From assembly GCF_055900595.2 (NCBI RefSeq), contig NZ_CM148325.1: a DNA stretch of 64,000 bases; one strand, written 5' to 3'. Positions 1-64,000 of the stretch are shown piece after piece (within the stretch, counting starts at the first letter, position 1; the number at the start of each line of letters is the position of its first letter). The notes under the pieces are model-generated. The model saw nothing but the letters and a program-made list of their open reading frames with translations, was not told where the DNA came from and ran no database searches. The translations under genes were made by a program, and so were the position numbers.

Positions 1-1
1 T

Positions 2-619
2 ATTGAATTTGCGCTTGGCAAGCAGGTATTAAAGTTTGGCGAGTTTACGCTGAAGTCCGGGCGCAAAAGCCCCTATTTCTTCAACGCCGGGCTGTTTAAT
101 ACCGGGCGCGATCTGGCACTGTTAGGCCGTTTTTACGCTGAAGCGTTAGTGGATTCCGGCATTGAGTTCGATCTGCTGTTTGGCCCTGCTTACAAAGGGA
201 TCCCGATTGCCACCACAACTGCCGTGGCGCTGGCGGAGCATCATGACCTGGACCTGCCGTACTGCTTTAACCGCAAAGAAGCAAAAGACCACGGTGAAGG
301 CGGCAATCTGGTTGGTAGCGCGTTACAAGGACGCGTAATGCTGGTGGATGATGTGATCACCGCCGGAACGGCGATTCGCGAGTCGATGGAAATTATTCAG
401 GCCAATGGCGCGACGCTTGCTGGTGTATTGATTTCGCTCGATCGTCAGGAGCGTGGTCGCGGCGAGATTTCGGCAATTCAGGAAGTTGAGCGTGATTACA
501 ACTGCAAAGTGATCTCTATCATCACCCTGAAAGACCTGATTGCTTATCTTGAAGAGAAGCCGGAAATGGCGGAACATCTGGCGGCGGTTAAGGCCTATCG
601 CGAAGAGTTCGGCGTTTAA
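2..619 (+). CDS. pyrE: orotate phosphoribosyltransferase, 5' end cut by window edge
   Basis: Frame from nt 2 translates [30 protein letters not shown]..., continuous with the track ORF 149..619 and ending ...AYREEFGV; matches PyrE as I remember it. Confidence 0.95.
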
Positions 620-626
620 AAATATG

Positions 627-655
627 CGCTGCGCAGGTTTTTACTGTGCGCAGCG
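627..655. terminator. perfect 9-bp inverted repeat (cgctgcgca / tgcgcagcg) just after pyrE stop; likely pyrE terminator or attenuator-like hairpin
   Basis: Inverted repeat read directly; no strong T-run after it. Confidence 0.45.
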
Positions 656-689
656 TGATGCGGTTTAAGATATCGTGTTAATCTGCTTT

Positions 690-883
690 CGCCAGCAGTG
701 GCAATAGCGTTTCCGGCCTTTTGTGCCGGGAGGGTCGGCGAGTCGCCGACTTAACGCCAGTAGTTTGTCCAGATACCCAAAGTCGCTCCATTGTACTTAA
801 GTACGCTTCGCGTACGTCGCGCTGACGCGCTCAGTACAGTTACGCGCCTTCGGGATAGTTTGAGGGTATTGCCGCTGTTGGTG
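690..883 (+). ncRNA. msr-msd: retron msr-msd locus (template for msDNA), bounded by a1/a2 inverted repeats
   Basis: a1 (cgccagcagtggcaatagc, ~690-708) and a2 (ggtattgccgctgttggtg, ~865-883) can pair over about 18 of 19 positions as RNA including G-U wobbles; several internal palindromes (gtcggcg/cgccgac, gtacgc/gcgtac, gcgc-tgac-gcgc) typical of msd stem-loops; lies immediately 5' of an RT ORF. Confidence 0.7.
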
Positions 884-915
884 CCTCTTTTGGTCGCCGT
901 GATGTGGAGAGTGGA

Positions 916-1875
916 ATGGATGCTACCCGGATAACCCTTCTGGCGCTTGATTTGTTCGGCTCGCCGGGCTGGAGCGCCGATAAAGAAATACAGCGGCTGT
1001 ATGCGCTCAGTAATCATGCCGCACGCCATTACCGACGGATTATTCTTTCTAAGCGTCACGGCGGTCAGCGGGTGGTGTTAGCCCCTGATTACTTGCTCAA
1101 AACCGTACAGCGCAACATTCTTAAGAACGTCCTTTCACAATTCCCTCTTTCCCCTTTTGCTACCGCCTACCGACAGGGTCGCCCAATCGTCAGCAACGCG
1201 CAGCCTCACTGCCAACAGCCGCAGATCCTTAAACTCGATATCGAAAACTTTTTCGATAGCATTAGCTGGTTACAGGTCTGGCGTGTGTTTAGCCAGACCC
1301 AGTTGCCACGCAATGTGGTAACCATGCTGACCTGGCTTTGTTGCTATAACGACGCGTTACCGCAGGGGGCGCCAACTTCGCCTGCCATTTCCAATCTTGT
1401 GATGCGCCGTTTTGATGAGTGCATAGGGGAATGGTGTCAGGCTCGGGGAATTACCTACACCCGCTACTGCGATGACATGACCTTTTCTGGTCACTTCAAT
1501 GCCCGCCAGGTTAAAAATAAAGTATGCGGATTGTTAGCGGAGCTGGGCCTGAGCCTCAATCAACGCAAAAGTTGCCTGATAGCTGCCTGTAAGCGCCAGC
1601 AGGTAACCGGGATTGTTGTTAATCACAAGCCACAGCTTGCCCGTGAAGCGCGCCGGGCGCTGCGTCAGGAAGTACACTTGTGCCAAAAATATGGCGTTAT
1701 TTCGCATCTTAGTCATCGTGGTGAACTTGATCCTTCTGGCGATCTCCACGCACAGGCAACGGCGTATCTTTATGCTTTGCAGGGAAGAATAAACTGGTTA
1801 TTGCAAATCAATCCTGAGGATGAGGCCTTTAAACAGGCGAGGGTGAGTGTAAAGCGAATGCTGGTGGCATGGTAA
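916..1875 (+). CDS. retron-type reverse transcriptase (Ec107-like), 319 aa from ATG at 916
   Basis: Track ORF 904..1875; RT motifs QGAPTSPAISNL and YCDDMTFSG (YxDD box); GGAG Shine-Dalgarno 6 nt before the ATG at 916; position between pyrE and slmA matches the described retron-Ec107 site. Confidence 0.85.
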   Translation: MDATRITLLALDLFGSPGWSADKEIQRLYALSNHAARHYRRIILSKRHGGQRVVLAPDYLLKTVQRNILKNVLSQFPLSPFATAYRQGRPIVSNAQPHCQQPQILKLDIENFFDSISWLQVWRVFSQTQLPRNVVTMLTWLCCYNDALPQGAPTSPAISNLVMRRFDECIGEWCQARGITYTRYCDDMTFSGHFNARQVKNKVCGLLAELGLSLNQRKSCLIAACKRQQVTGIVVNHKPQLAREARRALRQEVHLCQKYGVISHLSHRGELDPSGDLHAQATAYLYALQGRINWLLQINPEDEAFKQARVSVKRMLVAW

Positions 1876-1883
1876 GAAAAGCG

Positions 1884-1905
1884 TCAGGCAGACGTTTCTG
1901 CCTGA
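1884..1905. terminator. hairpin (tcaggcaga-cgtt-tctgcctga) between convergent RT and slmA
   Basis: Perfect 9-bp stem with 4-nt loop read from sequence. Confidence 0.4.
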
Positions 1906-1918
1906 ACGTTTGGGAGAA

Positions 1919-2515
1919 TTACTGCAACTGCGCAGCAATTAGCGGCCAGCGGGCGTCAAAGTCATCCGTCGGGCGGTATTTAAACTCGCTGCGGACAAAG
2001 CGTGACAGCATACCTTCACAGAAGGCCAGGATCTGGCTTGCCAGCAGGGTTTCGTCGGTGGTGTAACCTTCACCCTCACGCATTCTCTTTTCACGCAATA
2101 CCTGACGCAACTGCGCTTCAATACGCTCGAATAGCTGGTTGATGCGCCCTTGCAGGCGATCCTGTTCAAACATTAGTGCATGACCAGTGAGGATGCGGGT
2201 CAGGCCAGGATTACGCTCACCAAAACCGAGAAGCAGCAACACAATCAGACGCAGGCGCGCTGTGGTGTCTTTCTCATCTTTCAGAATCAGATTGATGCGA
2301 GTAATCAGGCTATCTTCGATAAACTCAATCAGGCTATCGAACATGCGGGTCTTACTGGGGAAGTGGCGATACAGTGCCGCTTCGGAAACGCCGACAGAGG
2401 CGGCCAGTTTTGCCGTCGTGATACGTTGGCTTCCATCGCTGGATTCCAGCATCAGCGCCAGAGACTGAAGTATTTCCTCGCGACGGTTCCTTTTCGCAGT
2501 TTGTTTTTCTGCCAT
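1919..2515 (-). CDS. slmA: nucleoid occlusion factor SlmA (TetR family), 198 aa
   Basis: Track ORF 1919..2557; start placed at [19 protein letters not shown]... (ATG at 2513-2515). Confidence 0.9.
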
Positions 2516-2620
2516 GTTACAAAATACCCCTGAAAATAAGCACTTGCCAGGCGGCACCCACGCTATGACCGCAAACGAAATGTTTGCGGCTATGTTATGA
2601 CGTTATTCGGATGCGTAGTG

Positions 2621-3079
2621 TTACTGACGACCAGAGTGACCAAAGCCGCCTTCACCGCGGTCGGTGGCGTCGAAATCTTCCACCAGATTAAATTCAGCCT
2701 GTACTACCGGAACAAAAATCATCTGGGCGATGCGTTCGCCAGGTTGAATGGTGAAGCTGTCCTGACCACGGTTCCACACGGAAATCATCAACTGGCCCTG
2801 ATAGTCAGAATCGATCAATCCTACCAGGTTACCAAGCACGATACCGTGCTTATGTCCCAATCCGGAGCGCGGCAGCATCATTGCCGCCAGTGAAGGATCG
2901 GCAATATGAATCGCCAGCCCGGTCGGAACCAGCGTAGTGTCACCCGGAGCCAGTTCTACGGCGTCGTCGAGACAGGCACGCAGGTCAAGTCCGGCAGAGC
3001 CAGAGGTGGCATAAGTCGGGAGCGGAAATTCCTTCCCAACGCGCGGGTCCAGAATCTTAACGTCGATTTTTTTCATCAT
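2621..3079 (-). CDS. dut: dUTP diphosphatase
   Basis: [36 protein letters not shown]...; 152-aa ORF. Confidence 0.95.
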
Positions 3080-4277
3080 AACGGGTCACGATCTCGTCGA
3101 GTAATAATTGGCCAAGGAGCTCTTTGCGCTCAAGCGGTAAGACTTTATCTCCGTCCTGCCAGAAAAGGTGTAATGCGTTGTTGTCGCTGTTAAATCCTTG
3201 AGTTGGCTGGGAAACATCGTTCGCGCAGATCAGATCAAGGTTTTTACGGATACGTTTTTGCCGGGCGTATTCTTCCACATTATTTGTTTCGGCGGCAAAT
3301 CCAACGACGTAGGGTCGATGGTCTTTTAGTGCGGCAACGCCTGCGACGATATCGGGGTTTTTAACCATTTTTATTGTTAATTCATCACCCTGCGTGGCCT
3401 GCTTTTTGATTTTCTCTGGGGCTACGGTAGCTGCGCGATAATCCGCCACGGCGGCGCAACCGATAAAAATATTTTGCTGCTGTACAGAAGCATTTACGGC
3501 GGCTTCCATTTCCAGCGCAGTCATTACATCAACACGTTTAACAAACGGTGGCGTCGGTAGCGAAACCGGACCTGATACCAGTGTGACGTTCGCGCCACGA
3601 CGGGCAGCAGCAGCAGCGATAGCAAACCCCATCTTGCCGGAGCTGTGATTAGAGATATAACGCACCGGGTCAAGCGGTTCACGCGTCGGGCCGGCGGTAA
3701 TCATAATGTTCAGATGTTTCAGGTCGTTGACGGGCGAAAAATGTGCTACCGCCATATCAACAATGGTTAACGGATCGAGCATTCGCCCAGGGCCGATATC
3801 ACCACAAGCCTGACTGCCGCTATCTGGCCCCCAGATGAGCAAACCACGCGAGGCAAGCAGCTCTAAATTATGCTGCGTGGCAGCTGCACGGTACATCTGC
3901 TGGTTCATGGCGGGCAGCACGGCTACAGGCGCAGGTGTAGCCAGGCAAATCGTCGATACCAGGTCATTCGCCATTCCGGCAGCAACACGGGCAATCAAAT
4001 CTGCCGTGGCAGGGGCGAGAATCACTAAATCAGCCCATTTACCCAGCTCAATATGGCCCATAGCGGCTTCGGCTGCCGGGTCAAGCAGACTGTCGGAAAC
4101 GGGATACCCCGAAACTGCCTGCAAGCTAAGTGGGGTAATAAAGGCTTTTGCCGCTTCGGTCATGGCTACGCGGACGTCGGCCCCGCGATCGCGCAAACGA
4201 CGCGCCAGTTCAGGGGTTTTATAGGCAGCAATACCGCCGCTGACGCCGAGAACGATTTTTTTACCGGCCAGGCTCAT
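3057..4277 (-). CDS. coaBC: bifunctional phosphopantothenoylcysteine decarboxylase/synthetase CoaBC
   Basis: Track ORF 3057..4349; start placed at [20 protein letters not shown]; 3' end overlaps dut start. Confidence 0.93.
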
Positions 4278-4448
4278 GATGATTTTTCCTGTTGGGTGAC
4301 ACCAGAAGTTGGCGATTTTATCACAATACTTTTGTTGTCGTGCCTTCACCTGAAAATCACTTTGCGAGGCGCTTTCCAGGATTGAAAACTGACCGTCGAT
4401 TTAACGGAACGGCTATGACAGGATGCGAGCACCACAAAGGAGGTGAAG

Positions 4449-5117
4449 GTGAAAAACAATGCACAGCTGTTGATGCCGCGCGAAAAAATGCTGAAGTTTG
4501 GCATTGGTGCGTTAACGGATGTTGAGCTGCTGGCGCTATTTCTGCGTACCGGAACGCGCGGTAAAGATGTATTAACCCTGGCAAAAGAGATGCTGGAGAA
4601 TTTCGGCTCTCTTTATGGCTTGTTAACCTCTGAATATGAACAATTTAGCGGTGTTCATGGAATTGGTGTGGCGAAGTTCGCTCAGTTAAAGGGGATTGCT
4701 GAACTGGCGCGGCGTTACTACAACGTGCGGATGCGTGAAGAAAGCCCTTTACTCAGCCCGGAGATGACGAGGGAATTTTTACAAAGCCAGCTCACGGGCG
4801 AGGAGCGGGAGATCTTTATGGTGATCTTTCTCGACTCCCAACACAGGGTTATAACGCATAGCCGTCTTTTTTCCGGCACGCTAAACCATGTTGAAGTCCA
4901 TCCTCGGGAAATTATCCGCGAAGCGATAAAAATAAACGCCTCGGCGCTGATCCTTGCACATAATCACCCTTCGGGTTGTGCTGAACCCAGTAAAGCGGAT
5001 AAACTCATTACCGAACGGATAATAAAAAGTTGTCAGTTCATGGATTTACGCGTGCTCGACCATATCGTGATTGGGCGTGGAGAGTATGTTTCTTTTGCCG
5101 AACGCGGCTGGATTTAA
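4449..5117 (+). CDS. yicR: UPF0758/RadC-like JAB-domain protein YicR
   Basis: Track ORF 4443..5117; start moved to GTG at 4449 ([15 protein letters not shown]...) behind an AGGAGG SD; HNHPSG JAMM-like motif present. Confidence 0.85.
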
Positions 5118-5312
5118 CCCGCTATGCGCGATCCTTCGGGATCTTTGTCTGTTCGGGACTTGAGCACATCGCTGAGTCAGCGTATACTACGCCACCTTTG
5201 AGAATCTCGGGTTTGGCATTTGGGCCTGGCAATCGAGAGTTCACATAGAACTGCGATGACCGGGCTGTAAAGCCTGACGAGGCGCCAATACCCCATACGA
5301 AGCTCGAGCTAA

Positions 5313-5570
<258 letters not shown>

Positions 5571-5587
5571 GTACTTAGAGGAAATAA

Positions 5588-5758
<171 letters not shown>

Positions 5759-5780
5759 TTCTCGCTTTGATGTAACGAAA

Positions 5781-5806
5781 AACCTCGCTCCGGCGGGGTT
5801 TTTTGT
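5781..5806 (+). terminator. rho-independent terminator after rpmBG
   Basis: 8-bp stem (aacctcgc / gcggggtt, one G-U) with 4-nt loop followed by T-run. Confidence 0.6.
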
Positions 5807-5855
5807 TATCTGCTTGCCCCCATATTGACTGCATCTGTTGATTCCTGGAGATGCT

Positions 5856-6665
5856 ATGCCTGAATTACCCGAAGTTGAAACCAGCCGCCGCGGCATAGAA
5901 CCGCATCTCGTTGGTGCAACCATTCTTCATGCGGTGGTGCGCAACGGACGCCTGCGCTGGCCGGTTTCGGAAGAGATCTACCGTTTAAGCGACCAACCAG
6001 TGCTTAGCGTGCAGCGCCGGGCTAAATATCTGCTGCTGGAGCTGCCTGAGGGCTGGATTATCATTCATTTAGGGATGTCTGGCAGCCTGCGCATCCTTCC
6101 AGAAGAGCTTCCCCCTGAAAAGCATGACCATGTTGATTTGGTGATGAGCAACGGCAAAGTGCTACGCTACACCGATCCGCGCCGCTTTGGTGCCTGGCTG
6201 TGGACCAAAGAGCTGGAAGGGCACAACGTGCTGGCCCATCTTGGACCGGAGCCGCTTAGTGACGATTTCAACGGTGAGTACCTGCATCAGAAGTGCGCGA
6301 AGAAAAAAACGGCGATTAAACCGTGGCTGATGGATAACAAGCTGGTGGTAGGCGTAGGGAATATCTATGCCAGCGAATCTCTGTTTGCGGCGGGGATCCA
6401 TCCGGATCGGCTGGCGTCATCACTGTCGCTGGCGGAGTGTGAATTGTTAGCTCGGGTGATTAAAGCGGTGTTGCTGCGTTCGATTGAGCAGGGCGGTACA
6501 ACTCTGAAAGATTTTCTGCAAAGTGATGGTAAACCGGGCTATTTCGCTCAGGAATTGCAGGTTTACGGGCGAAAAGGCGAGCCGTGTCGGGTGTGCGGTA
6601 CGCCGATTGTGGCGACGAAACATGCGCAGCGGGCAACGTTTTATTGTCGGCAGTGCCAGAAGTAA
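5856..6665 (+). CDS. mutM: formamidopyrimidine-DNA glycosylase
   Basis: Start at [14 protein letters not shown]-terminal zinc finger [26 protein letters not shown]. Confidence 0.95.
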
Positions 6666-6703
6666 TTGATGCGCGCCGGATGGCATACCATCCGGCATAA
6701 ACG

Positions 6704-8468
<1,765 letters not shown>

Positions 8469-8819
8469 AGTAAATAGCTGACTTATGGATGTGCTGGGGA
8501 TTCTATGTATTTAGCTGTGGCTTTACCATTACTTTTCCCGTTTTTGACTTAAATAGCAATTTACCCACCAATTCTTGCTGAACATCTATACTTTTTTTGT
8601 ATTTTTATGCGATTCATTGATTTCCGCAGTACGTGCAGTAAGGAATCGCGGAGCAACAGTGAAAGAATATTGTTGCTAATGATTTTATTTGATTGATTTC
8701 TTTATTGAAAAACAACGATGTGCTTAAAAATCATTCGGATCGGATTGCCGCGAAAGAAGTGATACACTAGCGCGTCAATATCAGTACGGTATCAGTATTC
8801 AGGTAGCTGTTGAGCCTGG

Positions 8820-8831
8820 GGCGGTAGCGTG
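8820..8831 (+). promoter_or_regulatory. ops element (GGCGGTAGCGTG) in the waaQ leader, expected RfaH recruitment site within a JUMPstart-like region
   Basis: Exact ops 12-mer read about 50 nt upstream of waaQ start. Confidence 0.8.
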
Positions 8832-8880
8832 CTTTTTCTGCTTCACCTTAATCGGATAATCTCAACAAAAAGAGTTACTT

Positions 8881-9939
8881 GTGGATAAGCCATTTCGAAG
8901 AATTTTGCTCATTAAGATGCGTTTTCATGGGGATATGTTATTAACTACTCCTGTCATTAGTTCGCTGAAAAAAAATTACCCTGACGCAAAAATCGATGTG
9001 CTGCTTTATCAGGATACCATCCCGATTCTGTCTGAAAATCCAGAGATTAACGCGCTCTACGGCATAAAAAATAAAAAAGCAAAAGCCTCAGAGAAAATTT
9101 CCAACTTTTTTCATCTCATCAAGGTATTACGTGCCAATAAGTATGACCTTATCGTCAATCTTACCGATCAATGGATGGTTGCTATACTGGTTCGCTTATT
9201 AAATGCCCGTGTGAAAATTTCCCAGGATTATCATCATCGGCAGTCTGCTTTTTGGCGTAAAAGCTTCACCCATCTGGTGCCGTTGCAGGGTGGAAATGTG
9301 GTGGAAAGTAACTTATCCGTGCTGACGCCACTGGGTCTCGAATCGTTGGTGAAGCAGACAACGATGAGTTACCCGCCTGCAAGCTGGAAACGAATGCGTC
9401 GCGAACTGGATCACGCAGGTGTTGGACAAAATTATGTGGTTATCCAACCTACCGCGCGGCAAATCTTCAAATGCTGGGACAACGCCAAGTTTTCCGCTGT
9501 GATTGATGCCTTACATACACGTGGCTATGAAGTCGTTCTGACGTCCGGCCCGGATAAAGACGATCTGGCCTGCGTCAATGAAATTGCGCAGGGATGCCAG
9601 ACGCCACCAGTAACGGCGTTGGCCGGAAAGGTAACCTTCCCGGAACTTGGTGCGTTAATCGATCATGCGCAGCTGTTTATTGGCGTTGATTCCGCACCGG
9701 CGCACATTGCCGCTGCAGTTAATACGCCGCTGATATCGCTGTTTGGTGCAACAGACCATATTTTCTGGCGTCCCTGGTCAAATAACATGATTCAATTCTG
9801 GGCGGGAGATTACCGGGAAATGCCAACACGCGATCAGCGTGACCGAAATGAGATGTATCTTTCGGTTATTCCGGCGGCAGATGTCATTGCTGCTGTTGAT
9901 AAATTATTGCCATCCTCCACGACAGGTACGTCGTTATGA
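8881..9939 (+). CDS. waaQ: LPS heptosyltransferase III (GT9)
   Basis: ...MRFHGDMLLTTPVISSLKKNYPDAKIDVLLYQDTIPIL...; start ambiguous (GTG 8881 or ATG 8917). Confidence 0.85.
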   Translation: MDKPFRRILLIKMRFHGDMLLTTPVISSLKKNYPDAKIDVLLYQDTIPILSENPEINALYGIKNKKAKASEKISNFFHLIKVLRANKYDLIVNLTDQWMVAILVRLLNARVKISQDYHHRQSAFWRKSFTHLVPLQGGNVVESNLSVLTPLGLESLVKQTTMSYPPASWKRMRRELDHAGVGQNYVVIQPTARQIFKCWDNAKFSAVIDALHTRGYEVVLTSGPDKDDLACVNEIAQGCQTPPVTALAGKVTFPELGALIDHAQLFIGVDSAPAHIAAAVNTPLISLFGATDHIFWRPWSNNMIQFWAGDYREMPTRDQRDRNEMYLSVIPAADVIAAVDKLLPSSTTGTSL

Positions 9940-11060
9940 TCGTTGCTTTCTGTTTATATAAATATTTTCCCTTTGGCGGTTTGCAACGCGATTTTATGCG
10001 TATTGCTCAGACAGTTGCGGCCCGAGGGCATCATGTTCGGGTTTATGCCCAGTCATGGGAAGGCGAATGCCCTGATGTGTTTGAACTGATCAACGTGCCG
10101 GTTAAGTCGCATACCAATCACGGGCGTAACGCGGAGTATTTTGCCTGGGTGCAAAAACATTTACGCGAGCATCCGGTCGATAAAGTCGTTGGATTCAACA
10201 AAATGCCGGGGCTGGACGTTTATTATGCCGCTGATGTTTGTTATGCCGAGAAAGTGGCGCAGGAGAAAGGCTTTTTCTATCGCCTGACGTCACGTTATCG
10301 CCATTATGCCGCCTTTGAGCGGGCAACCTTTGAACAGGGCAAGCCGACACAGTTGCTGATGCTGACGGACAAGCAAATCGCCGATTTCCAGAAACATTAT
10401 CAGACTGAAGCGGAGCGTTTTCATATTTTGCCTCCGGGGATTTATCCTGACCGTAAATATAGCCAGCAGCCAGCCAATAGCCGTGAAAGCTTTCGTAAGA
10501 AAAATGGAATAACAGAACAACAATATTTATTGTTGCAGGTCGGTTCAGACTTCACGCGTAAAGGTGTCGATCGTTCCATTGAAGCACTTGCTTCGCTCCC
10601 GGATTCACTGCGCCACAACACATTGCTATATGTTGTTGGGCAGGATAAACCGCGAAAATTTGAGGCACTGGCAGAAAAACGCGGCGTGCGCAGTAATGTT
10701 CACTTCTTCTCTGGGCGTAACGATGTCTCGGAATTAATGGCGGCGGCGGATTTATTACTGCATCCTGCCTACCAGGAAGCGGCGGGAATTGTGCTGCTGG
10801 AAGCGATTACTGCAGGATTACCGGTTCTAACAACTGCTGTTTGTGGTTATGCGCATTATATTGTTGACGCGAATTGCGGCGTGGCTATTGCTGAGCCATT
10901 CCGTCAGGAAACATTGAATGAGTTTTTACGCAAAGCGTTAACGCAATCTTCATTGCGCCAGGCCTGGGCGGAAAATGCGCGACATTATGCTGATACACAA
11001 GATTTATACAGTCTGCCAGAGAAAGCGGCGGATATCATAACGGGTGGTCTGGATGGTTGA
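9936..11060 (+). CDS. waaG: LPS core glucosyltransferase I (GT4)
   Basis: 374 aa, [37 protein letters not shown]... Confidence 0.92.
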
Positions 11061-11850
11061 ACTGAAAGAGCCGTTTGCCACGTTATGGCGCGGTAAAGAT
11101 CCTTTTGAGGAAGTTAAAACCTTGCAGGGTGAGGTATTTCGTGAACTGGAAACTCGCCGCACTCTGCGCTTTGAAATGGCGGGCAAAAGCTATTTTCTCA
11201 AATGGCATCGCGGCACGACCCTGAAAGAGATAATCAAAAATTTACTCTCATTGCGGATGCCAGTATTAGGTGCAGACCGTGAATGGAATGCGATTCATCG
11301 GCTGCGGGATGTCGGCGTTGATACTATGTATGGGGTGGCATTCGGCGAAAAAGGCATTAATCCGCTGACCAGAACTTCGTTTATTATTACCGAAGATCTG
11401 ACGCCAACTATCAGTCTGGAAGATTACTGTGCTGACTGGGCGACTAACCCACCAGATGTCCGCGTAAAGCGTATGCTTATTAAACGTGTCGCGACGATGG
11501 TGCGCGATATGCATGCTGCGGGCATTAACCACCGTGACTGTTATATCTGTCATTTCCTGCTGCACTTGCCTTTTTCTGGTAGGGAAGATGAGTTAAAAAT
11601 TTCAGTAATTGACCTGCACCGGGCGCAGCTTCGCACGCGCGTTCCACGTCGTTGGCGCGATAAAGATCTTATTGGGCTTTATTTTTCTTCGATGAATATT
11701 GGCCTGACTCAGCGTGATATCTGGCGATTTATGAAGGTATATTTTGCCGTACCGCTTAAAGACATACTCAAGCAGGAACAAGGGCTGCTGTCGCAAGCAG
11801 AAGCAAAAGCCACGAAAATCAGGGAAAGAACGATTAGAAAATCGTTGTAA
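11053..11850 (+). CDS. waaP: LPS core heptose(I) kinase
   Basis: Start at [21 protein letters not shown]; 265 aa. Confidence 0.92.
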
Positions 11851-11865
11851 TTTCCGGAGAGAAAT

Positions 11866-12882
11866 ATGAGTGCCCACTATTTTAATCCACAAGAGATGAT
11901 CAATAAGACAATCATCTTCGATGAAAGGCCAGAGGCGTCAGTGGCATCATCATTCCATGTTGCTTATGGCATTGATCAGAACTTTCTTTTTGGTTGTGGT
12001 GTTTCAATCACGTCAGTTTTGTTACATAACAACGACGTGAGTTTTGTCTTCCACGTTTTTATTGATGATATCCCTGACGCCGATATCCAGCGTTTATCCC
12101 AATTGGCGAAAAGCTATCATACCTGTATCCAGATCCATCTGGTAAATTGTGAACGGCTTAAGGTATTACCGACGACCAAAAATTGGTCTATTGCCATGTA
12201 TTTCCGTTTTGTAATTGCAGATTACTTTATTGATCAACAAGATAAGATCCTGTACCTGGATGCTGATATCGCCTGTCAGGGAACCTTAAAACCGCTGATA
12301 ACAATGGATCTTGCCAATAACGTTGCTGCTGTTGTTACTGAACGCGATGCTAACTGGTGGTCGTTACGGGCTCAAAGTCTGCAGTGTAATGAACTTGAAA
12401 AGGGTTACTTTAATTCAGGTGTCCTGTTAATTAATACACTAGCGTGGGCGCAGGAGTCCGTTTCTGCTAAAGCGATGTCGATGCTTGCTGATAAAGCCGT
12501 CGTTTCCCGTTTAACCTATATGGATCAAGATATACTAAATCTTATCCTGTTAGGGAAAGTTAAATTCATTGATGCTAAATACAATACGCAATTTAGTTTA
12601 AATTATGAATTAAAAAAATCATTTATTTGTCCAATTAATGATGAAACCGTATTAATTCATTATGTCGGCCCGACAAAACCTTGGCATTACTGGGCCGGTT
12701 ATCCAAGCGCGCAGCCATTTATCAAAGCCAAAGAAGCATCGCCATGGAAAAATGAACCGTTAATGCGGCCAATTAACTCAAATTATGCTCGTTATTGCGC
12801 TAAGCATAATTTTAAACAAAATAAACCAATTAACGGGATAATGAATTATATTTATTATTTTTATTTAAAGATAATAAAATGA
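11866..12882 (+). CDS. waaO: GT8-family LPS alpha-1,3-glycosyltransferase (outer core, WaaO/WaaI-like)
   Basis: GT8 hallmarks (YGIDQNFLFGCGVSI, YLDADI); first gene after waaP as in R1/R4 core loci. Symbol by synteny. Confidence 0.6.
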   Translation: MSAHYFNPQEMINKTIIFDERPEASVASSFHVAYGIDQNFLFGCGVSITSVLLHNNDVSFVFHVFIDDIPDADIQRLSQLAKSYHTCIQIHLVNCERLKVLPTTKNWSIAMYFRFVIADYFIDQQDKILYLDADIACQGTLKPLITMDLANNVAAVVTERDANWWSLRAQSLQCNELEKGYFNSGVLLINTLAWAQESVSAKAMSMLADKAVVSRLTYMDQDILNLILLGKVKFIDAKYNTQFSLNYELKKSFICPINDETVLIHYVGPTKPWHYWAGYPSAQPFIKAKEASPWKNEPLMRPINSNYARYCAKHNFKQNKPINGIMNYIYYFYLKIIK

Positions 12883-12898
12883 CATTGAGAAAAGTTAA

Positions 12899-13894
12899 AT
12901 GAATGAATTTATAAAAGAACGGTTTTCGTATTTAGCAGATAATAAAAAAGAAAACGTCCCAGAGCTAAATGTTTCCTACGGTATCGATAAGAATTTTTTG
13001 TATGGTGCTGGCGTTTCAATTTCTTCCGTTTTGATTAATAATTCAGATATTAATTTTGTCTTTCATGTTTTCACTGATTATGTGGATGATGATTATTTAA
13101 AGTCATTTGATGAAACAGCAAAACAATTTAATACCTCAATTATTGTATATTTAATTGACCCAAAATACTTTGCTGATCTGCCGACGTCACAGTTTTGGTC
13201 GTACGCGACATACTTCAGGGTATTGTCCTTTGAATATCTGAGTGAAAGTATTTCCACACTGCTGTATCTGGATGCCGATGTCGTTTGTAAAGGAAGTCTG
13301 AAACCTCTCACAAAAATTATATTTAAAGATGAGTTTGCTGCGGTTATTCCTGACAATGATAGTACTCAGGCGGCATGTGCAAAACGTCTTAACATTCCCG
13401 AAATGAATGGACGTTATTTCAATGCAGGCGTTATCTATGTCAATCTTAAAAAATGGCATGAAGCAAATTTGACACCGTATTTACTCACGCTTTTACGAGG
13501 GGAAACTAAATATGGCTCTCTTAAATATTTAGATCAGGATGCGTTGAATATCGCATTTAATATGAATAATATCTACCTCGCGAAGGATTTTGATACTATT
13601 TATACCCTGAAAAACGAACTTCATGATCGTAGTCATCGAAAGTATCAGCAAACCATTACCGATAAAACAGTATTGATTCACTATACAGGGATAACTAAAC
13701 CATGGCATAGCTGGGCTGGATATCCGTCTGCATCATACTTTAATATCGCGCGTGAACAATCTCCCTGGAAGAAATATCCTCTTAAAGAGGCGCGGACTGT
13801 TGCAGAAATGCAGAAACAATATAAGCATCTGTTTGCCCATGGTGAGTATATAAAAGGCATAACTTCATTAATTAAGTACAAGCTTAAGAAATAA
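12899..13894 (+). CDS. waaT: GT8-family LPS alpha-1,2-glycosyltransferase (outer core, WaaT/WaaJ-like)
   Basis: GT8 motifs (YGIDKNFLYGAGVSI, YLDADV); second GT8 before waaY. Symbol by synteny. Confidence 0.55.
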   Translation: MNEFIKERFSYLADNKKENVPELNVSYGIDKNFLYGAGVSISSVLINNSDINFVFHVFTDYVDDDYLKSFDETAKQFNTSIIVYLIDPKYFADLPTSQFWSYATYFRVLSFEYLSESISTLLYLDADVVCKGSLKPLTKIIFKDEFAAVIPDNDSTQAACAKRLNIPEMNGRYFNAGVIYVNLKKWHEANLTPYLLTLLRGETKYGSLKYLDQDALNIAFNMNNIYLAKDFDTIYTLKNELHDRSHRKYQQTITDKTVLIHYTGITKPWHSWAGYPSASYFNIAREQSPWKKYPLKEARTVAEMQKQYKHLFAHGEYIKGITSLIKYKLKK

Positions 13895-13903
13895 ATTACT
13901 CTT

Positions 13904-14596
13904 ATGATTACAAGTATACGTTATCGCGGCTTCTCATTTTATTACAAAGATAATGATAATAAATATAAAGAAATCTTTGATGAAATACTGGCCTATAATT
14001 TTAAAACAGTAAAAGTATTACGTAATATTGATGATACCAAAGTATCGTTGATTGATACGAAATATGGTCGCTATGTTTTTAAAGTCTTTGCTCCGAAAAC
14101 GAAAAGGAATGAACGTTTTTTAAAATCTTTTGTAAAAGGTGACTACTATCAGAATTTGATCGTTGAAACCGATCGTGTCAGAAGTGCAGGTCTTACTTTT
14201 CCTAATGATTTTTATTTTCTGGCTGAGCGTAAAATTTTCAACTATGCCAGTGTTTTTATCATGCTTATCGAGTATGTCGAGGGCGTAGAGCTCAATGATA
14301 TGCCGATTATTCCAGAAAATGTTAAAGCAGAAATTAAGGCTTCAATGGAAAAATTGCATGCCTTAAATATGCTATCGGGCGACCCACACCGGGGTAACTT
14401 TATCGTTAGTAAAGATGGTGTCAGGATAATTGACCTATCCGGTAAAAGCTGTACGGCAGAGCGTAAAGCTCGTGATCGTCTGGCCATGGAACGTCACCTG
14501 GGTATTGCCAACGAAATAAAAGATTATGGCTACTATTCAGTAATCTACAGAACCAAACTACGCAAATTTATTAAAAAATTAAAAGGCAAAGCGTAA
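13904..14596 (+). CDS. waaY: LPS core heptose(II) kinase WaaY
   Basis: 230 aa, MITSIRYRGFSFYYKDNDNKYKEIFDEILAYNFKTVKVLRN...; kinase-like with DPHRGNF motif. Confidence 0.85.
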   Translation: MITSIRYRGFSFYYKDNDNKYKEIFDEILAYNFKTVKVLRNIDDTKVSLIDTKYGRYVFKVFAPKTKRNERFLKSFVKGDYYQNLIVETDRVRSAGLTFPNDFYFLAERKIFNYASVFIMLIEYVEGVELNDMPIIPENVKAEIKASMEKLHALNMLSGDPHRGNFIVSKDGVRIIDLSGKSCTAERKARDRLAMERHLGIANEIKDYGYYSVIYRTKLRKFIKKLKGKA

Positions 14597-14621
14597 ACCA
14601 CACAGTCAAAACGGAACCAAC

Positions 14622-15650
14622 ATGGATTTATTAGCTGAGAGTATTACTGAAGTCGCTGTCTCTGGGGAAATTGCTAACACCGATCGTGTGTTAAATATCG
14701 CTTACGGTATTGACCGTAATTTTTTATTTGGTGCGGCAGTATCTATGCAATCAGTTGTTATGCATAACCCAGACCTTGCGGTTAAGTTTCATCTCTTTAC
14801 CGACTACATTGATGAAGATTATCTACAACGTGTTAACGCTTTTACCAGCAAAAATGCTAACGTTGAAGTAAGAATTTATAAAGTCTCCAGTGTCTTTATT
14901 GATATCTTCCCCAGCCTGAAACAGTGGTCTTATGCAACATTCTTCCGTTTAGTTGCGTTCCAGTATCTGAGTGAAACTATTGAAAATCTGTTATATATCG
15001 ATGCTGATGTCATCTGTAAAGGCTCATTAGCTGGATTGCTTGATATTAATTTTGATGGCGATAAATTCGCAGCTGTTATTAAAGATGTGCCTTTTATGCA
15101 GGAAAAACCAGCGAAGCGTCTGGCTATAGAGGGGCTTCCAGGGAATTATTTCAACGCCGGTGTAGTATATCTGCAGCTTGAAGCGTGGGCGAAAAATGAT
15201 TTTATGAATAAAGCCATTGCTATGCTGGCAAGTGACCCGCAGCACACGAAGTATAAATGCCTTGATCAGGATATTTTAAATATTCTGTTCTTTGGTCATT
15301 GTATTTTTATTAGCGGCGATTATGATTGCTTTTATGGCATTGACTATGAGTTAAAAAATAAAAGCGATGAAGATTATAAAAAGACCATTACCGATGATAC
15401 TAAGCTGATTCATTATGTTGGCGTAACGAAGCCCTGGAACGACTGGACGAATTATCCCTGCCAGAAGTATTTTAATGAGGCTTATCAAGCTTCTTGCTGG
15501 AATGATGTGGCGTTTATTCCAGCCACGAATGAAAAACAGTATCAAGTGAAATCCAGACATTTGAAAAGAAATGGTAATATTGCATCTTCATTTTACTATT
15601 TCATGCTCTATTATAGTAAGAAAATAGCGCGTAAGCATTTTTCCAAATAA
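14622..15650 (+). CDS. waaW: GT8-family LPS alpha-1,2-glycosyltransferase (WaaW-like)
   Basis: Third GT8 paralog (YGIDRNFLFGAAVSM, YIDADV) located after waaY as in R1/R4 loci. Confidence 0.5.
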   Translation: MDLLAESITEVAVSGEIANTDRVLNIAYGIDRNFLFGAAVSMQSVVMHNPDLAVKFHLFTDYIDEDYLQRVNAFTSKNANVEVRIYKVSSVFIDIFPSLKQWSYATFFRLVAFQYLSETIENLLYIDADVICKGSLAGLLDINFDGDKFAAVIKDVPFMQEKPAKRLAIEGLPGNYFNAGVVYLQLEAWAKNDFMNKAIAMLASDPQHTKYKCLDQDILNILFFGHCIFISGDYDCFYGIDYELKNKSDEDYKKTITDDTKLIHYVGVTKPWNDWTNYPCQKYFNEAYQASCWNDVAFIPATNEKQYQVKSRHLKRNGNIASSFYYFMLYYSKKIARKHFSK

Positions 15651-15681
15651 TTATTAAGACTAATCATCCAGGGATTTTTTA

Positions 15682-16455
15682 ATGAACTTGCCCATTTATA
15701 TTGTCTCACTTAAAAGAGATATTGAGCGAAGAAATAAAATAAATGATGTCTTTCATCGATTAAACATTAATTTTGATTTTTTTGATGCCATAGATGCTAA
15801 AGATCCTCAAAATAAAGAAATTATTAATGAAATGAGATTAAGTGGTGTCGGCGCAGAAATGACTGATGGAGAAATTGCTTGTACGTTAAGTCATCAGCTT
15901 ATATATCAGGATATGATAGATAAAAATATAGAATGGGCAGTCATTCTAGAGGACGATGTTATCGTCAATGAGAAATTTAAAAATTTCCTTCAATACTTTA
16001 ATCCTTCTGAAAAAGACAAGTTAAAATATAATAATTTGTATTTGCTTGGAGGTCAGAAAGGATTACATGATTATCCAGTATTGGGGCAAAGCCTTTTTAG
16101 TAAAGTTAAGGTAAGTACTTGTATTTTTCGTCGTGTTAATTTTAATAAAAATAAAATTCGTCGTACATGTTCATATTTGATGAATAACGATATGGCACTA
16201 AAGTTGCTCAAATTGACAAAGGATTATGGCACCTATCGAGCTGATAGCTGGAAGTTAATGCATCAACATAATATTATAAAAGATTTTTATTTAGACGAAA
16301 TAATATTACATCCTATTTTAAATGAGTTTAATAGTCACCTTGAAAGTGAAAGGCTTTTAATATCGGAAAAAAAACAACCCAGGACAAGGCTTCAGAAAAA
16401 AATGAAGTTTATACGTTCCTGGATAAAGGTGGCTTTTTTTTCTCTTTTGAAATGA
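15682..16455 (+). CDS. waaX: GT25-family beta-glycosyltransferase (Lic2A/LgtB-like); position of waaX (R4) or waaV (R1)
   Basis: N-terminus MNLPIYIVSLKRDIERRNKIN... resembles GT25 family; lies immediately before waaL. waaX preferred over waaV on remembered family assignment only. Confidence 0.45.
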   Translation: MNLPIYIVSLKRDIERRNKINDVFHRLNINFDFFDAIDAKDPQNKEIINEMRLSGVGAEMTDGEIACTLSHQLIYQDMIDKNIEWAVILEDDVIVNEKFKNFLQYFNPSEKDKLKYNNLYLLGGQKGLHDYPVLGQSLFSKVKVSTCIFRRVNFNKNKIRRTCSYLMNNDMALKLLKLTKDYGTYRADSWKLMHQHNIIKDFYLDEIILHPILNEFNSHLESERLLISEKKQPRTRLQKKMKFIRSWIKVAFFSLLK

Positions 16456-16489
16456 GATTGTTAATTTCAATTTATTGTGAGATATTAAC

Positions 16490-17743
16490 GTGGAAGTAAA
16501 AATTGAGCAATTTCGAAATAATAGCTGTAATTTTATTTTTTTATTATATTTAATCGGTTTGTTGTTTGTGCCAATTGATCTAAATATTACCACTAAAATA
16601 ATTAATGCTACAGGTGCATTTTCTCTTTTTTTATTAATTGTAAATAACAAGCATAATTATAATAAAAATATCATTATATTAATTCTTGGCTTACTTCTTT
16701 TGGGTGCAATGAACCTGATATGGTATGAGTTTTATAAAACAGAAGATGTAGTATATAGAAATGCTTATCGAGGCTATCTTGAGTCTGGAAAACTATTAGT
16801 ATTTAGCTCGTTGACATTTTTATTACTAAGTAAAAATAAATTCAGGCAAAATGAAAAGCTACATTTTATTTCAGCTATCTTAGTTCAAATAATCATGCTA
16901 TGTAGAGCATATTATCAAGGGATATATTTGCATGCAGACCGCATTCCCCTCTCCGCCATGAATGGGAATATTGGTCAGATGGGGGCAGCGACTATTGCGG
17001 CTTATGTGATTACATTCACTACTTTATATTCTTCAATTGTATTCATCAAAATGCAATCGAAATATAAATGGTTTCTATTTTATGCTAACTTTGCTTTAAG
17101 CTTTGCAGCAGTAATGATGACAGGAACGCGTGCGGCAATTTTCACATTCCCACTTATGATTATGGTCATATTATTTCTTCAGCATCGTGATCAAAAAGTG
17201 TTTTTATTTAAAGGATTGAGTGGTGTTTTTATATTGCTACTTGCTTGTGGTTTGATATTTAATAAGGAAATTGAGAGGCGAATTAATTCATTAAAAGCTG
17301 ATGTTATTTCATATGCTACAAAAAATAACAGTCAATCCTCGGTCGGAGCACGTTTTGCAATGGTTAATGCAGGAATTAAAGGAAGTCCTGATGGTTTTAA
17401 TTGGCAATCTCTTGAGCAGCGTGCTGAAAAGATAAAAGCATTAAGTGCAGAAAATAATATTTATAGTGGAGCTTTATTATTCCTTGATGTACATATGCAT
17501 AATGAAATTGTTGAAGCTCTTTCCACGAAAGGGAAAATTGGTCTTCTTGTTCTTATTATGTTCTATGTTGCAATGATCTACTACTGTATCCGGGAGAAAA
17601 AATATATACTTTTGGTTTTCCCTGCTTCTATTATGTTATTTGGCATTAGTGATGTCATTACGCATGCTAAACCAATACCGGCATCGTGGATTGTGTGCCT
17701 CTTCCTGTCTATATCGTTTTTGAGTAAAAAAGAACCACAATAA
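16490..17743 (+). CDS. waaL: O-antigen ligase WaaL
   Basis: 417-aa polytopic membrane protein, AT-rich, last gene of the waaQ operon; GTG start. Confidence 0.8.
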   Translation: MEVKIEQFRNNSCNFIFLLYLIGLLFVPIDLNITTKIINATGAFSLFLLIVNNKHNYNKNIIILILGLLLLGAMNLIWYEFYKTEDVVYRNAYRGYLESGKLLVFSSLTFLLLSKNKFRQNEKLHFISAILVQIIMLCRAYYQGIYLHADRIPLSAMNGNIGQMGAATIAAYVITFTTLYSSIVFIKMQSKYKWFLFYANFALSFAAVMMTGTRAAIFTFPLMIMVILFLQHRDQKVFLFKGLSGVFILLLACGLIFNKEIERRINSLKADVISYATKNNSQSSVGARFAMVNAGIKGSPDGFNWQSLEQRAEKIKALSAENNIYSGALLFLDVHMHNEIVEALSTKGKIGLLVLIMFYVAMIYYCIREKKYILLVFPASIMLFGISDVITHAKPIPASWIVCLFLSISFLSKKEPQ

Positions 17744-17758
17744 TAAAAACGTTGATTA

Positions 17759-17785
17759 AGTAAGTGGGTATAATGCCCACTTACT
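17759..17785. terminator. bidirectional terminator hairpin between convergent waaL and waaC
   Basis: Perfect 10-bp stem agtaagtggg / cccacttact with 7-nt loop, A/T-rich flanks. Confidence 0.6.
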
Positions 17786-17790
17786 ATTTA

Positions 17791-18750
17791 TTAAATCAAT
17801 GTAATTTCTTTATAAACAGCCGCTGCTTCTAAATTATTTAAACTCTTTAGCGGAGCCCTACAAACCATCTGATTCTTCCCATACCCGCCAATTAATCCCG
17901 GATCGGTTGGCCCATAAACCGTGATATTGGGTCTATCCAGTGCCGCCGTTAAATGGCTTAACCCCGTATCCACCGACACCACAAATTTAGCCCCCGCCAG
18001 CACACAAGCAACGCCTTCCAGACTCATCTTCGGCAATACGTCGACATAATCAAATCCTTCCGCCAGTCTTTTTGCCCGCTCTTCTTCATGCGGCGCGCCC
18101 CACGGAAGTTTAATGCGAATCCCTGAATCTGCCAGTAAACCAATCAACTCTCGCCAGTGTGCTTCCGGCCAGTGTTTATCATCACGGGTTGTTGCATGAA
18201 GAAATACGGCATATTCGCCAGCATCTGTCGGCAGGTTCGTCAGGAAATGCTGCGCAATGGCATAATCGCCCTGAGTCTGCGGTTTGCTGTAACCCAGACT
18301 TTTGGCAAACAGTTCGCGGGTGCGTTCTACGGCGTGCTGCTGTTTTGCAATATGATGCTTACGATTGTAAAACAGGCTGGCTAAGGGTTCGCGAGCGGTT
18401 TGCCAGTCCATTCCATGCTTTACGCCATGCGCCAGACGCGTCACCAGCGCCGCGCTTTTTACCAGCCCCTGAGCGTCGATAATTGCGTCATAGTTCTCTG
18501 CTTGTAGCGCTTCACGAAACGCTTTCCGTTCAGCTTTTATGGGGGCCGAGAACCAGGCTTTACGCCAGCGACGTATTGCCACAGGAATAACTCGCTCAAC
18601 GGCAGCGTGCCAGGAAGGAATCTGTGCGAACCCTTCTTCCACCACCCAGTCAAACTTAATCCCTGGGATTGCCTGCTGGGCATCAGTGAGTGCGGGCAGC
18701 GTATGGAGAACATCGCCCATCGACGATGTTTTAACGATCAGAACCCGCAT
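17791..18750 (-). CDS. waaC: LPS heptosyltransferase I
   Basis: 319 aa, MRVLIVKTSSMGDVLHTLPALTDAQQAIPG... Confidence 0.93.
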   Translation of the reverse strand: MRVLIVKTSSMGDVLHTLPALTDAQQAIPGIKFDWVVEEGFAQIPSWHAAVERVIPVAIRRWRKAWFSAPIKAERKAFREALQAENYDAIIDAQGLVKSAALVTRLAHGVKHGMDWQTAREPLASLFYNRKHHIAKQQHAVERTRELFAKSLGYSKPQTQGDYAIAQHFLTNLPTDAGEYAVFLHATTRDDKHWPEAHWRELIGLLADSGIRIKLPWGAPHEEERAKRLAEGFDYVDVLPKMSLEGVACVLAGAKFVVSVDTGLSHLTAALDRPNITVYGPTDPGLIGGYGKNQMVCRAPLKSLNNLEAAAVYKEITLI

Positions 18751-18753
18751 CCG

Positions 18754-19800
18754 TCAGGCTTCCTCTTGTAACAATAGCGCGTTGAGTTCTTCCAGTACGC
18801 GCTGGGGAGTAATGTCGATCAAGCTCTGGTGATAACCCTCCGCAGCGTCACCTTTACGCACTTTGTGATAGCCGGTAATCAGGCGGATCACGCGCGCTTT
18901 ATGGGATAGTGGCGGTGTGAAGTCCGGGCTACTCGGACCATACAGGGCAACCAGCGGACGATTGAGCGCCGCCGCAACGTGCATCAGGCCAGAATCGTTA
19001 GTGACAATGGCTTTACAGGCTGCAATCAGGATAACCGCTTGATCAAGCTGTGTTTCCCCCGCCAGGTTCCGGCACCATGCCTGCTGCTCGGTATTCAAAG
19101 CGGCAAGAATCTCATTGCCCGCTTCATGATCTTTCGCCGAGCCAAACAGAACCACCTGATAACCTTCATCAATCAGCTGCTTTGCCAGCTCCGCATAGTG
19201 GTAGTGTGGCCAGCGTTTTGCCGGACCAAACTCCGCTCCGGGGCAAAAGCCAATCATCGGACGTTCTGATGAGAGCGAAAATTGATTACAGGTATATGAT
19301 TTTTCACCTTCGCTCACCTGCAACTGCGGCCATAACAATGGCTGCGGCAGATCTTGTGCGGTACGCATAATGCCTTTGTCATAGGCTAGCGCGACATAGC
19401 GTTCCACCATTAGCGGCCAGGCTTCTTTATCGAGCACGCGTACATCGTTAAGTAAACCGTAGCGCATCTCGCCGCGCCAGCCGGTGCGATGAGGAATACC
19501 CGCGAAGAAAGGCACTAATGCGGACTTGAAGGAGTTGGGTAAGACGTAGGCGCGGTCGTAGCGCTTTTCACGCAGACTATGACCCAGTTTGCGGCGTTCG
19601 CCGATTTCCAGCGCTCCGTGACCGAGAGGCATAGGGATAGCTTCGTTAACTTCCGGCATCCGCGATAACAATGGACGGCACCATGCCGGTGCCATCACGT
19701 CGATTATCGCCTGGGGATAGCGCGCCTGGAGCGTGCGATAGAGACTTTGCGACATCATCATGTCGCCAACCCAAGACGGGCCGATCACCAGTATTTTCAT
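18754..19800 (-). CDS. waaF: LPS heptosyltransferase II
   Basis: 348 aa, MKILVIGPSWVGDMMMSQSLYRTLQARYPQ... Confidence 0.93.
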   Translation of the reverse strand: MKILVIGPSWVGDMMMSQSLYRTLQARYPQAIIDVMAPAWCRPLLSRMPEVNEAIPMPLGHGALEIGERRKLGHSLREKRYDRAYVLPNSFKSALVPFFAGIPHRTGWRGEMRYGLLNDVRVLDKEAWPLMVERYVALAYDKGIMRTAQDLPQPLLWPQLQVSEGEKSYTCNQFSLSSERPMIGFCPGAEFGPAKRWPHYHYAELAKQLIDEGYQVVLFGSAKDHEAGNEILAALNTEQQAWCRNLAGETQLDQAVILIAACKAIVTNDSGLMHVAAALNRPLVALYGPSSPDFTPPLSHKARVIRLITGYHKVRKGDAAEGYHQSLIDITPQRVLEELNALLLQEEA

Positions 19801-19809
19801 GCAGAGCTC

Positions 19810-20742
19810 TTATGCGTCGCGATTCAGCCAGGCCATATATTCCGTTACGCCTTCGGCAACGGTTTTGAACGGTTTATCGTAACCCGCCGCGCGCAGATTC
19901 GTCAGATCCGCCTGAGTGAATGCCTGATAGCGGCCTTTCAGTTTATCCGGGAACGGAATGTATTCGATCTGGCCTTTCTTGTGATAAGCAAGCGTAGCAT
20001 CCGCTACTGCCTGGAAGGATTCTGCACGACCGGTACCGAGGTTGAAGATGCCGGATACGCCATTTTCCAGGAACCACAGATTCACATCAGCCACGTCGCC
20101 CACATAGACGAAGTCACGTTTGAAGTTCTCGCTACCTTCGAACAGCTTCGGTGATTCACCGTTGTTAAGCTGAGTGTTGAGATGGAAAGCGACGCTCGCC
20201 ATGCTGCCTTTATGGCCTTCACGCGGTCCATAAACGTTGAAATAGCGGAAGCCAACAATCTGCGAGTTCGCTTCTGGCAGGATTTGGCGAACATATTCAT
20301 CAAACAGGAATTTTGAGTAACCGTAGACGTTCAACGGTTTTTCGTACTCGCGGGATTCAATAAAGTCGGAGGTGCGACCGCCGTAAGTGGCCGCGGAAGA
20401 GGCATACAGGAACGGGATTTCGCGTTCCAGACAGTAGTGCAGCAGCTCTTTGGAGTATTGATAGTTGTTATCCATCATATACTTGCCATCCCACTCGGTG
20501 GTGGAAGAGCACGCGCCTTCGTGGAAAATCGCTTCGACATCGCCGAACTCTTCGCCAGCCATAATCTGGATCAGGAAGTCTTCCTTATCCATATAGTCCG
20601 CGATATTCAGATCCACCAGGTTCACAAACTTGGTGCCGTCTTTCAGGTTGTCCACCACCAGAATATCGGTGATGCCTTTATCATTCAGGGCCTTAACGAT
20701 GTTGCTGCCGATAAAGCCCGCGCCGCCGGTAACGATGATCAT
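19810..20742 (-). CDS. hldD: ADP-L-glycero-D-manno-heptose 6-epimerase
   Basis: 310 aa, [33 protein letters not shown]... Confidence 0.95.
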
Positions 20743-20955
20743 AACTGTAACCTTCGAATTATGGAGTCAGAGACAATCTCAGACACGAATGCTTCTATCA
20801 TATCACTACACGGCGTTCGCTTCAGCCATTCGCCAAAAGTGAGATTGATGGACGTTATTTATCCTGAATTTTGCAGAAGTGTTAACGCGTCATCTCGTCG
20901 CAACCTATAAGTTTGGGTAATATGTGCTGGAATTTGCCCTGTCTGGAGAATCGCA

Positions 20956-22152
20956 ATGCGTGGAGAATTTTATCAGCAGTTAACCAACGATCTGGAAACC
21001 GCAAGGGCGGAAGGGTTGTTTAAAGAAGAGCGCATTATTACGTCTGCGCAACAAGCAGACATCACTGTGGCTGATGGAAGCCACGTCATTAACTTTTGTG
21101 CCAATAACTATCTCGGACTGGCGAATCATCCGGATCTGATTGCGGCGGCAAAGGCGGGAATGGATTCTCACGGTTTCGGCATGGCTTCGGTGCGTTTTAT
21201 TTGCGGCACTCAGGACAGCCATAAAGAGCTTGAACAAAAACTGGCGGCCTTCCTGGGGATGGAAGATGCGATTCTCTACTCTTCCTGCTTTGATGCTAAC
21301 GGTGGCCTGTTTGAAACGCTGCTGGGCGCGGAAGACGCCATTATCTCCGACGCACTGAACCACGCGTCTATTATTGATGGTGTGCGTCTGTGCAAAGCTA
21401 AACGCTATCGTTATGCCAACAACGATATGCAGGAGCTGGAAGCACGTCTGAAAGAAGCGCGTGAAGCCGGTGCGCGTCATATGCTGATTGCCACCGATGG
21501 TGTGTTCTCAATGGACGGCGTGATTGCCAACCTGAAAGGTGTTTGCGATCTCGCCGATAAATACGATGCGCTGGTGATGGTGGATGACTCTCACGCGGTC
21601 GGTTTTGTCGGTGAAAACGGTCGTGGCTCCCATGAATACTGCGATGTGATGGGCCGGGTCGATATTATCACCGGCACGCTCGGTAAAGCGCTGGGTGGCG
21701 CTTCTGGTGGTTATACCGCGGCGCGCAAAGAAGTGGTTGAGTGGCTGCGCCAGCGTTCTCGTCCGTACCTGTTCTCCAACTCGTTGGCACCGGCCATTGT
21801 TGCCGCTTCCATCAAAGTGCTGGAGATGGTTGAAGCGGGTAGCGAGCTGCGTGACCGTCTGTGGGCGAACGCGCGTCAGTTCCGTGAGCAAATGTCGGCG
21901 GCGGGCTTTACCCTGGCGGGTGCCGATCACGCCATTATTCCGGTCATGCTTGGCGATGCTGTAGTGGCGCAAAAATTTGCACGTGAACTGCAAAAAGAGG
22001 GCATTTACGTCACCGGTTTCTTCTATCCGGTCGTTCCTAAAGGTCAGGCGCGTATTCGTACCCAGATGTCTGCGGCGCATACCCCTGAGCAAATTACGCG
22101 TGCGGTAGAAGCGTTCACGCGTATTGGTAAACAACTGGGCGTAATCGCCTGA
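20956..22152 (+). CDS. kbl: 2-amino-3-ketobutyrate CoA ligase
   Basis: 398 aa, [38 protein letters not shown]... Confidence 0.95.
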
Positions 22153-22165
22153 GTGAGGATGTGAG

Positions 22166-23191
22166 ATGAAAGCGTTATCCAAACTGAAAGCGGAAGAGGG
22201 CATCTGGATGACCGACGTTCCTGAACCGGAACTCGGACATAACGATCTGCTGATTAAAATCCGTAAAACAGCCATCTGCGGGACTGACGTTCACATCTAT
22301 AACTGGGATGAGTGGTCGCAAAAAACCATCCCAGTACCGATGGTTGTAGGCCATGAATATGTCGGTGAGGTGGTTGGCATCGGTCAGGAAGTGAAAGGCT
22401 TCAAGATCGGCGATCGCGTTTCTGGCGAAGGCCATATCACTTGTGGTCATTGCCGCAACTGTCGTGGTGGCCGTACCCATTTGTGCCGCAACACGATAGG
22501 CGTTGGTGTTAATCGCCCGGGCTGCTTCGCCGAATATCTGGTGATCCCGGCATTCAACGCCTTCAAAATCCCCGACAATATCTCCGATGACTTAGCCGCA
22601 ATTTTCGACCCGTTCGGTAACGCCGTGCATACCGCGCTGTCGTTTGATCTGGTGGGCGAGGATGTGCTGGTCTCTGGTGCAGGCCCGATTGGTATTATGG
22701 CGGCGGCGGTGGCGAAACACGTTGGTGCACGTAACGTGGTGATTACTGATGTTAACGAATACCGCCTTGAGTTGGCGCGTAAAATGGGTATCACCCGTGC
22801 GGTTAACGTCGCTAAAGAGAACCTCAATGATGTGATGGCAGAACTGGGCATGACCGAAGGCTTTGATGTTGGTCTGGAAATGTCCGGTGCGCCGCCAGCG
22901 TTTCGTACAATGCTCGACACCATGAACCACGGCGGTCGCATTGCGATGCTGGGTATTCCGCCGTCTGATATGTCTATCGACTGGACCAAAGTGATCTTTA
23001 AGGGCTTGTTCATTAAAGGTATTTACGGTCGTGAGATGTTTGAAACCTGGTACAAGATGGCGGCGCTGATTCAGTCTGGCCTCGATCTCTCGCCGATCAT
23101 TACCCATCGTTTCTCTATCGATGATTTCCAGAAGGGCTTTGACGCTATGCGTTCGGGCCAGTCCGGGAAAGTTATTCTGAGCTGGGATTAA
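22166..23191 (+). CDS. tdh: L-threonine 3-dehydrogenase
   Basis: 341 aa, [43 protein letters not shown]... Confidence 0.95.
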
Positions 23192-23244
23192 CACGAACAA
23201 GGGCTGGAATACCAGCCCTTGAAGCTGATGGCAAACACAAAATT

Positions 23245-23343
<99 letters not shown>

Positions 23344-23602
23344 TAAACAAAGCGCACTTGGTCTACAATCTGAAAATCCAAAATACCAGCCCTTTTCCCT
23401 GAGGATAATCTGTTAAATATGTAAAATCCTGTCAGTGTAATAAAGAGTTCGTAATTGCGCTGATCTCTTATATAGCTGTTCTCATTATCTCTCTACCCTG
23501 AAGTGACTCTCTCACCTGTAAAAATAATATCTCACAGGCTTAATGGTTTCTTAATACAAAGCCTGTAAAACATCAGGATAACTTCAGAGGTCGTCGGTAT
23601 TT

Positions 23603-24637
23603 ATGATGAACAGCACCAATAAACTCAGTGTTATTATCCCGTTATATAATGCGGGAGATGATTTCCGTACTTGCATGGAATCTTTAATCGCGCAAACCTG
23701 GACTGCTCTGGAAATCATTATTATTAACGATGGTTCAACGGATAATTCTGTTGAAATAGCAAAGCATTACGCGGAAATCTATCCGCACGTTCGTTTGCTG
23801 CATCAGGCGAATGCTGGCGCATCGGTAGCGCGTAATCGTGGGATCGAGGCAGCGACGGGTAAATATGTCGCTTTTGTCGATGCTGATGATGAGGTCTATC
23901 CCACCATGTACGAAACGCTGGTGACGATGGCCGAGCAGGACAACCTTGACGTGGCGCAGTGCAACGCTGACTGGTGTTTTCGTGAAACGGGAGAAACCTG
24001 GCAGTCCATCCCCACCGATCGCCTTCGCTCAACCGGCGTATTAACCGGCCCGGACTGGCTGCGAATGGGGCTTTCTTCCCGCCGTTGGACTCATGTTGTC
24101 TGGATGGGCATTTATCGTCGTGATGTCATTGCTAAAAATAACATTAAATTTATTGCCGGATTACATCATCAGGATATTGTCTGGACAACAGAATTTATGT
24201 TTAACGCGCAACGCGTGCGATATACCGAGCAATCGTTATATAAATATTATTTGCATAATACGTCAGTGAGCCGATTGAATAGACAGGGAAATAAAAACCT
24301 TAATTATCAACGCCACTATATTAAGATTACCCGACTGTTGGAAAAGTTAAATCGCGATTACGCAGACAGAATAGTGATTTACCCGGAATTTCATCAACAA
24401 ATAACTTACGAAGCATTACGTGTTTGCCATGCGGTACGTAAAGAGCCAGATATTATTACCCGCCAACGGATGATTGCTGAGATATTTACTTCCGGTATGT
24501 ATAAGCGCCTGATTTCCAATGTACGCAGCATAAAGGTGGGTTATCAGGCGTTACTGTGGTCTTTCCGCTTATGGCAATGGCGCGACAAAACGCGGTCGCA
24601 CCATCGCATTACGCGTAGCGCCTTTAATTTGCGCTAG
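23603..24637 (+). CDS. waaH: GT2-family LPS glycosyltransferase WaaH (YibD)
   Basis: 344 aa, MMNSTNKLSVIIPLYNAGDDF...INDGSTDNS...VDADD. Confidence 0.85.
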   Translation: MMNSTNKLSVIIPLYNAGDDFRTCMESLIAQTWTALEIIIINDGSTDNSVEIAKHYAEIYPHVRLLHQANAGASVARNRGIEAATGKYVAFVDADDEVYPTMYETLVTMAEQDNLDVAQCNADWCFRETGETWQSIPTDRLRSTGVLTGPDWLRMGLSSRRWTHVVWMGIYRRDVIAKNNIKFIAGLHHQDIVWTTEFMFNAQRVRYTEQSLYKYYLHNTSVSRLNRQGNKNLNYQRHYIKITRLLEKLNRDYADRIVIYPEFHQQITYEALRVCHAVRKEPDIITRQRMIAEIFTSGMYKRLISNVRSIKVGYQALLWSFRLWQWRDKTRSHHRITRSAFNLR

Positions 24638-25583
24638 CGTTAAGTTTTGCCGCTTCGGGCTGCTTGCCCCAGCCTTGCCACTGATGCTGGAAGTAAACGA
24701 TCAGCGTGCTCTGGCTGATGCTTTCGCTTAATACTTCAAAGAAGCGATTAGCATAAACCGGTTCCAGCGGTTTCTTCGGTTTACACAGTTTCACGCCACG
24801 GAACGGATTATGCGGTGCATCAGGCACAGCGTTTTTCGGCGGTGTAGAAGTATCAACCTGCGGTTCATTCAGCAAGCTGCTGGCTTTCACCAGTGTAATG
24901 TCTGGCGGCAGGTTATAAACCATCTGTTGCAACACGCGTACCGTTGAAAGGTGAGGATGCCCAATGGCAATGGTCGAACCGTTGCGACGCGCCAGGTCAA
25001 TTGCACGATTAAACTGCACACGGATGTCTGCTTCGTTCTGTGAATCGTCGAGGAACACCTTCCGTTTAATAACCTTCACGCCAGTGCCTTGCGCGGCGCG
25101 CATCGCCTGGGTATTACCGATGGTTACGCTGTCGAGGAAGTAAAGATTGTAACGCGCCAGTGCCTGCATCACTTTCTGCATACCAAACAGGTTAGAGGTC
25201 ATCTTGCTACCCATGTGGTTGTTGATCCCCACGGCATAGGGCACGTTATTGACCGCACTACGAATAATGCGCTCAATTTCGTCGCTGCTCATCTCCGGGC
25301 GTAGCGTATTTTTCTCCAGCGGCTGTTTACTCAGTGGTGCCATCGGTAGATGAATCAACACTTCGTGACCGCTGTTATGTGCTTTGGTCGCCATCTCTCT
25401 GGCGTGCGGTGAATCGGGTAATACAGCGACGGAGATAGCGGAAGGCATCGCCAGCACCTGGTTTTCGTTGTGCGGGCGATACCCAAAATCATCAATGACG
25501 ATGGCAAGTTTGCCAGCAAGTACGGGGGAGGAGAGCGCCAACAGAGCGGCAAATGCAAGAACGTTACGACGAAATGGAAACAA
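24624..25583 (-). CDS. yibQ: divergent polysaccharide deacetylase family protein YibQ
   Basis: 319 aa with signal peptide MFPFRRNVLAFAALLALSSPVLAG. Confidence 0.85.
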   Translation of the reverse strand: MFPFRRNVLAFAALLALSSPVLAGKLAIVIDDFGYRPHNENQVLAMPSAISVAVLPDSPHAREMATKAHNSGHEVLIHLPMAPLSKQPLEKNTLRPEMSSDEIERIIRSAVNNVPYAVGINNHMGSKMTSNLFGMQKVMQALARYNLYFLDSVTIGNTQAMRAAQGTGVKVIKRKVFLDDSQNEADIRVQFNRAIDLARRNGSTIAIGHPHLSTVRVLQQMVYNLPPDITLVKASSLLNEPQVDTSTPPKNAVPDAPHNPFRGVKLCKPKKPLEPVYANRFFEVLSESISQSTLIVYFQHQWQGWGKQPEAAKLNASAN

Positions 25584-25586
25584 AAC

Positions 25587-26846
25587 TTATCTTCCCAACC
25601 ACGGCTGTGGATTGACCGCCTGACCCTGGCGGCGAATTTCGAAATAGAGTGAAGGCCGACCCTGACCGCCACTGCTGCCCACCAGTGCAATTGGCTGGCC
25701 CGCGCGAACCTGCGAACCAACGCTCACCAGTGCGCTCTGATTATAGCCGTAAAGACTCATGTCGCCTTTACCATGCTCAACCACCACCACCAGACCGTAG
25801 CCTTGCAGCCAGTCAGCCAGAATCACCCGACCGTCGGCAATCGCTTTAACTTCAGTACCTTCAGAAGCACCAATCACCATCCCTTTCCAGCGCAGCTCAC
25901 CCTGTAGCTGCTCGCCATAACGATGCAGCGTCGGCCCGCGAACCGGCCAGAATGCCTGACCACGCGGCGCGCCCAGGCCACCAGTTCGGGACATCAGCGA
26001 TTTTTCGCTTTCGGTCGGTTTGTAGGTGGTGCCTTTGCGCGTCGCTTCTTTCTGACGGTCGCGAACCGCCTGGGCTTCGCGCGCCTCACGTTCAGCACGC
26101 GCTTTCGCTGCCGCTTCCGCACGGGCAATGCTGTTACGTAGACGAGATTCGTTGGCGCGCAACTCGCTCAACTGTTGTTGACCTTGCTGGATGGAAGACT
26201 CTAGCCCAGCCAGCGTCTTTTTACGCTCGTTCAGCGCCTGGGTCAGCTTCGCCTGTTGGGCGCGCTGCTCATATAACAGCGTTTGCTGCTCGCTCTGTTT
26301 CTCTTCCAGCTCGGCGCGTTGCATAGCGACTTCTTCACGCGTTTGTTTCAACTGAGCAATGGTTTCTTGTCGCGCCTGGTTGAGATAACCGAAATAAGCC
26401 TGTAAACGCTGACCACGCTGGCTTTCTTCACCGCTAAGAATCAGCTGAATACCGGTATGCTCGCCCTGACGGAATGCGGCATCCAGTTGTGCGGCGAGGC
26501 TGCGTTCCTGAGCGGCTTTTTGTTGCTCCAGCTTTGCAATCGATGCGTTCATCTCATCAATCTGTTTATTCAGTTGATTGAGTGTGTTTTGCGTTTCGCG
26601 CAGCTTGCGAGTGGCTTCAGAGATCGCTTCTTCCTGCTTTTTCAATTGTGCGAGCAGGCTTGCGCGTTGTTGTTGCTTTTGGCGTACCGCGCGCTCTTTC
26701 GCGGCGATATCGGCCTGAATAGATTTGAGTTGGTCGCGATCATCCGCGTGGGCGGAAAAGGCGCACAACAATACGCCAGCGCTAAGAACGCTGGCGTAGA
26801 TGATGGGCCTGATTGCAAACCTGCGCGGTTTCACGGCCCGTGTCAT
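25587..26846 (-). CDS. envC: murein hydrolase activator EnvC
   Basis: Start at MTRAVKPRRFAIRPIIYASVL; long coiled-coil region then LytM-like C-terminus. Confidence 0.9.
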   Translation of the reverse strand: MTRAVKPRRFAIRPIIYASVLSAGVLLCAFSAHADDRDQLKSIQADIAAKERAVRQKQQQRASLLAQLKKQEEAISEATRKLRETQNTLNQLNKQIDEMNASIAKLEQQKAAQERSLAAQLDAAFRQGEHTGIQLILSGEESQRGQRLQAYFGYLNQARQETIAQLKQTREEVAMQRAELEEKQSEQQTLLYEQRAQQAKLTQALNERKKTLAGLESSIQQGQQQLSELRANESRLRNSIARAEAAAKARAEREAREAQAVRDRQKEATRKGTTYKPTESEKSLMSRTGGLGAPRGQAFWPVRGPTLHRYGEQLQGELRWKGMVIGASEGTEVKAIADGRVILADWLQGYGLVVVVEHGKGDMSLYGYNQSALVSVGSQVRAGQPIALVGSSGGQGRPSLYFEIRRQGQAVNPQPWLGR

Positions 26847-26879
26847 GGTATTAATCGCCTTTCCCCTCATGGGGAGGGA

Positions 26880-28424
26880 TTATTCCACGATGAACAGCGG
26901 CTTACCAGTCATCTCTTGCGGGATTTCCATACCCATCAGCGACAACATGGTCGGCGCGATGTCAGAAAGTTTGCCGCCTTCAACCGCTTTCACGTTCTTA
27001 TCGCCAACGTAAATCAGCGGAACAGGCAGGTTGGTGTGCGCTGTGTGCGCCTGACCCGTTGCCGGATCGCGCATCTGTTCAGCGTTACCGTGGTCAGCGG
27101 TGATCAGCAGTTGTCCACCTACAGACTCAACCGCTTTCGCAACTTCATCCACGCAGTGATCCAGCGCTTCAACGGCTTTAACCGCTGCTTCCATCACCCC
27201 GGTGTGACCTACCATGTCGCCGTTAGGATAGTTACAGATGATAGTGTCGTATTTGCCGCTCTTGATGGCCGCAACCAGTTTTTCGGTCAGCTCTGCGGAG
27301 CTCATTTCTGGCTGCAGGTCGTAAGTTGCCACTTTCGGCGAGTTGATCAGAATGCGGTCTTCGCCTTTGAACGACTCTTCTACACCACCGTTAAAGAAGA
27401 AAGTGACGTGAGCATATTTTTCGGTTTCGGAAATACGCAGTTGAGTTTTGTCGTTTTTCGCCATCCACTCGCCGAAGGTGTTAACCAGAGAAGCTGGCGG
27501 GTAAGCAACCGCAGTTTTGATATCAGCGGCGTATTCGGTCAGCATCACGAAATCGATGTTAACCACTTTCTTACGCGCGAAGCCGTCGAAATCAGCGTTC
27601 ACGAAAGCACGAGTGATTTCACGCGCGCGGTCAGCACGGAAGTTCATGAAAATCAGCGCATCGCCGTCTTCCATTGCCGCGTCTGGCTGGCCTTCAGCAC
27701 GGATAACGGTCGCTTTCACGAATTCGTCGTTTTCGTCGCGAGCATAAGCAGCCTGCAAACCGGCAACAGCGGTGTCGGCCTGGAATTCGCCCTGCGCCAG
27801 CGTCAGCAGGTCATACGCTTTTTCAACGCGATCCCAACGATTGTCGCGGTCCATTGCGTAGTAACGACCAATGATGGACGCTACGCGGCCTTTGCCCAGC
27901 GCGGCAAATTTCTCTTCGAATTTTTTCAGCGAGGATTCAGCACTGCGCGGCGGGGTGTCGCGACCGTCAAGGAATGCGTGCAGGTAGATTTTTTCTGCGC
28001 CGCGTTCCGCTGCCAGTTCTACCATCGCCATGATGTGATCTTCGTGGCTGTGTACACCACCTGCGGACAGCAGACCCATAATGTGTACTGCTTTGCCTGC
28101 GTTTTTCGCTTTATCTACCGCACCAGTCAGCACCGGATTAGCGAAGAAAGCGCGATCTTTGATTTCAACGTCCAGACGAGTCAGGTCCTGATACACGATG
28201 CGGCCGGCACCCAGGTTAACGTGGCCTACTTCGGAGTTACCCATTTGACGGTCAGGCAGACCGACTTCCAGACCGGAAGCGTCGATCAGGGTATGCGGAC
28301 GATTGGCCCACAGTGCATCCATTACCGGGGTTTTAGCACTAAAAATGGCGTTATCCTGCTGTTCTTCGCGATAGCCATAGCCATCCAGAATCACCAGTAC
28401 CATAGGTTTTTTAGAAACCGACAT
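26880..28424 (-). CDS. gpmI: 2,3-bisphosphoglycerate-independent phosphoglycerate mutase
   Basis: Track ORF 26880..28568; start placed at [21 protein letters not shown] (ATG at 28422-28424), 514 aa. Confidence 0.93.
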
Positions 28425-28668
28425 TGCGACAACCTCATACTCAAGAGTCAAAATTTGCGTAATTTTACTACAGCTGAATCGATAAAATAGCCTCTGAAGA
28501 TCAAAATATACGACCGCTCGCGGCAAGCCGATGCCAGATTTACGCTTTTTTTTCGTAGCACCCCGCAAAATTGCATTCCAGTTAACGCGCTGGCTGTATT
28601 TGCCGCACCGCGCAGGTATACTCCTTTCCTGGTTTTTTTAATCACTACGTCGGGAGTTGTTACCCCCC

Positions 28669-29100
28669 ATGCAAGAAATTATGCAATTTGTTGGCCGTCA
28701 TCCCATACTGAGTATCGCCTGGATCGCGTTACTGGTGGCGGTTCTTGTGACTACGTTTAAGAGCCTGACCTCGAAAGTGAAGGTGATTACTCGTGGTGAA
28801 GCTACACGTCTGATCAACAAAGAAGACGCTGTGGTTGTGGATTTACGTCAGCGTGATGACTTCCGTAAAGGCCATATCGCAGGTTCTATCAATCTGTTGC
28901 CGAGCGAAATCAAAGCCAATAATGTTGGTGAGCTTGAGAAGCACAAAGACAAGCCGGTTATCGTGGTAGACGGTTCTGGCATGCAGTGCCAGGAGCCTGC
29001 AAACGCGCTGACGAAAGCAGGTTTTGCGCAAGTATTCGTGCTGAAAGAGGGCGTCGCTGGCTGGGCTGGCGAGAACTTGCCTCTGGTGCGCGGCAAATAA
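28669..29100 (+). CDS. yibN: rhodanese-domain inner membrane protein YibN
   Basis: Start at [26 protein letters not shown]. Confidence 0.88.
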
Positions 29101-29241
29101 TTTACCTGTCGTCTTTCATGATGCAGGCCGTTAGCTGCAATTAGGCCCCCTGAGACTTATTGTTATAAGCTTCTGGGGACACTCCATTTTGCTGCCGCCC
29201 TGCAACATGAAATTTCAGGGTAAAAAAACAGGAGCTAATTT

Positions 29242-29493
29242 ATGGCCAATGTTGAAATCTATACCAAAGAAACCTGCCCGTATTGCCATCGTGCGAAAGC
29301 ACTGCTGAGCAGCAAGGGTGTGAGTTTTCAGGAGTTGCCGATCGATGGCAACGCCGCTAAGCGTGAAGAGATGATCAAACGCAGCGGTCGCACCACGGTT
29401 CCCCAGATTTTTATTGACGCACAGCACATTGGCGGCTGTGATGACTTGTATGCATTGGATGCACGTGGTGGACTGGATCCCCTGCTGAAATAA
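29242..29493 (+). CDS. grxC: glutaredoxin 3
   Basis: 83 aa with CPYC active site. Confidence 0.95.
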   Translation: MANVEIYTKETCPYCHRAKALLSSKGVSFQELPIDGNAAKREEMIKRSGRTTVPQIFIDAQHIGGCDDLYALDARGGLDPLLK

Positions 29494-29555
29494 CGTGTGA
29501 ACGTTGGCATTACATTGCGCAGTATTGAAGGACAACACTTAAGGGTTTTCTACAC

Positions 29556-30023
29556 ATGTCAGAACAAAACAACACTGAAATGACTTTCCAGATCCAGCGT
29601 ATTTATACCAAGGATATTTCTTTCGAAGCGCCAAACGCGCCGCACGTTTTCCAGAAAGATTGGCAGCCAGAAGTTAAACTTGATCTTGATACGGCATCTT
29701 CTCAACTGGCAGATGACGTTTACGAAGTGGTACTGCGTGTTACCGTAACGGCATCCCTGGGTGAAGAAACTGCGTTCCTGTGCGAAGTGCAGCAGGGCGG
29801 TATTTTCTCCATCGCGGGTATCGAAGGCACCCAGATGGCACATTGCCTGGGCGCATACTGCCCGAACATTCTGTTCCCGTATGCTCGTGAGTGCATCACC
29901 AGCATGGTATCCCGCGGTACATTCCCGCAACTGAACCTTGCGCCGGTTAACTTCGATGCGCTGTTCATGAACTATTTGCAGCAGCAGGCTGGCGAAGGTA
30001 CTGAAGAACATCAGGATGCCTGA
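29556..30023 (+). CDS. secB: protein-export chaperone SecB
   Basis: 155 aa, [32 protein letters not shown]... Confidence 0.96.
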
Positions 30024-31042
30024 TGAACCAACGTAATGCTTCAATGACTGTGATCGGTGCCGGCTCGTACGGCACCGCTCTTGCCATTACCCTGGCAAGA
30101 AATGGCCACGAGGTTGTCCTCTGGGGCCATGACCCTGAACATATCGCGACGCTTGAACGCGACCGCTGTAACGCCGCGTTTCTCCCCGATGTGCCTTTTC
30201 CCGATACGCTCCATCTTGAAAGCGATCTCGCTACCGCACTGGCAGCCAGCCGTAATATTCTTGTCGTCGTGCCAAGCCATGTCTTTGGTGAAGTGCTGCG
30301 CCAGATTAAACCGCTGATGCGCCCTGATGCGCGGCTGGTGTGGGCGACCAAAGGGCTGGAAGCGGAAACCGGACGTTTGTTACAGGACGTGGCGCGTGAG
30401 GCGTTAGGCGATCAAATTCCGCTGGCGGTTATCTCTGGCCCAACGTTTGCGAAAGAACTGGCGGCAGGTTTACCGACGGCTATTTCGTTGGCCTCTACCG
30501 ACCAAACCTTTGCTGATGATCTTCAGCAGTTGCTGCACTGTGGTAAAAGTTTCCGCGTTTACAGCAACCCGGATTTCATTGGCGTGCAACTTGGCGGCGC
30601 GGTGAAAAACGTCATTGCCATTGGCGCGGGGATGTCCGATGGTATCGGTTTTGGTGCGAATGCGCGTACGGCGCTGATCACTCGTGGGCTGGCTGAGATG
30701 TCGCGTCTTGGCGCGGCGCTGGGGGCCGATCCTGCCACCTTTATGGGCATGGCGGGGCTGGGTGATCTGGTACTTACCTGTACCGACAACCAGTCGCGTA
30801 ACCGCCGTTTTGGCATGATGCTCGGTCAGGGCATGGATGTACAAAGCGCGCAGGAGAAGATTGGTCAGGTGGTTGAAGGCTACCGCAATACGAAAGAAGT
30901 CCGCGAACTGGCGCATCGCTTCGGCGTTGAAATGCCAATAACCGAGGAAATTTATCAAGTATTATATTGCGGAAAAAACGCGCGCGAGGCAGCATTGACG
31001 TTATTAGGTCGTGCACGCAAGGACGAGCGCAGTAGCCACTAA
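30023..31042 (+). CDS. gpsA: NAD(P)H-dependent glycerol-3-phosphate dehydrogenase
   Basis: 339 aa, [40 protein letters not shown]... Confidence 0.95.
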
Positions 31043-31121
31043 AACCAGGGAACCTTTGTTACCGCTATGACCCGGCCCGCGCAGAACGGGCCGGTCATTA
31101 TCTCATCGTGTGGAGTAAGCA

Positions 31122-31943
31122 ATGTCGTGTGAAGAACTGGAAATTGTCTGGAACAATATTAAAGCTGAAGCCAGAACGCTGGCGGACTGTGAGCCAATGC
31201 TGGCCAGTTTTTACCACGCGACGCTACTCAAGCACGAAAACCTGGGCAGTGCACTGAGCTACATGCTGGCGAACAAGCTGTCATCGCCAATTATGCCTGC
31301 CATTGCTATCCGCGAAGTGGTGGAAGAAGCCTACGCCGCCGACCCGGAAATGATTGCTTCTGCGGCCTGTGATATTCAGGCAGTGCGTACCCGCGACCCG
31401 GCAGTCGATAAATACTCAACCCCATTGTTATATCTGAAAGGTTTTCATGCCTTGCAGGCCTATCGCATCGGTCACTGGCTGTGGAATCAGGGCCGTCGCG
31501 CACTGGCTATTTTTCTGCAAAACCAGGTTTCTGTGACGTTCCAGGTGGATATTCATCCGGCGGCAAAAATTGGTCGCGGTATCATGCTCGACCACGCGAC
31601 GGGCATTGTGGTGGGTGAAACTGCGGTGATTGAAAACGATGTGTCGATTCTGCAATCCGTTACCCTTGGCGGTACGGGTAAATCTGGTGGAGACCGTCAC
31701 CCGAAAATTCGTGAAGGCGTGATGATTGGCGCAGGCGCGAAAATTCTCGGCAATATTGAAGTTGGGCGCGGTGCGAAGATTGGCGCAGGTTCCGTGGTGC
31801 TGCAACCGGTACCGCCACATACCACCGCCGCTGGCGTTCCGGCACGCATTGTCGGTAAACCAGACAGCGATAAGCCATCAATGGATATGGATCAGCATTT
31901 CAACGGCATTAACCATACGTTTGAATATGGGGATGGGATCTGA
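31122..31943 (+). CDS. cysE: serine O-acetyltransferase
   Basis: 273 aa, MSCEELEIVWNNIKAEARTLADCEPMLASFYHATLLKHENLG... Confidence 0.95.
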   Translation: MSCEELEIVWNNIKAEARTLADCEPMLASFYHATLLKHENLGSALSYMLANKLSSPIMPAIAIREVVEEAYAADPEMIASAACDIQAVRTRDPAVDKYSTPLLYLKGFHALQAYRIGHWLWNQGRRALAIFLQNQVSVTFQVDIHPAAKIGRGIMLDHATGIVVGETAVIENDVSILQSVTLGGTGKSGGDRHPKIREGVMIGAGAKILGNIEVGRGAKIGAGSVVLQPVPPHTTAAGVPARIVGKPDSDKPSMDMDQHFNGINHTFEYGDGI

Positions 31944-31995
31944 CGTCCTGTGATTGTGCCAGATGCGATGTAATCATCTATCCGGCATACAGTAA

Positions 31996-32469
31996 CTAAT
32001 CTCTCAACACCGCTCCCGGATACCCCAGCTGCCGCCAGGCTTCATACACCACGACCGACACCGCATTGGACAGGTTCATGCTGCGGCTGTCCGGCACCAT
32101 TGGAATGCGAATTTTTTGTTCAGCGGGCAGGGCATCGAGAATGCTCGCGGGCAGGCCGCGTGTTTCCGGGCCAAACATCAGATAGTCGCCATCCTGATAA
32201 CTTACGGCGCTGTGTGCGGGTGTGCCTTTCGTGGTGAGGGCAAACAGACGCTGGGGATTTTCTGCTTCCAGGAACGCAGCATAGTTATGATGACGCGTAA
32301 CGGCGGTAAATTCGTGGTAGTCCAGTCCTGCGCGGCGCAGGCGCTTGTCGTCCCAGGCAAATCCCATCGGTTCGATGATATGCAGGCGAAAGCCGGTGTT
32401 GGCGCAAAGACGGATGATGTTGCCAGTATTTGGCGGAATTTCTGGTTCGTAAAGTACGATGTTTAGCAT
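31996..32469 (-). CDS. trmL: tRNA (Cm34/cmnm5Um34) 2'-O-methyltransferase
   Basis: 157 aa SPOUT-type, [37 protein letters not shown]... Confidence 0.92.
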
Positions 32470-32516
32470 ACTGCCCCCTTAGTGCGGGGGCAGGATAGCA
32501 GATATTCATCTAACTC

Positions 32517-33707
32517 TTAAGCCGCATTCCCTTTCGCCATCGGAGCCAGCGCCGCAGGCAACTCTTTACCCAGCCCCTGCACCAGCGAATCTTGCGTAAT
32601 TTCACTGATCGATTTTGCGCCAGTCAGTGTCATTGCCACTTTCATCTCTTTTTCGATCAGATTCAGCAGATTTGCCACGCCCGCCTGGCCCGCCGTTGCC
32701 AGCGCATACAGGAAAGCACGACCCAGCAGTACAGTATCGGCACCGAGTGCAATCATACGCACGACATCAAGCCCGTTACGAATGCCGCTATCTGCCAGAA
32801 TGGCGATATCACCTTTCACCGCATCTGCAATAGCAGGCAACGCACGGGCAGAAGAGAGTACACCGTCCAGCTGGCGGCCACCGTGGTTAGAAACCACAAT
32901 GCCATCTGCGCCAAAACGTACCGCATCACGCGCATCTTCTGGGTCGAGGATCCCTTTGATCACCATCGGGCCATCCCAGAAATCGCGGATCCACTCAAGG
33001 TCTTTCCATGAGATAGAAGGATCGAAGTTATTCCCCAGCCAGCCGATGTAATCTTCCAGTCCGGTCGGTTTGCCGAGATAAGTCGAGATATTACCGAGAT
33101 CATGCGGACGACCATTCAGGCCCACATCCCACGCCCATTGCGGATGCGTTACCGCCTGCAAGTAGCGGCGCATTGCCGCGTTCGGGCCGCTCATTCCAGA
33201 GTGCGCATCACGGTAACGCGCACCAGGCGTTGGCATATCCACAGTGAAGACCAGAGTTGAACAGCCTGCCGCTTTTGCACGCTCCAGCGCGTTACGCATA
33301 AAGCCGCGATCGCGCAGCACATATAACTGGAACCACATCGGACGCTTGATGGCGGGGGCGACTTCTTCAATTGGGCAAACAGAAACGGTCGAGAGAGTAA
33401 ACGGAATGCCATGTGCATCCGCCGCTTTTGCGGCCTGAACTTCGCCGCGTCGCGCATACATGCCACACAAACCTACCGGACCTAGCGCCACCGGCATCGA
33501 CAATTTCTCATTAAACAGCGTCGTTTCCAGGCTTAAGTCGGACATGTTTTTCAGAATTCGCTGGCGCAGCGCCACCTCTGACAAATCTTCCACGTTGCGG
33601 CGCAGGGTGTATTCAGAATATGCCCCCCCATCCATATAGTGGAACAGGAATGGCGGCAGAATGCGTTGTGCTGCGGCGCGATAATCGCTGGCTGCGGAAA
33701 TAATCAT
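32517..33707 (-). CDS. lldD: L-lactate dehydrogenase (FMN-dependent)
   Basis: 396 aa, [38 protein letters not shown]... Confidence 0.95.
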
Positions 33708-34480
33708 GCGTTTTTCTCCCTCGAATTCTCATTATGGTCACCAGGCAGGCGGGTAATGCGTGCATGGCGAGCTTGATCTTCATCGAATCGTTTCATGGTG
33801 GTGTGAACAAAGCTAAGGTGCGCCATCATTGCTTTACGCGCCCCGTCAGCATCACCGGCAAAAATGGCGTCAATGACAGCCTGATGTTGTTCGGTCAGTT
33901 GTGAAAAAACCGGGGGCACCAGATACATCCGCTGACGGCTATGCTTCACTGAGGATTGCAAGACATCGAAGAAACCACGCATGGTTTGCAGCAACACAAT
34001 GTTATGTGAGGCTTCGGCAATCGCCAGATGAAAACGAACGTCCGCTTGTGAGGCGAGATCCGGGTCTTCGCTGAGTGTTGCTTCAAAGCAAAGCTGAATT
34101 TTCTCTTTTTCGCCAGGCGTGGCGCGCATTGCTGCATGCCACGCGGTGCTGGCTTCTATGGCGTAGCGGGCTTCCAGAATATCGAAACTGTAATCCGGAT
34201 CATCGGCCATCAGCGTTTTCAATGGCTGGACGATGTTTTGCTCCGACCATGTGTCATGACGCCAGCGAATAAACGTCCCGCCGCCGCGTCGACTGAGCAG
34301 CACACCTTCGCTCACCAGTTTCGCCAGCGCCTCGCGCAGTGAATTTCGCGACACACCGAGTTGCATTGCCAGTTGACGTTCAGCGGGCAATTTCATGCCC
34401 GCCTCCAGGTTTTTTTCATCGATCAGCGCCCGCACACGATCGGCAACCTCGTCTGACAGGCGTCTGGGTAAAACAATCAT
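33704..34480 (-). CDS. lldR: GntR/FadR-family regulator LldR
   Basis: Start at [25 protein letters not shown]; overlaps lldD start and lldP stop. Confidence 0.92.
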
Positions 34481-36135
34481 TAAGGAATCATCCACGTTAA
34501 GACATAGGCCTGAAGCGTGGTGATCACGCCCACCATACAGGTGAAGATCAGGCTGTGTTTGACAGTAAAGCGGAACAAATCAGACTCTTTGCCCACCAGT
34601 CCTACCGCCGCACAGGCGATAGCGATAGATTGCGGAGAGATCATTTTGCCGGTGACACCACCGGTGGTGTTGGCAGCAACCAGCAACAGGTCAGAAACGC
34701 CAATTTGTTGTGCGGCGGTAGCCTGCAAAGCGGCAAACAAAGCATTAGATGACGTATCCGACCCGGTCAGGAATACCCCAAGCCAGCCGAGGAACGGCGA
34801 GAAGAAGGTGAATGCATGACCGGTATGCGCCAGTGCCAGCGCCAGTGTTGATGACAGTCCGGAATAGTTCGAAATAAAGGCGAATGCCAGCACCATACCG
34901 ATGGAGTAGATAGGCAGAGCCAGTTCTTTCAGCGTGCTGCCGAAGGTGCTGATAGCGTCAGATGGTTTCATCTTCAGCCAGACAATTGAGAGCAGGGCAG
35001 CAAAAAGAATGGCGGTACCGGTAGCAGAGAACCAGTCGAACTTAAACACGGCGGCGTAAGCTGTCGCTTCGCTGACCACTGGCGGCATACGGGCAACCAG
35101 TTTATCGAGGTACGGCACCGGAATATTGATCACCCACTCATACAGCGCGCCACCCGATGCGAACAGGGCTTTAAACGGCGGGATACTCCACAGTGTTACG
35201 GTAGCGGTCAGGAACAGGAACGGTGTCCAGGCACGTAATACCTGACCCGCGGTGTAACCGGTGTGGGCCAGCGTCATATCAACCTGTGACGCCCCCAAAT
35301 CACCAAAACGGAATACGCGCACCGGCTGCCAGCGTTTGAGGAACAGCGTCAGGCAGAGCAGTGATACCAGCGAAGAGATAATGTCTGGCAGTTCCGGCCC
35401 AATGAAGTTAGAGCTGAGGTATTGAGCGATGGCAAACGAGCCGCCCGCAACCACGACCGCAGGCCAGGTTTCTTTGATACCGCGCCAGCCGTCCATAATC
35501 GCCATAATCCAGAACAGCACGATAATGGTCATAAACGGTAGCTGACGCCCCACCATCTGGCCAATCTCAAAGCTGTCGATGCCTGTTACCTGCCCGGCGA
35601 CCAGAATCGGAATACCCATCGCACCGAATGCTACTGGCGCGGTGTTAACAATCAGGCACAGCCCGGCGGCGTACAGCGGTTTAAAGCCCAGGCCGACCAG
35701 CAATGCGGCGGTAATTGCTACCGGTGCGCCAAATCCTGCGGCCCCTTCGAGGAACGCGCCGAAACAGAAACCGACGATCAGCATTTGCAGGCGCTGGTCA
35801 GGGGTTATCGAAAGAATAGACGAGCGGATGATGTCAAACTGCCCGGTTTTCACCGAGATCTTATAGACGAACACCGCTGCAATAATGATCCACGCGATGG
35901 GCCACAAACCGTAGAAGAAGCCATAAACCACCGAGGCCAGCGCGTTAGCGACCGGCATTTTATAGAACAGCAAAGCCACGGCAAGGGCGATTGCCACCGT
36001 CCACGAGGCGGCGACGTATCCTTTCAGTTTGAGCTTAATCAGCGCAAAGAAGAAAAACAGAATGGGAAGCGATGCTATCAGGCTGGAAAGCCAGATATTC
36101 CCGGCGGGATCATAGTTTTGTTGCCAGAGATTCAT
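34480..36135 (-). CDS. lldP: L-lactate permease
   Basis: Start at [29 protein letters not shown]; 551 aa. Confidence 0.93.
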
Positions 36136-36376
36136 TGCAGGTCTCCTGCAGTCCACACACGCCGCGTGATGAGTCTGTTGCTCATCTCCGTGTCACACGT
36201 TGTGTAAAAGTGGCACTGCCAATTGTGTTGTGTAGGGATAATGACAATGAATAGTTAACTAAATGTTATGCATTGGCAACATTGATGTGAGTTTTAATTG
36301 GGGAACTGTGAACCAGAGGTCAGATAAGCGAAGAATTGGTAGGGCCAATTTGGAGTGAGGGAGATGTCTGTAAAGA

Positions 36377-36408
36377 AAAGGGCAATTCCCATCAGGGAAT
36401 TGCCCTCA
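36377..36408 (-). terminator. hairpin (gggcaattccc / gggaattgccc) downstream of the adhesin gene
   Basis: Perfect 11-bp inverted repeat, followed on the minus strand by a T-rich tract (cttttcttt). Confidence 0.5.
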
Positions 36409-36435
36409 GATTGTTGATCTGGTGCGCCTTATTTT

Positions 36436-36520
36436 GCCGGATGCGGCGTGAACGCCTTATCCGTCCTACAGGAATGTGCTGAATCATCCCGTAGGTCTGA
36501 TAAGCGCAGCGCATCACGCA
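36436..36520. repeat. REP/BIME element
   Basis: gccggatgcggcgtgaacgccttatccgtcctac and gtaggtctgataagcgcagcgcatcacgc. Confidence 0.7.
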
Positions 36521-36551
36521 ATTTGGCGTTTACCCATTCTTTAATGGATCA

Positions 36552-39500
36552 TTACCACTGAATACCGGCACCGAGTGCGGCGGAGTATTCACCCTGGCTA
36601 TTGGTACTACCTTGTAATTTGTAGACCCAACGACCATTGGCGCTCACCATCGACACACCTAAAGCAACAGCCGATTCGCCGTTGTAAGTACCACCACCAA
36701 TAGAGGCCATGCTGGCTCCCGGCGTGTAAGCCTGCGGCAGACCGGTCATTGCCATTGCGGAAGCGATACCACCGCTCAACTTGCTTTCGGTTTTGGACAG
36801 TTTGTTATCCATCTCAACCATGCGCTGATCGGTGTATTGCTTCGTTTCCTGCACACTTTGCTTCAACTGTGCATAGTTCACTGCGTCGTTGTTGTTCACG
36901 CCCGCAGAAACGTTGCTGATGCGAGTCGTACCGCCATTGCCGCCACCGAGAGTGATGTTGCTGTAGTCGATAGAGCCATCAGCTTTGGTGTCGTAGCGAA
37001 CGCCACCTGCTTCGGAAGACTTCAGTTGCGAAACGTTAACCGCATCGGTGGCATTAACACCGGCAGCAACGTTGGTGATACGGCGCTGGTTGGTAGAAGA
37101 ACCCACAGAGATTGTGTTTTCTTCGTTGGCCACGGAGCCTGTACCCAGAGCGACGCTGTTGTCAGCGGCAGCAATGGATCCAGAACCAATCGCCACACTG
37201 TCTTTACCCTGGGCGTTAGCATCTACGCCATCGGTGTTGGTCTTGAAGTACTTGGTGCTACCTGTGGTTACGATATCGCCAATACCGTTCTCGATATTGG
37301 TCACGCGAGTATCCAGATTCGTCACCTGATTGTTCAGGTTAGTAATGCTCTGGGTATTCTGGGAAACCTGCGCATCCGTTACTTTCAATTGACCCACGTT
37401 GACCGCATCGGTATCAGCCGAACCAGCCGCGACGTTGGTGATCTGACGTTGACCGTCTTCGCTACCTACGGAGAATTCACCCACAGAGTTCTGCGGTGCA
37501 TCCATGTTGTAGGCGGTGTAGCCAGTTTGTGCGCCACGGGTAGTTTGAGAACCATTACCCATTGCAATGCTGTTTGCATGGTTTGCACGCGCGTTGCTAC
37601 CGATAGCAATACCGTTAATCGCATCTGCCAGAACTAAAGTGTTCAGGCCGATACCAATACCTGCATTACCATTAACGATGGTTTTTGCGCCCATTGCCAG
37701 CGAGTCTTCACCGATTGCCAGTGAGTCTTCAGCCGTTGAATTGGCGTGATAGTATTTGGTTGGCGTGGTGGCTACTGCACCAATGGCATTCTGCAACTGG
37801 CGAACCGTAACGGCGTCATGGGCTTCAGAACCATCGGCAACATTGATGATTTGACGATATTTACCATCGTCACCGATCGACAATGCGCCAAGCAGTTCAC
37901 CGTCAGTTGTGTCATAACCAATCACAACACCTTCTTCCGATACGCTGGTGTCACGAGAACCTTTAACTATTAAACGGCTGGAAACGGAACTGCTACCCAG
38001 AGCGATACCTGTATCAACGTTGCTGTAACTGTCCTGACCGATGGCTACACTGCTGGCACGAGAGGCAACAGCGTTATAACCCACAGCGGTAGCACCAATA
38101 CCTGAAGCGCTGGCATCGTTGAATGCTAAGCCGTTGTCGTTGGTACGCACATAGTTAATACCCGCGCCATTTTCTTCGATGTAGGTTTCACTGGTGTTAC
38201 CGGCAAGCTGATTGATGACTTCGCTGTTCTGCTGGATCAGCATATTGGTGTTAAACAGCTGAGAACCGTTCACTGCATCGGTGCTACCTTCACCAATGTT
38301 ACCATCAGCAACGTTTGTGATAATGCTGGCCTTGCCGTCATGACTGGCGTTGTAAGCCCCTTCGCCGTTATTGGCGGTCGCATCCCACAGCAGCGCGTTC
38401 TCATCAAGCGCATCCAGAGCGTCACCGACATTGTTGTACTCGGCATTCGCAATGGTGTAAGTCGGCGCAGTGATAGTACCGTCAGCGTTAACTTCTGCAT
38501 CACCGCCCAGAGCATCTGCGATATATTTATTAGTGGTATAGAGTTGTGAGCCGTTAATCGCGTCGCTGCTGGTGGCAGAGATTGCACCATTTGCGACGTT
38601 AGTAATCTTACTGGCAGTGTTATCTACCCCACGACCGGCGCTGAATGCACCAGCACCGTCATTGGCTGTTGCATCCCAGAGCAGGGCGTCATCCAGTGTG
38701 GTATCGATCGCTTCCAGTGCGTCACCAACGTTGCTGTAACTGCCGCCAGCGATGGCATAAGTCGGTGTGGTGATACTGCCGTCCGCATTCACCACAGCGT
38801 TCCCGCCCAGAGCATCGGCAATGTAGTCACTAACGCCATAAAGTTGAGAACCATTAATAGCGTCGCTACTGGTGGATGAGACTGCACCGTTTGCAACATC
38901 AGTGATTACACTGGGATCATTATTAATGCCGTGTTTGGCGCTGAATTTGCCTGCGGTTGTATCCCAGAGCAGAGCATCACCGAGAGAATCACTAAATGAA
39001 GTGTTAATCGCAGCCAGAGCATCCCCGACGCTAGTGTAGTCAGTGCCGCCAATACTATAGGTTGGCCCGGTTAATATACCTGTATCGCTAATATCAGCCC
39101 CACCACCCAGATAGGACGTGAATGAATCAGCCAAACCGTAAAGTTGTGAGCCATTAATGGCGTCAGTGCTGTCAGAGGAGACTATGCCAGCTTGTACGTT
39201 GCTGATTTTGTTGGCGGCGTTAGTGCCGTGTGCAGCGGTGAATGCGCCTGCGGCGTCGTCCCATTTCAGGGCGTCTTCACCGAGGTTAGTCACCGTATCA
39301 GTCAGGTTAGTGATATTGGTGGTGTTGGTCGCCACATCGTCCTTGGTCGCTTTCAGCTGAGAACCATTAACGGCGTCGGTGCTGGTGTCAGAGAGCTCGC
39401 CAGCGGTGACGTTAGTGATTTTGTTGGTGGCGTTGGTGCCGTGTGCAGCGGTGAATGCGCCTGCGGCATCGTCCCATTTCAGGGCGTCTTCACCGAGGTT

Positions 39501-41363
39501 AGTCACCGTATCAGTCAGGTTAGTGATGTTGGTGGTGTTAGTTGCCACGTTATCGTTAGTGGTTTTCAACTGAGAACCGTTAACGGCGTCGGTGCTGGTG
39601 TCAGAGAGCTCGCCAGCGGTGACGTTAGTGATTTTGTTGGTGGCGTTGGTGCCGTGTGCAGCGGTGAATGCGCCTGCGGCATCGTCCCATTTCAGGGCGT
39701 CTTCACTAAGGTCAGTCACCGTATCAGTCAGGTTAGTGATATTGGTGGTGTTGGTCGCCACATCGTCCTTGGTCGCTTTCAGCTGAGAACCATTAACGGC
39801 GTCGGTGCTGGTGTCAGAGAGCTCGCCAGCGGTGACGTTAGTGATTTTGTTGGTGGCGTTGGTGCCGCGTGCAGCGGTGAATGCGCCTGCGGCATCGTCC
39901 CATTTCAGGGCGTCTTCACCGAGGTTAGTCACCGTATCAGTCAGGTTAGTGATATTAGTGGTGTTGCCAGCCACTTCGCTCGTCAGGTTAGTGATGTTGG
40001 TGGTGTTTGCCGCCACATCGTCCTTGGTCGCTTTCAGCTGAGAACCGTTGACGGCGTCGGTGCTGGTGTCAGAGAGGTCGCCAGCGGTGACATTGGTGAT
40101 TTTGCTAGTGGCGTTGTTGCCATGGGCAGCGCTGTATTTGCCATTGGTTTGGTCCCATTGCAGAGTGTTTTCATCAAGTACAGTGAGCGCATCGCCAACG
40201 TTATTTTTGTTACCATTTTTTAAGTTGTAGGCGGGGGCTTTAACTGTACCGTCGTCAACGTTTACCGATGCGCCTCCACCCAGTCGTTTTGCTACCGAGT
40301 CGCTGATGGCATAAAGCTGCGAGCCATTAATGGCGTCATTGCTGTCAGCTTTGATGGTGCCATTTTTCACATTCACGATCTTGCGTTTTAATGAGTCATT
40401 ACCGACAGAAACGCTATCGTCCAGATCCGCAATCGAACCTGCCCCCAACGCGACGGCGTTAATACCGTTGGCGCTGGTATTACTACCAAGCGCAAGACTA
40501 TTATCGCCCGTGACAACACTGGTTTTACCTAAAGCAATAGAGTTTAAGCCACTCGATTGGCTACCATTACCCAGAACGATAGCATCTGTACCATTAGCTT
40601 TGTTGCCCTGACCTATGGCAATTTCGCTATCTGCCAAAGCCTGGCTGCCATTGCCCAATACGATAGTATTGGTTTTATCGGCAAGGCTCCCGGAGCCCAG
40701 CGCCATGCTATTAGTCCCTTTTGCCTTCGCATTATTGCCAATGGCGGTAGCATTTTCAGCGGCTTCGGTGTTAGTGCCCATCGCGATGGAGTCCGTTCCT
40801 GATGCATTTGCCAATCGTCCTAATGCAAGAGCATTAGCAGCACTTGCTACCGTATCTTTGCCCAACGCCATGGCACCTTCACCTTTAGCTTGAGCAGAAT
40901 TCCCCAGTGCAAGTGTATAATCGCTGGTCGCTTTAGCTGCACTGCCGATGGCGATAGCTCGGCTGCCCGTTGATACCGTTGATTGCCCTAAGCCAACCGA
41001 TCTTTCTCCTGATGAGTTACTTGAGAAGCCAATTGCCGTACTGCCCACCCCGGCGGTCGAACCTATTCCTACCGCAACACTTCCTGTATTCTCTGTTCCT
41101 GAACCCTTTGGCTCTGATGATGCGACAGCACCTTTACCAATGGCAATCCAGTCATTACTGAGTGGCGTTGCCTCTGCGCTTTTACCACCGTCAAGTGAAA
41201 CCGAAGCATTGGCCCCAACGGGTGAGAGTAGCCCACCCGCAACCAGCGCGGAAATTAACAGCTTACTACGCCCGCTCTTTTTTCCACGACTCTTCGCCGT
41301 TTCGCTGGCAACGCTATAGCTGCCCGTCGCTGGATTCCAGATAACTTTAAAAATTTTGTTCAT
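36552..41363 (-). CDS. trimeric autotransporter adhesin (YadA-like; UpaG/EhaG/SadA family), 1603 aa
   Basis: N-terminal extended signal peptide [21 protein letters not shown]...; long repetitive Ser/Thr/Asn/Gly-rich passenger with NGSQL-type head/neck motifs; C-terminal YadA-type anchor ending ...[36 protein letters not shown]. Confidence 0.85.
39166..40060. repeat. tandem array of about 4 copies of a 213-bp (71-aa) unit inside the adhesin gene
   Basis: Plus-strand artefact ORFs start at 39379, 39592 and 39805 (213-nt spacing) with near-identical translations; the adhesin shows repeated [71 protein letters not shown] blocks. Confidence 0.85.
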
Positions 41364-41406
41364 TATTGATGTTCTCTATTCCTTGATATAAGCGCAGAAG
41401 CTGCAT

Positions 41407-42090
41407 TTATTTTTTGTTTTTCCGCTGCTGAGTTTCAGCAGGTTGAACAGTGTCGAACTGGAGATTGGCCATATTGATGGACAATTTCAGATACTTCAGG
41501 TTATTAGGTGAAACGCCTTTTAATGTCAGGTTAATGTCTTGCCATTGACCAGGCATTAATTGCAGGGTGGAGTTCATGGTGGTGTTGAAAAGTAATTGTT
41601 GCCACTTCGACAGCGCTTTGGTATCGGTGGGTCTTTCACTGCCCCATGTGGCTTGAAAGCCAATATTTGATACGGGAACGCTTAATAGGTTGACCAGCGA
41701 AATACGAATAACGCTACCATTTTCAACTGCATCAATAGACAGCACCCGGCCTGCCAAACCAACCGAGCCATTGTTTAAAATGAAGTATTTTGTTTGTGCA
41801 GGGTTAAATTCGGTGAAGACAAATTCGTCCTGTTTGTCTTTGACCGCCTTTACTACACCCGCCAGCACTTTAGTGGTGTTTGCAATATTAATTTGTTGAT
41901 TTTCAATAAATTCTATCTTTCTTTTATATTGTTCTTGTTGTTTTTCAAGAATCTCTATTTTACTTTTTTGCAATTCTTGCTGTTTGGCAAGATCGTCGAT
42001 CAGATTCGCTTTCTCAATATAGTCACACCCAGTCAATACCCAGAGTGGCAATGTTATCAACATGCTTAATAGTGCTTTTTTGATGCTCAT
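41407..42090 (-). CDS. SadB-like inner-membrane lipoprotein encoded immediately upstream of the adhesin
   Basis: Signal peptide with LTGC lipobox and Asp at +2 (CD, inner-membrane retention); coiled-coil-like QQELQKSKIEILEKQQEQYKRKIEFIENQQ; ends 44 nt upstream of the adhesin start on the same strand. Confidence 0.65.
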   Translation of the reverse strand: MSIKKALLSMLITLPLWVLTGCDYIEKANLIDDLAKQQELQKSKIEILEKQQEQYKRKIEFIENQQINIANTTKVLAGVVKAVKDKQDEFVFTEFNPAQTKYFILNNGSVGLAGRVLSIDAVENGSVIRISLVNLLSVPVSNIGFQATWGSERPTDTKALSKWQQLLFNTTMNSTLQLMPGQWQDINLTLKGVSPNNLKYLKLSINMANLQFDTVQPAETQQRKNKK

Positions 42091-42662
42091 AGGGTGAATT
42101 CCTTTTCATGATCCCGATACGTTAACTGTTACGGCGTAATCATCCTTTTTATGAATGATTCGAGTGGAAATATACGTTATATAAATTTATAAGAGACTTT
42201 TTCTATTAATTGTTGTATTAATTGGTAGTGCGAATATGACATTAAATGTCAGACAATTTCAGATTGTAGCCAATAATATTAATCGCGCGGATTTTAATGA
42301 TCGATGTCAATCAATGTCAAATGTTTCACCGGATGAAAACACCGACCAGGAGAAATATTAATATTCAGCATGGTGATGTTTTCTTGGGAAGTGTGTGATT
42401 CTGAGCGATAAATATAAATAATTAATGGCTGTTACAGGCATTAATGTGCATTAATTCATTGTTATCGCTTATATATCACTTTTTTATTCCATACCACAAT
42501 TTCAGAATTTAGCCTGTAATATGCGCTTCAAAGAGCCGGTGAGATGGAAGCAATAGTGATAAGAATGTTAAAGATATCCGATATCTGGTATCAGGCTCCT
42601 GCATGTGCCAGCAGGAGCGAGTAAATCGTGAGAGGCTGTGATTACAGCGGTGAGACAGGTAC

Positions 42663-43025
42663 TTAAAATGCGGTCTTAGAGAATCCGGTCATCTCTTGCA
42701 GGCCCATTTCGCGGCCCAGCGCGGTCATCGGATGCACAACTACCAGTCCGCGAACACTTTTCTTCAGCTTGCCCATATCAGCCTGCTCTTTTTTAGTAAT
42801 CGCGCGCTGGAAGGGCATTTTCATCAGTTTTTGCGCTTCTTTACTGAGTTTCTGGCTGTGAACTTCACGCAGGCGAGCAATTTCGGCTTCCAGCGTGGCT
42901 TTTTCTTTTTCCAGTTCGGCATATTTATCTGCGGCTTCAACCAGTGACAGGTCAGCCTGCTGATGGCGGATAGCGTCCAGGCGATCGCTGAGACGTTTGA
43001 TTTCGTTTTTTTCGACTTCTTTCAT
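42663..43025 (-). CDS. yibL: DUF2810-family protein YibL
   Basis: 120 aa, [42 protein letters not shown]... Confidence 0.85.
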
Positions 43026-43308
43026 GTGATGACTTCTGATAGAGATAAATTTATAGCCTCTAGTATGCGCGACCAGGTGCTTTGTTCACAACAGATGGCA
43101 TTGTAATAGTTCCAGATTGTAACCATTAATGTGTTTGAAAATTACCCAATCTATTGATTAATTAGGAAATTTAAAGAAAAAAGATAGACAACAGAAGAGG
43201 ATCATTATTGAGGATTGAGCACGTTTTCCTTAATGTCATTTATACCGGGATCTAAACTAAAATTGGCGGCCGCGCATTCCCGACGCGGGGTAATACGGAG
43301 ATATCATC

Positions 43309-43518
43309 ATGGGCAAATTAGGTGAAAACGTTCCGCTTCTTATCGATAAAGCTGTAGATTTCATGGCATCGAGCCAGGCGTTCCGGGAGTATCTGAAAAA
43401 ACTTCCTCCCCGCAATGCGATTCCGTCCGGAATACCTGATGAAAGCGTGCCGTTATATCTACAACGTCTGGAGTATTATCGTCGGCTTTATCGGCCGAAA
43501 CAGGTAGAGGAGAAGTAA
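43309..43518 (+). CDS. yibT: small protein YibT (69 aa)
   Basis: [31 protein letters not shown]...; position between yibL and mtlR. Confidence 0.7.
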
Positions 43519-43528
43519 GCGAAAGTAC

Positions 43529-44116
43529 TTACTTTTGAAAGGCTTTTTTTAAGCTGATTTTGGAAATCAGCTCTGTCAGTGAAAGGACCATTGTTGATCG
43601 CACAGCCTGTTGGTAACGCTGAATTTGCATTGCATACAAACTGGAGTCTGCGGGTTCAAACTGTGGCGGCGGTGGTAACGCCGCCACACAGTGCAGCTCA
43701 CCAAAGGGGCCAAGAATTTCGTCGTCGGTAAAGGCGTACTCATTGCCGTCGTGATTTAGTTCTTCACGCAATGCCATCAGCAGTTCCGCATCTTCGTATT
43801 CATGGCGGTTAATGACACCCAACCCGTAAATGAGTTTTAAACGCACAGAAAGATCGCCCAGCGGGCCATCGCCGTCGAGTAACGGTTCTACAGCATACTT
43901 CACCGCGTAATCGTCTTTGCGGAATACCTGAAGCACCAGAAGATTTACCGCCTCGGTCAAAAGCTCGACGGCGGTAATCAGAAAGCTTCGCACGGTTTTG
44001 CCAGCATTCAGACGCTCAAGCACACGGTTTTCAAAGGCCTGGGTTTGTTCCATTGTTGCCTGCATATCTGACAATCTGTTATTCGGGCGCAGGGAGTCCT
44101 GCGCCTGGTCCACCAT
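43529..44116 (-). CDS. mtlR: mannitol operon repressor MtlR
   Basis: 195 aa, [43 protein letters not shown]... Confidence 0.92.
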   Translation of the reverse strand: MVDQAQDSLRPNNRLSDMQATMEQTQAFENRVLERLNAGKTVRSFLITAVELLTEAVNLLVLQVFRKDDYAVKYAVEPLLDGDGPLGDLSVRLKLIYGLGVINRHEYEDAELLMALREELNHDGNEYAFTDDEILGPFGELHCVAALPPPPQFEPADSSLYAMQIQRYQQAVRSTMVLSLTELISKISLKKAFQK

Positions 44117-45264
44117 TATTGCATTGCTTTATAAGCGGTTACCGCCTCGGATACAACCTCGCTGTTAGCATCAAGGCCGGAAATCTGCGCCAGTGCGGCT
44201 TGCGGGCCTTTGTCGGCAATCAGTGCTGCCAGTTCCTGAGCCTGCGGATCATCTTCACTGCGGAAGTGCATTGCAGCGGCAATACCTTCAATCAGGTTTT
44301 TATGTGGCAGACCATATTCCAGCGTTCCGAGCAGTGGCTTGATCAGACGGTCGCCAGCACTCAGTTTACGCAGCGGCTGACGGCCTACGCGCTCTACATC
44401 GTCTTTCAGATACGGGTTCTCAAAACGACCAAGGATTTTCTGGATGTACGCCGCATGTTTGTCCGCGTCAAAACCGTAACGCTTGATCAGTACAGCGCCA
44501 CTTTCTTCCATCGCCCCTTTTACTACCGCGCGGATTTTCTCGTCGAGAATTGCGTCACGAATGGTCTGATGACCTGCCAGTTTTCCGAGGTACGCGGTTA
44601 TAGCATGACCTGTATTCAGGGTGAAGAGTTTACGCTCAACAAATGCCATCAGGTTGTCGGTTAACTCCATGCCTGGGATGTTCGGCAGTGCACCTTTGAA
44701 TTGGGTTTTATCGACAATCCATTCGCTGAAGGTTTCGACTGTCACTTCCAGCGGATCGTTCGTTGCCGAAGCGGAAGGCGGTACGATGCGGTCAACGGCA
44801 GAGTCCACAAAGCCAACATGTTCTTCGACCCACGCTTTGGCGTCTTCCGGCAGGGCGTTCATCACATGGCCTTTCAGCTGCGTGGTGCCGCGTACCATGT
44901 TTTCACAGGCGATAATGTTCAGCGGGGATTCATTACCTTGTTCTTTACGTTTCACCAGCCCTTTGGCGATTGCCGGAGCAATACGTTCCAGCACAACCGG
45001 GCCCACGGCGGTAGTGACTAAATCAACCTGAGCAATCAGATCAACGACATCATCACCAATGCTGCTGACAGCATTGACGCCAGAAACGGTATCTACCTGC
45101 TCGGTTTCACCGACTACATGAACCTGATAGCTATGACGGGCATTCAGGGCATCAAGTACCACCTGATTGACATCGGCAAACGTCAGTTGGATACCTGCGT
45201 CTGCCAGCAGTTTACCGATAAAGCCACGACCGATATTACCTGCGCCAAAATGTAATGCTTTCAT
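44116..45264 (-). CDS. mtlD: mannitol-1-phosphate 5-dehydrogenase
   Basis: Track ORF 44116..45408 runs into the REP array; start placed at [29 protein letters not shown] (ATG at 45262-45264), 382 aa. Confidence 0.93.
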
Positions 45265-45299
45265 AGTATTAACCTTCATCAATGTTTTTACCCGAGAGG

Positions 45300-45762
<463 letters not shown>

Positions 45763-47676
45763 TTACTTACGACCTGCCAGCAGTTCCAGCACTTCATCCA
45801 CGCTGGTGGTGTGCGCCAGACGCTCGATGACGGACTCATCATCCAGTGCGTTGGTCAGGCTGGTGATAACCTGAATGTGCTCGTTGTTACGGGCAGCAAT
45901 ACCAATCACCAGACGGGCAATGTCATCTTCTTCTTCACCGAAGCGCACGCCTTCCGGGTACTGGCAGAACACCACGCCCGTTTTCAGTACGCGATCTTTC
46001 GCTTCAACCGTACCGTGCGGTACCGCGATGGACTCACCCAGATAAGTCGGGGTCAGTTTTTCACGATCCAGCATCGCCTGAACGTATTCCGGCTCAACGT
46101 AACCGCCTTTCACCAGCTGCTCGCCAGCAAAACGAATCGCTTCTTCTTTGGTGGCCGCTTTGCGACCGAGGAAGATGTTCTCCGCGCCTAGCTTGAACAG
46201 GTTAGCACTGGAATCGTCAAAGCTGTCTTTCAGACTGTCTTTCACTTTTACTTCGTTTTCAGTATGGCGCTGGGCAGCAACCAGACGTTCGGTCAGGCTG
46301 GTGTACAGGCCGCTGTCGAGGAAGTTGGTCAGCGAAATATGCTGTGCCTGCGGAACCTGGCGCATAGCGCGTTCGGTCAGGTCACGGTGAGTGATGACCA
46401 GGTCCACATCTGGCGGCAGGTTGTTGATCGCGCTGTTAGTAACAGAAATCTGCGACAGACCTGCATCCTGAATTTTCTTACGCAGCACACCTGCGCCCAT
46501 CGCACTGGAACCCATACCGGCATCACAGGCAACGATGATTTTACGGACGTGGCTCAGGTCGTTAGTCACATCGCCAGCAGACAGCGGAGATGCGCCTTTA
46601 GATTCAGCTTTCATGTCCTGCATACGACGCGTTGCTGCTTCAATGTCATCTTCTTCTTTCACTTTGCTGGTTTTCAGCAGAATGGCAGAGACAACGAAGG
46701 AGACTGCCATCGCCGCACACACACCCGCTATGTTAGCGAAGTAAGCACCTTTTGGTGTCATCGCCAGTACCGCAAGGATAGAGCCCGGAGATGCCGGAGA
46801 AACCAGACCACCGCCCAGGATAGTCAGCGTGAATACGCCAGTCATACCACCGAGGATAACGGCCAGGATCAGACGCGGATTCATCAGCACATACGGGAAG
46901 TAGATTTCGTGGATACCCCCCAGGAAGTGAATGATTGCCGCACCGCCCGCAGACTGTTTAGCGCTACCACGACCAAAGAACATGTACGCCAGCAGAACAC
47001 CCATACCCGGACCTGGGTTAGCTTCAATCAGGAAGAAGATGGATTTACCCAGTTCATGGGACTGCTGAATACCCAGCGGCGAGAAGATACCGTGGTTAAT
47101 GGCGTTGTTGAGGAACAGGATTTTCGCCGGTTCAACAAAGATAGACGCCAGCGGCAGCATGTCATGGACAACCATGAAGTTAACGCCCGCAGCCAGCATT
47201 TTGGACAGGGCTTCAACAATCGGGCCAATGCCGAGGAACGCCAGAATAGCGAGGATCATCCCGATGATGCCTGCGGAGAAGTTATTCACCAGCATCTCAA
47301 AACCGGATTTGATCTTACCGTCTACCCAGCGGTCGAAGTGCTTAATGCACCAGCCGCCCAGCGGACCTGCAATCATAGAACCGAGGAACATCGGCATATC
47401 TGCGCCGACGATAACGCCCATTGTAGTGATGGCACCGACTACGCCGCCACGTTCGCCGCCTACCAGCTTACCACCGGTATAACCGATCAGCAGTGGCAGG
47501 AGATAAGTGATCATCGGCCCGACCAGCTTCGCCAGCGTTTCGTTCGGTAACCACCCTGTTGGAATAAATAGCGCGGTGATGATACCCCACGCGATAAACG
47601 CGCCGATATTTGGCATCACCATGTTGCTGAGGAAACGACCAAAGCTTTGCACTTTGATCTTAATATCGGATGACAT
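45763..47676 (-). CDS. mtlA: PTS mannitol-specific EIICBA
   Basis: 637 aa, MSSDIKIKVQSFGRFLSNMVMPNIGAFIAWGIITALFIPTGW... Confidence 0.95.
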   Translation of the reverse strand: MSSDIKIKVQSFGRFLSNMVMPNIGAFIAWGIITALFIPTGWLPNETLAKLVGPMITYLLPLLIGYTGGKLVGGERGGVVGAITTMGVIVGADMPMFLGSMIAGPLGGWCIKHFDRWVDGKIKSGFEMLVNNFSAGIIGMILAILAFLGIGPIVEALSKMLAAGVNFMVVHDMLPLASIFVEPAKILFLNNAINHGIFSPLGIQQSHELGKSIFFLIEANPGPGMGVLLAYMFFGRGSAKQSAGGAAIIHFLGGIHEIYFPYVLMNPRLILAVILGGMTGVFTLTILGGGLVSPASPGSILAVLAMTPKGAYFANIAGVCAAMAVSFVVSAILLKTSKVKEEDDIEAATRRMQDMKAESKGASPLSAGDVTNDLSHVRKIIVACDAGMGSSAMGAGVLRKKIQDAGLSQISVTNSAINNLPPDVDLVITHRDLTERAMRQVPQAQHISLTNFLDSGLYTSLTERLVAAQRHTENEVKVKDSLKDSFDDSSANLFKLGAENIFLGRKAATKEEAIRFAGEQLVKGGYVEPEYVQAMLDREKLTPTYLGESIAVPHGTVEAKDRVLKTGVVFCQYPEGVRFGEEEDDIARLVIGIAARNNEHIQVITSLTNALDDESVIERLAHTTSVDEVLELLAGRK

Positions 47677-47980
47677 AAAAACACCCCTTCTTATGTTTGC
47701 TGTCGCGCAGGCTGGAAGCCCGAGGTTTTTTGTTAATGTGGCGGCAGAGGTAGCCGGACCTTGTTGATAGTGCGAAATCTGGCACTGAATCGGTTAACTG
47801 TCCAGTCGACGGCTTTTTGTGTGATATCGGTCACATAAATATAGGGGGTAGAGAGGTAATTGACGTGATGTGCATCACAAAATACTTGTGTAAAAAAGCA
47901 ACAAGACGGCGATTTTCGCTAAAAATGGCATTTAAATGTGAGTAATGTCACATTTTTGTTTTGTTGGTTTGTTGAATCTT

Positions 47981-47996
47981 TGTGATCTGAATCACA
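47981..47996. promoter_or_regulatory. consensus CRP site (TGTGA-N6-TCACA) in the mtlA promoter region
   Basis: tgtgatctgaatcaca read directly; further TGTGA/TCACA-containing palindromes at about 47865-47878 and 48022-48037. Confidence 0.65.
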
Positions 47997-48212
47997 AGAT
48001 ATTTTCTTACGGCGTTCACCTGATGTGATCTGCAGCATGTTATGCCTTCGTCATAAAATCGTTATGTAACTAAGCAACTCATCACCTCTAAAAATTATTC
48101 TTTGGTGTTATGGCGAGAATCGCGAACCCGAATTATTGTCAAAATATCAGCCTGACTCCCTTCTGGCTGCCAGCCAAAAAACAACACCGATAAACGTGAA
48201 TCCGAGGCAGAT

Positions 48213-48575
48213 ATGTTTCTAAACTATTTCGCGTTGGGAGTGCTGATCTTCGTCTTTCTGGTGATTTTTTATGTAATCATCGCGATACATGACATCCCTT
48301 ATCTGATTGCCAAAAAGCGCAATCACCCCCATGCCGACGCTATTCATACGGCGGGCTGGGTGAGCCTGTTTACTCTGCATGTTATCTGGCCGTTCCTGTG
48401 GATCTGGGCGACGCTCTATCAACCGGAGCGTGGCTGGGGTATGCAGTCACATGTTGCGTCGCAGGAGAAAGCGACTGACCCGGAAATCGCCGCACTTTCT
48501 GACCGAATTTCCCGGCTGGAGCATCAACTCGCCGCCGAGAAAAAGACTGACTATTCCACGTTCCCGGAGATCTAA
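48213..48575 (+). CDS. yibI: DUF3302-family small inner membrane protein YibI
   Basis: 120 aa, [45 protein letters not shown]... Confidence 0.85.
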
Positions 48576-48577
48576 AT

Positions 48578-49714
48578 ATGGATCTATTGATTGTTTTAAC
48601 TTACGTGGCGCTGGCGTGGGCGGTCTTTAAAATCTTCCGCATTCCGGTAAATCAGTGGACGCTGGCGACGGCGGCGCTGGGAGGCGTGTTTCTGGTGAGT
48701 GGTTTGATTTTGTTGATGAACTACAACCACCCTTACACTTTTACCGCACAGAAAGCGGTGATTGCTATTCCCATCACGCCACAGGTGACGGGGATCGTGA
48801 CTGAAGTCACTGACAAGAATAATCAGCTCATTCAGAAGGGCGAGGTGCTTTTTAAGCTCGACCCGGTACGTTATCAGGCGCGAGTCGACAGACTTCAGGC
48901 TGACCTGATGACGGCGACGCATAATATAAAGACACTGCGCGCGCAGCTCACTGAAGCGCAAGCCAATACCACCCAGGTTTCAGCGGAGCGTGACCGCTTG
49001 TTTAAAAATTATCAACGTTACCTGAAAGGCAGCCAAGCGGCGGTAAATCCGTTCTCAGAACGTGATATCGACGATGCGCGGCAGAATTTTCTCGCGCAGG
49101 ATGCGCTGGTGAAAGGCTCGGTGGCGGAACAGGCGCAAATCCAGAGCCAGCTCGACAGTATGGTTAACGGTGAGCAGTCGCAGATTGTCAGCTTAAGGGC
49201 GCAGCTTACCGAAGCGAAATATAACCTTGAGCAGACCGTCATTCGCGCGCCGAGCAATGGCTACGTCACTCAGGTGCTGATCCGCCCAGGTACATACGCA
49301 GCTGCCTTGCCGTTGCGTCCGGTAATGGTTTTCATCCCTGAGCAAAAACGGCAAATTGTCGCCCAATTTCGGCAAAACTCGCTGTTACGTCTGAAACCCG
49401 GCGATGATGCGGAAGTGGTGTTTAACGCGCTACCTGGGCAGGTGTTCCACGGCAAACTGACTAGTATTTTACCTGTCGTGCCAGGCGGTTCGTATCAGGC
49501 GCAAGGGGTATTGCAATCATTAACGGTCGTGCCCGGCACGGACGGTGTGCTGGGAACCATTGAACTGGACCCTAACGATGATATCGATGCTTTACCCGAC
49601 GGCATCTACGCCCAGGTGGCAGTTTACTCCGACCATTTCAGCCATGTTTCGGTGATGCGGAAGGTGCTGCTAAGAATGACCAGTTGGATGCATTATCTTT
49701 ATTTGGATCATTGA
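48578..49714 (+). CDS. yibH: HlyD-family (membrane fusion protein-like) inner membrane protein YibH
   Basis: 378 aa, single N-terminal TM then coiled-coil and barrel-sandwich-like regions; starts 3 nt after yibI. Confidence 0.85.
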
Positions 49715-49784
49715 GACTTGTATCACCTGTGTTTTGCGCGAGCCTGAGCCATACTGATATTTTTCCTCGCACAAAGGACTCGGC

Positions 49785-50393
49785 ATGAAACTCGTCGGTA
49801 GCTACACCAGCCCGTTTGTACGCAAACTTTCTATTCTGTTGTTAGAAAAGGGCATAACTTTCGAATTTATTAATGAACTGCCCTATAACGCGGACAACGG
49901 CGTGGCGCAATTTAACCCGTTAGGGAAAGTGCCGGTGCTGGTGACTGAAGAGGGCGAATGTTGGTTTGATTCGCCGATCATCGCTGAATATATTGAATTA
50001 ATGAATGTCGCTCCGGCGATGTTGCCGCGCGATCCGCTGGAGTCGTTGCGAGTGCGCAAAATTGAGGCGCTGGCGGATGGCATTATGGATGCCGGGCTGG
50101 TATCGGTGCGTGAACAGGCACGTCCGGCGGCGCAGCAGTCTGAAGATGAATTGTTACGCCAGCGGGAGAAAATCAACCGCAGTCTGGATGTGCTGGAAGG
50201 ATATCTGGTCGATGGCACGCTCAAAACCGATACGGTCAATCTGGCGACTATCGCCATTGCCTGTGCCGTCGGATATCTCAATTTCCGCCGCGTTGCGCCA
50301 GGCTGGTGTGTCGACCGCCCACACTTAGTCAAACTGGTCGAAAACCTGTTTAGCCGCGAAAGTTTTGCTCGCACCGAACCGCCAAAGGCTTGA
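49785..50393 (+). CDS. yibF: glutathione S-transferase YibF
   Basis: 202 aa, [39 protein letters not shown]... Confidence 0.9.
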
Positions 50394-50490
50394 TGCGCGA
50401 TATGTCCTCCTGACCCATCTCACGTTACAATCCGTGGTTATGTTAAACGCCCTTCTCCGTGTGAGAGGGCCTTGATCAACCAGGTTTCCT

Positions 50491-51882
50491 ATGACAACCG
50501 AAACGCGTTCCCTCTATAGTCAACTTCCGGCTATTGATCGCTTATTGCGCGATAGCTCCTTCCTTTCTTTGCGTGATACTTATGGTCACACCCGCGTGGT
50601 GGAATTGCTGCGTCAGATGCTTGACGAAGCGCGAGAAGTGATTCGTGACAACCAGACGCTACCCGCGTGGTGTGAAAACTGGGCGCAAGAAGTTGATGCC
50701 CGGTTGACGAAAGAGGCGCAAAGCGCGCTGCGTCCGGTGATCAACCTGACGGGAACCGTGCTGCATACCAACCTTGGGCGAGCTTTACAGGCGGAAGCCG
50801 CGGTGGAGGCTGTTGCGCAGGCTATGCGTTCGCCAGTAACCCTCGAATACGATCTGGATGACGCCGGACGCGGACATCGCGATCGGGCGCTGGCGCAGCT
50901 GCTGTGCCGTATTACGGGGGCGGAAGATGCCTGTATCGTTAATAACAATGCGGCGGCGGTCTTGTTGATGTTGGCGGCCATTGCCAGCGGGAAAGAGGTG
51001 GTGGTTTCTCGCGGCGAACTGGTGGAGATTGGCGGTGCGTTTCGTATTCCCGATGTTATGCGCCAGGCAGGCTGCACACTACACGAAGTGGGGACCACCA
51101 ACCGCACGCACACTAATGATTATCGTCAGGCGGTGAATGAAAATACCGCTCTGTTGATGAAAGTACATACCAGTAACTACAGCATTCAGGGGTTCACCAA
51201 AGCGATAGATGAAGCTGAACTGGTGGCGCTCGGCAAAGAGCTGGATGTTCCCGTAGTGACTGACTTAGGCAGCGGCTCGCTGGTCGATCTTAGCCAGTAC
51301 GGTTTGCCGAAAGAGCCAATGCCGCAGGAGTTGATTGCGGCGGGCGTCAGTCTGGTGAGCTTCTCCGGCGACAAGCTGTTAGGCGGACCGCAGGCAGGAA
51401 TTATTGTTGGTAAAAAAGAGATGATTGCCCGCCTGCAAAGCCATCCGCTGAAGCGTGTATTACGCGCGGATAAAATGACCCTCGCGGCGCTGGAAGCCAC
51501 GTTGCGTCTTTATTTACACCCTGAAGCTTTGAGTGAAAAATTACCGACTCTGCGTCTGCTTACCCGCAGCGCAGAGGTCATTCAAATCCAGGCACAACGT
51601 TTACAGGCCCCCCTTGCCGCACATTACGGCGCGGAGTTTGCGGTACAGGTTATGCCATGTCTTTCGCAGATTGGCAGTGGTTCGCTGCCGGTTGATCGCC
51701 TGCCGAGCGCGGCATTAACGTTTACACCCCATGATGGACGCGGTAGCCACCTTGAGTCATTAGCCGCCCGCTGGCGTGAATTACCAGTGCCGGTGATTGG
51801 TCGTATTTATGACGGACGATTGTGGCTGGATTTACGCTGCCTTGAAGATGAGCAACGGTTTTTGGAGATGTTGTTGAAATGA
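50491..51882 (+). CDS. selA: L-seryl-tRNA(Sec) selenium transferase
   Basis: 463 aa, [42 protein letters not shown]... Confidence 0.95.
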
Positions 51883-53723
51883 TTATTGCGACTGCCGGAC
51901 ACGTTGACCACGGCAAAACAACCTTATTGCAGGCGATTACTGGCGTAAATGCCGACCGTCTGCCGGAAGAAAAAAAGCGCGGCATGACCATCGATCTCGG
52001 CTATGCCTACTGGCCGCAGCCGGATGGTCGTGTTCCGGGTTTTATCGACGTTCCCGGTCATGAAAAGTTTCTTTCCAACATGCTGGCGGGCGTCGGGGGT
52101 ATCGATCACGCGCTGTTGGTGGTGGCGTGCGATGACGGCGTGATGGCACAGACTCGTGAGCATCTGGCGATTTTGCAGCTGACCGGTAACCCGATGCTGA
52201 CAGTGGCGCTGACCAAAGCCGATCGCGTGGACGAAGCGCGTGTTGATGAGGTTGAACGCCAGGTAAAGGAGGTGCTGCGGGAATACGGTTTTGCTGAGGC
52301 AAAACTGTTTATCACCGCAGCAACCGAAGGCCGGGGAATTGATGCCCTGCGCGAGCATCTGCTTCAGTTACCAGAACGTGAACACGCCAGCCAACATAGC
52401 TTCCGCCTCGCTATCGACCGTGCTTTTACCGTAAAAGGTGCCGGGCTGGTCGTCACCGGTACGGCGTTAAGTGGGGAAGTGAAGGTAGGCGATTCACTCT
52501 GGCTGACTGGTGTAAATAAACCGATGCGCGTGCGTGCGCTGCATGCGCAAAATCAGCCAACAAATGCAGCTCATGCCGGGCAGCGTATTGCGCTTAACAT
52601 CGCGGGTGATGCGGAAAAAGAACAGATTAACCGTGGGGACTGGTTGCTTGCCGATGCGCCGCCGGAGCCGTTTACGCGGGTGATAGTCGAGCTTCAAACT
52701 CATACACCGTTGACCCAGTGGCAGCCGCTGCATATTCACCACGCCGCCAGCCACGTTACGGGACGCGTTTCGCTGCTGGAAGATAACCTTGCCGAGTTGG
52801 TGTTCGACACGCCGCTGTGGCTGGCAGATAACGATCGCTTAGTGCTACGCGATATCTCGGCCCGCAACACGCTGGCGGGGGCGCGCGTGGTGATGCTTAA
52901 CCCGCCGCGTCGCGGTAAACGTAAGCCGGAATATCTGCAATGGCTGGAGTCTCTTGCACAGGCGCAGAGCGATGCCGATGCGTTAGCTATTCATCTGGAA
53001 CGCGGAGCGGTTAACCTTGCTGATTTCGCTTGGGCGCGCCAGCTCAACGGCGAAGGGATGCGTGAACTGCTGCAGCAACCGGGCTATATTCAGGCCGGTT
53101 ACAGCTTGCTGAATGCACCGGTTGCCGCTCGTTGGCAGCGTAAAATTCTCGATACCCTGGCGACTTATCATGAGCAGCATCGCGATGAACCAGGTCCTGG
53201 GCGCGAGCGTCTGCGGCGCATGGCGTTGCCAATGGAAGATGAAGCGCTGGTGCTGTTGCTGATTGAAAAGATGCGCGAAAGCGGCGACATCCTCAGTCAT
53301 CACGGTTGGCTGCATCTGCCGGATCATAAAGCGGGCTTCAGCGAAGAGCAGCAGGCCATCTGGCAAAAAGCGGAGCCGCTGTTTGGTGACGAGCCGTGGT
53401 GGGTGCGTGACCTGGCAAAAGAGACGGGAACCGACGAGCAGGCAATGCGTTTGACGCTACGCCAGGCGGCGCAGCAGGGGATAATTACCGCGATCGTTAA
53501 AGATCGTTATTACCGTAACGATCGGATTGTCGAGTTTGCCAATATGATCCGCGATCTCGATCAGGAATGTGGTTCAACCTGCGCGGCGGATTTCCGCGAT
53601 CGCTTAGGCGTAGGCCGAAAGCTGGCAATTCAAATCCTGGAATATTTTGACCGCATTGGCTTTACGCGGCGTCGTGGAAATGATCATTTATTGCGCGACG
53701 CATTATTATTTCCGGAAAAATAG
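51879..53723 (+). CDS. selB: selenocysteine-specific elongation factor
   Basis: 614 aa, [23 protein letters not shown]...; overlaps selA stop by 4 nt. Confidence 0.95.
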
Positions 53724-53781
53724 GGGAATGATTAATTCATAATAAATATGAATTAATACAAAGTTCTTATTAATGTTAAGG

Positions 53782-53816
53782 AAGCACGTTATTTGATGAA
53801 TGTAACGTGCTTTTTA
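53782..53816 (+). terminator. rho-independent terminator after selB
   Basis: 9-bp stem aagcacgtt / aacgtgctt followed by TTTTT. Confidence 0.65.
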
Positions 53817-53912
53817 TTAAAAATATTTTAATAAACGGTAATGTTGATCATATTTTCAAATGAAAATCCTCAGTAAGCTGCCGGCCCTTTTTTACTCTTT
53901 CAGGAGTGTATT

Positions 53913-55032
53913 ATGGCAGCTTCAACCTTTTTTATTCCTTCCGTGAATGTTATCGGCGCTGATTCATTGAATGATGCAATGAATATGATGGCAGATTATG
54001 GATTTACCCGTACCTTAATTGTCACCGACAATATGTTAACGAAATTGGGTATGGCGGGTGATGTGCAAAAAGCACTGGAAGAACGCAATATTTTTAGCGT
54101 TATTTATGATGGCACCCAACCTAACCCCACCACGGAAAACGTCGCTGCAGGTTTGAAATTACTTAAAGAAAATAATTGCGATAGCGTGATTTCCTTAGGC
54201 GGTGGTTCTCCACACGACTGCGCAAAAGGTATTGCGCTGGTTGCAGCCAACGGCGGTGACATCCGCGATTATGAAGGCGTTGACCGCTCTGCAAAACCGC
54301 AGTTGCCGATGATCGCCATCAACACCACGGCGGGTACGGCATCAGAAATGACCCGTTTTTGCATCATCACCGATGAAGCACGTCACTCCGCTGCTTTCTG
54401 TCAATGACTCCTCGCTGATGATCGGTATGCCGAAGTCACTGACCGCTGCAACGGGTATGGATGCCTTAACGCACGCTATCGAAGCGTATGTGTCTATTGC
54501 CGCCACGCCGATCACCGACGCTTGCGCACTGAAAGCGGTGACTATGATTGCCGAAAACCTGCCCTTAGCCGTTGAAGATGGCAGCAATGAGAAAGCGCGC
54601 GAAGCAATGGCTTACGCTCAGTTCCTCGCGGGTATGGCGTTCAACAATGCGTCTCTGGGTTATGTTCATGCGATGGCGCACCAGTTAGGTGGTTTCTACA
54701 ATCTGCCGCACGGTGTATGTAACGCCGTTCTGCTGCCGCACGTTCAGGTATTCAACAGTAAAGTCGCTGCTGCACGTTTGCGTGACTGCGCTGCCGCGAT
54801 GGGTGTTAACGTGACAGGTAAAAACGACGCGGAAGGTGCAGAAGCCTGCATCAATGCCATCCGTGAACTGGCGAAGAAAGTGAATATCCCGGCAGGCTTG
54901 CGTGACCTGAACGTGAAAGAAGAAGATTTCGCGGTACTTGCGACCAATGCCCTGAAAGATGCCTGCGGCTTTACTAACCCGATTCAGGCAACTCACGAAG
55001 AAATTGTGGCGATTTATCGCGCGGCGATGTAA
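53913..55032 (+). pseudogene. yiaY: Fe-containing alcohol dehydrogenase YiaY, split into two overlapping frames (apparent frameshift near 54380)
   Basis: Track ORFs 53913..54407 ([31 protein letters not shown]...CIITDEARH then SAAFCQ stop) and 54373..55032 ([39 protein letters not shown]...) are the N- and C-halves of one iron-ADH fold in different frames. Confidence 0.7.
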
Positions 55033-55232
55033 TCATCATTCCCACAATGGCTGGCTAATTGTCAGCCATTTTTTCAACTCTCTCAAAATTTGCGATTTTT
55101 GAGAGAGTTTTAGTTATCTCTGTAATCCTTGCCCGTAAATTCGTGATAGCCGTCGTAAAGCTATCACCAGCTGGCGAAGATTTCGCCAGTCACGTCTACC
55201 CTTGTTATACCTCACACCGCAAGGAGACGATC

Positions 55233-56771
55233 ATGACCAATAATCCCCCTTCAGCACAGATTAAGCCCGGCGAGTATGGTTTCCCCCTCAAGTTAAAAGC
55301 CCGCTACGACAACTTTATTGGCGGCGAATGGGTAGCCCCTGCCGACGGCGAGTATTACCAGAACCTGACGCCGGTGACCGGGCAGCTACTGTGCGAAGTG
55401 GCGTCTTCGGGCAAACGAGACATCGATCTGGCGCTGGATGCTGCGCATAAAGTGAAAGATAAATGGGCGCATACTTCGGTGCAGGATCGCGCGGCGATTC
55501 TGTTTAAGATTGCCGATCGAATGGAGCAGAACCTCGAACTTTTAGCGACGGCTGAAACCTGGGATAACGGCAAACCCATTCGCGAAACCAGTGCTGCTGA
55601 TGTACCGCTGGCGATTGACCACTTCCGCTATTTCGCCTCGTGTATTCGGGCGCAGGAAGGCGGTATTAGCGAAGTGGATAGCGAAACCGTGGCTTATCAC
55701 TTCCACGAACCGTTAGGCGTGGTGGGGCAGATTATCCCGTGGAACTTCCCGCTGTTGATGGCGAGCTGGAAAATGGCTCCCGCGCTGGCGGCGGGCAACT
55801 GTGTGGTGCTGAAACCCGCACGTCTTACCCCGCTTTCTGTACTGCTGCTAATGGAAATCGTTGGTGATTTACTGCCGCCGGGCGTGGTGAACGTGGTTAA
55901 CGGTGCTGGTGGGGAAATTGGCGAATATCTGGCGACCTCGAAACGCATCGCTAAAGTGGCGTTTACCGGCTCAACGGAAGTGGGCCAACAAATTATGCAA
56001 TACGCTACGCAAAACATTATTCCGGTGACGCTGGAGCTGGGCGGCAAATCGCCAAATATCTTCTTTGCTGATGTGATGGATGAAGAAGATGCCTTTTTCG
56101 ATAAAGCGCTGGAAGGCTTTGCACTGTTTGCCTTTAACCAGGGCGAAGTTTGCACCTGTCCAAGCCGTGCTTTAGTGCAGGAGTCTATCTACGAACGCTT
56201 TATGGAACGCGCCATCCGCCGTGTCGAAAGCATTCGTAGCGGTAACCCGCTCGACAGCGTGACGCAAATGGGCGCGCAGGTTTCTCACGGGCAATTGGAA
56301 ACCATCCTTAACTACATTGATATCGGTAAAAAAGAGGGCGCAGACGTGCTCACCGGTGGGCGGCGCAAGCTGCTGGAAGGCGAACTGAAAGACGGCTACT
56401 ACCTCGAACCGACGATTCTGTTTGGTCAGAACAATATGCGCGTGTTCCAGGAAGAAATTTTTGGTCCGGTGCTGGCGGTAACCACCTTCAAAACGATGGA
56501 TGAGGCGCTGGAGCTGGCGAACGACACGCAATATGGTCTGGGGGCTGGTGTCTGGAGCCGCAACGGTAATCTGGCCTATAAGATGGGGCGCGGCATTCAG
56601 GCCGGGCGAGTGTGGACCAACTGTTATCACGCTTACCCGGCACATGCGGCGTTTGGTGGCTATAAGCAGTCGGGTATCGGGCGCGAAACCCATAAGATGA
56701 TGCTTGAGCATTACCAGCAAACCAAGTGCCTGCTGGTGAGCTACTCAGATAAACCGTTGGGGCTGTTCTGA
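55233..56771 (+). CDS. aldB: aldehyde dehydrogenase B
   Basis: Track ORF 55059..56771; start placed at [33 protein letters not shown] (ATG 55233), 512 aa. Confidence 0.93.
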
Positions 56772-56783
56772 TGTAAGAAGCTG

Positions 56784-56830
56784 GTCGCATCGGGTATTCA
56801 TTGCCTGATGCGACGCTTTCGCGTTTTACC
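56784..56830 (+). terminator. hairpin after aldB (gtcgcatc...gatgcgac) followed by T-rich tract
   Basis: 8-bp inverted repeat read from sequence. Confidence 0.5.
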
Positions 56831-57048
56831 AATTCAAATGTCTACGTCTTGAATGACTGAATATTGATTGAACTTAATTACGAGTCTCCTCGCATCTTTT
56901 CAACAAGTTACTGCACACCGTTATTCTTCTTCCGAACGGCATTCCTGAGTCAACTTTATCTCCCTGACGGCCCATATAAATCGCGCTATCGTGATTGTTA
57001 TTGCTAAGTGTGTGTGTATCGTGTGTATAATCATGGAAGGGCAGGGAT

Positions 57049-57234
57049 GTGAAAAGTGCAGACGTGATCGCCATCCTGAAGCAGCATGGCTGGGAACATA
57101 TTCGAACCCGTGGTAGTCATCATCAGTTCCGCCACCCTGTCCATCCGGGTCTGGTGACGGTTCCGCACCCTAAAAAAGATATTAAGCCCGGTACGCTGGC
57201 GCAAATTGGGCGTCAGGCTGGTTTAACATTTTAA
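57049..57234 (+). CDS. hicA: HicA-family toxin (61 aa), GTG start
   Basis: MKSADVIAILKQHGWEHIRTRGSHHQFRHPVHPGLVTVPHPKKDIKPGTLAQIGRQAGL: HicA-like GSHH...GL(V)TVP(H)PKKD signature; TATAAT at 57025-57030 upstream. Confidence 0.8.
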   Translation: MKSADVIAILKQHGWEHIRTRGSHHQFRHPVHPGLVTVPHPKKDIKPGTLAQIGRQAGLTF

Positions 57235-57250
57235 AATTTCAGGAGGCAAT

Positions 57251-57661
57251 ATGTTTTATCCCGCCTATATCCACAGTGATCCTGACGGCAGCGCCAGCGG
57301 TTTTTTCCCTGATGTTCCAGGCTGTTATTTTGCTGGTGATACGCTGGACAACGCTTTCCAGGATGCGCGAAGTGCACTGGTCGCGCACTTCGAAACCTTA
57401 TGCGAGATGAATGAAGAGTTGCCGCTTCCAGGCTCTGTGGAAACACATCTGGTCCAGCGTGCGCAGGACTTTATTGGCGGGCAATGGTTGCTGGTGGATA
57501 TCAATATGAATCAGTTCGAAGGTCGGGCTGAACGTATCAATATTACGATGCCGAAAAGATTACTGAACAAGATTGATACCTACGTGCGCAATAACCCAGA
57601 CTACGCCAACAGAAGTGCGTTTCTGGCGGAAGCTGCCCGGCGTGTATTGCCGGGCGTTTAA
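57251..57661 (+). CDS. hicB: HicB-family antitoxin (136 aa) with C-terminal ribbon-helix-helix
   Basis: Starts 17 nt after hicA; C-terminal INITMPKRLLNKIDTYVRNNPDYANRSAFLAEAARRVL is RHH/CopG-like. Confidence 0.75.
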   Translation: MFYPAYIHSDPDGSASGFFPDVPGCYFAGDTLDNAFQDARSALVAHFETLCEMNEELPLPGSVETHLVQRAQDFIGGQWLLVDINMNQFEGRAERINITMPKRLLNKIDTYVRNNPDYANRSAFLAEAARRVLPGV

Positions 57662-58041
57662 TCTCGCGTTTCGATGGTGAGCGGGCGGACCAGGCTGTAC
57701 AGCCACAGACCAAAACAAGCGATGGTGCCAATCACCACGGTGAGGAACACACTGACTGACAGGCCTGCAAGCAATCCCGCAGGCAGGGCCAGCAGGCCGT
57801 GGATCACGGTGTCGTTCCATCTCACCTGATCGTAGCCAAACATGCCTAAAACGCCGCAAACCAGACCGTAAATCACCATTGGTGTTCCGAGGCCAATCAG
57901 CAATAAACGGTAGATAATTGAAGGTTTAATACGCTTTATCTGTACTGTGGATGTTTTACTGGGGTTATTCATTAGTTTGGTCAATAGTTCCATTATTTCA
58001 ATATGATAAACCTCGACCTGTTGAAAAGCCAGGTAGCACAC
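57658..58041 (-). CDS. small hydrophobic membrane protein of unknown function (111-127 aa depending on start)
   Basis: Track ORF; two or three predicted TM segments (IIYRLLLIGLGTPMVIYGLVCGVLGMF, GLLALPAGLLAGLSVSVFLTVVIGTIACFGLWLY); 3' end overlaps hicB stop by 4 nt (convergent). Start uncertain. Confidence 0.45.
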   Translation of the reverse strand: MCYLAFQQVEVYHIEIMELLTKLMNNPSKTSTVQIKRIKPSIIYRLLLIGLGTPMVIYGLVCGVLGMFGYDQVRWNDTVIHGLLALPAGLLAGLSVSVFLTVVIGTIACFGLWLYSLVRPLTIETRD

Positions 58042-58154
58042 TTCAGAAAGTATATAAAAAACAATATGTCGTTATATAAATAAGGAAATTGCACTGCATC
58101 ATGGCATTTCATAATATGCGTTAATTGTTCTTTTTTATATTCTCTGAGGGAAAT

Positions 58155-58478
58155 ATGTTCCTGGACTATTTTGCACTGGGAGTGCTTATTTTTGTATTTC
58201 TGGTGATATTCTATGGGATTATTATTTTACATGATATTCCCTACCTGATTGCTAAAAAACGTAATCATCCTCATGCCGACGCCATTCATGTTGCTGGTTG
58301 GGTGAGTCTTTTTACGCTGCATGTTATCTGGCCATTTTTGTGGATTTGGGCCACGCTTTACCGCCCGGAGCGGGGATGGGGAATGCAAAACCATGACTCC
58401 TCCGTTGTGCAACTACAACAGCGTATTGCCGGGCTGGAGAAACAGCTCGCCGACATCAAATCCTCTTCTGCCGAGTAA
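58155..58478 (+). CDS. yiaW: DUF3302-family small inner membrane protein YiaW (paralog of YibI)
   Basis: Start at [46 protein letters not shown]-terminal ~75 aa nearly identical to YibI. Confidence 0.85.
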
Positions 58479-58483
58479 TACTT

Positions 58484-59620
58484 ATGGATTTACTGATTAT
58501 TTTGACCTATGTGGCTTTCGCATGGGCAATGTTTAAGATCTTCAAAATTCCTGTAAATAAATGGACCATTCCCACCGCGGCCCTGGGTGGCATATTTATT
58601 GTCAGCGGTCTAATTCTGTTAATGAACTATAACCATCCGTATACCTTTAAAGCGCAAAAAGCGGTTATTTCTATTCCTGTTGTCCCGCAGGTGACAGGCG
58701 TGGTGATCGAAGTGACGGACAAGAAAAATACGCTGATTAAAAAAGGTGAGGTGCTATTTCGACTGGACCCGACGCGTTATCAGGCGCGGGTGGATCGGCT
58801 GATGGCGGATATCGTTACCGCAGAACATAAACAGCGGGCGTTGGGCGCAGAGTTAGATGAGATGGCGGCGAATACTCAGCAGGCAAAGGCCACGCGGGAT
58901 AAATTCGCTAAAGAGTACCAGCGTTACGCACGCGGCAGCCAGGCGAAAGTAAACCCGTTTTCAGAACGCGATATTGATGTGGCGCGGCAAAATTATCTGG
59001 CGCAGGAAGCCTCCGTAAAGTCATCGGCGGCGGAACAAAAACAGATCCAGAGCCAGCTGGATAGCCTGGTGTTGGGTGAACATTCTCAAATCGCCAGCCT
59101 GAAAGCGCAGCTCGCGGAAGCAAAATATAACCTTGAGCAGACGATAGTGCGTGCGCCGAGCGATGGTTATGTGACCCAAGTGCTGATTCGTCCGGGTACC
59201 TATGCCGCATCGCTGCCGCTACGTCCTGTGATGGTGTTTATACCCGATCAGAAACGACAAATTGTGGCGCAGTTCCGTCAGAACTCCTTGCTGCGACTGG
59301 CTCCCGGCGATGATGCGGAAGTGGTGTTTAATGCTCTGCCAGGTAAGGTATTCAGCGGTAAGCTGGCAGCCATTAGCCCAGCTGTTCCCGGCGGAGCTTA
59401 TCAGTCGACCGGCACCTTACAGACGTTAAACACAGCACCGGGTTCAGATGGCGTTATCGCGACCATTGAACTGGATGAGCACACTGAGTTGAGCGCTTTA
59501 CCAGACGGTATTTACGCCCAGGTGGCGGTTTACTCTGATCATTTCAGCCATGTCTCGGTGATGCGCAAAGTGCTGTTACGCATGACCAGTTGGGTGCATT
59601 ACCTTTATCTCGATCATTAA
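58484..59620 (+). CDS. yiaV: HlyD-family inner membrane protein YiaV (paralog of YibH)
   Basis: 378 aa, collinear with YibH along the full length with high identity. Confidence 0.85.
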
Positions 59621-60591
59621 TCTTCGCTTTCCGCCGCTTGTTCAGGCCGCAGTTGCTGCGACTGAGCAAGCTGGTGGCGAATTTCACGCAGCATTTCATC
59701 CAGCACATACTGGACCCGCCAGGGCTGGTATTCCCGTTTACGGAAGATAGCCACCAGATCCAGCCACCATTCATACGGTTGCTGAAAGCAGGGCACCAGC
59801 GTGCCGTCTTGCAGGTCGCTCTGCACACTTTTGTCTGGCGCAAACACAATCCCCAGGTGATTTCGTGCCAGCTCCAGCGCCGATTGCGTGTTGTCGCAAA
59901 CGTAATTTCCCTTCACGCGATAATCCCGCACCTCTTTACTCCCGGCGACGTTGAAGCGCCAGATATTCGCGTCGTCGATCATCATCGAGTCGATCAAAAT
60001 ACAGGAGTGATGTTCGAGTTCGTCAGGACGGCTAATGGGATGTTTCTCAAGATAGCGCTGACTGGCATAAGCGGTTACGGCATATTGCGTAATAAAACTG
60101 GCAACCAGCGATTCATCTTTTGGTGGAGCATAGCTGATTAAAACATCACAATCATCGGGAAATTCGACACCTTCATAAAAGGCATTACGCTCAAGATTGC
60201 AGGTTTTTAGCGATAAGGTGATATCACCGATATCTTTAATTTTATCGATAACATGTTTGGATAAATAGGTAATTATGCCGGTTGGGGCGTAGATGGTGAC
60301 CCGACCACGTTTCTCATGCTTATAATCTGCAATAAAATTATTAAGTTGCTCGTTTCTGTCCAGCATGTCGTTGATGTACGGTAACAGCGCGGTACCAAAA
60401 GGTGTGAGCATCAGCTGCCGGGTGGTTCGGTCAAAGACTTTTAAACCTACTTTTGATTCAAAATCAGCAAGATATTTGCTGACGTTGGCCTGTGCGAATC
60501 CAAGTACAGTCGCGGCATGGCTGATATTTTCACTGGCAGCGATTACCGAGATAATTTTTAACTCCCGGTACTTAAGTTGTAATTTTGTCAT
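59617..60591 (-). CDS. yiaU: LysR-family transcriptional regulator YiaU
   Basis: 324 aa with N-terminal HTH ([33 protein letters not shown]). Confidence 0.88.
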
Positions 60592-60714
60592 CGCAACAGC
60601 CCAATTATATATAATTTTATATATTACTATATAAATATGAATCTTGCACCGGAGAAATTGTAAGCATTATTATGCCGACTCTTTTTTATCTTATTTTAAA
60701 ATGGAATACCGGAC

Positions 60715-61455
60715 ATGTTAATTAACCGCAATATTGTAGCGTTATTTACGTTGCCTTTTATGGCAAGCGCTACTGCTTCTGAATTATCCATTGGTGCTGG
60801 TGCAGCTTATAATGAATCGCCTTATCGTGGTTATAATGAAAATACAAAGGCAATTCCGCTGATTAGTTATGAAGGTGATTCTTTTTATGTTCGTCAGACC
60901 ACGTTAGGTTTTATTCTGTCGCAAAGTGAAAAAAATGAACTTAGCCTGACCGCATCCTGGATGCCGCTGGAATTTGACCCTGCAGATAATGACGATCATG
61001 CCATGCAACAGCTTGATAAGCGTGATAGTACGGCTATGGCGGGGGTTGCCTGGTATCACCACGAGCGTTGGGGAACCGTGAAAGCCTCTGCGGCTGCGGA
61101 CGTTCTGGATAACAGCAACGGCTGGGTGGGGGAGCTATCGGTATTTCACAAAATGCAGATAGGTCGCCTGTCGCTGACACCTGCACTGGGCGTTCTCTAT
61201 TATGACGAGAATTTCAGTGACTATTACTATGGCATTTCAGAGAGTGAGTCCCGTCGTAGCGGTCTGGCAAGTTATTCCGCGCAGGATGCTTGGGTGCCCT
61301 ATGTCAGCCTGACGGCAAAATACCCGATAGGAGAGCACATCGTATTGATGGCGAGTGCCGGATACAGCGAGCTGCCGGAAGAGATTACCGACAGCCCGAT
61401 GATTGATCGTAATGAGAGTTTTACCTTTGTCACCGGCGTGAGCTGGCGTTTTTAA
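60715..61455 (+). CDS. yiaT: MipA/OmpV-family outer membrane protein YiaT
   Basis: 246 aa with signal peptide MLINRNIVALFTLPFMASA and C-terminal ...VTGVSWRF beta-barrel terminus. Confidence 0.88.
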   Translation: MLINRNIVALFTLPFMASATASELSIGAGAAYNESPYRGYNENTKAIPLISYEGDSFYVRQTTLGFILSQSEKNELSLTASWMPLEFDPADNDDHAMQQLDKRDSTAMAGVAWYHHERWGTVKASAAADVLDNSNGWVGELSVFHKMQIGRLSLTPALGVLYYDENFSDYYYGISESESRRSGLASYSAQDAWVPYVSLTAKYPIGEHIVLMASAGYSELPEEITDSPMIDRNESFTFVTGVSWRF

Positions 61456-61504
61456 TTTACCGGTGGATGTCGGTGCGGCTGGCCTACGCTCTCGCACTGA
61501 CCTT

Positions 61505-61590
61505 CAGGCTTGATAAGACGCGTTAAGCGTCGCATCAGGCAATGTGCACCCTACGTTGGATGCGGCGCGAGCGCCTTATCCAACCTACGG
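61505..61590. repeat. REP/BIME element overlapping the stop codon of the downstream GH127 gene
   Basis: aggcttgataagacgcgttaagcgtcgcatcaggca and ggatgcggcgcgagcgccttatccaacctacgg. Confidence 0.65.
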
Positions 61591-63555
61591 ATGGCAATGC
61601 TTTTCCTCATTCACCCAGATCCGCATTTCGCCTTCACCCCGGTTAGCCCAGCTAAACCACGGGATAAATGTCAGAGTTTGCGGCTGGCGTTTGGCTGGCG
61701 CGCTGTCGTAATGCCACAGCGGTTGCTGCTCTGGATAGCTCTGTTCATACCGGTAACCCGGTGCCTGGATTAAGATCTTATGGCTGAACAATCCCTTACC
61801 TTCAAATGTCGTAAATGGCGCATCGGTGGGCAGCCACAGATTATGCAGTGACTCGCCGTTGTCGGCCTGTTCCAGGCAATACACCAGCGGGCCGCGCTGA
61901 ATCGCCACTTTTCCGGCGACGTGACGCACCAGCGGGTTACCGTAAACGCGACGTACCGGCATTGGCAACGTCAGATTCAGCGTGTCGCCCTCCTGCCATT
62001 CGCGGGTAATGTGCAAATACCCTTTACGAATATCCTGCTCGACCTCTTCCCCATTCAATGTAATCTGCGGCTGTGTGCACCAGTCCGGCAGACGTAAAGC
62101 CAGCGTATGACGCACCGGCTGGGGCGATTCAACCGCAATTGTCACCTGTTCCTGCCACGGATAGTTTCCGCTAACCCGCAGACGCAGCGTGCCATTTTCT
62201 ACCGGCACTTCCATGCTGTTTCCTGCGTAGATGTTGATATACAACGCATCTTCACGCGGCGTGTAGAGATAATGACCAATCGAGGTTAGCACGCGGGCGA
62301 TATTTGGCGGACAACAAGCGCAACCAAACCAACGCTGGCGGATCGGCTTAACGTGATCGTAGATATGGTTGAATTTCAGCGATTTTGGATGTACTTCCAG
62401 CGGATTCACATAGAAGAAATGTTTGCCATCCAGCGCCATGCCGCCGAGCACGGTGTTGTACAGTGCGCGCTCCATCACATCGGCATATTGACTGTCGCCT
62501 TCCATTTCCAGCATTCGCCGGGCGAACATCATCAGGCCGATGGAAGCACAGCTTTCGGCGTATACCGTGTCATTCGGCAGATCGTAATCGCTGCTGAACG
62601 CTTCGCCGCTGCTTTGTGAGCCAATGCCGCCGGTAATATATAACTGACGCTGGGCCATATTGTTCCACAGCCGCAGGCAGTCCTGACGCTTGCTTTCATC
62701 GTGACTTAAACGCGCGAGATGCGCGACGCCGGTCATCAGGTAGACAAAACGTACCGCGTGACCAATGGCGGTTTGCTGCTGTGCGATGGGCAAATGTGCC
62801 TGGCTGTAGGCTTTGTCTTTCACCATCCACGCCGGGCCGTAGGTGTGCCAGTGCGAGGTCTGCCCGCGCTTTTCATATTCCTGGTCGTAATAGTGCGGTT
62901 GCGCACCACGCTGTTCGACAAAATAGTTCGTCAGCGCCAGGTAGCGCGGCTCTTCGGTCACTTCATACAGGCGCATTAGTGCCAGTTCAATTTCCGGGTG
63001 ACCAGGATAACCGTGTAACTTACTTTCACCTGGACCAAATACGCTGTCGATATGATCGGCCAGACGGCAAACCACTTCCAGCAAGCGCCGCTTGCCCGTG
63101 GCCTGGAAGAAGGCGACTCCGGCTTCAATCAGATGACCGGCGCAGTAAAGTTCATGACACTCCGCCAGATTGCTCCAGCGTTCTTTGGGCGCTTTTACCG
63201 TAAAGTAAGTATTGAGATAGCCATCTTCGCACTGGGCGGAAGCGACCAGTTCGATTACCTCGTCAGCAGTTTTTTCCAGTTCGGCATCCGGCTTCTGGCA
63301 CAGCGACCAGGCTACCGCTTCCAGCCATTTGGCGACGTCGCTGTCCTGAAACACCATCCCGTAAAATTCACCGTCTTGCAGTCCTGCGGCAATGCGAAAG
63401 TTTTCAATCGCATGGCTGGGTTCCGCTTCTGGGATACGATCGTTCAAGGCATCCCACTGATAAGGAATCACCACGTCGCGGACCAGTTGTTGGTACTGAC
63501 CGAGGAACGGATCGCTGACCGTCAGTTTATGCAGATCGACTTCCGAAATGTTCAT
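61585..63555 (-). CDS. DUF1680/glycoside hydrolase family 127-like protein (beta-L-arabinofuranosidase-like), about 656 aa
   Basis: Track ORF 61585..63603; start placed at MNISEVDL (ATG 63553-63555) behind an AAGGAG SD; cysteine-rich motif WFGCACCPPNIARV as I recall for the GH127 family. Confidence 0.6.
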   Translation of the reverse strand: MNISEVDLHKLTVSDPFLGQYQQLVRDVVIPYQWDALNDRIPEAEPSHAIENFRIAAGLQDGEFYGMVFQDSDVAKWLEAVAWSLCQKPDAELEKTADEVIELVASAQCEDGYLNTYFTVKAPKERWSNLAECHELYCAGHLIEAGVAFFQATGKRRLLEVVCRLADHIDSVFGPGESKLHGYPGHPEIELALMRLYEVTEEPRYLALTNYFVEQRGAQPHYYDQEYEKRGQTSHWHTYGPAWMVKDKAYSQAHLPIAQQQTAIGHAVRFVYLMTGVAHLARLSHDESKRQDCLRLWNNMAQRQLYITGGIGSQSSGEAFSSDYDLPNDTVYAESCASIGLMMFARRMLEMEGDSQYADVMERALYNTVLGGMALDGKHFFYVNPLEVHPKSLKFNHIYDHVKPIRQRWFGCACCPPNIARVLTSIGHYLYTPREDALYINIYAGNSMEVPVENGTLRLRVSGNYPWQEQVTIAVESPQPVRHTLALRLPDWCTQPQITLNGEEVEQDIRKGYLHITREWQEGDTLNLTLPMPVRRVYGNPLVRHVAGKVAIQRGPLVYCLEQADNGESLHNLWLPTDAPFTTFEGKGLFSHKILIQAPGYRYEQSYPEQQPLWHYDSAPAKRQPQTLTFIPWFSWANRGEGEMRIWVNEEKHCHP

Positions 63556-63565
63556 CTTGTGCTCC

Positions 63566-64000
63566 TTAAGGCTGTACATGACGCTGACGCAGGTCGCTAG
63601 CAATGCGTGACATCATAGGGTTATTGAGTTTGCAAAAGCGGATCGCCATCGCCAGCAGCAGGTGGAACAGCGCAGGCAGCAATGTTTCCATCGCCGCGAT
63701 CCCGCCAAGCGAACTGGCGGTCTGGTTTTCCACGCCTGGCTGGTAGGCGACAAAAATAAACAGCAGGCTGATGATCCCGGCGCTGGAGGCCCAGGCCAGC
63801 TTGATGAAAAACAGATTGAAGGCGAAGTTCATGCCGGAAGAACGTACGCGGGTTTTCCACTCGCCGTAGTCATCGGCAAAGGCCATCAATGAGAAGTGCA
63901 ATGGCAATGTGAAGCCAAGAATCACGCCATTACCAAGGATCACCGCCAGCCACAGCGTTTGATAAGCCGGGCCAGAAGGCAGGAACCACATCAACACCGC
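63566..64000 (-). CDS. glycoside-pentoside-hexuronide (GPH)/MFS-type sugar:cation symporter, 3' portion only (5' end beyond window)
   Basis: Hydrophobic C-terminal 143 aa in track ORF 63566..63997; stop lies 11 nt upstream of the GH127 start on the same strand. Confidence 0.55.
   Translation of the reverse strand, partial: AVLMWFLPSGPAYQTLWLAVILGNGVILGFTLPLHFSLMAFADDYGEWKTRVRSSGMNFAFNLFFIKLAWASSAGIISLLFIFVAYQPGVENQTASSLGGIAAMETLLPALFHLLLAMAIRFCKLNNPMMSRIASDLRQRHVQP

What the first reader, a model, noticed from the sequence alone, without database searches (positions are those of the whole stretch)
627..655. Perfect palindrome retained between pyrE stop and the retron
The literature describes the retron as replacing a palindromic intergenic sequence downstream of pyrE, yet a perfect 9-bp-stem hairpin is still present here at the pyrE-proximal edge. 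It may be the pyrE terminator and mark the left retron boundary, or it may be part of the element.
Basis: partly seen in the sequence, partly recalled or inferred. Interest (0 to 1): 0.3.

Follow-up and report, generated by a model that had tools for sequence, protein, structure and literature searches.

The report
Conserved hairpin flanking retron-Ec107 insert
The small hairpin just after the pyrE gene is real and conserved, but it arrived with the well-known retron-Ec107 insert rather than being left over from the empty site, and it most likely ends or protects the pyrE message ahead of the retron's own promoter, which makes it a tidy but ordinary feature.

Summary
The 9-bp perfect hairpin at 627-635/647-655 is real. 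It was not "retained". Against retron-free E. coli, the window-specific DNA is 621-1917 (1,297 nt). It replaces exactly the 34-nt K-12 palindrome, which is an unrelated hairpin, so the hairpin lies inside the inserted DNA, 6 nt from the left junction.

It occurs in exactly the 381 of 5,426 complete E. coli genomes that carry the retron, and never without it. Retron orthologues (RT 67-87% identical) occupy the same pyrE-slmA spacer in other genera. All of them keep a hairpin 2-8 nt after the pyrE stop. Loops range from 3 to 15 nt, four base pairs show compensatory changes, and the G·U wobbles fall almost entirely on the pyrE-sense strand. That pattern fits an RNA hairpin in the pyrE 3' UTR.

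The hairpin lies upstream of an invariant extended -10 (676-684) that precedes msr. It is absent from related Leminorella retrons, which sit between cyaY and cyaA. Four unrelated versions of the pyrE-slmA spacer each place a GC hairpin at this same position.

Best reading: a pyrE 3'-end terminator or stabiliser that also insulates the retron. It is not a canonical terminator, because no U-tract follows it. Interest is low to moderate.

The parts
1..619 (+). 3' part of pyrE (orotate phosphoribosyltransferase); stop codon TAA at 617-619
   Evidence: ORF; RefSeq annotation of identical or near-identical E. coli records
621..1917 (+). 1,297-nt DNA present only in retron-bearing genomes. It replaces the 34-nt K-12 sequence GAAACTCGCCGGATGAAAAGTCATCCGGCGTCAT. 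Left junction 620/621, right junction 1917/1918.
   Evidence: Base-by-base walk against the DH10B empty site L001; empty-site sequences
626..656 (+). The hairpin. Perfect 9-bp stem 627-635/647-655. On the + strand RNA it is extended by G626·U656 and by three inner pairs (636-638 with 643-645, G646 bulged).
   Evidence: conserved with covariation across 11 distinct versions
676..684 (+). TGTTAATCT, an extended -10-like element (TGnTAnnnT). It is invariant in all 11 aligned lineages and ends 6 nt before a2. Predicted msr promoter, with no recognisable -35.
   Evidence: Invariant columns T60 G61 T63 A64 T68 of alignment A2. The consensus scan found no -35/-10 promoter here. The promoter assignment is inferred.
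690..706 (+). a2 inverted repeat (5' end of msr), followed by the presumed branching G at 707
   Evidence: Inverted repeat I6; 17-bp a2/a1 stem in the ncRNA fold, z -6.7
690..883 (+). Retron ncRNA (msr-msd) from a2 to a1. Two small msr hairpins and a long msd hairpin.
   Evidence: Fold -89.9 kcal/mol, z -6.67. No Rfam family matches.
760..866 (-). Predicted msd (template for the 107-nt msDNA). Limits inferred from the a1 position and the element's name.
   Evidence: DNA fold of the 107-nt product. Limits are inferred, not measured.
867..883 (+). a1 inverted repeat
916..1875 (+). Retron reverse transcriptase, 319 aa, with a YCDD catalytic box
   Evidence: ORF translation; RefSeq 'reverse transcriptase family protein' of 319 aa at the same place; PF00078 in homologues; YCDD reported for RT-Eco5/Ec107 (PMC6868368)
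1884..1905 (.). Right-end hairpin TCAGGCAGA cgtt TCTGCCTGA. On the - strand it is followed by CGCTTTTCTT, a canonical intrinsic terminator for slmA. It also lies 8 nt after the RT stop.
   Evidence: Terminator scan; folds with z -4.4 on both strands; homologous hairpin in all pyrE-slmA lineages
1919..2515 (-). slmA (nucleoid occlusion factor), convergent with pyrE and the RT
   Evidence: ORF; RefSeq annotation

Best explanation
The hairpin is an RNA stem-loop in the 3' untranslated end of the pyrE (rph-pyrE) message. It belongs to the retron-bearing version of the pyrE-slmA spacer. In retron-free E. coli, one 10-bp hairpin between the two convergent genes serves both of them. In the retron version that hairpin is gone and its job is split. 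The 626-656 hairpin, 6 nt after the pyrE stop, ends and/or protects pyrE transcripts. It also keeps pyrE read-through from entering the retron, which has its own extended -10 promoter about 20 nt further on. The 1884-1905 hairpin terminates slmA and the RT gene. Shown here: the structure, its boundaries, its strict linkage to the retron, its conservation with compensatory changes, its strand bias, and its position relative to the stop codon and promoter. Inferred: that it actually stops or stabilises pyrE RNA, and how efficiently it does so.
For: (1) It lies inside the 1,297-nt insert and is not in the empty site. It is present in exactly the 381 retron-bearing E. coli genomes and in no others.
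(2) Retron orthologues in the pyrE-slmA spacer of a divergent Escherichia, Pseudocitrobacter cyperus and three unnamed groups all carry a homologous hairpin 2-8 nt after the pyrE stop.
(3) In a stem-anchored alignment of 11 distinct versions, 93% of cells are paired and 4 pairs change on both sides. No shuffle out of 500 reaches the observed score, and slid controls give 20-58% pairing. Loop length ranges from 3 to 15 nt. This is the behaviour of a folded single strand, not of a duplex protein-binding site.
(4) About 9 independent G·U wobbles lie on the pyrE-sense strand, against 2 A·C pairs, both at stem ends. The + strand fold is 7-11 kcal/mol better than the - strand fold in the three Escherichia versions folded and in L032, and never clearly worse.
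(5) TGnTAnnnT at 676-684 is invariant in all lineages and sits 6 nt before a2. The hairpin is therefore upstream of the retron promoter, and the only + strand RNA expected to contain it is the pyrE transcript.
(6) Leminorella relatives at cyaY-cyaA begin homology at about window 657 and lack the hairpin block, so it is not part of the retron core.
(7) Four unrelated spacer versions each place a GC-rich hairpin 6-8 nt after the pyrE stop: K-12 type, L024 type, the version carrying an SGL (SMP-30/gluconolactonase/LRE-like) gene, and the retron version.
Against: No U-tract follows the stem on the + strand in any lineage (UGAUGCGG... in the window), and the loop in E. coli is 11 nt. The consensus terminator scan does not flag it, so it is not a canonical intrinsic terminator, and read-through may be substantial. 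There are no transcript-end data. In Escherichia only, the - strand copy is followed by CAUAUUUUUA, which looks more terminator-like than the + strand does. Leminorella retrons manage with no hairpin after the upstream gene. The wobble count is small (binomial p about 0.03), the events are not all phylogenetically independent, and alignment A3 was anchored by hand on the stem.
Confidence: 0.6

Rival explanations
1. The hairpin is a cis-regulatory element of the retron. In this reading it acts as a leaky attenuator or processing site in a pyrE-retron co-transcript. It would set how much retron ncRNA and RT is made from pyrE read-through, and so tie retron expression to pyrimidine or starvation status.
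For: The hairpin has the same + strand RNA signature. It lacks a U-tract, so termination is probably incomplete. It is strictly linked to the retron. Literature reports starvation- and ppGpp-induced Ec107 expression (cited in PMC6868368). Mestre et al. note that the sister RT clade is linked to PRTase-like genes (PMC7736814).
Against: An invariant extended -10 immediately before a2 suggests the retron is transcribed on its own. Leminorella relatives have no such hairpin. Nothing here shows a co-transcript.
Confidence: 0.15
2. The hairpin is a relic or recognition structure of the event that placed the retron. One version is that the retron core inserted just downstream of an ancestral pyrE terminator hairpin, as terminator-targeting retroelements do. 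The other is that the two end hairpins are what remains of an ancestral two-hairpin spacer.
For: The retron core is bracketed by hairpins at both ends in every pyrE-slmA lineage. The whole stop-to-stop spacer differs between filled and empty sites in two genera. Both known sites lie between convergent genes.
Against: Neither hairpin exists at the Leminorella site. The native hairpins of the two empty sites examined are unrelated in sequence. Compensatory changes show present-day selection on the structure, not a decaying relic. The RT is a plain 319-aa retron RT, and no copies occur on plasmids or phages or at second sites in E. coli. An origin as an ancestral pyrE terminator would also be compatible with the best explanation.
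Confidence: 0.1
3. The hairpin is a terminator for leftward (- strand) transcription. It would stop antisense RNA that leaves the retron, or slmA read-through, before it runs into pyrE.
For: In Escherichia the - strand stem is followed by CAUAUUUUUAAA. In Pseudocitrobacter the RT and slmA overlap end to end, with only the internal hairpin between them.
Against: The commonest E. coli allele (364 genomes), the divergent Escherichia and L032 carry changes that are G·U on the + strand and A·C mismatches on the - strand. Their - strand folds drop to -12 to -15 kcal/mol. There is no T-run on the - strand in the other genera. slmA has its own canonical terminator at 1905-1884.
Confidence: 0.08
4. The hairpin is a duplex-DNA palindrome bound by a dimeric regulator, serving as an operator next to the retron promoter.
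For: It is a perfect palindrome ending about 20 nt upstream of the predicted -10 in E. coli.
Against: Half-site spacing varies between 3 and 15 nt. The distance to the -10 varies by about 10-20 nt between lineages. The half-site sequence itself changes by compensatory pairs. None of this fits a conserved protein-DNA contact.
Confidence: 0.03

Closest known systems
Retron-Ec107 (Retron-Eco5) of E. coli (Herzer, Inouye and Inouye 1992, as cited in PMC6868368 and PMC7736814)
   Same: It sits between pyrE and slmA (ttk) and replaces a palindromic 34-bp spacer, reproduced here to the base. The insert is about 1.3 kb. The RT is 319 aa with a YCDD box and no effector gene. The a1/a2 geometry predicts a 107-nt msDNA.
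   Different: Nothing differs about the retron itself; the window carries this element. The papers I could read do not describe the two end hairpins, their conservation, or the presence of the same element in other genera. The 1992 and 1996 primary papers were not available, so they may already mention the hairpin.
The native pyrE-slmA hairpin of retron-free E. coli (the 34-bp palindrome; 10-bp stem CGCCGGATGA/TCATCCGGCG)
   Same: The position is the same: the stem starts 7 nt after the pyrE stop. Stability is similar (-18.3 against -20.5 kcal/mol). It is GC-rich and has no good U-tract on the pyrE strand.
   Different: The sequence is unrelated. The native hairpin is shared by both convergent genes and has a U-rich tail on the slmA strand. 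The retron-linked hairpin serves only the pyrE side, and a second hairpin (1884-1905) serves slmA.
Rho-independent (intrinsic) transcription terminators
   Same: A GC-rich stem immediately downstream of a stop codon, and an RNA-level structure maintained by compensatory changes.
   Different: No U-tract directly after the stem on the pyrE strand, and an 11-nt loop in E. coli. It fails the consensus scan. It works like a 3'-end stem-loop but is not a canonical member.
Terminator-targeting retroelements (bacterial group IIC introns insert just after terminator stem-loops; from established knowledge)
   Same: An RT-encoding element lying directly 3' of a stem-loop, in the orientation of the upstream gene.
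   Different: There is no ribozyme (no Rfam hit) and no maturase or endonuclease domains. There is a single copy per genome at one fixed site. Relatives at cyaY-cyaA have no hairpin. This is a resemblance only.

Membership tests
Retron-Ec107 / Retron-Eco5 locus | Lies between pyrE and slmA (ttk) and replaces a 34-bp palindromic spacer | tested here: met
   Window 621-1917 replaces exactly 34 nt of the K-12 spacer. The literature statement is in PMC6868368.
Retron-Ec107 / Retron-Eco5 locus | Retron RT of about 319 aa with a YCDD box instead of YADD | tested here: met
   The ORF 916-1875 translation contains RYCDDMTF. RefSeq annotates a 319-aa RT. YCDD is reported for RT-Eco5.
Retron-Ec107 / Retron-Eco5 locus | msr-msd upstream of the RT, bracketed by a2/a1 inverted repeats, with a G after a2 | tested here: met
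   a2 690-706 and a1 867-883 form a 17-bp stem, with G707 following. The fold has z -6.7.
Retron-Ec107 / Retron-Eco5 locus | Produces a 107-nt branched msDNA | not testable with these tools
   The geometry predicts msd 760-866 (107 nt). Production itself was not measured.
Intrinsic (Rho-independent) terminator | GC-rich stem of at least 5 bp just downstream of a gene | tested here: met
   9 perfect pairs, 7 of them G-C, starting 6-7 nt after the pyrE stop.
Intrinsic (Rho-independent) terminator | Short loop (3-8 nt) | tested here: inconclusive
   The loop of the perfect stem is 11 nt. With three extra inner pairs on the + strand it becomes 4 nt. Other lineages have loops of 3-15 nt.
Intrinsic (Rho-independent) terminator | U-tract directly after the stem on the transcribed strand | tested here: not met
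   The + strand tail is UGAUGCGGUUUAAG. It is not flagged by the scan. No adjacent U-run is present in L006, L009, L015 or L032. Only the - strand in Escherichia has CAUAUUUUUA.
Intrinsic (Rho-independent) terminator | Transcripts end at the structure | not testable with these tools
   No transcript-end data are available here.
Retron core (part of the transcribed or mobile retron unit) | Present wherever the retron lineage is found, and downstream of its promoter | tested here: not met
   It is absent from Leminorella relatives at cyaY-cyaA, whose homology starts at about window 657. It lies upstream of the invariant extended -10.
Duplex palindromic operator | Fixed half-site sequence and spacing | tested here: not met
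   Spacing ranges from 3 to 15 nt, and 4 stem positions change on both sides.
Group IIC-type terminator-targeting retroelement | Ribozyme RNA plus a maturase-type RT, in multiple copies after terminators | tested here: not met
   No Rfam intron hit. One copy per genome at one site. No plasmid or phage copies.

The most novel reading that the evidence does not exclude
The hairpin is half of a 'terminator-replacement' casing. On this reading, this orphan retron lineage specifically colonises the few dozen bases between convergent housekeeping genes (pyrE/slmA in Escherichia, Pseudocitrobacter and relatives; cyaY/cyaA in Leminorella). It removes their shared terminator and, at the pyrE site, supplies its own stem-loops on both sides so that the neighbours stay correctly terminated. 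That would imply a targeted way of getting into terminator spacers for a class of elements thought to be immobile. A variant of this idea is that the leaky hairpin couples retron expression to pyrE, an orotate phosphoribosyltransferase. That echoes the PRTase-like partners of the sister RT clade noted by Mestre et al.
Probability: 0.1. Interest if true: 0.6.

Novelty: new member of a known kind. Interest (0 to 1): 0.25.

Why it matters
The result fixes the anatomy of a classic but poorly understood "orphan" retron. The 1.3-kb insert consists of a left stem-loop, an extended -10 promoter, msr-msd, the RT gene and a right terminator. The whole stop-to-stop spacer is swapped between carriers and non-carriers, rather than something being inserted into it.

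People who clone or engineer Ec107/Eco5 can use this directly. The hairpin is not part of the ncRNA and can be left out. If it is kept, it may affect read-through from an upstream promoter.

The comparison also shows that this retron is an old resident of the same spacer in several enterobacterial genera. It appears fixed in the samples of some of them. That argues the effector-less retron is maintained by selection. The comparison also gives a defined pair of sites (pyrE-slmA and cyaY-cyaA) for asking how such elements move.

The hairpin itself is an ordinary kind of feature.

Tried and rejected
Chance palindrome: rejected by conservation and covariation and by the background rate.

Hairpin retained from the empty site: rejected.

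Known RNA family: there was no Rfam hit in 500-2100 even at E<=1. The only gathering-score hits are elsewhere in the window.

Sigma-70 -35/-10 promoter overlapping the hairpin: the scan found none.

Import of the retron from another species by recent recombination: flank divergence from empty-site E. coli is ordinary (1.5-5%) and does not rise toward the junctions.

Mobile-element origin: there was no match on plasmids. The only phage hit is a 163-nt, 71% match inside the msr-msd region (window ~1325-1487 is wrong; query 705-867 = window 1325-1487 lies in the RT gene).

Searches that gave little:
- The genome-contig scan returned only one relative.
- The metagenome scan with the msr motif returned one E. 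coli copy plus chance hits in GC-rich DNA.
- SlmA and CyaY look-ups meant to find empty sites in the Pseudocitrobacter group, the L032 group and Leminorella returned only retron-bearing contigs.
- Herzer 1992 and 1996 and Shimamoto 1995 are not held, and text searches for pyrE/slmA terminator papers found nothing.

I could not test whether any retron-free genome outside the two genera sampled has a GCTGCG-type hairpin after pyrE.

Full report
**What is at the coordinates.** Window 1-2515 reads as follows: the 3' part of pyrE (stop TAA at 617-619), a 1.3-kb non-K-12 segment, then slmA on the opposite strand (stop at 1919-1921), followed by dut and coaBC. The reported palindrome is exactly as described. 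CGCTGCGCA (627-635) pairs perfectly with TGCGCAGCG (647-655) across an 11-nt loop. As RNA, the + strand extends this to 13 pairs at -20.5 kcal/mol, and the - strand gives -16.5 kcal/mol. Perfect hairpins of 9 bp or more are about four times more frequent in this window than in composition-matched simulations (16 against 4.4 +/- 2.0). The chance of one in a given 40-nt stretch is about 0.003.

**Identity of the locus.** The segment carries a 319-aa reverse transcriptase (916-1875) with a YCDD box. Upstream of it is an msr-msd region bracketed by a 17-bp a2/a1 stem (690-706 and 867-883) with G707 after a2. This region folds into a typical retron ncRNA (z -6.7). The geometry predicts a 107-nt msd (760-866, - strand). 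Reviews describe Retron-Eco5 (Ec107) as replacing a palindromic 34-bp intergenic sequence, having YCDD, and lying next to an orotate phosphoribosyltransferase (PMC6868368, PMC7736814). This is that element. The sequence is identical to E. coli O127:H6 E2348/69 over the region tested.

**Boundaries.** I walked outward from the conserved gene ends against the DH10B (K-12) empty site. The window-specific DNA is 621-1917 (1,297 nt). The K-12-specific DNA is the 34-nt GAAACTCGCCGGATGAAAAGTCATCCGGCGTCAT (empty sites). This reproduces the published "34 bp" to the base.
- The hairpin therefore lies inside the inserted DNA, 6 nt from the left junction.
- The K-12 palindrome (10-bp stem CGCCGGATGA/TCATCCGGCG) is a different sequence and is completely absent.
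- Nothing was "retained". Effectively the whole stop-to-stop spacer differs between the two states.
- Of 5,426 complete E. coli genomes, 381 carry the insert, always once and always here.
- An 89-nt query centred on the hairpin hits exactly those 381 genomes and none of the others.
- Flank divergence between carriers and non-carriers is ordinary and does not rise toward the junctions.
- No copy exists on plasmids, and the only phage match is a short weak one.

**Relatives elsewhere.** RT homologues of 67-87% identity lie in the same pyrE-slmA spacer, in the same orientation. They occur in a divergent Escherichia (L005), in Pseudocitrobacter cyperus (L009) and in several unnamed enterobacterial groups (L006, L010, L032, L034, L013-L022).
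- Every one has a GC-rich hairpin 2-8 nt after the pyrE stop, homologous to the window's. The core GCTGCG...CGCAGC and the following GTGAT are shared.
- In genomes encoding the same SlmA protein as L006, the spacer has three states: empty (L024), retron (L025), or a gene with an SGL (SMP-30/gluconolactonase/LRE-like) domain (L023). The empty state has its own hairpin, GCCGGATAGCG ctta CGCTATCCGGC. The SGL state has yet another, CCCCGGCAG...CTGCCGGGG plus a U-tract.
- In two genera, then, the GCTGCG-type hairpin goes with the retron and not with the host's pyrE.
- RT relatives of 60-63% identity in Leminorella sit between cyaY and cyaA, another convergent pair. In the alignment from upstream stop codon to RT start, their homology to the E. 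coli element begins at about window 657. The roughly 40-nt hairpin block is simply missing, and no comparable hairpin folds there.

**Is the structure selected, and on which strand?** I anchored the stems of 11 distinct versions on the conserved core. This alignment was built by hand, so it leans toward the structure.
- 93% of cells pair. Four pairs show changes on both sides: G-C/A-U, U-A/G-C, C-G/G-C and A-U/G-C.
- No shuffle out of 500 reaches the observed covariation or pairing, and sliding the partner by 1-3 columns drops pairing to 20-58%.
- Loop length ranges from 3 to 15 nt. That argues against a duplex operator.
- The non-Watson-Crick pairs inside stems are almost all G·U on the pyrE-sense strand, which would be A·C mismatches on the other strand. 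I count about nine independent cases, including one in a further E. coli variant (L041). Two A·C cases lie at stem ends. The one-sided binomial p is about 0.03.
- In the three Escherichia versions folded and in L032, the + strand fold is 7-11 kcal/mol better than the - strand fold. In the other lineages the two are within a few kcal/mol, with the - strand never clearly better.
- The selected object is therefore most likely an RNA hairpin in a + strand transcript.

**Which transcript?** All 11 aligned lineages, Leminorella included, share an invariant TGnTAnnnT (window 676-684, TGTTAATCT) ending 6 nt before a2. I read this as an extended -10 promoter for msr. This is an inference. The consensus scan finds no -35/-10 promoter in the region, which fits a promoter lacking a -35 element. 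The hairpin lies at about -63 to -35 relative to the predicted start. The only + strand RNA expected to contain it is therefore the pyrE (rph-pyrE) message.

**Mechanism proposed.** Four unrelated spacer sequences each place a stable GC hairpin 6-8 nt after the pyrE stop: K-12 type, L024 type, SGL type and retron type. This suggests pyrE needs a 3' stem-loop at that spot. In the retron version the shared bidirectional hairpin of the empty site has been replaced by two. The 626-656 hairpin serves pyrE. The 1884-1905 hairpin is a textbook terminator on the slmA strand (9-bp stem, 4-nt loop, CGCTTTTCTT) and also lies just after the RT stop. It too is conserved in the pyrE-slmA lineages and absent in Leminorella. 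I therefore read the finding as the pyrE 3'-end terminator or stabiliser of this version of the spacer, which also insulates the retron's own promoter from pyrE read-through.

**What is weak.** The hairpin is not a canonical intrinsic terminator.
- No U-tract follows it on the + strand in any lineage, and the scan does not flag it. The native K-12 hairpin is equally poor on that strand.
- It may act as a pause or partial terminator, or as a barrier to 3' exonucleases after termination further on.
- It could instead be a deliberate leaky gate controlling read-through into the retron.
- In Escherichia alone, the - strand copy is followed by CAUAUUUUUA. However, the commonest E. coli allele breaks that strand's stem.
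- I could not see transcript ends. I could not read the 1992 and 1996 primary papers.
- I could not survey retron-free spacers beyond two genera. It therefore remains open whether the hairpin began as the pyrE terminator of the lineage in which the retron first settled.

**Verdict.** The feature is a new, well-conserved example of a familiar kind of element inside an already known locus. Interest is low to moderate. The by-products may interest retron specialists more than the hairpin itself: deep conservation of this effector-less retron in the same spacer across genera, a second site between another convergent gene pair, and the invariant extended -10.

Noticed in passing
L006, L009, L010, L032, L034, L013-L022 (pyrE-slmA spacer); L011, L036, L037, L042-L049 (cyaY-cyaA spacer): Ec107-type retrons (RT 67-87% identical) occupy the same pyrE-slmA spacer in several other enterobacterial groups, including Pseudocitrobacter cyperus. 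Relatives of 60-63% identity in Leminorella sit between cyaY and cyaA, another convergent pair. The retron was present in every contig sampled for the Pseudocitrobacter-type SlmA and for L. grimontii CyaY. It is polymorphic in E. coli, where 7% of genomes carry it.
   Followed up: partly
window 1884-1905: A second perfect 9-bp hairpin lies 12 nt inside the right junction. On the - strand it is a canonical intrinsic terminator for slmA. It is conserved in all pyrE-slmA lineages. In Pseudocitrobacter it lies inside the last codons of the RT gene, whose stop overlaps the slmA stop by 4 nt. It is absent in Leminorella.
   Followed up: partly
window 676-684: TGTTAATCT matches TGnTAnnnT, which is invariant in all 11 aligned retron lineages and ends 6 nt before a2. 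It is a likely extended -10 promoter for msr with no recognisable -35.
   Followed up: partly
L023, L027, L028 compared with L024 and L025: Genomes encoding an identical SlmA protein show three alternative contents of the pyrE-slmA spacer: empty, the retron, or a 338-aa SGL (SMP-30/gluconolactonase/LRE-like) gene. Each has its own hairpin after pyrE, so the spacer looks like a small hotspot for cargo exchange.
   Followed up: partly
window 617-643: In Escherichia only, the left arm and loop can also form an A5...T5-flanked mini-hairpin (TAAAAATATGCGC/GCGCAGGTTTTTA, 85% complementary) that competes with the main stem. Its significance is unknown.
   Followed up: no
window 8793-8831 (+) and 61507-61585 (-): There are Rfam gathering-score matches to the JUMPstart element and to naRNA4 (CssrE). 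Both are unrelated to the finding.
   Followed up: no
window 6675-6696: A perfect 9-bp hairpin, GCCGGATGG cata CCATCCGGC, lies just after the mutM-like ORF (5838-6665). It shares the GCCGGAT...ATCCGGC flavour of the empty-site pyrE-slmA palindromes.
   Followed up: no
literature (PMC7736814): Mestre et al. report that only 2 of 59 RTs in the Ec107 branch are next to an OPRTase gene. Here, every relative of at least 67% identity whose context could be read is next to pyrE. The difference probably reflects sampling depth of close relatives.
   Followed up: no

What the first reader, a model, noticed from the sequence alone, without database searches (positions are those of the whole stretch)
690..1875. 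Retron Ec107-like element (msr-msd + RT) between pyrE and slmA, with no effector gene in cis
A 319-aa reverse transcriptase with canonical RT motifs (QGAPTSP, YCDD) sits directly downstream of a structured ~190-nt region bounded by inverted repeats, which is the architecture of a bacterial retron. The cassette is wedged between the housekeeping genes pyrE and slmA, matching the published retron-Ec107 insertion site. Retrons characterised as anti-phage systems usually carry an effector gene next to the RT; here the RT is standard length and is followed immediately by convergent slmA, so any effector would have to act in trans or be absent.
Basis: partly seen in the sequence, partly recalled or inferred. 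Interest (0 to 1): 0.8.

Follow-up and report, generated by a model that had tools for sequence, protein, structure and literature searches.

The report
Known stand-alone retron Ec107 (Eco5)
This is a slightly divergent copy of the long-known E. coli retron Ec107 (Retron-Eco5), a small RNA gene plus reverse transcriptase that makes a branched single-stranded DNA; its lack of a neighbouring effector gene is real but already published, so the finding is correct and not new.

Summary
Window 621-1917 is a 1.3-kb cassette that replaces the 34-nt palindromic pyrE/slmA spacer of K-12. It holds a structured msr-msd RNA gene (about 690-883) and a 319-aa reverse transcriptase (916-1875).

The RT scores 6.9e-133 on PADLOC's RT_Ec107-like model. 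It carries NAxxH, VTG and YCDD, and is 96% identical to UniProt Q05804.

No effector lies in cis. pyrE and slmA are ordinary housekeeping genes, and the site is strictly biallelic in 5,426 complete E. coli genomes: 381 carry the retron and 5,043 are empty.

The cassette is not decaying. RT dN/dS is 0.07-0.14, and 53 of 55 ncRNA pairs covary across 77 relatives. G·U wobble is almost absent from the msd helices (0.5% against 6-12% elsewhere), as expected if that segment must also fold as DNA.

In 86 relatives from Enterobacterales, Neisseria and gut Firmicutes no neighbouring gene recurs.

All of this agrees with the literature. Mestre et al. 2020 describe the Eco5 branch as a stand-alone cassette, and a 2026 SPIRE survey found no recurrent accessory module. 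Novelty: already known. What the msDNA does without an effector remains open.

The parts
621..1917 (+). Whole retron cassette: the DNA present here in place of 34 nt of the 36-nt K-12 pyrE/slmA spacer
   Evidence: Compared with the MG1655 spacer AGAAACTCGCCGGATGAAAAGTCATCCGGCGTCATAT. 381 E. coli genomes carry the cassette and 5,043 have the contiguous empty site.
617..655 (+). Overlapping hairpins just after the pyrE stop codon, probably replacing the lost pyrE terminator
   Evidence: Inverted repeats I3 (617-629/631-643) and I4 (627-635/647-655). The terminator role is inferred; the consensus scan did not flag it.
656..689 (+). Region that must hold the msr promoter, unless transcription reads through from pyrE
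   Evidence: Inference from position only. The sigma-70 consensus scan found no site on the + strand here.
690..706 (+). a1 inverted repeat, the 5' arm of the closing stem
   Evidence: Compensatory changes occur in 15 of the 16 pairs of this stem across 77 relatives (helices 1-2).
707..707 (+). Predicted branching (priming) G in the conserved TAGC motif just 3' of a1
   Evidence: AATAGC is invariant in 8 Enterobacterales and AG is at least 75% conserved in 77 relatives. The role as 2'-OH primer is inferred by analogy with characterised retrons.
710..752 (+). Two msr hairpins (710-731 and 732-752); the second has a nearly invariant GCGAGTCGC top
   Evidence: (helices 3 and 4, 84% and 95% of cells paired, 15 of 16 pairs with changes on both sides).
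760..866 (-). msd, the template for the msDNA. The predicted cDNA starts opposite G707 at position 866 and runs about 107 nt to about 760. It has a long stem (776-854) with a GTAC/GTAC helix (793-796/834-837) and two tip hairpins (801-815, 819-830)
   Evidence: Structure (helices 5-9). G·U wobble is 0.5% here against 6-12% in the RNA-only helices. The exact ends are inferred from geometry and the published length of 107 nt.
867..883 (+). a2 inverted repeat, the 3' arm of the closing stem
916..1875 (+). Retron reverse transcriptase, 319 aa, with NAQPH (region X), QGAPTSP, YCDD and VTG (region Y)
   Evidence: dN/dS is 0.07-0.14.
1884..1905 (.). G+C-rich palindrome between the RT and convergent slmA; terminator-like on the minus strand (slmA) and probably also ends the RT transcript
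   Evidence: 9-bp stem, followed by a T-rich tail (CGCTTTTCTT) on the - strand. Use on the + strand is inferred.

Best explanation
The element is Retron-Eco5 (Ec107), in a minor allele that differs by about 4.5% in DNA from the common E. coli allele. [quoted passage not shown]

**How it works** (steps 1-4 follow the established retron pathway; the msDNA itself was shown experimentally for Ec107 by others):
1. One transcript carries msr, msd and the RT gene.
2. a1 (690-706) pairs with a2 (867-883), and the RT binds the two msr hairpins.
3. The RT primes from the 2'-OH of G707 and copies the msd from about 866 back to about 760.
4. RNase H trims the template, leaving a roughly 107-nt folded DNA joined 2'-5' to the msr RNA.

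**What comes after is inference.** No effector gene is attached, here or in any relative I examined. The cassette is under clear purifying selection and tracks host base composition. I therefore think it is a long-resident two-part RT-msDNA particle that acts through something not encoded beside it. That partner would be either a broadly conserved host factor or the RT itself, rather than a classical cis-encoded toxin. Published work reports induction in starvation and stationary phase.

Rough split of my belief about the downstream role:
- acts without a dedicated effector (regulatory, sponge or decoy role of the msDNA-RT particle): 0.35
- defence with an unlinked effector: 0.25
- maintained with little host benefit: 0.2
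- other: 0.2
For: **Identity**
- PADLOC RT_Ec107-like scores 6.9e-133.
- The RT is 96% identical to UniProt Q05804 and belongs to the same 90% cluster.
- YCDD is the variant reported for RT-Eco5 (PMC6868368).
- 34 nt of the spacer are replaced, as published.

**ncRNA**
- Fold z-score is -5.3.
- 19 of 55 pairs are compensatory among 8 Enterobacterales.
- A covariance model finds the RNA directly upstream of the RT, on the same strand, in about 73 of 86 loci.
- 53 of 55 pairs change on both sides, and 90.6% of cells pair against 30-45% when partners are slid.

**Signature of reverse transcription**
- G·U occupies 8 of 1,565 cells in the msd helices, against 201 of 2,182 in the a1/a2 and msr helices (Fisher odds ratio 20, p = 2e-39).

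**Function retained**
- RT dN/dS is 0.07-0.14 in five comparisons.
- 66 columns are invariant in 32 RTs of 48-96% identity, YCDD included.

**No cis effector**
- No neighbour family occurs in more than 6 of 86 loci.
- The closely spaced downstream ORFs that could be identified are housekeeping genes (7 of 10; 3 had no NCBIfam match), and none of the 10 hits PADLOC.
- The contexts show housekeeping or unannotated neighbours, with no recognisable effector gene.

**Long residence**
- RT GC runs from 0.19 to 0.64 and follows flank GC (Spearman 0.91).
- The same pyrE/slmA site is occupied in relatives at 87%, 72% and 69% identity, and RT dS scales with flank dS.
Against: - msDNA was not measured for this allele. 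The priming G and the cDNA ends are placed by analogy and geometry.
- I could not obtain the original 1992 sequence. The link to 'Ec107' rests on the PADLOC model name, the site, the motifs, and my memory that Q05804 is the Ec107 deposit.
- The sequences in the covariation and G·U tests are related to each other, so the p-values overstate independence. The alignment was also fitted to the model.
- The downstream role is unsupported by any direct test here. Only 7% of E. coli carry the element, so it is dispensable.
Confidence: 0.9

Rival explanations
1. A classical retron defence system whose toxin or effector is encoded elsewhere in the genome (in trans). The RT-msDNA complex would hold it in check until phage infection.
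For: All characterised retron types work this way. The RT's next-best PADLOC models are the PRTase-linked type III-A (7e-94). Mestre et al. 2020 place the Eco5 branch beside a PRTase-linked cluster and raise trans effectors as a possibility.
Against: No conserved neighbour appears in 86 loci from several phyla. The contexts are housekeeping rather than defence islands. RT and flanks co-diverge and GC is ameliorated, which is unlike the usual turnover of defence genes. Mestre et al. report that most hosts of orphan retrons lack homologues of known retron-associated proteins. A toxin unlinked from its antitoxin-like partner would be evolutionarily unstable (inference).
Confidence: 0.25
2. The adjacent pyrE (orotate phosphoribosyltransferase) is the effector, making this a disguised type III (PRTase) retron.
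For: Type III retrons pair the RT with a PRTase-like protein, and pyrE lies directly upstream on the same strand. Mestre et al. note the coincidence.
Against: pyrE is a canonical OPRTase (TIGR00336 1.9e-50) and hits no PADLOC model at E <= 0.01. The same gene sits at the same place in 5,043 retron-free genomes. Relatives in Leminorella (cyaY/cyaA), Pragia and Budvicia (regulator/garD), Robinsoniella and Neisseria have no PRTase neighbour. Mestre et al. found this adjacency in only 2 of 59 RTs of the branch.
Confidence: 0.03
3. A decaying remnant: a type III retron that lost its effector and is now functionless DNA.
For: Its position beside PRTase-linked RTs suggests loss of an effector. It is absent from 93% of E. 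coli.
Against: RT dN/dS is 0.07-0.14. The ORFs are intact and 66 columns are invariant. The ncRNA shows massive covariation and DNA-level constraint on the msd. More than 570 species carry relatives. Published msDNA production and genome-editing activity of Ec107 also argue against it.
Confidence: 0.04
4. A selfish mobile element that spreads by inserting at palindromic terminators between convergent genes.
For: In E. coli it replaced a palindromic bidirectional terminator. All three independent sites seen in Enterobacterales lie between convergent genes.
Against: It is single-copy and at one site only in every one of 381 genomes. There is no integrase or transposase. Only 24 of 80 loci family-wide have the co-directional-upstream, convergent-downstream arrangement, close to chance. 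GC tracks the host.
Confidence: 0.08

Closest known systems
Retron-Eco5 (Ec107) of E. coli (Herzer et al. 1992; clade 2 stand-alone branch of Mestre et al. 2020)
   Same: Same chromosomal site with 34 nt replaced, the same 319-aa RT with YCDD, the same cassette layout, and no accessory gene. The RT is 96% identical to UniProt Q05804.
   Different: This is an allelic variant. It has 14 amino-acid differences from Q05804 and about 95.5% DNA identity to the allele in 371 genomes. Only 9 complete genomes carry this allele at 99% identity or more.
Type III-A retrons (for example Retron-Eco11, PRTase-like effector plus winged-helix protein)
   Same: Closest effector-bearing RT models (PADLOC RT_III-A 7e-94). 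Mestre et al. place them at a shared node with the Eco5 branch.
   Different: There is no PRTase-like or winged-helix gene next to the RT, here or in 86 relatives.
Retron-Eco1 (Ec86), type II-A, solved structures 7V9U/7XJG/8QBK
   Same: Best sequence match among solved structures (1e-39 over residues 37-266), with the same overall msr-msd-RT logic.
   Different: Ec86 has an NDT-like effector, a prophage context and YADD. Ec107 has none of these.
Stand-alone retron cassettes of RT clade 11 (Actinobacteria; Mestre et al. 2020)
   Same: Also an (msr-msd)-RT cassette with no associated protein cluster.
   Different: A different RT clade, ncRNA family and host range.

Membership tests
Retron (RT + msr-msd) | [quoted passage not shown] | tested here: met
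   NAQPH, VTG and YCDD are present. N94, H98, V230, T231, G232, C185, D186 and D187 are invariant in 32 relatives.
Retron (RT + msr-msd) | Structured ncRNA directly upstream of the RT on the same strand, closed by the a1/a2 inverted repeats | tested here: met
   53 of 55 pairs covary, and 90.6% of cells pair against 30-45% in slid controls.
Retron (RT + msr-msd) | Conserved priming G just 3' of a1 | tested here: met
   The G of TAGC at 707 is invariant in Enterobacterales and at least 75% conserved family-wide. Its chemistry was not tested.
Retron (RT + msr-msd) | msd segment that is reverse transcribed into a folded ssDNA | tested here: met
   Indirect evidence: G·U wobble is 0.5% in the msd helices against 6-12% in the RNA-only helices, odds ratio 20. 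The geometry of 866 to about 760 gives about 107 nt.
Retron (RT + msr-msd) | Production of 2'-5' branched msDNA in vivo | not testable with these tools
   Published for Ec107 (cited in PMC6868368 and PMC8989520), but not for this allele.
Retron-Eco5 / Ec107-like clade | RT matches the Ec107-like profile better than any other retron type | tested here: met
   PADLOC RT_Ec107-like 6.9e-133 (440.7 bits) against the next model, RT_III-A, at 7e-94.
Retron-Eco5 / Ec107-like clade | Located between pyrE and slmA (ttk), replacing a 34-bp palindrome | tested here: met
Tripartite retron defence system (types I-XIII) | Accessory or effector gene adjacent to or fused with the RT | tested here: not met
   The window has none. 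No neighbour recurs in 86 loci, and downstream ORFs have no PADLOC hits.
Type III-A retron | PRTase-like effector, with or without a winged-helix protein, next to the RT | tested here: not met
   pyrE is the housekeeping OPRTase, has no PADLOC hit, and is present at empty sites.
Group II intron or DGR reverse transcriptase | RT groups with maturase or DGR RTs, with intron RNA domains or template/variable repeats | tested here: not met
   Group II RT scores 4.4e-18 (65 bits against a cut-off of 300) while retron models score up to 1e-133. Rfam finds no intron.

The most novel reading that the evidence does not exclude
Ec107-like cassettes may form a very widespread family (at least 570 species, from Enterobacterales to gut Firmicutes) of truly two-component retrons. 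In this reading the msDNA-RT particle is itself the functional output, and no dedicated effector protein exists anywhere in the genome. The msd has features that are nearly invariant across phyla: the GTAC/GTAC helix, the tip hairpins and the loop of msr hairpin 2. These would then be recognised by the RT or by a universally conserved host protein, giving a physiological (starvation or stationary-phase) role rather than abortive infection.
Probability: 0.3. Interest if true: 0.7.

Novelty: already known. Interest (0 to 1): 0.27.

Why it matters
The locus is the archetype of 'orphan' retrons, the one well-studied retron class with no known function. That question is real and still open. I found no paper in the held library up to mid-2026 that assigns Eco5 a function.

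This window adds no new kind of object. It gives a second, about 4.5% divergent, natural allele. My analysis also adds supporting numbers: purifying selection on the RT, a DNA-level constraint on the msd, solo status in 86 species, and a strictly biallelic site. These show the cassette is maintained by selection and not a relic. This sharpens the case for the obvious experiments but does not change what is known.

Tried and rejected
- **Rfam.** No family matched 500-2100 even at E <= 1, so Rfam does not cover this ncRNA. I built my own covariance model instead.
- **Hidden small effector.** The only sizeable overlapping ORF (751-1059, minus strand, 102 aa) carries stop codons in relatives. Rejected.
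- **pyrE or slmA as effector.** Neither has a PADLOC hit, both are present at empty sites, and neither is adjacent in other genera. Rejected.
- **MazG downstream of the RT in Bariatricus**, and the YchF plus membrane-protein pair in six Bacilli/Tenericutes MAGs. These look like lineage-restricted synteny, not family-wide partners.
- **Targeted insertion at convergent-gene terminators.** True for the three Enterobacterales sites, but only 24 of 80 loci overall. Not general.
- **sigma-70 promoter scan.** No + strand site upstream of msr, so the promoter is unassigned.
- **Original Ec107 sequence.** Herzer 1996 (PMC178209) is not held, and the supplement of PMC8563936 holds the sequences only as images.
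- **Structure prediction.** Not run. It would return no coordinates for testing the conserved cysteines, and the family assignment did not need it.

Full report
**1. What is in the sequence**

The start of the window reads pyrE (ends 619), a 1.3-kb non-K-12 segment, then convergent slmA (1919-2515), followed by dut and coaBC. In MG1655 the pyrE and slmA stop codons are 36 nt apart, and the spacer is a palindromic bidirectional terminator. Only the first and last bases of that spacer are shared with the window. So 34 nt are replaced by 621-1917.

Inside the insert, an ORF with a GGAG ribosome-binding site runs from ATG 916 to TAA 1875 and encodes 319 aa. RefSeq annotates the same CDS in strain E200086, which is 99.9% identical over the first 38 kb of the window.

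**2. The protein**

- Pfam finds RVT_1.
- PADLOC's best model is RT_Ec107-like at 6.9e-133. The other 24 of the 25 listed models are also retron RT models, and the next four are all RT_III-A.
- NCBIfam gives retron St85 at 6e-68 against group II intron RT at 4e-18, far below that model's cut-off.
- The named PDB sequence matches are all retron RTs, led by Ec86.
- The retron-specific NAxxH and VTG motifs are present, together with the unusual YCDD box. They are invariant in an alignment of 32 relatives at 48-96% identity. Simon et al. 2019 single out YCDD as the RT-Eco5 variant.
- The exact protein is in public collections on 362 contigs. It shares a 90% cluster with UniProt Q05804, to which it is 96% identical. 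That Q05804 is the original Ec107 deposit is my recollection, not a tool result.

**3. The RNA gene**

Positions 688-885 fold to -90.4 kcal/mol, z = -5.3. The fold has these parts:
- a 17-pair closing stem (a1 690-706, a2 867-883)
- an unpaired G at 707 within TAGC
- two msr hairpins (710-731 and 732-752)
- a long forked msd stem (776-854) carrying two small tip hairpins

Eight Enterobacterales homologues give the same consensus, with compensatory changes in 19 of 55 pairs. I built a covariance model from them. It finds the RNA immediately upstream of the RT, on the same strand, in about 73 of 86 non-redundant loci, and exactly once in the window.

On that 77-sequence alignment, 53 of 55 pairs change on both sides. 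90.6% of cells pair, against 30-45% when partners are slid, and no shuffle reaches the observed values. The alignment is fitted to the model and the sequences are related to each other. Even so, the margin is large.

A further test separates RNA-only helices from the msd. G·U wobble fills 6.4% of cells in a1/a2 and 11.9% in the msr hairpins, but 0.5% in the msd helices (8 of 1,565; odds ratio 20, p = 2e-39). A G·U pair in RNA becomes a C·A mismatch in the complementary DNA. The pattern is what one expects if the msd must also fold as cDNA.

If priming is at G707, copying starts at 866, and 107 nt ends near 760. That point is 8 nt past the second msr hairpin, the usual retron geometry. This placement is inference.

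**4. No effector**

Nothing else is encoded in the cassette. The 102-aa antisense ORF is broken in relatives. pyrE and slmA are the ordinary housekeeping genes and hit no defence model.

In 5,426 complete E. coli genomes the site has only two states. The retron is present in 381 genomes, always chromosomal and single-copy. The contiguous empty spacer is present in 5,043.

| Relative | Identity to window RT | Site |
|---|---|---|
| Divergent Escherichia | 87% | pyrE/slmA |
| Unnamed enterobacterial metagenome contig | 72% | pyrE/slmA |
| Pseudocitrobacter | 69% | pyrE/slmA |
| Leminorella | 63% | cyaY/cyaA |
| Pragia, Budvicia | 54-55% | sugar-acid regulator / garD |
| Robinsoniella, Neisseria | about 50% | RT also alone |

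A scan of one genome per species found at least 570 species with relatives. The best 80 are mostly gut Lachnospiraceae, Oscillospiraceae and Bacilli/Tenericutes MAGs. I clustered the three genes on each side in 86 loci. No family occurs in more than six loci, and the recurrent ones are synteny blocks in close relatives. Of the ten tightest downstream ORFs, seven have identifiable housekeeping matches (YchF, a membrane protein, a response regulator, a ROK kinase, an aldo-keto reductase, two C-GCAxxG proteins) and three have no NCBIfam match; none of the ten hits PADLOC.

This reproduces on new data what Mestre et al. [quoted passage not shown] **5. Is it alive?**

RT dN/dS against five relatives is 0.07-0.14. 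RT GC ranges from 0.19 to 0.64 and tracks flanking GC (Spearman 0.91).

Within Enterobacteriaceae the RT's dS rises in step with that of its flanks:

| Comparison with window | RT dS | Flank dS |
|---|---|---|
| Common E. coli allele | 0.13 | 0.04-0.09 |
| 87% allele | 0.57 | about 0.27 |
| 72% relative | about 3 | about 1 |

This fits long residence at this site, with exchange of occupied and empty alleles through the flanks, better than repeated recent insertion (inference).

The element is therefore maintained by selection. It is not a relic, and it shows no sign of being an active mobile element.

**6. Mechanism**

Steps up to msDNA synthesis follow the established retron pathway. They are supported here by structure, motifs and the G·U signature. 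Others have shown msDNA production experimentally for Ec107, including RNase H trimming and induction in starvation.

What the msDNA does is unknown. I favour a two-part particle that acts without a dedicated effector or through a conserved host factor (about 0.35) over a trans-encoded toxin (about 0.25). My reasons are the absence of any linked gene across phyla, the housekeeping contexts, the co-divergence with hosts, and the unusual primary-sequence conservation of the msd from E. coli to Firmicutes. [quoted passage not shown] None of this is tested.

**7. Verdict**

The object, its insertion site and its orphan status are all in the literature, so the novelty class is 'already known'. The window carries a minor allele of it: 9 of 381 genomes at 99% identity or more, the rest at about 95.5%. 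Interest is modest. The open question is real, but this locus does not make it newly testable.

Noticed in passing
window 600-1920, compared with L094 and L095: E. coli holds two retron haplotypes about 4.5% apart in DNA: 9 genomes at 99% or more to the window and 371 at 95-99%. Synonymous divergence is raised in the adjoining genes and falls with distance (pyrE 3' part 0.086, slmA 0.043, dut 0.009). This looks like an old haplotype, or an import from a divergent lineage through the flanks.
   Followed up: partly
window 793-796 and 834-837 (msd stem); also 801-830: A GTAC/GTAC helix is close to invariant in 77 relatives across phyla (99% of cells paired, little variation), and the first tip hairpin is also well conserved (the second less so). 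Such primary-sequence conservation is unusual for an msd. It suggests a conserved protein reads the msDNA.
   Followed up: partly
RT residues C142, C174, C185 (the C of YCDD), C256, with H38, H98 and H264 (window 916-1875): Four cysteines and three histidines are invariant in 32 RTs of 48-96% identity. I did not test whether they form a metal or redox site.
   Followed up: no
L006 6957-6960, L014, L015, L007 6969-6972: In Pseudocitrobacter and Leminorella the RT gene overlaps the 3' end of the convergent downstream gene (slmA or cyaA) by 4 nt, leaving no room for a terminator between them.
   Followed up: no
L012 and L013, 6005-6442: In Bariatricus massiliensis a MazG-family pyrophosphohydrolase gene starts 6 nt after the RT stop on the same strand. 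It does not recur in other loci, but it is worth noting because published work reports ppGpp dependence of Ec107 msDNA.
   Followed up: partly
L095 1-418, L096 849-2102, L097 491-1750: Some retron-bearing Escherichia have a site-specific integrase gene next to yicC, about 2.5-3 kb upstream of the retron, where K-12 has dinD. This is a separate island. No link to the retron was examined.
   Followed up: no
window 36552-41363 (- strand): A 1,603-aa YadA-like adhesin gene differs by repeat-length changes from the otherwise near-identical strain E200086. Identity to that strain drops from 99.92% before about 38 kb to about 98.4-98.8% after it, suggesting a recombination breakpoint.
   Followed up: partly
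window about 57050-57661: A HicA/HicB type II toxin-antitoxin pair lies downstream of aldB, as annotated in E200086. hicB maps exactly to 57251-57661, while hicA differs by at least one base.
   Followed up: no
window 500-2100: Rfam release 15 has no model that detects this well-conserved retron ncRNA, even at E <= 1. A simple 8-sequence covariance model recovers it in more than 70 species.
   Followed up: yes

What the first reader, a model, noticed from the sequence alone, without database searches (positions are those of the whole stretch)
690..883. Candidate a1/a2 inverted repeats and msd stem-loops define the msr-msd template
cgccagcagtggcaatagc (690-708) and ggtattgccgctgttggtg (865-883) can pair over about 18 of 19 positions as RNA if G-U wobbles are allowed. 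Between them lie several perfect short palindromes (gtcggcg/cgccgac at ~735-752; gtacgc-ttc-gcgtac at ~801-815; gcgc-tgac-gcgc at ~820-832) that look like the msd DNA stem-loop and msr hairpins. The boundaries are by eye and approximate.
Basis: seen in the sequence. Interest (0 to 1): 0.55.

Follow-up and report, generated by a model that had tools for sequence, protein, structure and literature searches.

The report
Known retron-Ec107 msr-msd RNA gene

Summary
Bases 690-706 pair with 867-883 over 17 contiguous pairs, 3 of them G-U. This is the a1/a2 stem of a retron non-coding RNA. The single "mismatch", G707 opposite G866, has the geometry of a retron branching G.

The RNA fold scores z = -6.7. 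The structure covaries in 10 enterobacterial and about 58 further homologous loci.

A 319-aa reverse transcriptase follows at 916-1875. It carries the NAXXH, YCDD and VTG motifs and hits PADLOC RT_Ec107-like at E = 7e-133. The 1297-bp insert (621-1917) replaces a 34-bp palindrome between pyrE and slmA, as published for retron-Ec107.

The window carries a minor allele. Its ncRNA is 100% identical to that of EPEC E2348/69 and differs at 10 of 194 nt from the classical allele. Its RT is 96% identical to the classical Ec107 RT.

No effector gene is adjacent, which is also already known. The msDNA ends and the branch point are inferred, not measured. Verdict: already known, low interest.

The parts
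621..1917 (+). Whole retron insert (1297 bp) between the pyrE stop (617-619) and the slmA stop. It replaces the 34-bp palindromic spacer found in retron-free E. coli.
   Evidence: Alignment with the empty site of strain CEA212U (L003): GAAACTCGCCGGATGAAAAGTCATCCGGCGTCAT is replaced. 381 of 5426 complete E. coli genomes carry the insert, always as a single chromosomal copy. Simon 2019 (PMC6868368) states that Eco5 replaces a palindromic 34 bp.
627..655 (+). Perfect 9-bp hairpin (cgctgcgca / tgcgcagcg) at the left end of the insert. It probably stands in for the lost pyrE terminator (inferred).
   Evidence: Inverted repeat I4. A homologous hairpin is retained in the Pseudocitrobacter loci.
676..684 (+). 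Candidate extended -10 promoter TGtTAATCT, which would start transcription at about 690-692 (inferred).
   Evidence: TGnTA...T is conserved at the same distance from a1 in relatives: TGCTATGCT, TGCTATTCT, TGTTATGAT. The simple sigma-70 scan did not call it.
690..883 (+). msr-msd non-coding RNA, from a1 to a2.
   Evidence: Fold z = -6.67. Consensus structure of 59 pairs, 22 with compensatory changes in 10 sequences. The CM R1 has a single hit in the window, 689-884 on the + strand, 216.7 bits (by construction). The same model finds full-length hits upstream of the RT in about 58 of 80 relatives.
690..706 (+). a1 inverted repeat (left arm).
   Evidence: 17 contiguous pairs with 867-883. 8 of 17 pairs show double changes in alignment A4 and 16 of 17 in A5.
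707..707 (+). Predicted branching (priming) G, whose 2'-OH would prime cDNA synthesis.
   Evidence: Invariant G immediately 3' of a1, opposite invariant G866. It is G in 48/58 family members. The geometry is that of other retrons (established knowledge). The branch itself was not tested.
   Evidence: Helix 3: 4 of 6 pairs with compensatory changes. 84.9% paired in A5.
732..752 (+). msr hairpin 2 (732-740 / 744-752, loop AGU).
   Evidence: Helix 4: 4 of 9 pairs compensatory, 98.9% paired. 95% paired in A5. Palindrome I7.
759..865 (-). Predicted msd: the template copied into the 107-nt msDNA, which has the sequence of the minus strand. The ends are approximate (a few nt).
   Evidence: The first template base is taken as the base 5' of invariant G866, by analogy with Ec86. 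The length of 107 comes from the element's name, and there are no indels against classical Ec107. Kong et al. 2021 replaced 774-854 as the 'replaceable' msd region. DNA fold -20.8 kcal/mol, z = -3.1.
776..854 (+).
   Evidence: Helices 5-8. Helices 6-10 are 84-99% paired with compensatory changes.
866..866 (+). Invariant G opposite the branching G, immediately 5' of a2.
   Evidence: Invariant in A4. G in 55/58 sequences in A5.
867..883 (+). a2 inverted repeat (right arm).
   Evidence: Same evidence as for a1.
916..1875 (+). Retron reverse transcriptase, 319 aa counted from the ATG, with NAQPH (region X), YCDD and VTG motifs.
   Evidence: PADLOC RT_Ec107-like 6.9e-133. Pfam RVT_1. 305/319 identical to UniRef Q05804_ECOLX. 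dN/dS 0.14-0.22 between alleles. Annotated in RefSeq only as 'reverse transcriptase family protein'.
1884..1905 (.). Hairpin with flanking T/A runs between the convergent RT and slmA genes; a likely bidirectional terminator carried by the insert.
   Evidence: Terminator-like site called on the minus strand. The sequence was read.

Best explanation
**Identity.** Window 690-883 is the msr-msd gene of a retron-Ec107 (Retron-Eco5) allele.

**Inferred mechanism.**
1. One transcript starts at about 690, from an extended -10 promoter at 676-684. It runs through msr-msd and the RT gene (916-1875) to the hairpin at 1884-1905.
2. The RNA folds so that a1 (690-706) pairs with a2 (867-883). This places G707 at the inner end of the stem, opposite G866.
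3. The RT recognises the two msr hairpins (711-731 and 732-752).
4. The RT primes from the 2'-OH of G707 and copies the template leftward from about 865 to about 759, while host RNase H removes the copied RNA.
5. The product is a branched msDNA: about 107 nt of DNA (minus-strand sequence, folded as a three-way junction) joined 2'-5' to about 75 nt of RNA (690 to about 764).

**Shown here.** The sequence, the fold, the covariation of every helix, the RT family and its motifs, the genomic site, and the identity to known alleles.

**Inferred.** The promoter, the branch point, the msDNA ends, and the production of msDNA by this allele.

**Biological role.** It remains unsettled because there is no adjacent effector gene.
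For: - **Fold.** z = -6.67 on the + strand against -3.97 on the - strand.
- **Covariation, enterobacterial set.** 59-pair consensus, 22 compensatory pairs in 10 homologues, 96.1% of cells paired against 29-44% when partners are slid.
- **Covariation, wider family.** The same model finds the RNA directly upstream of the RT on the RT strand in about 58 of 80 relatives. There 57/59 pairs show double changes and 89.9% are paired, against 66.7% in shuffles.
- **RT.** Best PADLOC model is RT_Ec107-like at 6.9e-133. It has YCDD as reported for RT-Eco5, plus NAXXH and VTG.
- **Site.** The insert replaces exactly 34 bp between pyrE and slmA, as published.
- **Classical allele.** The L002 allele equals the published Ec107 primers, and its RT is 100% identical to Q05804_ECOLX. 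The window differs at 10/194 nt in the ncRNA and 14/319 aa in the RT.
- **Strain match.** The ncRNA is 100% identical to that of E2348/69.
- **Function retained.** The RT is under purifying selection.
Against: - No msDNA was measured for this allele.
- Rfam 15 has no family that recognises the region, even at E <= 1.
- The simple promoter scan found no sigma-70 site upstream.
- The window allele lacks the CCAT/ATGG basal msd stem that the classical allele forms as DNA.
- RNAalifold proposes an alternative 4-bp helix, 707-710/754-757, that would pair the putative branching G. It is weakly supported: 92.5% paired in A4 but only about 64% in the wider set.
- The original Ec107 papers could not be read, so the exact ends rest on analogy and on my recollection of them.
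Confidence: 0.95

Rival explanations
1. The retron is present but this allele is inactive. It would be a decaying relic whose ncRNA or RT substitutions abolish msDNA synthesis.
For: There are 10 substitutions in the ncRNA relative to classical Ec107, 8 of them in the predicted msd (759-865). The classical CCAT/ATGG basal DNA stem is lost. The RT has 14 amino-acid changes.
Against: The RT reading frame is intact with all catalytic and retron motifs. dN/dS is 0.14-0.22. All conserved helices are intact, and the window scores 216.7 bits on the family model. The ncRNA is identical to that of E2348/69. Elfenbein 2015 cites that serotype as producing msDNA and reports an in-vivo phenotype for its RT deletion.
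Confidence: 0.04
2. The stem-loops are ordinary intergenic terminator or REP-like palindromes, or a cis-acting leader that regulates the downstream gene, and are not a reverse-transcription template.
For: The retron-free site also holds a palindrome, the 34-bp bidirectional terminator. Intergenic regions of E. coli are rich in palindromes.
Against: A 194-nt multi-helix structure co-varies and always travels with an Ec107-like RT, from Enterobacterales to Lachnospiraceae. The invariant G/G geometry at the stem end is present. No Rfam leader or terminator family matches. The element is absent from 5045 of 5426 E. coli genomes together with the RT.
Confidence: 0.01

Closest known systems
Retron-Ec107 / Retron-Eco5 of E. 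coli ECOR70 (Herzer, Inouye & Inouye 1992; reviewed in PMC6868368)
   Same: Same chromosomal site (pyrE-ttk/slmA) and the same replacement of a 34-bp palindrome. Insert of about 1.3 kb containing only msr-msd and a 319-aa RT with a YCDD box. Same ncRNA architecture with no indels.
   Different: It is an allelic variant. 10 of 194 ncRNA positions differ: 747, 765, 772, 788, 797, 799, 857, 862, 864 and 882. 14 of 319 RT residues differ. The window allele is rare, in 13 of 381 carriers against 367 for the classical allele. It lacks the CCAT/ATGG basal stem of the classical msDNA.
Retron of EPEC O127:H6 E2348/69 (RT E2348C_3890; Elfenbein et al. 2015, PMC4569332)
   Same: The ncRNA 690-883 is 100% identical, and the whole stretch 601-1000 has no differences. 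Same site, and no accessory ORF.
   Different: The RT differs at 18 residues and 41 nt, so the window is a mosaic and not that strain. The closest genome is strain E200086 at 99.9%. That E2348C_3890 is the gene at this site is inferred: it is the only place in that genome that matches the ncRNA, and the old locus tag is not shown in RefSeq.
Retron-Ec86 (Eco1), the structural archetype of retrons
   Same: a1/a2 stem closing the ncRNA, a branching G directly 3' of a1 facing a G 5' of a2, msr hairpins, an msd stem-loop, and the RT downstream on the same strand (established knowledge; geometry seen).
   Different: Ec86 is prophage-borne and has an effector gene. RT identity is only 24% (supplement of PMC6868368). 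The Ec107-type msd is a three-way junction, and there is no effector.
Type III-A retrons (RT clade 2 relatives with PRTase-like effectors; Mestre et al. 2020, PMC7736814)
   Same: They give the next-best PADLOC RT models (RT_III-A, 7e-94). Mestre et al. place Eco5 on a branch that shares a node with the PRTase-linked RTs.
   Different: No effector gene is next to this RT, nor to any of the 80 relatives examined. The adjacent pyrE is the housekeeping orotate phosphoribosyltransferase, present with or without the retron.

Membership tests
Retron (msr-msd + RT) | Reverse transcriptase of the retron clade, with the region-X NAXXH motif, a YXDD box and a VTG motif. | tested here: met
   PADLOC RT_Ec107-like 6.9e-133, with all other top hits being retron RT models. 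NAQPH at residues 94-98, YCDD at 184-187 and VTG at 230-232 in the translation. The group II intron RT model scores far below its cutoff.
Retron (msr-msd + RT) | Structured ncRNA immediately upstream of the RT on the same strand, closed by the a1/a2 inverted repeats. | tested here: met
   17-bp a1/a2 stem at 690-706/867-883, 32 nt upstream of the RT start. Fold z = -6.67. Compensatory changes at 8/17 and 16/17 pairs.
Retron (msr-msd + RT) | Conserved priming G at the 3' end of a1. | tested here: met
   G707 is invariant in 10/10 sequences and is G in 48/58. It faces G866, which is invariant in 10/10 and G in 55/58. Only conservation and position were tested, not the branch.
Retron (msr-msd + RT) | msr hairpin(s) and a stable msd stem-loop between a1 and a2. 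| tested here: met
   Two msr hairpins and a branched msd structure, all with covariation. DNA fold of the predicted msDNA has z = -3.1.
Retron (msr-msd + RT) | Production of branched RNA-linked multicopy single-stranded DNA with a 2'-5' linkage. | not testable with these tools
   Needs purification and sequencing of msDNA. According to the literature, Ec107 produces msDNA, and Elfenbein 2015 cites serotype O127:H6 as producing it.
Retron as a tripartite defence system (Millman 2020; Mestre 2020) | Adjacent or fused effector gene. | tested here: not met
   The insert holds only the ncRNA and the RT. No gene family is conserved next to the RT in 80 relatives. One sub-branch shares downstream genes, but these are a YchF GTPase and a Bax-inhibitor-family protein, so this is plain synteny. 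Mestre 2020 also calls this a stand-alone cassette.
Retron-Ec107 / Eco5 specifically | Located between pyrE and ttk (slmA), replacing a 34-bp palindrome; element of about 1.3 kb. | tested here: met
   The insert at 621-1917 is 1297 bp, and the 34-bp palindrome is present in the empty site L003. Published description.
Retron-Ec107 / Eco5 specifically | 319-aa RT with a YCDD catalytic box. | tested here: met
   319 aa from ATG 916 with a YCDD box. 96% identical to Q05804_ECOLX. YCDD is reported for RT-Eco5.
Retron-Ec107 / Eco5 specifically | ncRNA sequence equal to the published msDNA-Ec107 template. | tested here: inconclusive
   Only primer-length pieces of the published sequence could be retrieved. 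They match the L002 allele exactly. The window differs from them at 765, 772, 857, 862 and 864, and overall at 10/194 positions from L002. The window is therefore an allele of Ec107, not the type sequence.

The most novel reading that the evidence does not exclude
Ec107-type retrons form a family that works without any cis-encoded effector: no gene is conserved beside the RT in any of the 80 loci examined. Their msDNA is a three-way junction whose core sequence, the GUAC/GUAC helix, is nearly invariant from E. coli to Lachnospiraceae. The msDNA might therefore act on its own, as a regulator or decoy, or through an unlinked host partner, rather than through the canonical retron-effector abortive-infection route. 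The reported gut-persistence defect of the E2348/69 RT mutant would be one read-out of such a role.
Probability: 0.25. Interest if true: 0.6.

Novelty: already known. Interest (0 to 1): 0.12.

Why it matters
For the scan, this is a correct re-discovery of a textbook element from raw sequence. It also shows that RefSeq still annotates only a "reverse transcriptase family protein" here and leaves the ncRNA unannotated.

Biologically, Ec107/Eco5 remains the odd E. coli retron. It is chromosomal, not prophage-borne and has no effector, so its function is still open. The exact allele present matters to anyone using Eco5 ncRNA for genome editing or studying the EPEC colonisation phenotype. None of this is new information about how retrons work.

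Tried and rejected
- **Rfam.** Searches at E <= 1 over 1-10000 and at gathering threshold over the whole window found no retron or msr family at 690-883. Rfam does not cover this ncRNA.
- **Promoter scan.** The sigma-70 scan found nothing upstream of a1. The promoter proposal rests only on a conserved extended -10 motif.
- **Original papers.** The Ec107 papers on RNase H and starvation induction (PMC176584, PMC178209) are not held. A full-text search for an a1 sequence string returned nothing. The supplement of Simon 2019 holds only images for the ncRNA. The published msDNA ends could therefore not be checked, and only primer fragments from Kong et al. 2021 were usable.
- **C708-G865 pair.** I rejected it because position 865 varies without compensation.
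- **Helix 707-710/754-757.** RNAalifold proposed it. I kept it only as an open alternative, because support is weak in the wide alignment.
- **Effector search.** All-against-all clustering of ORFs within 3.5 kb of the RT in 80 loci found nothing conserved except antisense shadow ORFs. The one sub-branch with shared downstream genes turned out to carry YchF and a Bax-inhibitor-family protein, with no PADLOC hits.
- **pyrE as effector.** I rejected the idea as unsupported. pyrE is there without the retron in 93% of E. coli genomes. The Leminorella richardii homologue, whose flanks I examined, sits between cyaY and an adenylate cyclase gene, and its pyrE-less context argues against any need for pyrE.

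Full report
**What is in the sequence.** The window begins in pyrE (stop codon at 617-619). slmA, dut and coaBC follow on the minus strand from 1919. Between pyrE and slmA lie 1297 bp (621-1917) that most E. coli genomes lack.

As RNA they pair at 18 of 19 positions, with three G-U wobbles (691/882, 695/878, 699/874). The single mismatch is G707 opposite G866 (inverted repeat I2).

The three palindromes are also real:
- 734-740/744-750;
- 801-806/810-815;

**Is it more than chance?** The evidence says yes.
- The 194-nt RNA folds at -89.9 kcal/mol, against -66.0 +/- 3.6 for dinucleotide shuffles (z = -6.67, 0 of 200 as good). The a1/a2 stem closes the structure.
- The complementary strand folds worse (-75.4 kcal/mol, z = -3.97). 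This is expected if the G-U pairs matter, and it fixes the transcribed strand as +.
- A contiguous stem of at least 17 pairs appears in only 7 of 1000 shuffles of the intergenic region.

**What it belongs to.** A 319-aa ORF starts 32 nt downstream of a2 (ATG 916, stop at 1875).
- Its best PADLOC model is RT_Ec107-like (6.9e-133). Every other top hit is a retron RT model.
- Pfam sees RVT_1.
- It carries NAQPH, YCDD and VTG. YCDD is the variant catalytic box reported for RT-Eco5/Ec107.
- Comparison with a retron-free genome shows that the insert replaces exactly 34 bp of palindromic spacer, GAAACTCGCCGGATGAAAAGTCATCCGGCGTCAT. That is the published hallmark of retron-Ec107.

**Which allele.** Among 5426 complete E. 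coli genomes, 381 carry the ncRNA, always once and always on the chromosome. It is never annotated.
- 367 genomes carry an allele 95.3% identical to the window. 13 carry the window allele at 99% or more.
- The common allele (L002) matches the Ec107 primer sequences published by Kong et al. 2021 exactly. Its RT is 100% identical to UniRef Q05804_ECOLX. It is therefore the classical Ec107.
- The window differs from it at 10 of 194 ncRNA positions and at 14 of 319 RT residues.
- The window ncRNA is 100% identical to that of EPEC O127:H6 E2348/69. Yet the window RT differs from the E2348/69 RT at 18 residues, while 601-1000 has no differences at all. The locus is therefore a recombinational mosaic.
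- The closest genome is strain E200086 at 99.9%.
- Between alleles the RT has dN/dS of 0.14-0.22, and its dS is similar to that of the neighbouring slmA. The retron looks like an old, functional resident of the chromosome and not a recent arrival.

**Comparative test of the structure.** RT homologues were collected. Upstream regions from ten enterobacterial loci align over 200 columns. These loci are the three E. coli/Escherichia alleles, an unnamed Enterobacteriaceae lineage, three Pseudocitrobacter sequences, two Leminorella species and Budvicia.

RNAalifold gives 59 pairs, 22 of them with compensatory changes. Counting on that structure gives:
- 96.1% of cells paired, against 89.8% in shuffles (0 of 500 shuffles reach the observed value);
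- 29-44% paired when the partners are slid by 1-3 columns;
- double changes at 8 of the 17 a1/a2 pairs.

A covariance model built from this alignment finds a full-length match directly upstream of the RT, on the RT strand, in about 58 of 80 relatives. Most of these are Lachnospiraceae and other gut Firmicutes. On that alignment 57 of 59 pairs show double changes, and 89.9% of cells pair against 66.7% in shuffles and 30-43% when slid. That alignment is fitted to the model, so the figures lean towards the structure.

The resulting anatomy, in window coordinates, is:

| Feature | Coordinates |
|---|---|
| a1 / a2 | 690-706 / 867-883 |
| msr hairpin 2 | 732-740 / 744-752 |
| msd basal stem | 776-786 / 844-854 |
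| msd middle stem (GUAC/GUAC, nearly invariant) | 793-796 / 834-837 |
| msd tip hairpin 1 | 801-815 |
| msd tip hairpin 2 | 819-830 |

The msd is thus a three-way junction.

G707 and G866 are invariant in the ten sequences. In the wider family they are G in 48/58 and 55/58.

**Mechanism.** By analogy with characterised retrons (established knowledge; Ec86 geometry), G707 is the branching G.
1. The RT primes from the 2'-OH of G707.
2. It copies the RNA from the base 5' of G866 (about 865) leftward.
3. RNase H removes the template as it is copied.
4. Synthesis stops about 107 nt later, at about 759. This leaves the DNA joined to about 75 nt of RNA (690 to about 764).

Three observations are consistent with this. 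Kong et al. treated 774-854 as the replaceable msd core. There are no indels relative to classical Ec107. I also recall, without having been able to verify it because the papers are not held, that msDNA-Ec107 is branched from the 18th G of a 75-nt RNA. With a 5' end at 690, G707 is residue 18.

A conserved TGnTAnnnT motif 5-8 nt upstream of a1 (676-684 here) suggests an extended -10 promoter starting at about 690. The generic scan did not call it. The promoter, the branch point and the msDNA ends are all inferences.

**Function.** The insert holds nothing but the ncRNA and the RT.
- No neighbouring gene family is conserved across the 80 relatives.
- The only shared downstream genes, in one sub-branch, are YchF and a Bax-inhibitor-family protein, so this is plain synteny.
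- This agrees with Mestre et al. [quoted passage not shown] A 2026 preprint reports using an Ec107_like covariance model attributed to them.
- Millman et al. left Ec107 out of their defence assays.
- Elfenbein et al. 2015 reported that an E2348/69 mutant lacking its retron RT fails to persist in the mouse gut. That the gene they deleted is the one at this site is inferred.
- The role of the element is therefore still open, but that gap is already recognised in the literature.

**Verdict.** The element is retron-Ec107/Eco5 in a minor, mosaic allele. It is already known and of low interest as a discovery.

Noticed in passing
window 601-1000 versus 1001-2400: The locus is a mosaic. The window has no differences from EPEC E2348/69 across the promoter, the ncRNA and the RT 5' end, but 41 nt and 18 aa differences in the rest of the RT, plus further differences in the flanks. 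At least three RT alleles about 95% identical, and one 87% identical, circulate in Escherichia.
   Followed up: partly
L084-L088, L004, L005 (pyrE-slmA site in other Enterobacteriaceae): RT homologues only 70-72% identical occupy the same pyrE-slmA intergenic site in Pseudocitrobacter and in an unnamed Enterobacteriaceae lineage, with a homologous left-end hairpin. This suggests an ancient insertion with vertical descent and repeated loss. In Leminorella richardii the element sits between cyaY and an adenylate cyclase gene.
   Followed up: partly
L008-L083: Most Ec107-like RT/ncRNA pairs retrieved from species-representative genomes are in gut Firmicutes (Lachnospiraceae, Oscillospiraceae, Bacilli/Tenericutes MAGs) at 40-56% identity. 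Mestre 2020 described clade 2 as mostly gammaproteobacterial.
   Followed up: no
window 793-796 / 834-837 (msd middle stem): The GUAC/GUAC helix inside the msd is almost invariant in sequence across phyla (53-58 of about 60 sequences keep each pair unchanged). That is unusual for an msd, where structure is usually conserved and sequence is not.
   Followed up: no
window 707-710 / 754-757: RNAalifold predicts a 4-bp helix (GCGU/ACGC) that would pair the putative branching G and close a junction around the two msr hairpins. It has one compensatory change and is 92.5% paired among Enterobacterales, but only about 64% in the wide alignment.
   Followed up: partly
window 769-774 / 855-862: The substitutions that separate the window allele from classical Ec107 cluster at the base of the msd. 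They remove the classical CCAT/ATGG DNA stem. In the RNA they are replaced by a G-U-rich CAGAU/GUUUG pairing that cannot form in the DNA.
   Followed up: partly
window 8793-8831 (+): A JUMPstart RNA element (Rfam RF01707, 55.2 bits) lies upstream of rfaQ at the head of the waa LPS-core operon.
   Followed up: no
window 61507-61585 (-): Match to Rfam naRNA4 (RF02564, 67.8 bits), a REP-derived nucleoid-associated RNA.
   Followed up: no
window 36552-41171 (-): In the near-identical strain E200086 this stretch is annotated as a 4.6-kb gene for a YadA-like trimeric autotransporter, followed by a DUF3251 gene, between lldP and yibL.
   Followed up: no
window 1442-1801 region (-), and relatives: An antisense ORF of about 120 aa overlapping the RT gene is 'conserved' in 45 of 80 loci. 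It is most likely a shadow ORF of the conserved RT coding sequence and not a gene.
   Followed up: no

Follow-up and report, generated by a model that had tools for sequence, protein, structure and literature searches.

Intercistronic GC-rich stem-loops, such as REP-type elements and decay-barrier hairpins, set differential expression within operons. Distances between neighbouring genes have been catalogued: in E. coli 707 of 2,987 unidirectional pairs (24%) lie between -8 and +6 nt, the distribution of distances peaks at -4, next at -1 and next at -8, longer overlaps are rare, and in 1,695 species the peaks at -4 and -1 recur throughout the genome (PMC10666635). The range between -8 and +6 nt is treated there as typical for termination-reinitiation, and pairs encoding subunits of heteromeric complexes form a class that is enriched among overlapping pairs (PMC10666635). 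Of the native E. coli pairs at -4 which were tested experimentally, four out of five were coupled, bioBF being the uncoupled one (Huber et al. 2019, PMC6728339), and coupling drops steeply with a stop-start separation of 14-38 nt (PMC6728339, PMC10666635). A restart by bidirectional scanning is described for the coat and lysis genes of phage fr, which overlap by 34 nt (Adhin and van Duin 1990, as summarised in PMC10666635). For the position of start codons and for N-terminal proteoforms the closest resources are tetracycline ribosome profiling (TetRP, PMC4909307) and the TRAINSPOTTER N-terminomics of 2026 (PMC13245402).

The window, by which we mean the whole stretch of 64,000 nt analysed here, is E. 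coli chromosome and is colinear with K-12 at approximately 3.75-3.816 Mb. A 2.2-kb query around coaBC/dut gave matches in 5,424 of 5,426 complete E. coli genomes, with 100% identity to a handful of them and 95-99% to the remainder. Gene calls were obtained by mapping the PGAP annotation of the near-identical strain E400634 (NZ_CM128600.1) onto the window, with the curated record of K-12 MG1655 as a second annotation for comparison; identity between the window and NZ_CM128600.1 is 99.9% over 1-38083 and 98.4-98.9% past 38083. An offset due to a repeat-number difference in a YadA-like adhesin was corrected before the genes were mapped, and each mapped CDS was checked for its start codon, stop codon and open frame, all of which were intact except in yiaY. 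In that gene (53913-55032, plus strand) a 32-bp deletion near 54385 relative to K-12 and E400634 shifts the frame and splits it into two ORFs, making it a probable pseudogene. The adhesin gene (36552-41363, minus strand; 1,603 aa) is absent from K-12 at this position and differs from the E400634 copy (1,525 aa) by 234 nt in the internal-repeat region. Between pyrE and slmA, separated by only 36 nt in K-12, the window carries a gene for a 319-aa reverse transcriptase (916-1875, plus strand), which matches the PADLOC model RT_Ec107-like (retron) with an E-value of 6.9e-133 and has non-coding DNA upstream of it (about 620-915); retron-Ec107 is reported from exactly this site, pyrE/ttk.

Among the 41 co-directional adjacent pairs of complete genes in the window exactly eight overlap, all of them co-directional neighbours (Table 1). 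The preliminary description had listed these eight overlaps with their lengths, and both the mapped PGAP calls and the curated K-12 MG1655 record, which gives identical overlap lengths at all eight pairs, bear it out; the comparison with curated K-12 starts that it had proposed was run, and the starts sit where it had placed them, so that nothing in the curation refutes it. Three convergent overlaps are also present, namely waaH/yibQ (14 nt), yiaV/yiaU (4 nt) and hicB with a hypothetical gene (4 nt), and are irrelevant to coupling. The last of these lies between aldB and yiaW in a stretch absent from K-12 (57049-57972), which comprises a hicA/hicB toxin-antitoxin and, on the opposite strand, the gene that overlaps hicB convergently, encoding 104 aa with no Pfam match.

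Table 1. Overlapping junctions, start codons and hairpin considered in this study, with positions in the window.
Feature	Position	Strand	Description	Overlap in K-12
coaBC/dut	3057-3079	-	23-nt overlap, ATGATGAAAAAAATCGACGTTAA	same
dut start ATG1	3077-3079	-	first of tandem starts; overlap of 23 nt
dut start ATG2	3074-3076	-	second of tandem starts; overlap of 20 nt
waaQ/waaG	9936-9939	+	4-nt overlap, ATGA	same
waaG/waaP	11053-11060	+	8-nt overlap, ATGGTTGA	same
secB/gpsA	30021-30025, overlap at 30023	+	1-nt overlap, TGATG	same
lldR/lldD	33704-33707	-	4-nt overlap, ATGA	same
lldP/lldR	34478-34482, overlap at 34480	-	1-nt overlap, TAATG	same
mtlR start Met22	44051-44053	-	ATG 63 nt downstream of the annotated start; N-terminomics, homologues
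mtlR start Met18	44063-44065	-	ATG 51 nt downstream of the annotated start; TetRP, N-terminomics, homologues
mtlD/mtlR hairpin	44086-44105	-	GGCGCAGG-ACTC-CCTGCGCC, dG -15.9 kcal/mol; 9 nt after the mtlD stop, inside the annotated mtlR 5' end
mtlD/mtlR (annotated start)	44114-44118, overlap at 44116	-	1-nt overlap, TAATG	same
selA/selB	51879-51882	+	4-nt overlap, ATGA	same

The overlaps were also said to be ordinary for E. coli operons, and this holds. Six of the eight are of the codon-sharing type ATGA or TAATG/TGATG, and waaG/waaP belongs to the common 8-nt class; the overlap pattern is not a matter of chance, given that junctions like these six make up the two sharp peaks of the genome-wide distribution, at -4 and -1, and that -8 is the third peak. 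Distances between -8 and +6 nt are found for 11 of the 41 pairs (27%), which, set against 24% genome-wide, makes the window typical, with no enrichment. The overlaps are, moreover, already known and catalogued, since supplementary file 3 of the published E. coli distance table (PMC10666635) contains all eight pairs (-23, -4, -8, -1, -1, -4, -1 and -4). None of them is marked in that table as subunits of a heteromeric complex, so that the eight fall outside the class enriched among overlapping pairs. In its cross-species table CoaBC/Dut are neighbours in 450 genomes and the SelA/SelB pair in 254, the typical distance being -4 for both (PMC10666635).

One further overlap of K-12, the 1-nt overlap waaB/waaO, is missing in the window strain because the waa outer core differs: at 11866-17743 (plus strand) it consists of waaO, GT8, waaY, GT8, GT25 and O-antigen ligase genes, as against waaS, B, O, J, Y, Z and U in K-12. 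At the waaQ start (8881, plus strand) no overlap is involved; PGAP calls a GTG start and a protein of 352 aa, as against 344 aa in curated K-12, and a JUMPstart element (8793-8831) lies just upstream of the gene.

Overlaps of this kind could in principle be artificial, produced where a gene caller prolongs an ORF as far as its first possible start codon. This is probably true of mtlR, and the longest ORFs of waaP and lldR do begin elsewhere than the curated genes, with GTG codons at 11044 and 34495 in place of the curated ATG codons at 11053 and 34480. As an account of the whole set, however, it is most improbable: the curated starts are not those of the longest ORFs for coaBC, waaP, lldR and lldP, experiments confirm the first dut ATG, the sequence shared by coaBC and dut does not vary between genera, and the -4 and -1 peaks recur genome-wide across 1,695 species. 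The claim that overlaps help to fix start codons stands for waaP and lldR, where the curated ATG is preferred over a longer ORF, and fails for mtlR and, because two starts are used there, for dut. Among the remaining genes, Table S2 of TetRP gives no shifted start for gpsA, lldR, selB and waaP (PMC4909307), and a search of the TRAINSPOTTER supplement for gpsA, lldR, lldD, selB and waaG returned no entries, which is neutral (PMC13245402).

It was further suggested in the preliminary description that the junctions are translationally coupled. Seven of the annotated junctions (-1, -1, -1, -4, -4, -4 and -8) lie within the range between -8 and +6 nt, while coaBC/dut (-23 or -20) lies outside it, as does mtlR when measured from its experimentally supported start (+50). 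The seven resemble the termination-reinitiation pairs of PMC6728339 and PMC10666635 in being co-directional operon neighbours with ATGA, TAATG or TGATG motifs or the -8 class, with the difference that the experimentally tested set in those studies consists of other pairs than these eight. Judging from such other E. coli pairs, a ribosome ending the upstream gene would restart on the adjacent AUG without leaving the mRNA. The one indirect hint of coupling comes from secB/gpsA, where mutations in secB are polar on gpsA (PMC4257090), a polarity that could be transcriptional. A Shine-Dalgarno motif within the upstream gene is frequent in coupled pairs but is no requirement. Pairing with the 3' end of 16S rRNA is strong upstream of lldD (anti-Shine-Dalgarno duplex dG -8.5), waaP (-7.1) and selB (-6.4), weak for gpsA (-4.1), waaG (-3.9), dut (-3.7) and lldR (-3.1), and practically nil for annotated mtlR (-0.1); the overlapping genes are not separated in Shine-Dalgarno strength from the other 33 genes (mean -4.6 vs -5.8 kcal/mol, Mann-Whitney p 0.33). 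Sequence alone cannot demonstrate coupling for any of the eight pairs, and coupling may reasonably be inferred, and only inferred, for the seven short overlaps.

At the longest of the overlaps the coaBC frame ends in ...TRYDEKNRR* and the dut frame begins with MMKKIDVK, the K-12 record now annotating the first dut ATG (152 aa, 23-nt overlap). In TetRP the signal is 100/87/69 at ATG1 and 3/37/46 at ATG2, and a move of the start to the first ATG was proposed there relative to the 2006 annotation, with a matching N-terminal peptide being found (PMC4909307); in the N-terminomics of 2026 both N-termini were detected as initiation-derived (PMC13245402). Both ATG codons are thus used and the overlap is 23 or 20 nt. 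As both starts are already entries in these datasets, nothing new is added here for dut itself. The start MMKKI is found in 112 of the 120 closest Dut protein clusters, and the sequences of the Dut PDB deposits begin with MMKK. The 23-nt overlap is the same in the gene calls of Salmonella, Cronobacter, Pantoea and Erwinia, and CCGTTATGATGAAAAAAATCGACGTTAA is invariant from Escherichia to Erwinia apart from a single C-to-A change in Pantoea which is synonymous in both frames. Such conservation is what dual coding would be predicted to leave in the sequence.

This overlap lies outside the reinitiation range of PMC10666635, and the nearest described likeness is the phage fr coat/lysis pair: the dut start is located about 20 nt upstream of the coaBC stop, and a terminating ribosome would likewise have to move backwards, by 20 nt, which exceeds the range shown to work in native E. 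coli pairs (PMC10666635). Unlike in the phage pair, dut starts within open, A-rich mRNA, to which ribosomes could be recruited directly. AAA codons directly follow the start and the surrounding mRNA is A-rich; the region is unusually unstructured, with 197 of 200 shuffles folding at least as well (z +1.81). The dut start therefore looks like one that ribosomes can enter directly, initiation on it may be largely independent of coaBC translation, and we regard a dependence of dut on that translation as not required. A consensus scan of the 3' part of coaBC on the minus strand revealed no promoter-like site for dut, a kind of scan which cannot exclude one.

A run of seven A residues (3063-3069, minus strand) is found within the overlap, and it may be asked whether +1 slippage on this run carries ribosomes from the coaBC frame into that of dut, yielding a CoaBC-Dut fusion. 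On the sequence GAA AAA AAU tRNA-Lys could slide downstream by one base and pair anew in the dut frame, and six genera share the run without a change. The run is nevertheless fully accounted for by the C-terminus of CoaBC and the conserved Lys-Lys codons of Dut taken together, the region is unstructured and offers no stimulatory structure, and no fusion product is reported in the literature examined; the one database entry of 156 aa that starts in the CoaBC frame (MVTRYDEK) looks like an artefact of gene calling or sequencing. We give slippage hardly any credence, and prefer the reading in which dut is simply initiated at its two ATG codons.

The mtlD/mtlR junction is the one at which annotation and start-site experiments disagree. 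The annotated mtlR ATG and the mtlD stop have one A in common, and Shine-Dalgarno pairing is absent at this ATG. TetRP gives 0/0/0 at this ATG and 0/25/23 at +51 nt, Met18 being listed as the new start (PMC4909307, Table S2), and in N-terminomics only the Met18 and Met22 N-termini of MtlR were found, the database start being flagged as not detected (PMC13245402). Both shorter starts are therefore already entries in these datasets, and what is added here is comparative evidence that the part upstream of them behaves as a non-coding spacer. The alignments with Vibrio MtlR and with the paralogue YggD begin at approximately residue 20 of the E. coli protein, and the annotated MtlR starts of Cronobacter, Siccibacter, Buttiauxella, Trabulsiella and Erwinia are no more than a few codons away from Met18/Met22. 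From Met18 on the protein hardly varies between genera, while its first 14 or so residues vary freely, and in the conservation profile the 20 nt preceding Met18 are nearly invariant.

For the comparison at the nucleotide level 80 Enterobacteriaceae mtlR loci were fetched, of which 77 were usable. Variability by codon position is 0.71/1.04/0.73 bits in mtlR codons 2-14, without the third-position excess, as compared with 0.06/0.04/0.31 bits after Met18 and 0.53/0.69/1.09 bits in the last ten mtlD codons; going by these profiles, codons 2-14 do not evolve like protein-coding sequence. In 63 of the 77 loci the mtlD stop and the Met18 ATG are separated by exactly 50 nt. MtlR would accordingly be synthesised mainly from Met18 and Met22, Met18 probably being the ancestral and main start and Met22 a second one, and in the clade from Escherichia to Kosakonia the spacer may simply happen to be in frame and open, hence its annotation as coding. 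The ATG in the mtlD/mtlR overlap is thus probably not the main start that the cell uses. This bears on the preliminary description taken as a whole, that is, on the view that all eight overlaps mark true and unique starts and that all downstream genes are coupled. That view draws on the concurrence of the curated K-12 annotation for all eight, on the coupling of the -4, -1 and -8 classes in other E. coli pairs and on the ATG overlapping the mtlD stop being kept in 75 of the 77 loci. We consider it clearly improbable, since the annotated mtlR start lacks both a TetRP signal and an N-terminal peptide where Met18/Met22 are supported, dut uses two starts, the 23-nt overlap exceeds the typical termination-reinitiation range, and bioBF, one of the five -4 pairs of Huber et al., is uncoupled.

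An alternative would have mtlR yield two kinds of product, a long MtlR of 195 aa made by reinitiation after mtlD, in an amount that would scale with operon expression, and short forms made from Met18/Met22 by independent initiation, with the hairpin described below gating the balance. The spacer is in phase and carries an in-frame ATG overlapping the mtlD stop in 75 of the 77 loci, in-frame stops upstream of Met18 are found in none of 76 unique sequences, where the other two frames are interrupted by stops in 46 and 33 of the sequences, and both short N-termini are detected. The absence of stops is, however, weak evidence of translation, because a column shuffle leads one to expect an in-frame stop in only 4.1 of 62 sequences, and the ATG is in many loci partly forced by the last mtlD codon and a TGA stop. 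The 0/0/0 signal of TetRP at the overlapping ATG, the missing coding periodicity of codons 2-14 and the related genera that lack the in-frame ATG yet have a hairpin also speak against two products. The MtlR long-form peptide MVDQAQDTLRPNNR is absent in proteomics, which is negative evidence only, the mtl operon was uninduced in the start-site datasets, and the paper on the E. coli MtlR structure is silent on whether residues 1-17 are ordered. On balance we hold this alternative to be unlikely, though some long MtlR may be made by coupling as a minor form, and we retain synthesis mainly from Met18 and Met22 as the preferred reading.

In this reading, the 50 nt after mtlD would separate the two cistrons as a spacer, within which a GC hairpin is conserved. 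Across the loci the invariant nucleotides of the spacer form GGCGCAGG-N4-CCTGCGCC, and the hairpin is present in both the minimum-energy and the centroid folds. In 52 ungapped sequences its pairing is kept in 99% of cells, as against 31-51% in controls with a slid 3' partner. Six of the eight pairs never vary in the main set; at the other two there are compensatory changes, with 15 cells altered on both sides, and the covariation score is higher than in any of 500 shuffles. The stem is GGCGCGGG/CCCGCGCC in Kosakonia, GGCGCGGA/TCCGCGCC in Trabulsiella and GGCGCAGA/TCTGCGCC in one Lelliottia, and in the Pluralibacter clade it is wholly different and fully complementary (GGTGCTGCTC/GAGCAGCACC). 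Changes in the hairpin alter amino acids but keep the pairing, so that selection acts on the RNA. A hairpin is present as well in Cronobacter and Siccibacter, whose spacer of 48 nt is devoid of in-frame ATG codons (the mtlR frame of Cronobacter is closed by a TGA right behind the mtlD stop), and a GC hairpin is also kept between mtlD and the Met18-type start in Erwinia toletana (66 nt) and Buttiauxella (192 nt). The compensatory changes thus argue that the hairpin is a conserved structured RNA.

As an intrinsic terminator the element was considered and rejected, the stem being followed by CGAAUAACAGAUUGUCAGAU with no U run. No Rfam family matched window positions 43900-44300 in a search with E-values up to 10. 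Term-seq data contain no RNA 3' end at the hairpin, which is uninformative given that the operon was uninduced in those conditions. The same data include a very strong antisense 3' end inside mtlR (K-12 3775997/3775998, minus strand; approximately window 43690) with a GC hairpin, GGCGGCGGTGGTAACGCCGCCAC, which lies downstream of the convergent gene yibT. Repeated elements are found elsewhere in the operon, in the mtlA/mtlD intergenic region (45332-45752), and a match to naRNA4, an Rfam family derived from REP, is located between yiaT and the GH127 gene (61507-61585).

Compared with REP-type and decay-barrier hairpins, the mtlD/mtlR stem is similarly a stable GC stem located directly past the upstream stop, lacks a U tract and covaries, and it precedes a regulator gene which is expected to be needed at a lower level than the enzymes. 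It differs from REP-type hairpins in not matching naRNA4, the one REP-derived Rfam family with a hit in another part of the window, and in E. coli it lies inside an annotated CDS. Its most likely role would be to set the ratio of mtlD to mtlR expression, for example as a barrier to mRNA decay or as a block to ribosomes reading on. We lean, by a small degree, towards the combined view that MtlR is made mainly from Met18/Met22 and that the hairpin of the 50-nt spacer is an undescribed cis-regulatory RNA setting the ratio of the repressor to the mannitol enzymes.

In conclusion, we find it very probable that the junctions in this window are ordinary, known overlaps, that dut has two starts and that mtlR is translated mainly from Met18/Met22 after a spacer containing a hairpin. 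The overlaps themselves are textbook features of little weight, and novelty, of a modest kind, is confined to the comparative evidence for the hairpin and for the shorter MtlR. For annotation the lesson is that a start codon overlapping an upstream stop is a good guide and not a proof: the starts chosen by overlap agree with curation in eight cases out of eight and clash with start-site experiments in one of them, mtlR. Those who express or model the 'full-length' MtlR of 195 aa should know of the shorter starts, and for the biology of the mannitol operon the mtlR case points to a small conserved hairpin that may tune the synthesis of its repressor.

What the first reader, a model, noticed from the sequence alone, without database searches (positions are those of the whole stretch)
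8469..8880. ops/JUMPstart element in the waaQ leader
The exact 12-mer GGCGGTAGCGTG lies about 50 nt upstream of waaQ inside a 412-bp divergent waaA/waaQ control region. This is the RfaH-dependent anti-termination signal expected for long LPS operons, and it shows the regulatory architecture is intact even though the outer-core genes differ from K-12.
Basis: partly seen in the sequence, partly recalled or inferred. Interest (0 to 1): 0.3.

Follow-up and report, generated by a model that had tools for sequence, protein, structure and literature searches.

The report
RfaH loading signal before waaQ
This is the well-known JUMPstart/ops signal in the leader of the E. coli LPS-core (waaQ) operon, where the anti-termination factor RfaH boards RNA polymerase; it is real, intact and almost invariant across E. 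coli, and it is ordinary.

Summary
GGCGGTAGCGTG lies at 8820-8831 (+). It is the only exact copy in the window, in the 412-bp waaA/waaQ spacer, and it ends 49 nt before the waaQ GTG (8881).

It is the 3' end of a full JUMPstart element (8793-8831): Rfam RF01707 scores 55.2 bits against a cut-off of 35.

A conserved extended -10 (TGaTACACT, 8760-8768) puts the transcription start at 8775. That is exactly where the 5' end of the K-12 sRNA RirA (annotated in MG1655) maps. ops therefore sits at +46 to +57 of a roughly 106-nt leader.

The 50-nt core is 100% identical in 4900 of 5426 complete E. coli genomes, although the rest of the spacer is only about 79% identical to K-12. From the promoter to the waaQ start the leader differs at one position from strain CFT073, where published ChIP-seq shows RfaH on this operon.

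The operon it serves has nine genes, ends at 17743 and is AT-rich in its distal part. In-silico PCR types it as R4 core, so it does differ from K-12.

One addition is unproven. In waaQ leaders of about ten genera, ops forms the 3' arm of a long RNA hairpin followed by a U-run. This looks like a terminator and matches RirA.

Verdict: already known, low interest.

The parts
7191..8468 (-). waaA (Kdo transferase), the divergent neighbour
   Evidence: ORF; RefSeq annotation of a near-identical strain
8469..8880 (.). 412-bp waaA/waaQ intergenic control region. It is a mosaic: some blocks are 100% conserved and others cannot be aligned with the K-12 allele.
8760..8768 (+). Predicted extended -10 promoter TGaTACACT (TG 8760-8761, hexamer 8763-8768)
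   Evidence: TGnTACA(C/A)T is conserved, with n free, in waaQ leaders of about ten genera. The annotated 5' end of K-12 rirA lies exactly 7 nt after the hexamer.
8775..8846 (+). Equivalent of the K-12 sRNA RirA (73 nt in MG1655, 72 nt here because the T-run has one T fewer). Its 5' end is the waaQ transcription start.
   Evidence: The MG1655 ncRNA rirA b4760 coordinates were read from the sequence and mapped through alignments A1 and A2.
8793..8831 (+). JUMPstart element (39 nt)
   Evidence: Rfam RF01707: 55.2 bits, cut-off 35, E 6.4e-10, model positions 1-38 of 38
8800..8818 (+). JUMPstart hairpin: stem CAGGU (8800-8804) pairs with GCCUG (8814-8818); 9-nt loop
   Evidence: Rfam structure line. 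Covariation in 89 distinct elements: 97.1% of cells paired, 34 double-change cells against 11.1 +/- 2.6 in shuffles.
8820..8831 (+). ops, GGCGGTAGCGTG. RNA polymerase pauses at U11 (8830). Bases 3-8 (8822-8827) are the RfaH contact bases.
   Evidence: roles of the bases from PMC5995543
8782..8837 (+). Predicted long RNA hairpin (8782-8834) with ops as its 3' arm, followed by the U-run 8833-8837. It resembles a terminator. Its function is inferred only.
   Evidence: RNAalifold consensus of 14 waaQ leaders; pair counts; dG -20.3 kcal/mol, z -1.43
8870..8874 (+). Weak Shine-Dalgarno-like AAGAG, 6 nt before the GTG
   Evidence: Read from the sequence; conserved in four E. coli alleles
8881..17743 (+). 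The operon served by the element: waaQ-G-P-O-T-Y-W-X-L (R4 core type), nine same-strand genes. GC content is 0.29-0.39 from about 12.5 kb onward.
   Evidence: Annotation, composition, in-silico R4 PCR product 15491-15870
17759..17785 (+). 12-bp hairpin between the convergent waaL and waaC genes; the likely end of the operon

Best explanation
This is the canonical JUMPstart/ops leader of the waaQ LPS-core operon. Transcription starts at about 8775 from an extended -10 promoter. RNA polymerase transcribes the JUMPstart and pauses at ops U11 (8830). There the non-template strand GGCGGTAG folds into a small hairpin, which RfaH recognises. RfaH then opens, binds the polymerase in place of NusG, suppresses pausing and Rho/H-NS-dependent termination, and recruits a ribosome to the poor start site (GTG with a weak SD). 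This allows the whole roughly 8.9-kb operon to be expressed, including its AT-rich distal genes. The first roughly 72 nt of the same transcript correspond to the sRNA RirA, which has been reported to bind RfaH and damp its activity. What is shown here: the sequence, its position and strand, family membership, its conservation, and the mapping of the K-12 RirA ends. What is taken from the literature: RfaH binding and its effect, shown for nearly identical leaders in K-12 and CFT073. What is inferred: that the same holds in this strain.
For: There is one exact 12-mer on the coding strand of the waaQ leader, and no other ops core in the operon. Rfam JUMPstart scores 55.2 bits against a cut-off of 35. 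All ops bases reported as needed for RfaH recruitment (C3 to G8) and for pausing (T11, G12) are present (with PMC5995543). The leader from 8760 to 8892 differs at one position from CFT073 and has the same JUMPstart as K-12. PMC9765446 reports RfaH ChIP-seq signal on rfa, loss of downstream polymerase in delta-rfaH, and an ops-to-start distance of 40-67 nt. The 50-nt core is present in 5422 of 5426 complete E. coli genomes and is 100% identical in 4900, whereas the whole spacer is only 60-80% identical in 937 genomes. The same arrangement of promoter, JUMPstart, ops, a 39-66 nt gap and then waaQ was found in 18 loci from Escherichia, Citrobacter, Kluyvera, Kosakonia, Cedecea, Pluralibacter, Pseudescherichia, Shimwellia, Silvania, Pectobacterium and an isolate labelled Enterobacter sp.. 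The distal operon has 0.29-0.39 GC, as expected of RfaH and H-NS targets. The MG1655 rirA annotation maps to 8775-8846.
Against: Nothing contradicts this explanation, but there are gaps. There are no expression or binding data for this strain. rfaH itself is not in the window. The transcription start is mapped by homology to K-12, not measured. The leader does have a weak SD (AAGAG, 6 nt upstream), so the published phrase 'lacks a ribosome-binding site' is only approximately true here.
Confidence: 0.93

Rival explanations
1. The leader is also an RfaH-sensed attenuator. The RNA from 8782 to 8834, which includes JUMPstart and ops, folds into a long hairpin followed by a U-run. Polymerases that did not acquire RfaH would terminate there and release RirA. 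RfaH-modified polymerases would read through into waaQ. This would add to the ops mechanism, not replace it.
For: The RNAalifold consensus of 14 waaQ leaders from about ten genera pairs 8782-8788 with 8828-8834 and 8790-8796 with 8821-8826. 97% of cells are paired, and changes in the 5' arm keep the pairing (U/C opposite G, G/A opposite U). A T-run of at least 4 follows ops in 10 of 18 waaQ leaders against 10 of 80 other JUMPstart loci (Fisher p = 2e-4, lineages not independent). The annotated 3' end of RirA maps 12 nt after the base of the hairpin, inside the U-rich stretch UUUUUCUGCUU. Folding energy is -22.5 kcal/mol with z -2.2 for K-12 RirA.
Against: Folding energy for the window allele is unremarkable (z -1.43; 24 of 200 shuffles fold as well). 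The 3' arm is the invariant ops, so true two-sided covariation is nearly impossible, and the structure was derived from the same sequences. The simple terminator scan did not flag the site. Eight of 18 waaQ leaders lack the T-run. [quoted passage not shown] The primary RirA paper could not be read, so this may already be described or excluded.
Confidence: 0.3
2. The element acts mainly as RNA, through the JUMPstart hairpin or RirA, and not through the non-template DNA strand.
For: The JUMPstart stem covaries, including G-U pairs. RirA is reported to bind RfaH only if it contains ops (PMC6358824).
Against: Published structures and mutagenesis place RfaH on the non-template DNA hairpin of ops-paused polymerase (PMC5995543; PMC11001881). 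The isolated 39-nt RNA does not fold better than shuffles (z +0.32).
Confidence: 0.05
3. The 12-mer matches by chance and has no function.
For: The 8-nt core does occur six more times in the window, inside coding sequence.
Against: The Rfam E-value is 6.4e-10 for the full 39-nt element. The element is near-invariant in 5422 genomes inside an otherwise polymorphic spacer. It sits at the same position before waaQ in many genera.
Confidence: 0.01

Closest known systems
ops / JUMPstart of the E. coli K-12 and CFT073 waaQ (rfaQ) operon
   Same: The 39-nt JUMPstart including the ops 12-mer is identical. The extended -10, the transcription-start position, the following T-run, the weak SD and the GTG start are also the same. 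Compared with CFT073 there is one substitution between the promoter and the start codon.
   Different: Upstream parts of the spacer (about 8557-8590 and 8621-8710) cannot be aligned with K-12. WaaQ is only about 73% identical to the WaaQ of two E. coli loci (L059, L103) that carry the K-12-type leader. The downstream outer-core genes are R4 type, not K-12 or R1. The T-run has 5 T where K-12 has 6.
Rfam RF01707 JUMPstart elements of O-antigen, capsule, colanic-acid and other polysaccharide clusters
   Same: Same two-part element: a GGTAGC hairpin half and the ops half, with the same 5-bp stem.
   Different: waaQ leaders carry the minority A-U version of stem pair 2 (10 of 89 elements, against U-A in 64). 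They begin CAGTAtt rather than CAGTGca, and they have a 12-nt spacing. More often than other loci, they have a 5' flank complementary to ops and a following T-run.
RirA sRNA (MG1655 b4760)
   Same: The K-12 coordinates map to 8775-8846. Within that span the JUMPstart and ops are identical.
   Different: There are a few substitutions near the two ends of the span and one T fewer in the T-run. Whether the RNA accumulates in this strain is unknown.

Membership tests
ops (RfaH recruitment site) | 12-nt consensus GGCGGTAGnnTG, with C3 to G8 for RfaH contacts and T11-G12 for the pause | tested here: met
   Exact GGCGGTAGCGTG at 8820-8831. The roles of the bases come from PMC5995543.
ops (RfaH recruitment site) | Lies on the non-template (coding-sense) strand of a transcribed 5' leader, downstream of the promoter and upstream of the first gene | tested here: met
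   It is on the + strand, the same strand as waaQ. It lies 46-57 nt after the start at 8775 (mapped from K-12 rirA) and 49 nt before the GTG at 8881. The transcription start in this strain was not measured.
ops (RfaH recruitment site) | A single ops per transcription unit, serving a long operon that is AT-rich and H-NS-prone | tested here: met
   There is no other GGCGGTAG between 8832 and 17743. The operon has nine genes over 8.9 kb, and its distal part has 0.29-0.39 GC. H-NS binding was not tested here.
ops (RfaH recruitment site) | RfaH binds there, and distal gene expression depends on rfaH | not testable with these tools
   This has been shown by ChIP-seq and in a delta-rfaH mutant of CFT073 (PMC9765446). 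The CFT073 leader differs at one position from the window between 8760 and 8892.
JUMPstart (Rfam RF01707) | Score at or above the family's gathering cut-off over the full model | tested here: met
   55.2 bits against 35; model positions 1-38 of 38; E 6.4e-10
JUMPstart (Rfam RF01707) | A 5-bp stem-loop in the upstream half, supported by covariation | tested here: met
   The stem pairs 8800-8804 with 8814-8818. In 89 distinct elements, 97.1% of cells are paired, with 34 double-change cells against 11.1 +/- 2.6 (0 of 500 shuffles). Caveat: the search pattern fixed GGT on the 5' side of the stem.
JUMPstart (Rfam RF01707) | Located upstream of a polysaccharide or LPS gene cluster | tested here: met
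   It lies upstream of waaQGPOTYWXL.
RirA sRNA | [quoted passage not shown] | tested here: inconclusive
   The sequence equivalent is present at 8775-8846. The existence of the RNA in this strain cannot be tested with these tools.
Intrinsic terminator / attenuator | A stable hairpin followed directly by a U-tract, with termination observed | tested here: inconclusive
   A conserved hairpin plus U-run is predicted, but its energy is not exceptional. It was not flagged by the consensus scan. No 3'-end data are available.

The most novel reading that the evidence does not exclude
In waaQ-type leaders ops is built into the 3' arm of a conserved terminator-like RNA hairpin. RfaH loading at the ops pause would then decide between two outcomes: a terminated roughly 72-nt RirA, which itself titrates RfaH, or read-through into the LPS-core operon. 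That would make a self-limiting attenuator loop conserved across about ten enterobacterial genera. It may already be described in the primary RirA paper (Klein et al. 2016), which I could not read.
Probability: 0.25. Interest if true: 0.35.

Novelty: already known. Interest (0 to 1): 0.1.

Why it matters
The result confirms that this strain's LPS-core operon carries the standard RfaH control region, even though the strain has a different outer core (R4). It also illustrates that the JUMPstart/ops core is an island of near-invariance inside a spacer where core-type alleles recombine. It adds nothing new to RfaH biology. The only lead worth a specialist's time is the conserved hairpin and U-run that overlap ops and match the ends of RirA.

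Tried and rejected
1. Other ops sites. The six further GGCGGTAG cores are at 1160-, 3746-, 34602-, 34714+, 40743+ and 45007+. They lie inside coding sequences or candidate ORFs (sense strand in coaBC and lldP), and they lack both the JUMPstart half and the GCGTG tail. Published ChIP-seq found no RfaH at ops-like sites inside coding regions. I rejected them as functional sites. The excess (7 against 1.4 expected) remains only loosely explained, probably by codon composition.

2. The sigma-70 consensus scan found only a weak TTGAAA-18-AATCAT match at 8705-8734, whose -35 is not conserved in K-12. It missed the real extended -10, which was found by cross-genus comparison instead.

3. The whole 106-nt leader does not fold better than shuffles (z -0.23). 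Nor does the 39-nt element alone (z +0.32).

4. A permissive Rfam scan of the spacer found nothing else credible. The only other match was a chance snoRNA hit at E 0.2.

5. The primary RirA paper could not be retrieved by DOI or by PMC id.

6. A literature search for retron Ec107 at pyrE returned only irrelevant papers.

7. Twenty-two of the 120 hits in the genome contigs pattern scan, 21 removed by a sequence filter and one (Mycobacterium, L044) by hand, came mostly from GC-rich or non-enterobacterial genomes and lacked the GCC stem half or looked like chance matches. They were set aside.

Full report
**Observation**

The 12-mer GGCGGTAGCGTG is at window 8820-8831 on the + strand. It is the only exact copy on either strand of the 64-kb window.

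- waaA occupies 7191-8468 (-) and waaQ occupies 8881-9939 (+), so the spacer is 8469-8880, which is 412 bp.
- RefSeq annotation of a nearly identical genome gives the same gene calls. That genome is E. coli Z0117EC0005, with 6 mismatches to the window over 24.9 kb.
- The 12-mer ends 49 nt before the GTG at 8881.
- The MG1655 record starts waaQ 12 codons later, at an ATG. That start would cut off the first beta-strand shared with the paralogues WaaC and WaaF.
- The NCBIfam RfaQ model aligns from residue 1 of the GTG-started protein.
- I therefore take 8881 as the start, and "about 50 nt upstream" is right.

**What it is**

An Rfam scan of the whole window places a full-length JUMPstart element (RF01707) at 8793-8831 (+). 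It scores 55.2 bits against a gathering score of 35, with E 6.4e-10. The 12-mer is the 3' end of this element.

The 5' half contains a 5-bp stem, 8800-8804 paired with 8814-8818.

To test that stem independently, I scanned one genome per species (genome contigs) for GGTAGC-N9-14-GGCGGTAGCGTG.

About 98 are genuine elements, nearly all from Enterobacterales, with a few from Shewanella and Aeromonas.
- In 89 distinct elements, the two stem pairs left free by the search pattern covary. One pair is C-G, U-A or U-G. The other is U-A, A-U, G-U or G-C.
- 97.1% of cells are paired. There are 34 cells with changes on both sides, against 11.1 +/- 2.6 in shuffles (0 of 500 shuffles reach the observed value). 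Slid-partner controls give 22-59% paired.
- The window carries the minority A-U version of the second pair, which is typical of waaQ leaders.

**Promoter, transcription start and RirA**

Eighteen of the fetched loci have a waaQ homologue 39-66 nt downstream of ops.

- In those with the divergent waaA/waaQ arrangement, a motif TGnTACA(C/A)T lies about 25 nt upstream of JUMPstart. The position n varies (A, G, C or T). This is the signature of an extended -10 promoter.
- In the window this motif is 8760-8768, which predicts a start at 8775.
- The MG1655 record annotates the 73-nt sRNA rirA (b4760) at 3808166-3808238. Read from the sequence, its 5' end is exactly 7 nt after the TACACT hexamer.
- Through the alignments, this maps to window 8775, and its 3' end maps to 8846.
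- ops is therefore at +46 to +57 of a roughly 106-nt leader.
- Reviews by the discoverers state three things. [quoted passage not shown] It contains JUMPstart and ops. When over-produced, it binds RfaH and mimics an rfaH deletion (PMC5736990, PMC6358824, PMC8745692).

**Conservation**

- The whole spacer is found in 5424 of 5426 complete E. coli genomes. It comes in at least two allele classes: 4443 genomes are at 95-99% identity and 937 are at 60-80%. K-12 is at 79%.
- Alignment shows a mosaic. Some blocks are identical in all alleles. These are the part next to waaA, 8592-8620, and about 8711-8837. Other blocks cannot be aligned.
- The 50-nt core 8789-8838 is present in 5422 genomes and is 100% identical in 4900 of them.
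- The JUMPstart/ops core, with its promoter, is therefore an island of strong constraint in a spacer where core-type alleles meet.

**Link to experiments**

- CFT073 has the same leader, with one substitution between 8760 and 8892.
- In CFT073, ChIP-seq found RfaH on the rfa operon downstream of a single leader ops, and polymerase occupancy was lost toward the operon end in delta-rfaH.
- In the same study, none of the ops-like sites inside coding regions carried RfaH signal. The ops-to-start distances for wzx, kps and rfa were 40-67 nt (PMC9765446).
- Mutagenesis and structures show that ops bases 3-8 contact RfaH in a small non-template-strand hairpin, and that T11/G12 cause the pause (PMC5995543; PMC11001881). 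All of these bases are present here.

**The operon served**

- Nine same-strand genes run from 8881 to 17743. They are followed by a 12-bp hairpin at 17759-17785, between the convergent waaL and waaC genes.
- GC content falls from about 0.5 to 0.29-0.39 over 12.5-17.5 kb. This fits the published picture of RfaH counter-silencing AT-rich, H-NS-bound operons.
- Published typing primers give the 380-bp product diagnostic of R4 (15491-15870). No R1, R2, R3 or K-12 product is obtained (PMC13293308).
- Where CFT073 (R1) has a GT2 gene (waaV), the window has a GT25 gene (waaX).

**Other ops cores**

GGCGGTAG occurs seven times, against 1.4 expected. The six extra copies lie within the coding sequences or candidate ORFs shown. 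They lack the JUMPstart half and the GCGTG tail. By the CFT073 result they are not expected to load RfaH.

**An addition that is not established**

- RNAalifold on 14 waaQ leaders predicts a long hairpin (8782-8834). The segment just 5' of JUMPstart, together with its first bases, pairs with ops. The JUMPstart stem forms the tip.
- 97% of cells are paired. Changes in the 5' arm preserve pairing with the invariant ops.
- A T-run follows ops in 10 of 18 waaQ leaders, against 10 of 80 other JUMPstart loci.
- This resembles an intrinsic terminator, and the 3' end of RirA maps 12 nt past the base of the hairpin.
- There are reasons for caution. The energy is unexceptional for the window allele (z -1.43; K-12 z -2.16). 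The lineages are related. One paper calls RirA a processing product. I hold this at about 0.25-0.3.

**Verdict**

Both the observation and the interpretation are correct. The element is a textbook one. It is already annotated as an Rfam family and, in K-12, as rirA.

Noticed in passing
window 620-1918 (RT gene 916-1875, +): A roughly 1.3-kb insert lies between pyrE and slmA (ttk). It carries a 319-aa retron reverse transcriptase: PADLOC RT_Ec107-like, E 6.9e-133, and NCBIfam retron St85 family, just under the cut-off. It replaces the 36-nt palindromic spacer seen in CFT073. An inverted repeat at 692-706 / 867-881 lies upstream of the RT, where msr/msd would be. No annotated gene and no ORF listing candidate larger than about 100 aa accompanies the RT inside the insert. 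From memory, retron-Ec107 was described at exactly this site.
   Followed up: partly
window 8557-8590 and 8621-8710: These blocks of the waaA/waaQ spacer cannot be aligned between the allele of the window and CFT073 and the K-12-type allele, while the flanking blocks are identical. The window allele has a 10-bp-stem inverted repeat at 8652-8677 that K-12 lacks. The likely cause is recombination junctions between core types.
   Followed up: partly
window 1160, 3746, 34602, 34714, 40743, 45007: The 8-nt ops core GGCGGTAG occurs 7 times in the window against 1.4 expected (0 of 100 shuffles reach 7). Apart from the waaQ copy, all lie within coding sequences or candidate ORFs. Two are 112 bp apart on opposite strands in lldP. 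The cause is probably codon composition, but this was not tested.
   Followed up: partly
L006 (E. coli strain E2, NZ_CP104509.1), locus 1196-2404: An IS4-like ISVsa5 transposase is inserted in the waaA/waaQ spacer about 250 bp upstream of rfaQ. Only the last roughly 150 bp of the spacer before rfaQ matched the window, at 88% identity, and that stretch spans the position of the promoter and JUMPstart.
   Followed up: no
window 61507-61585 (-): Rfam naRNA4 (nucleoid-associated REP-derived RNA) match: 67.8 bits against a cut-off of 59.5.
   Followed up: no
window 14702-14719 (+): A terminator-like hairpin followed by TTTTTT lies inside the waaW-like GT8 gene, within the RfaH-dependent operon. Such sites are no more frequent here than in shuffles.
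   Followed up: no
window from about 37700 onward: The window diverges from its otherwise near-identical relative Z0117EC0005 at about the place where that genome carries a 4.6-kb YadA-like adhesin gene. In that relative, a HicAB toxin-antitoxin pair lies further along.
   Followed up: no
window 8881 versus 8917: The annotated waaQ start differs between records: GTG giving 352 or 356 aa in PGAP records, and ATG giving 344 aa in MG1655. Alignment with the paralogues and the NCBIfam profile favour the GTG.
   Followed up: yes
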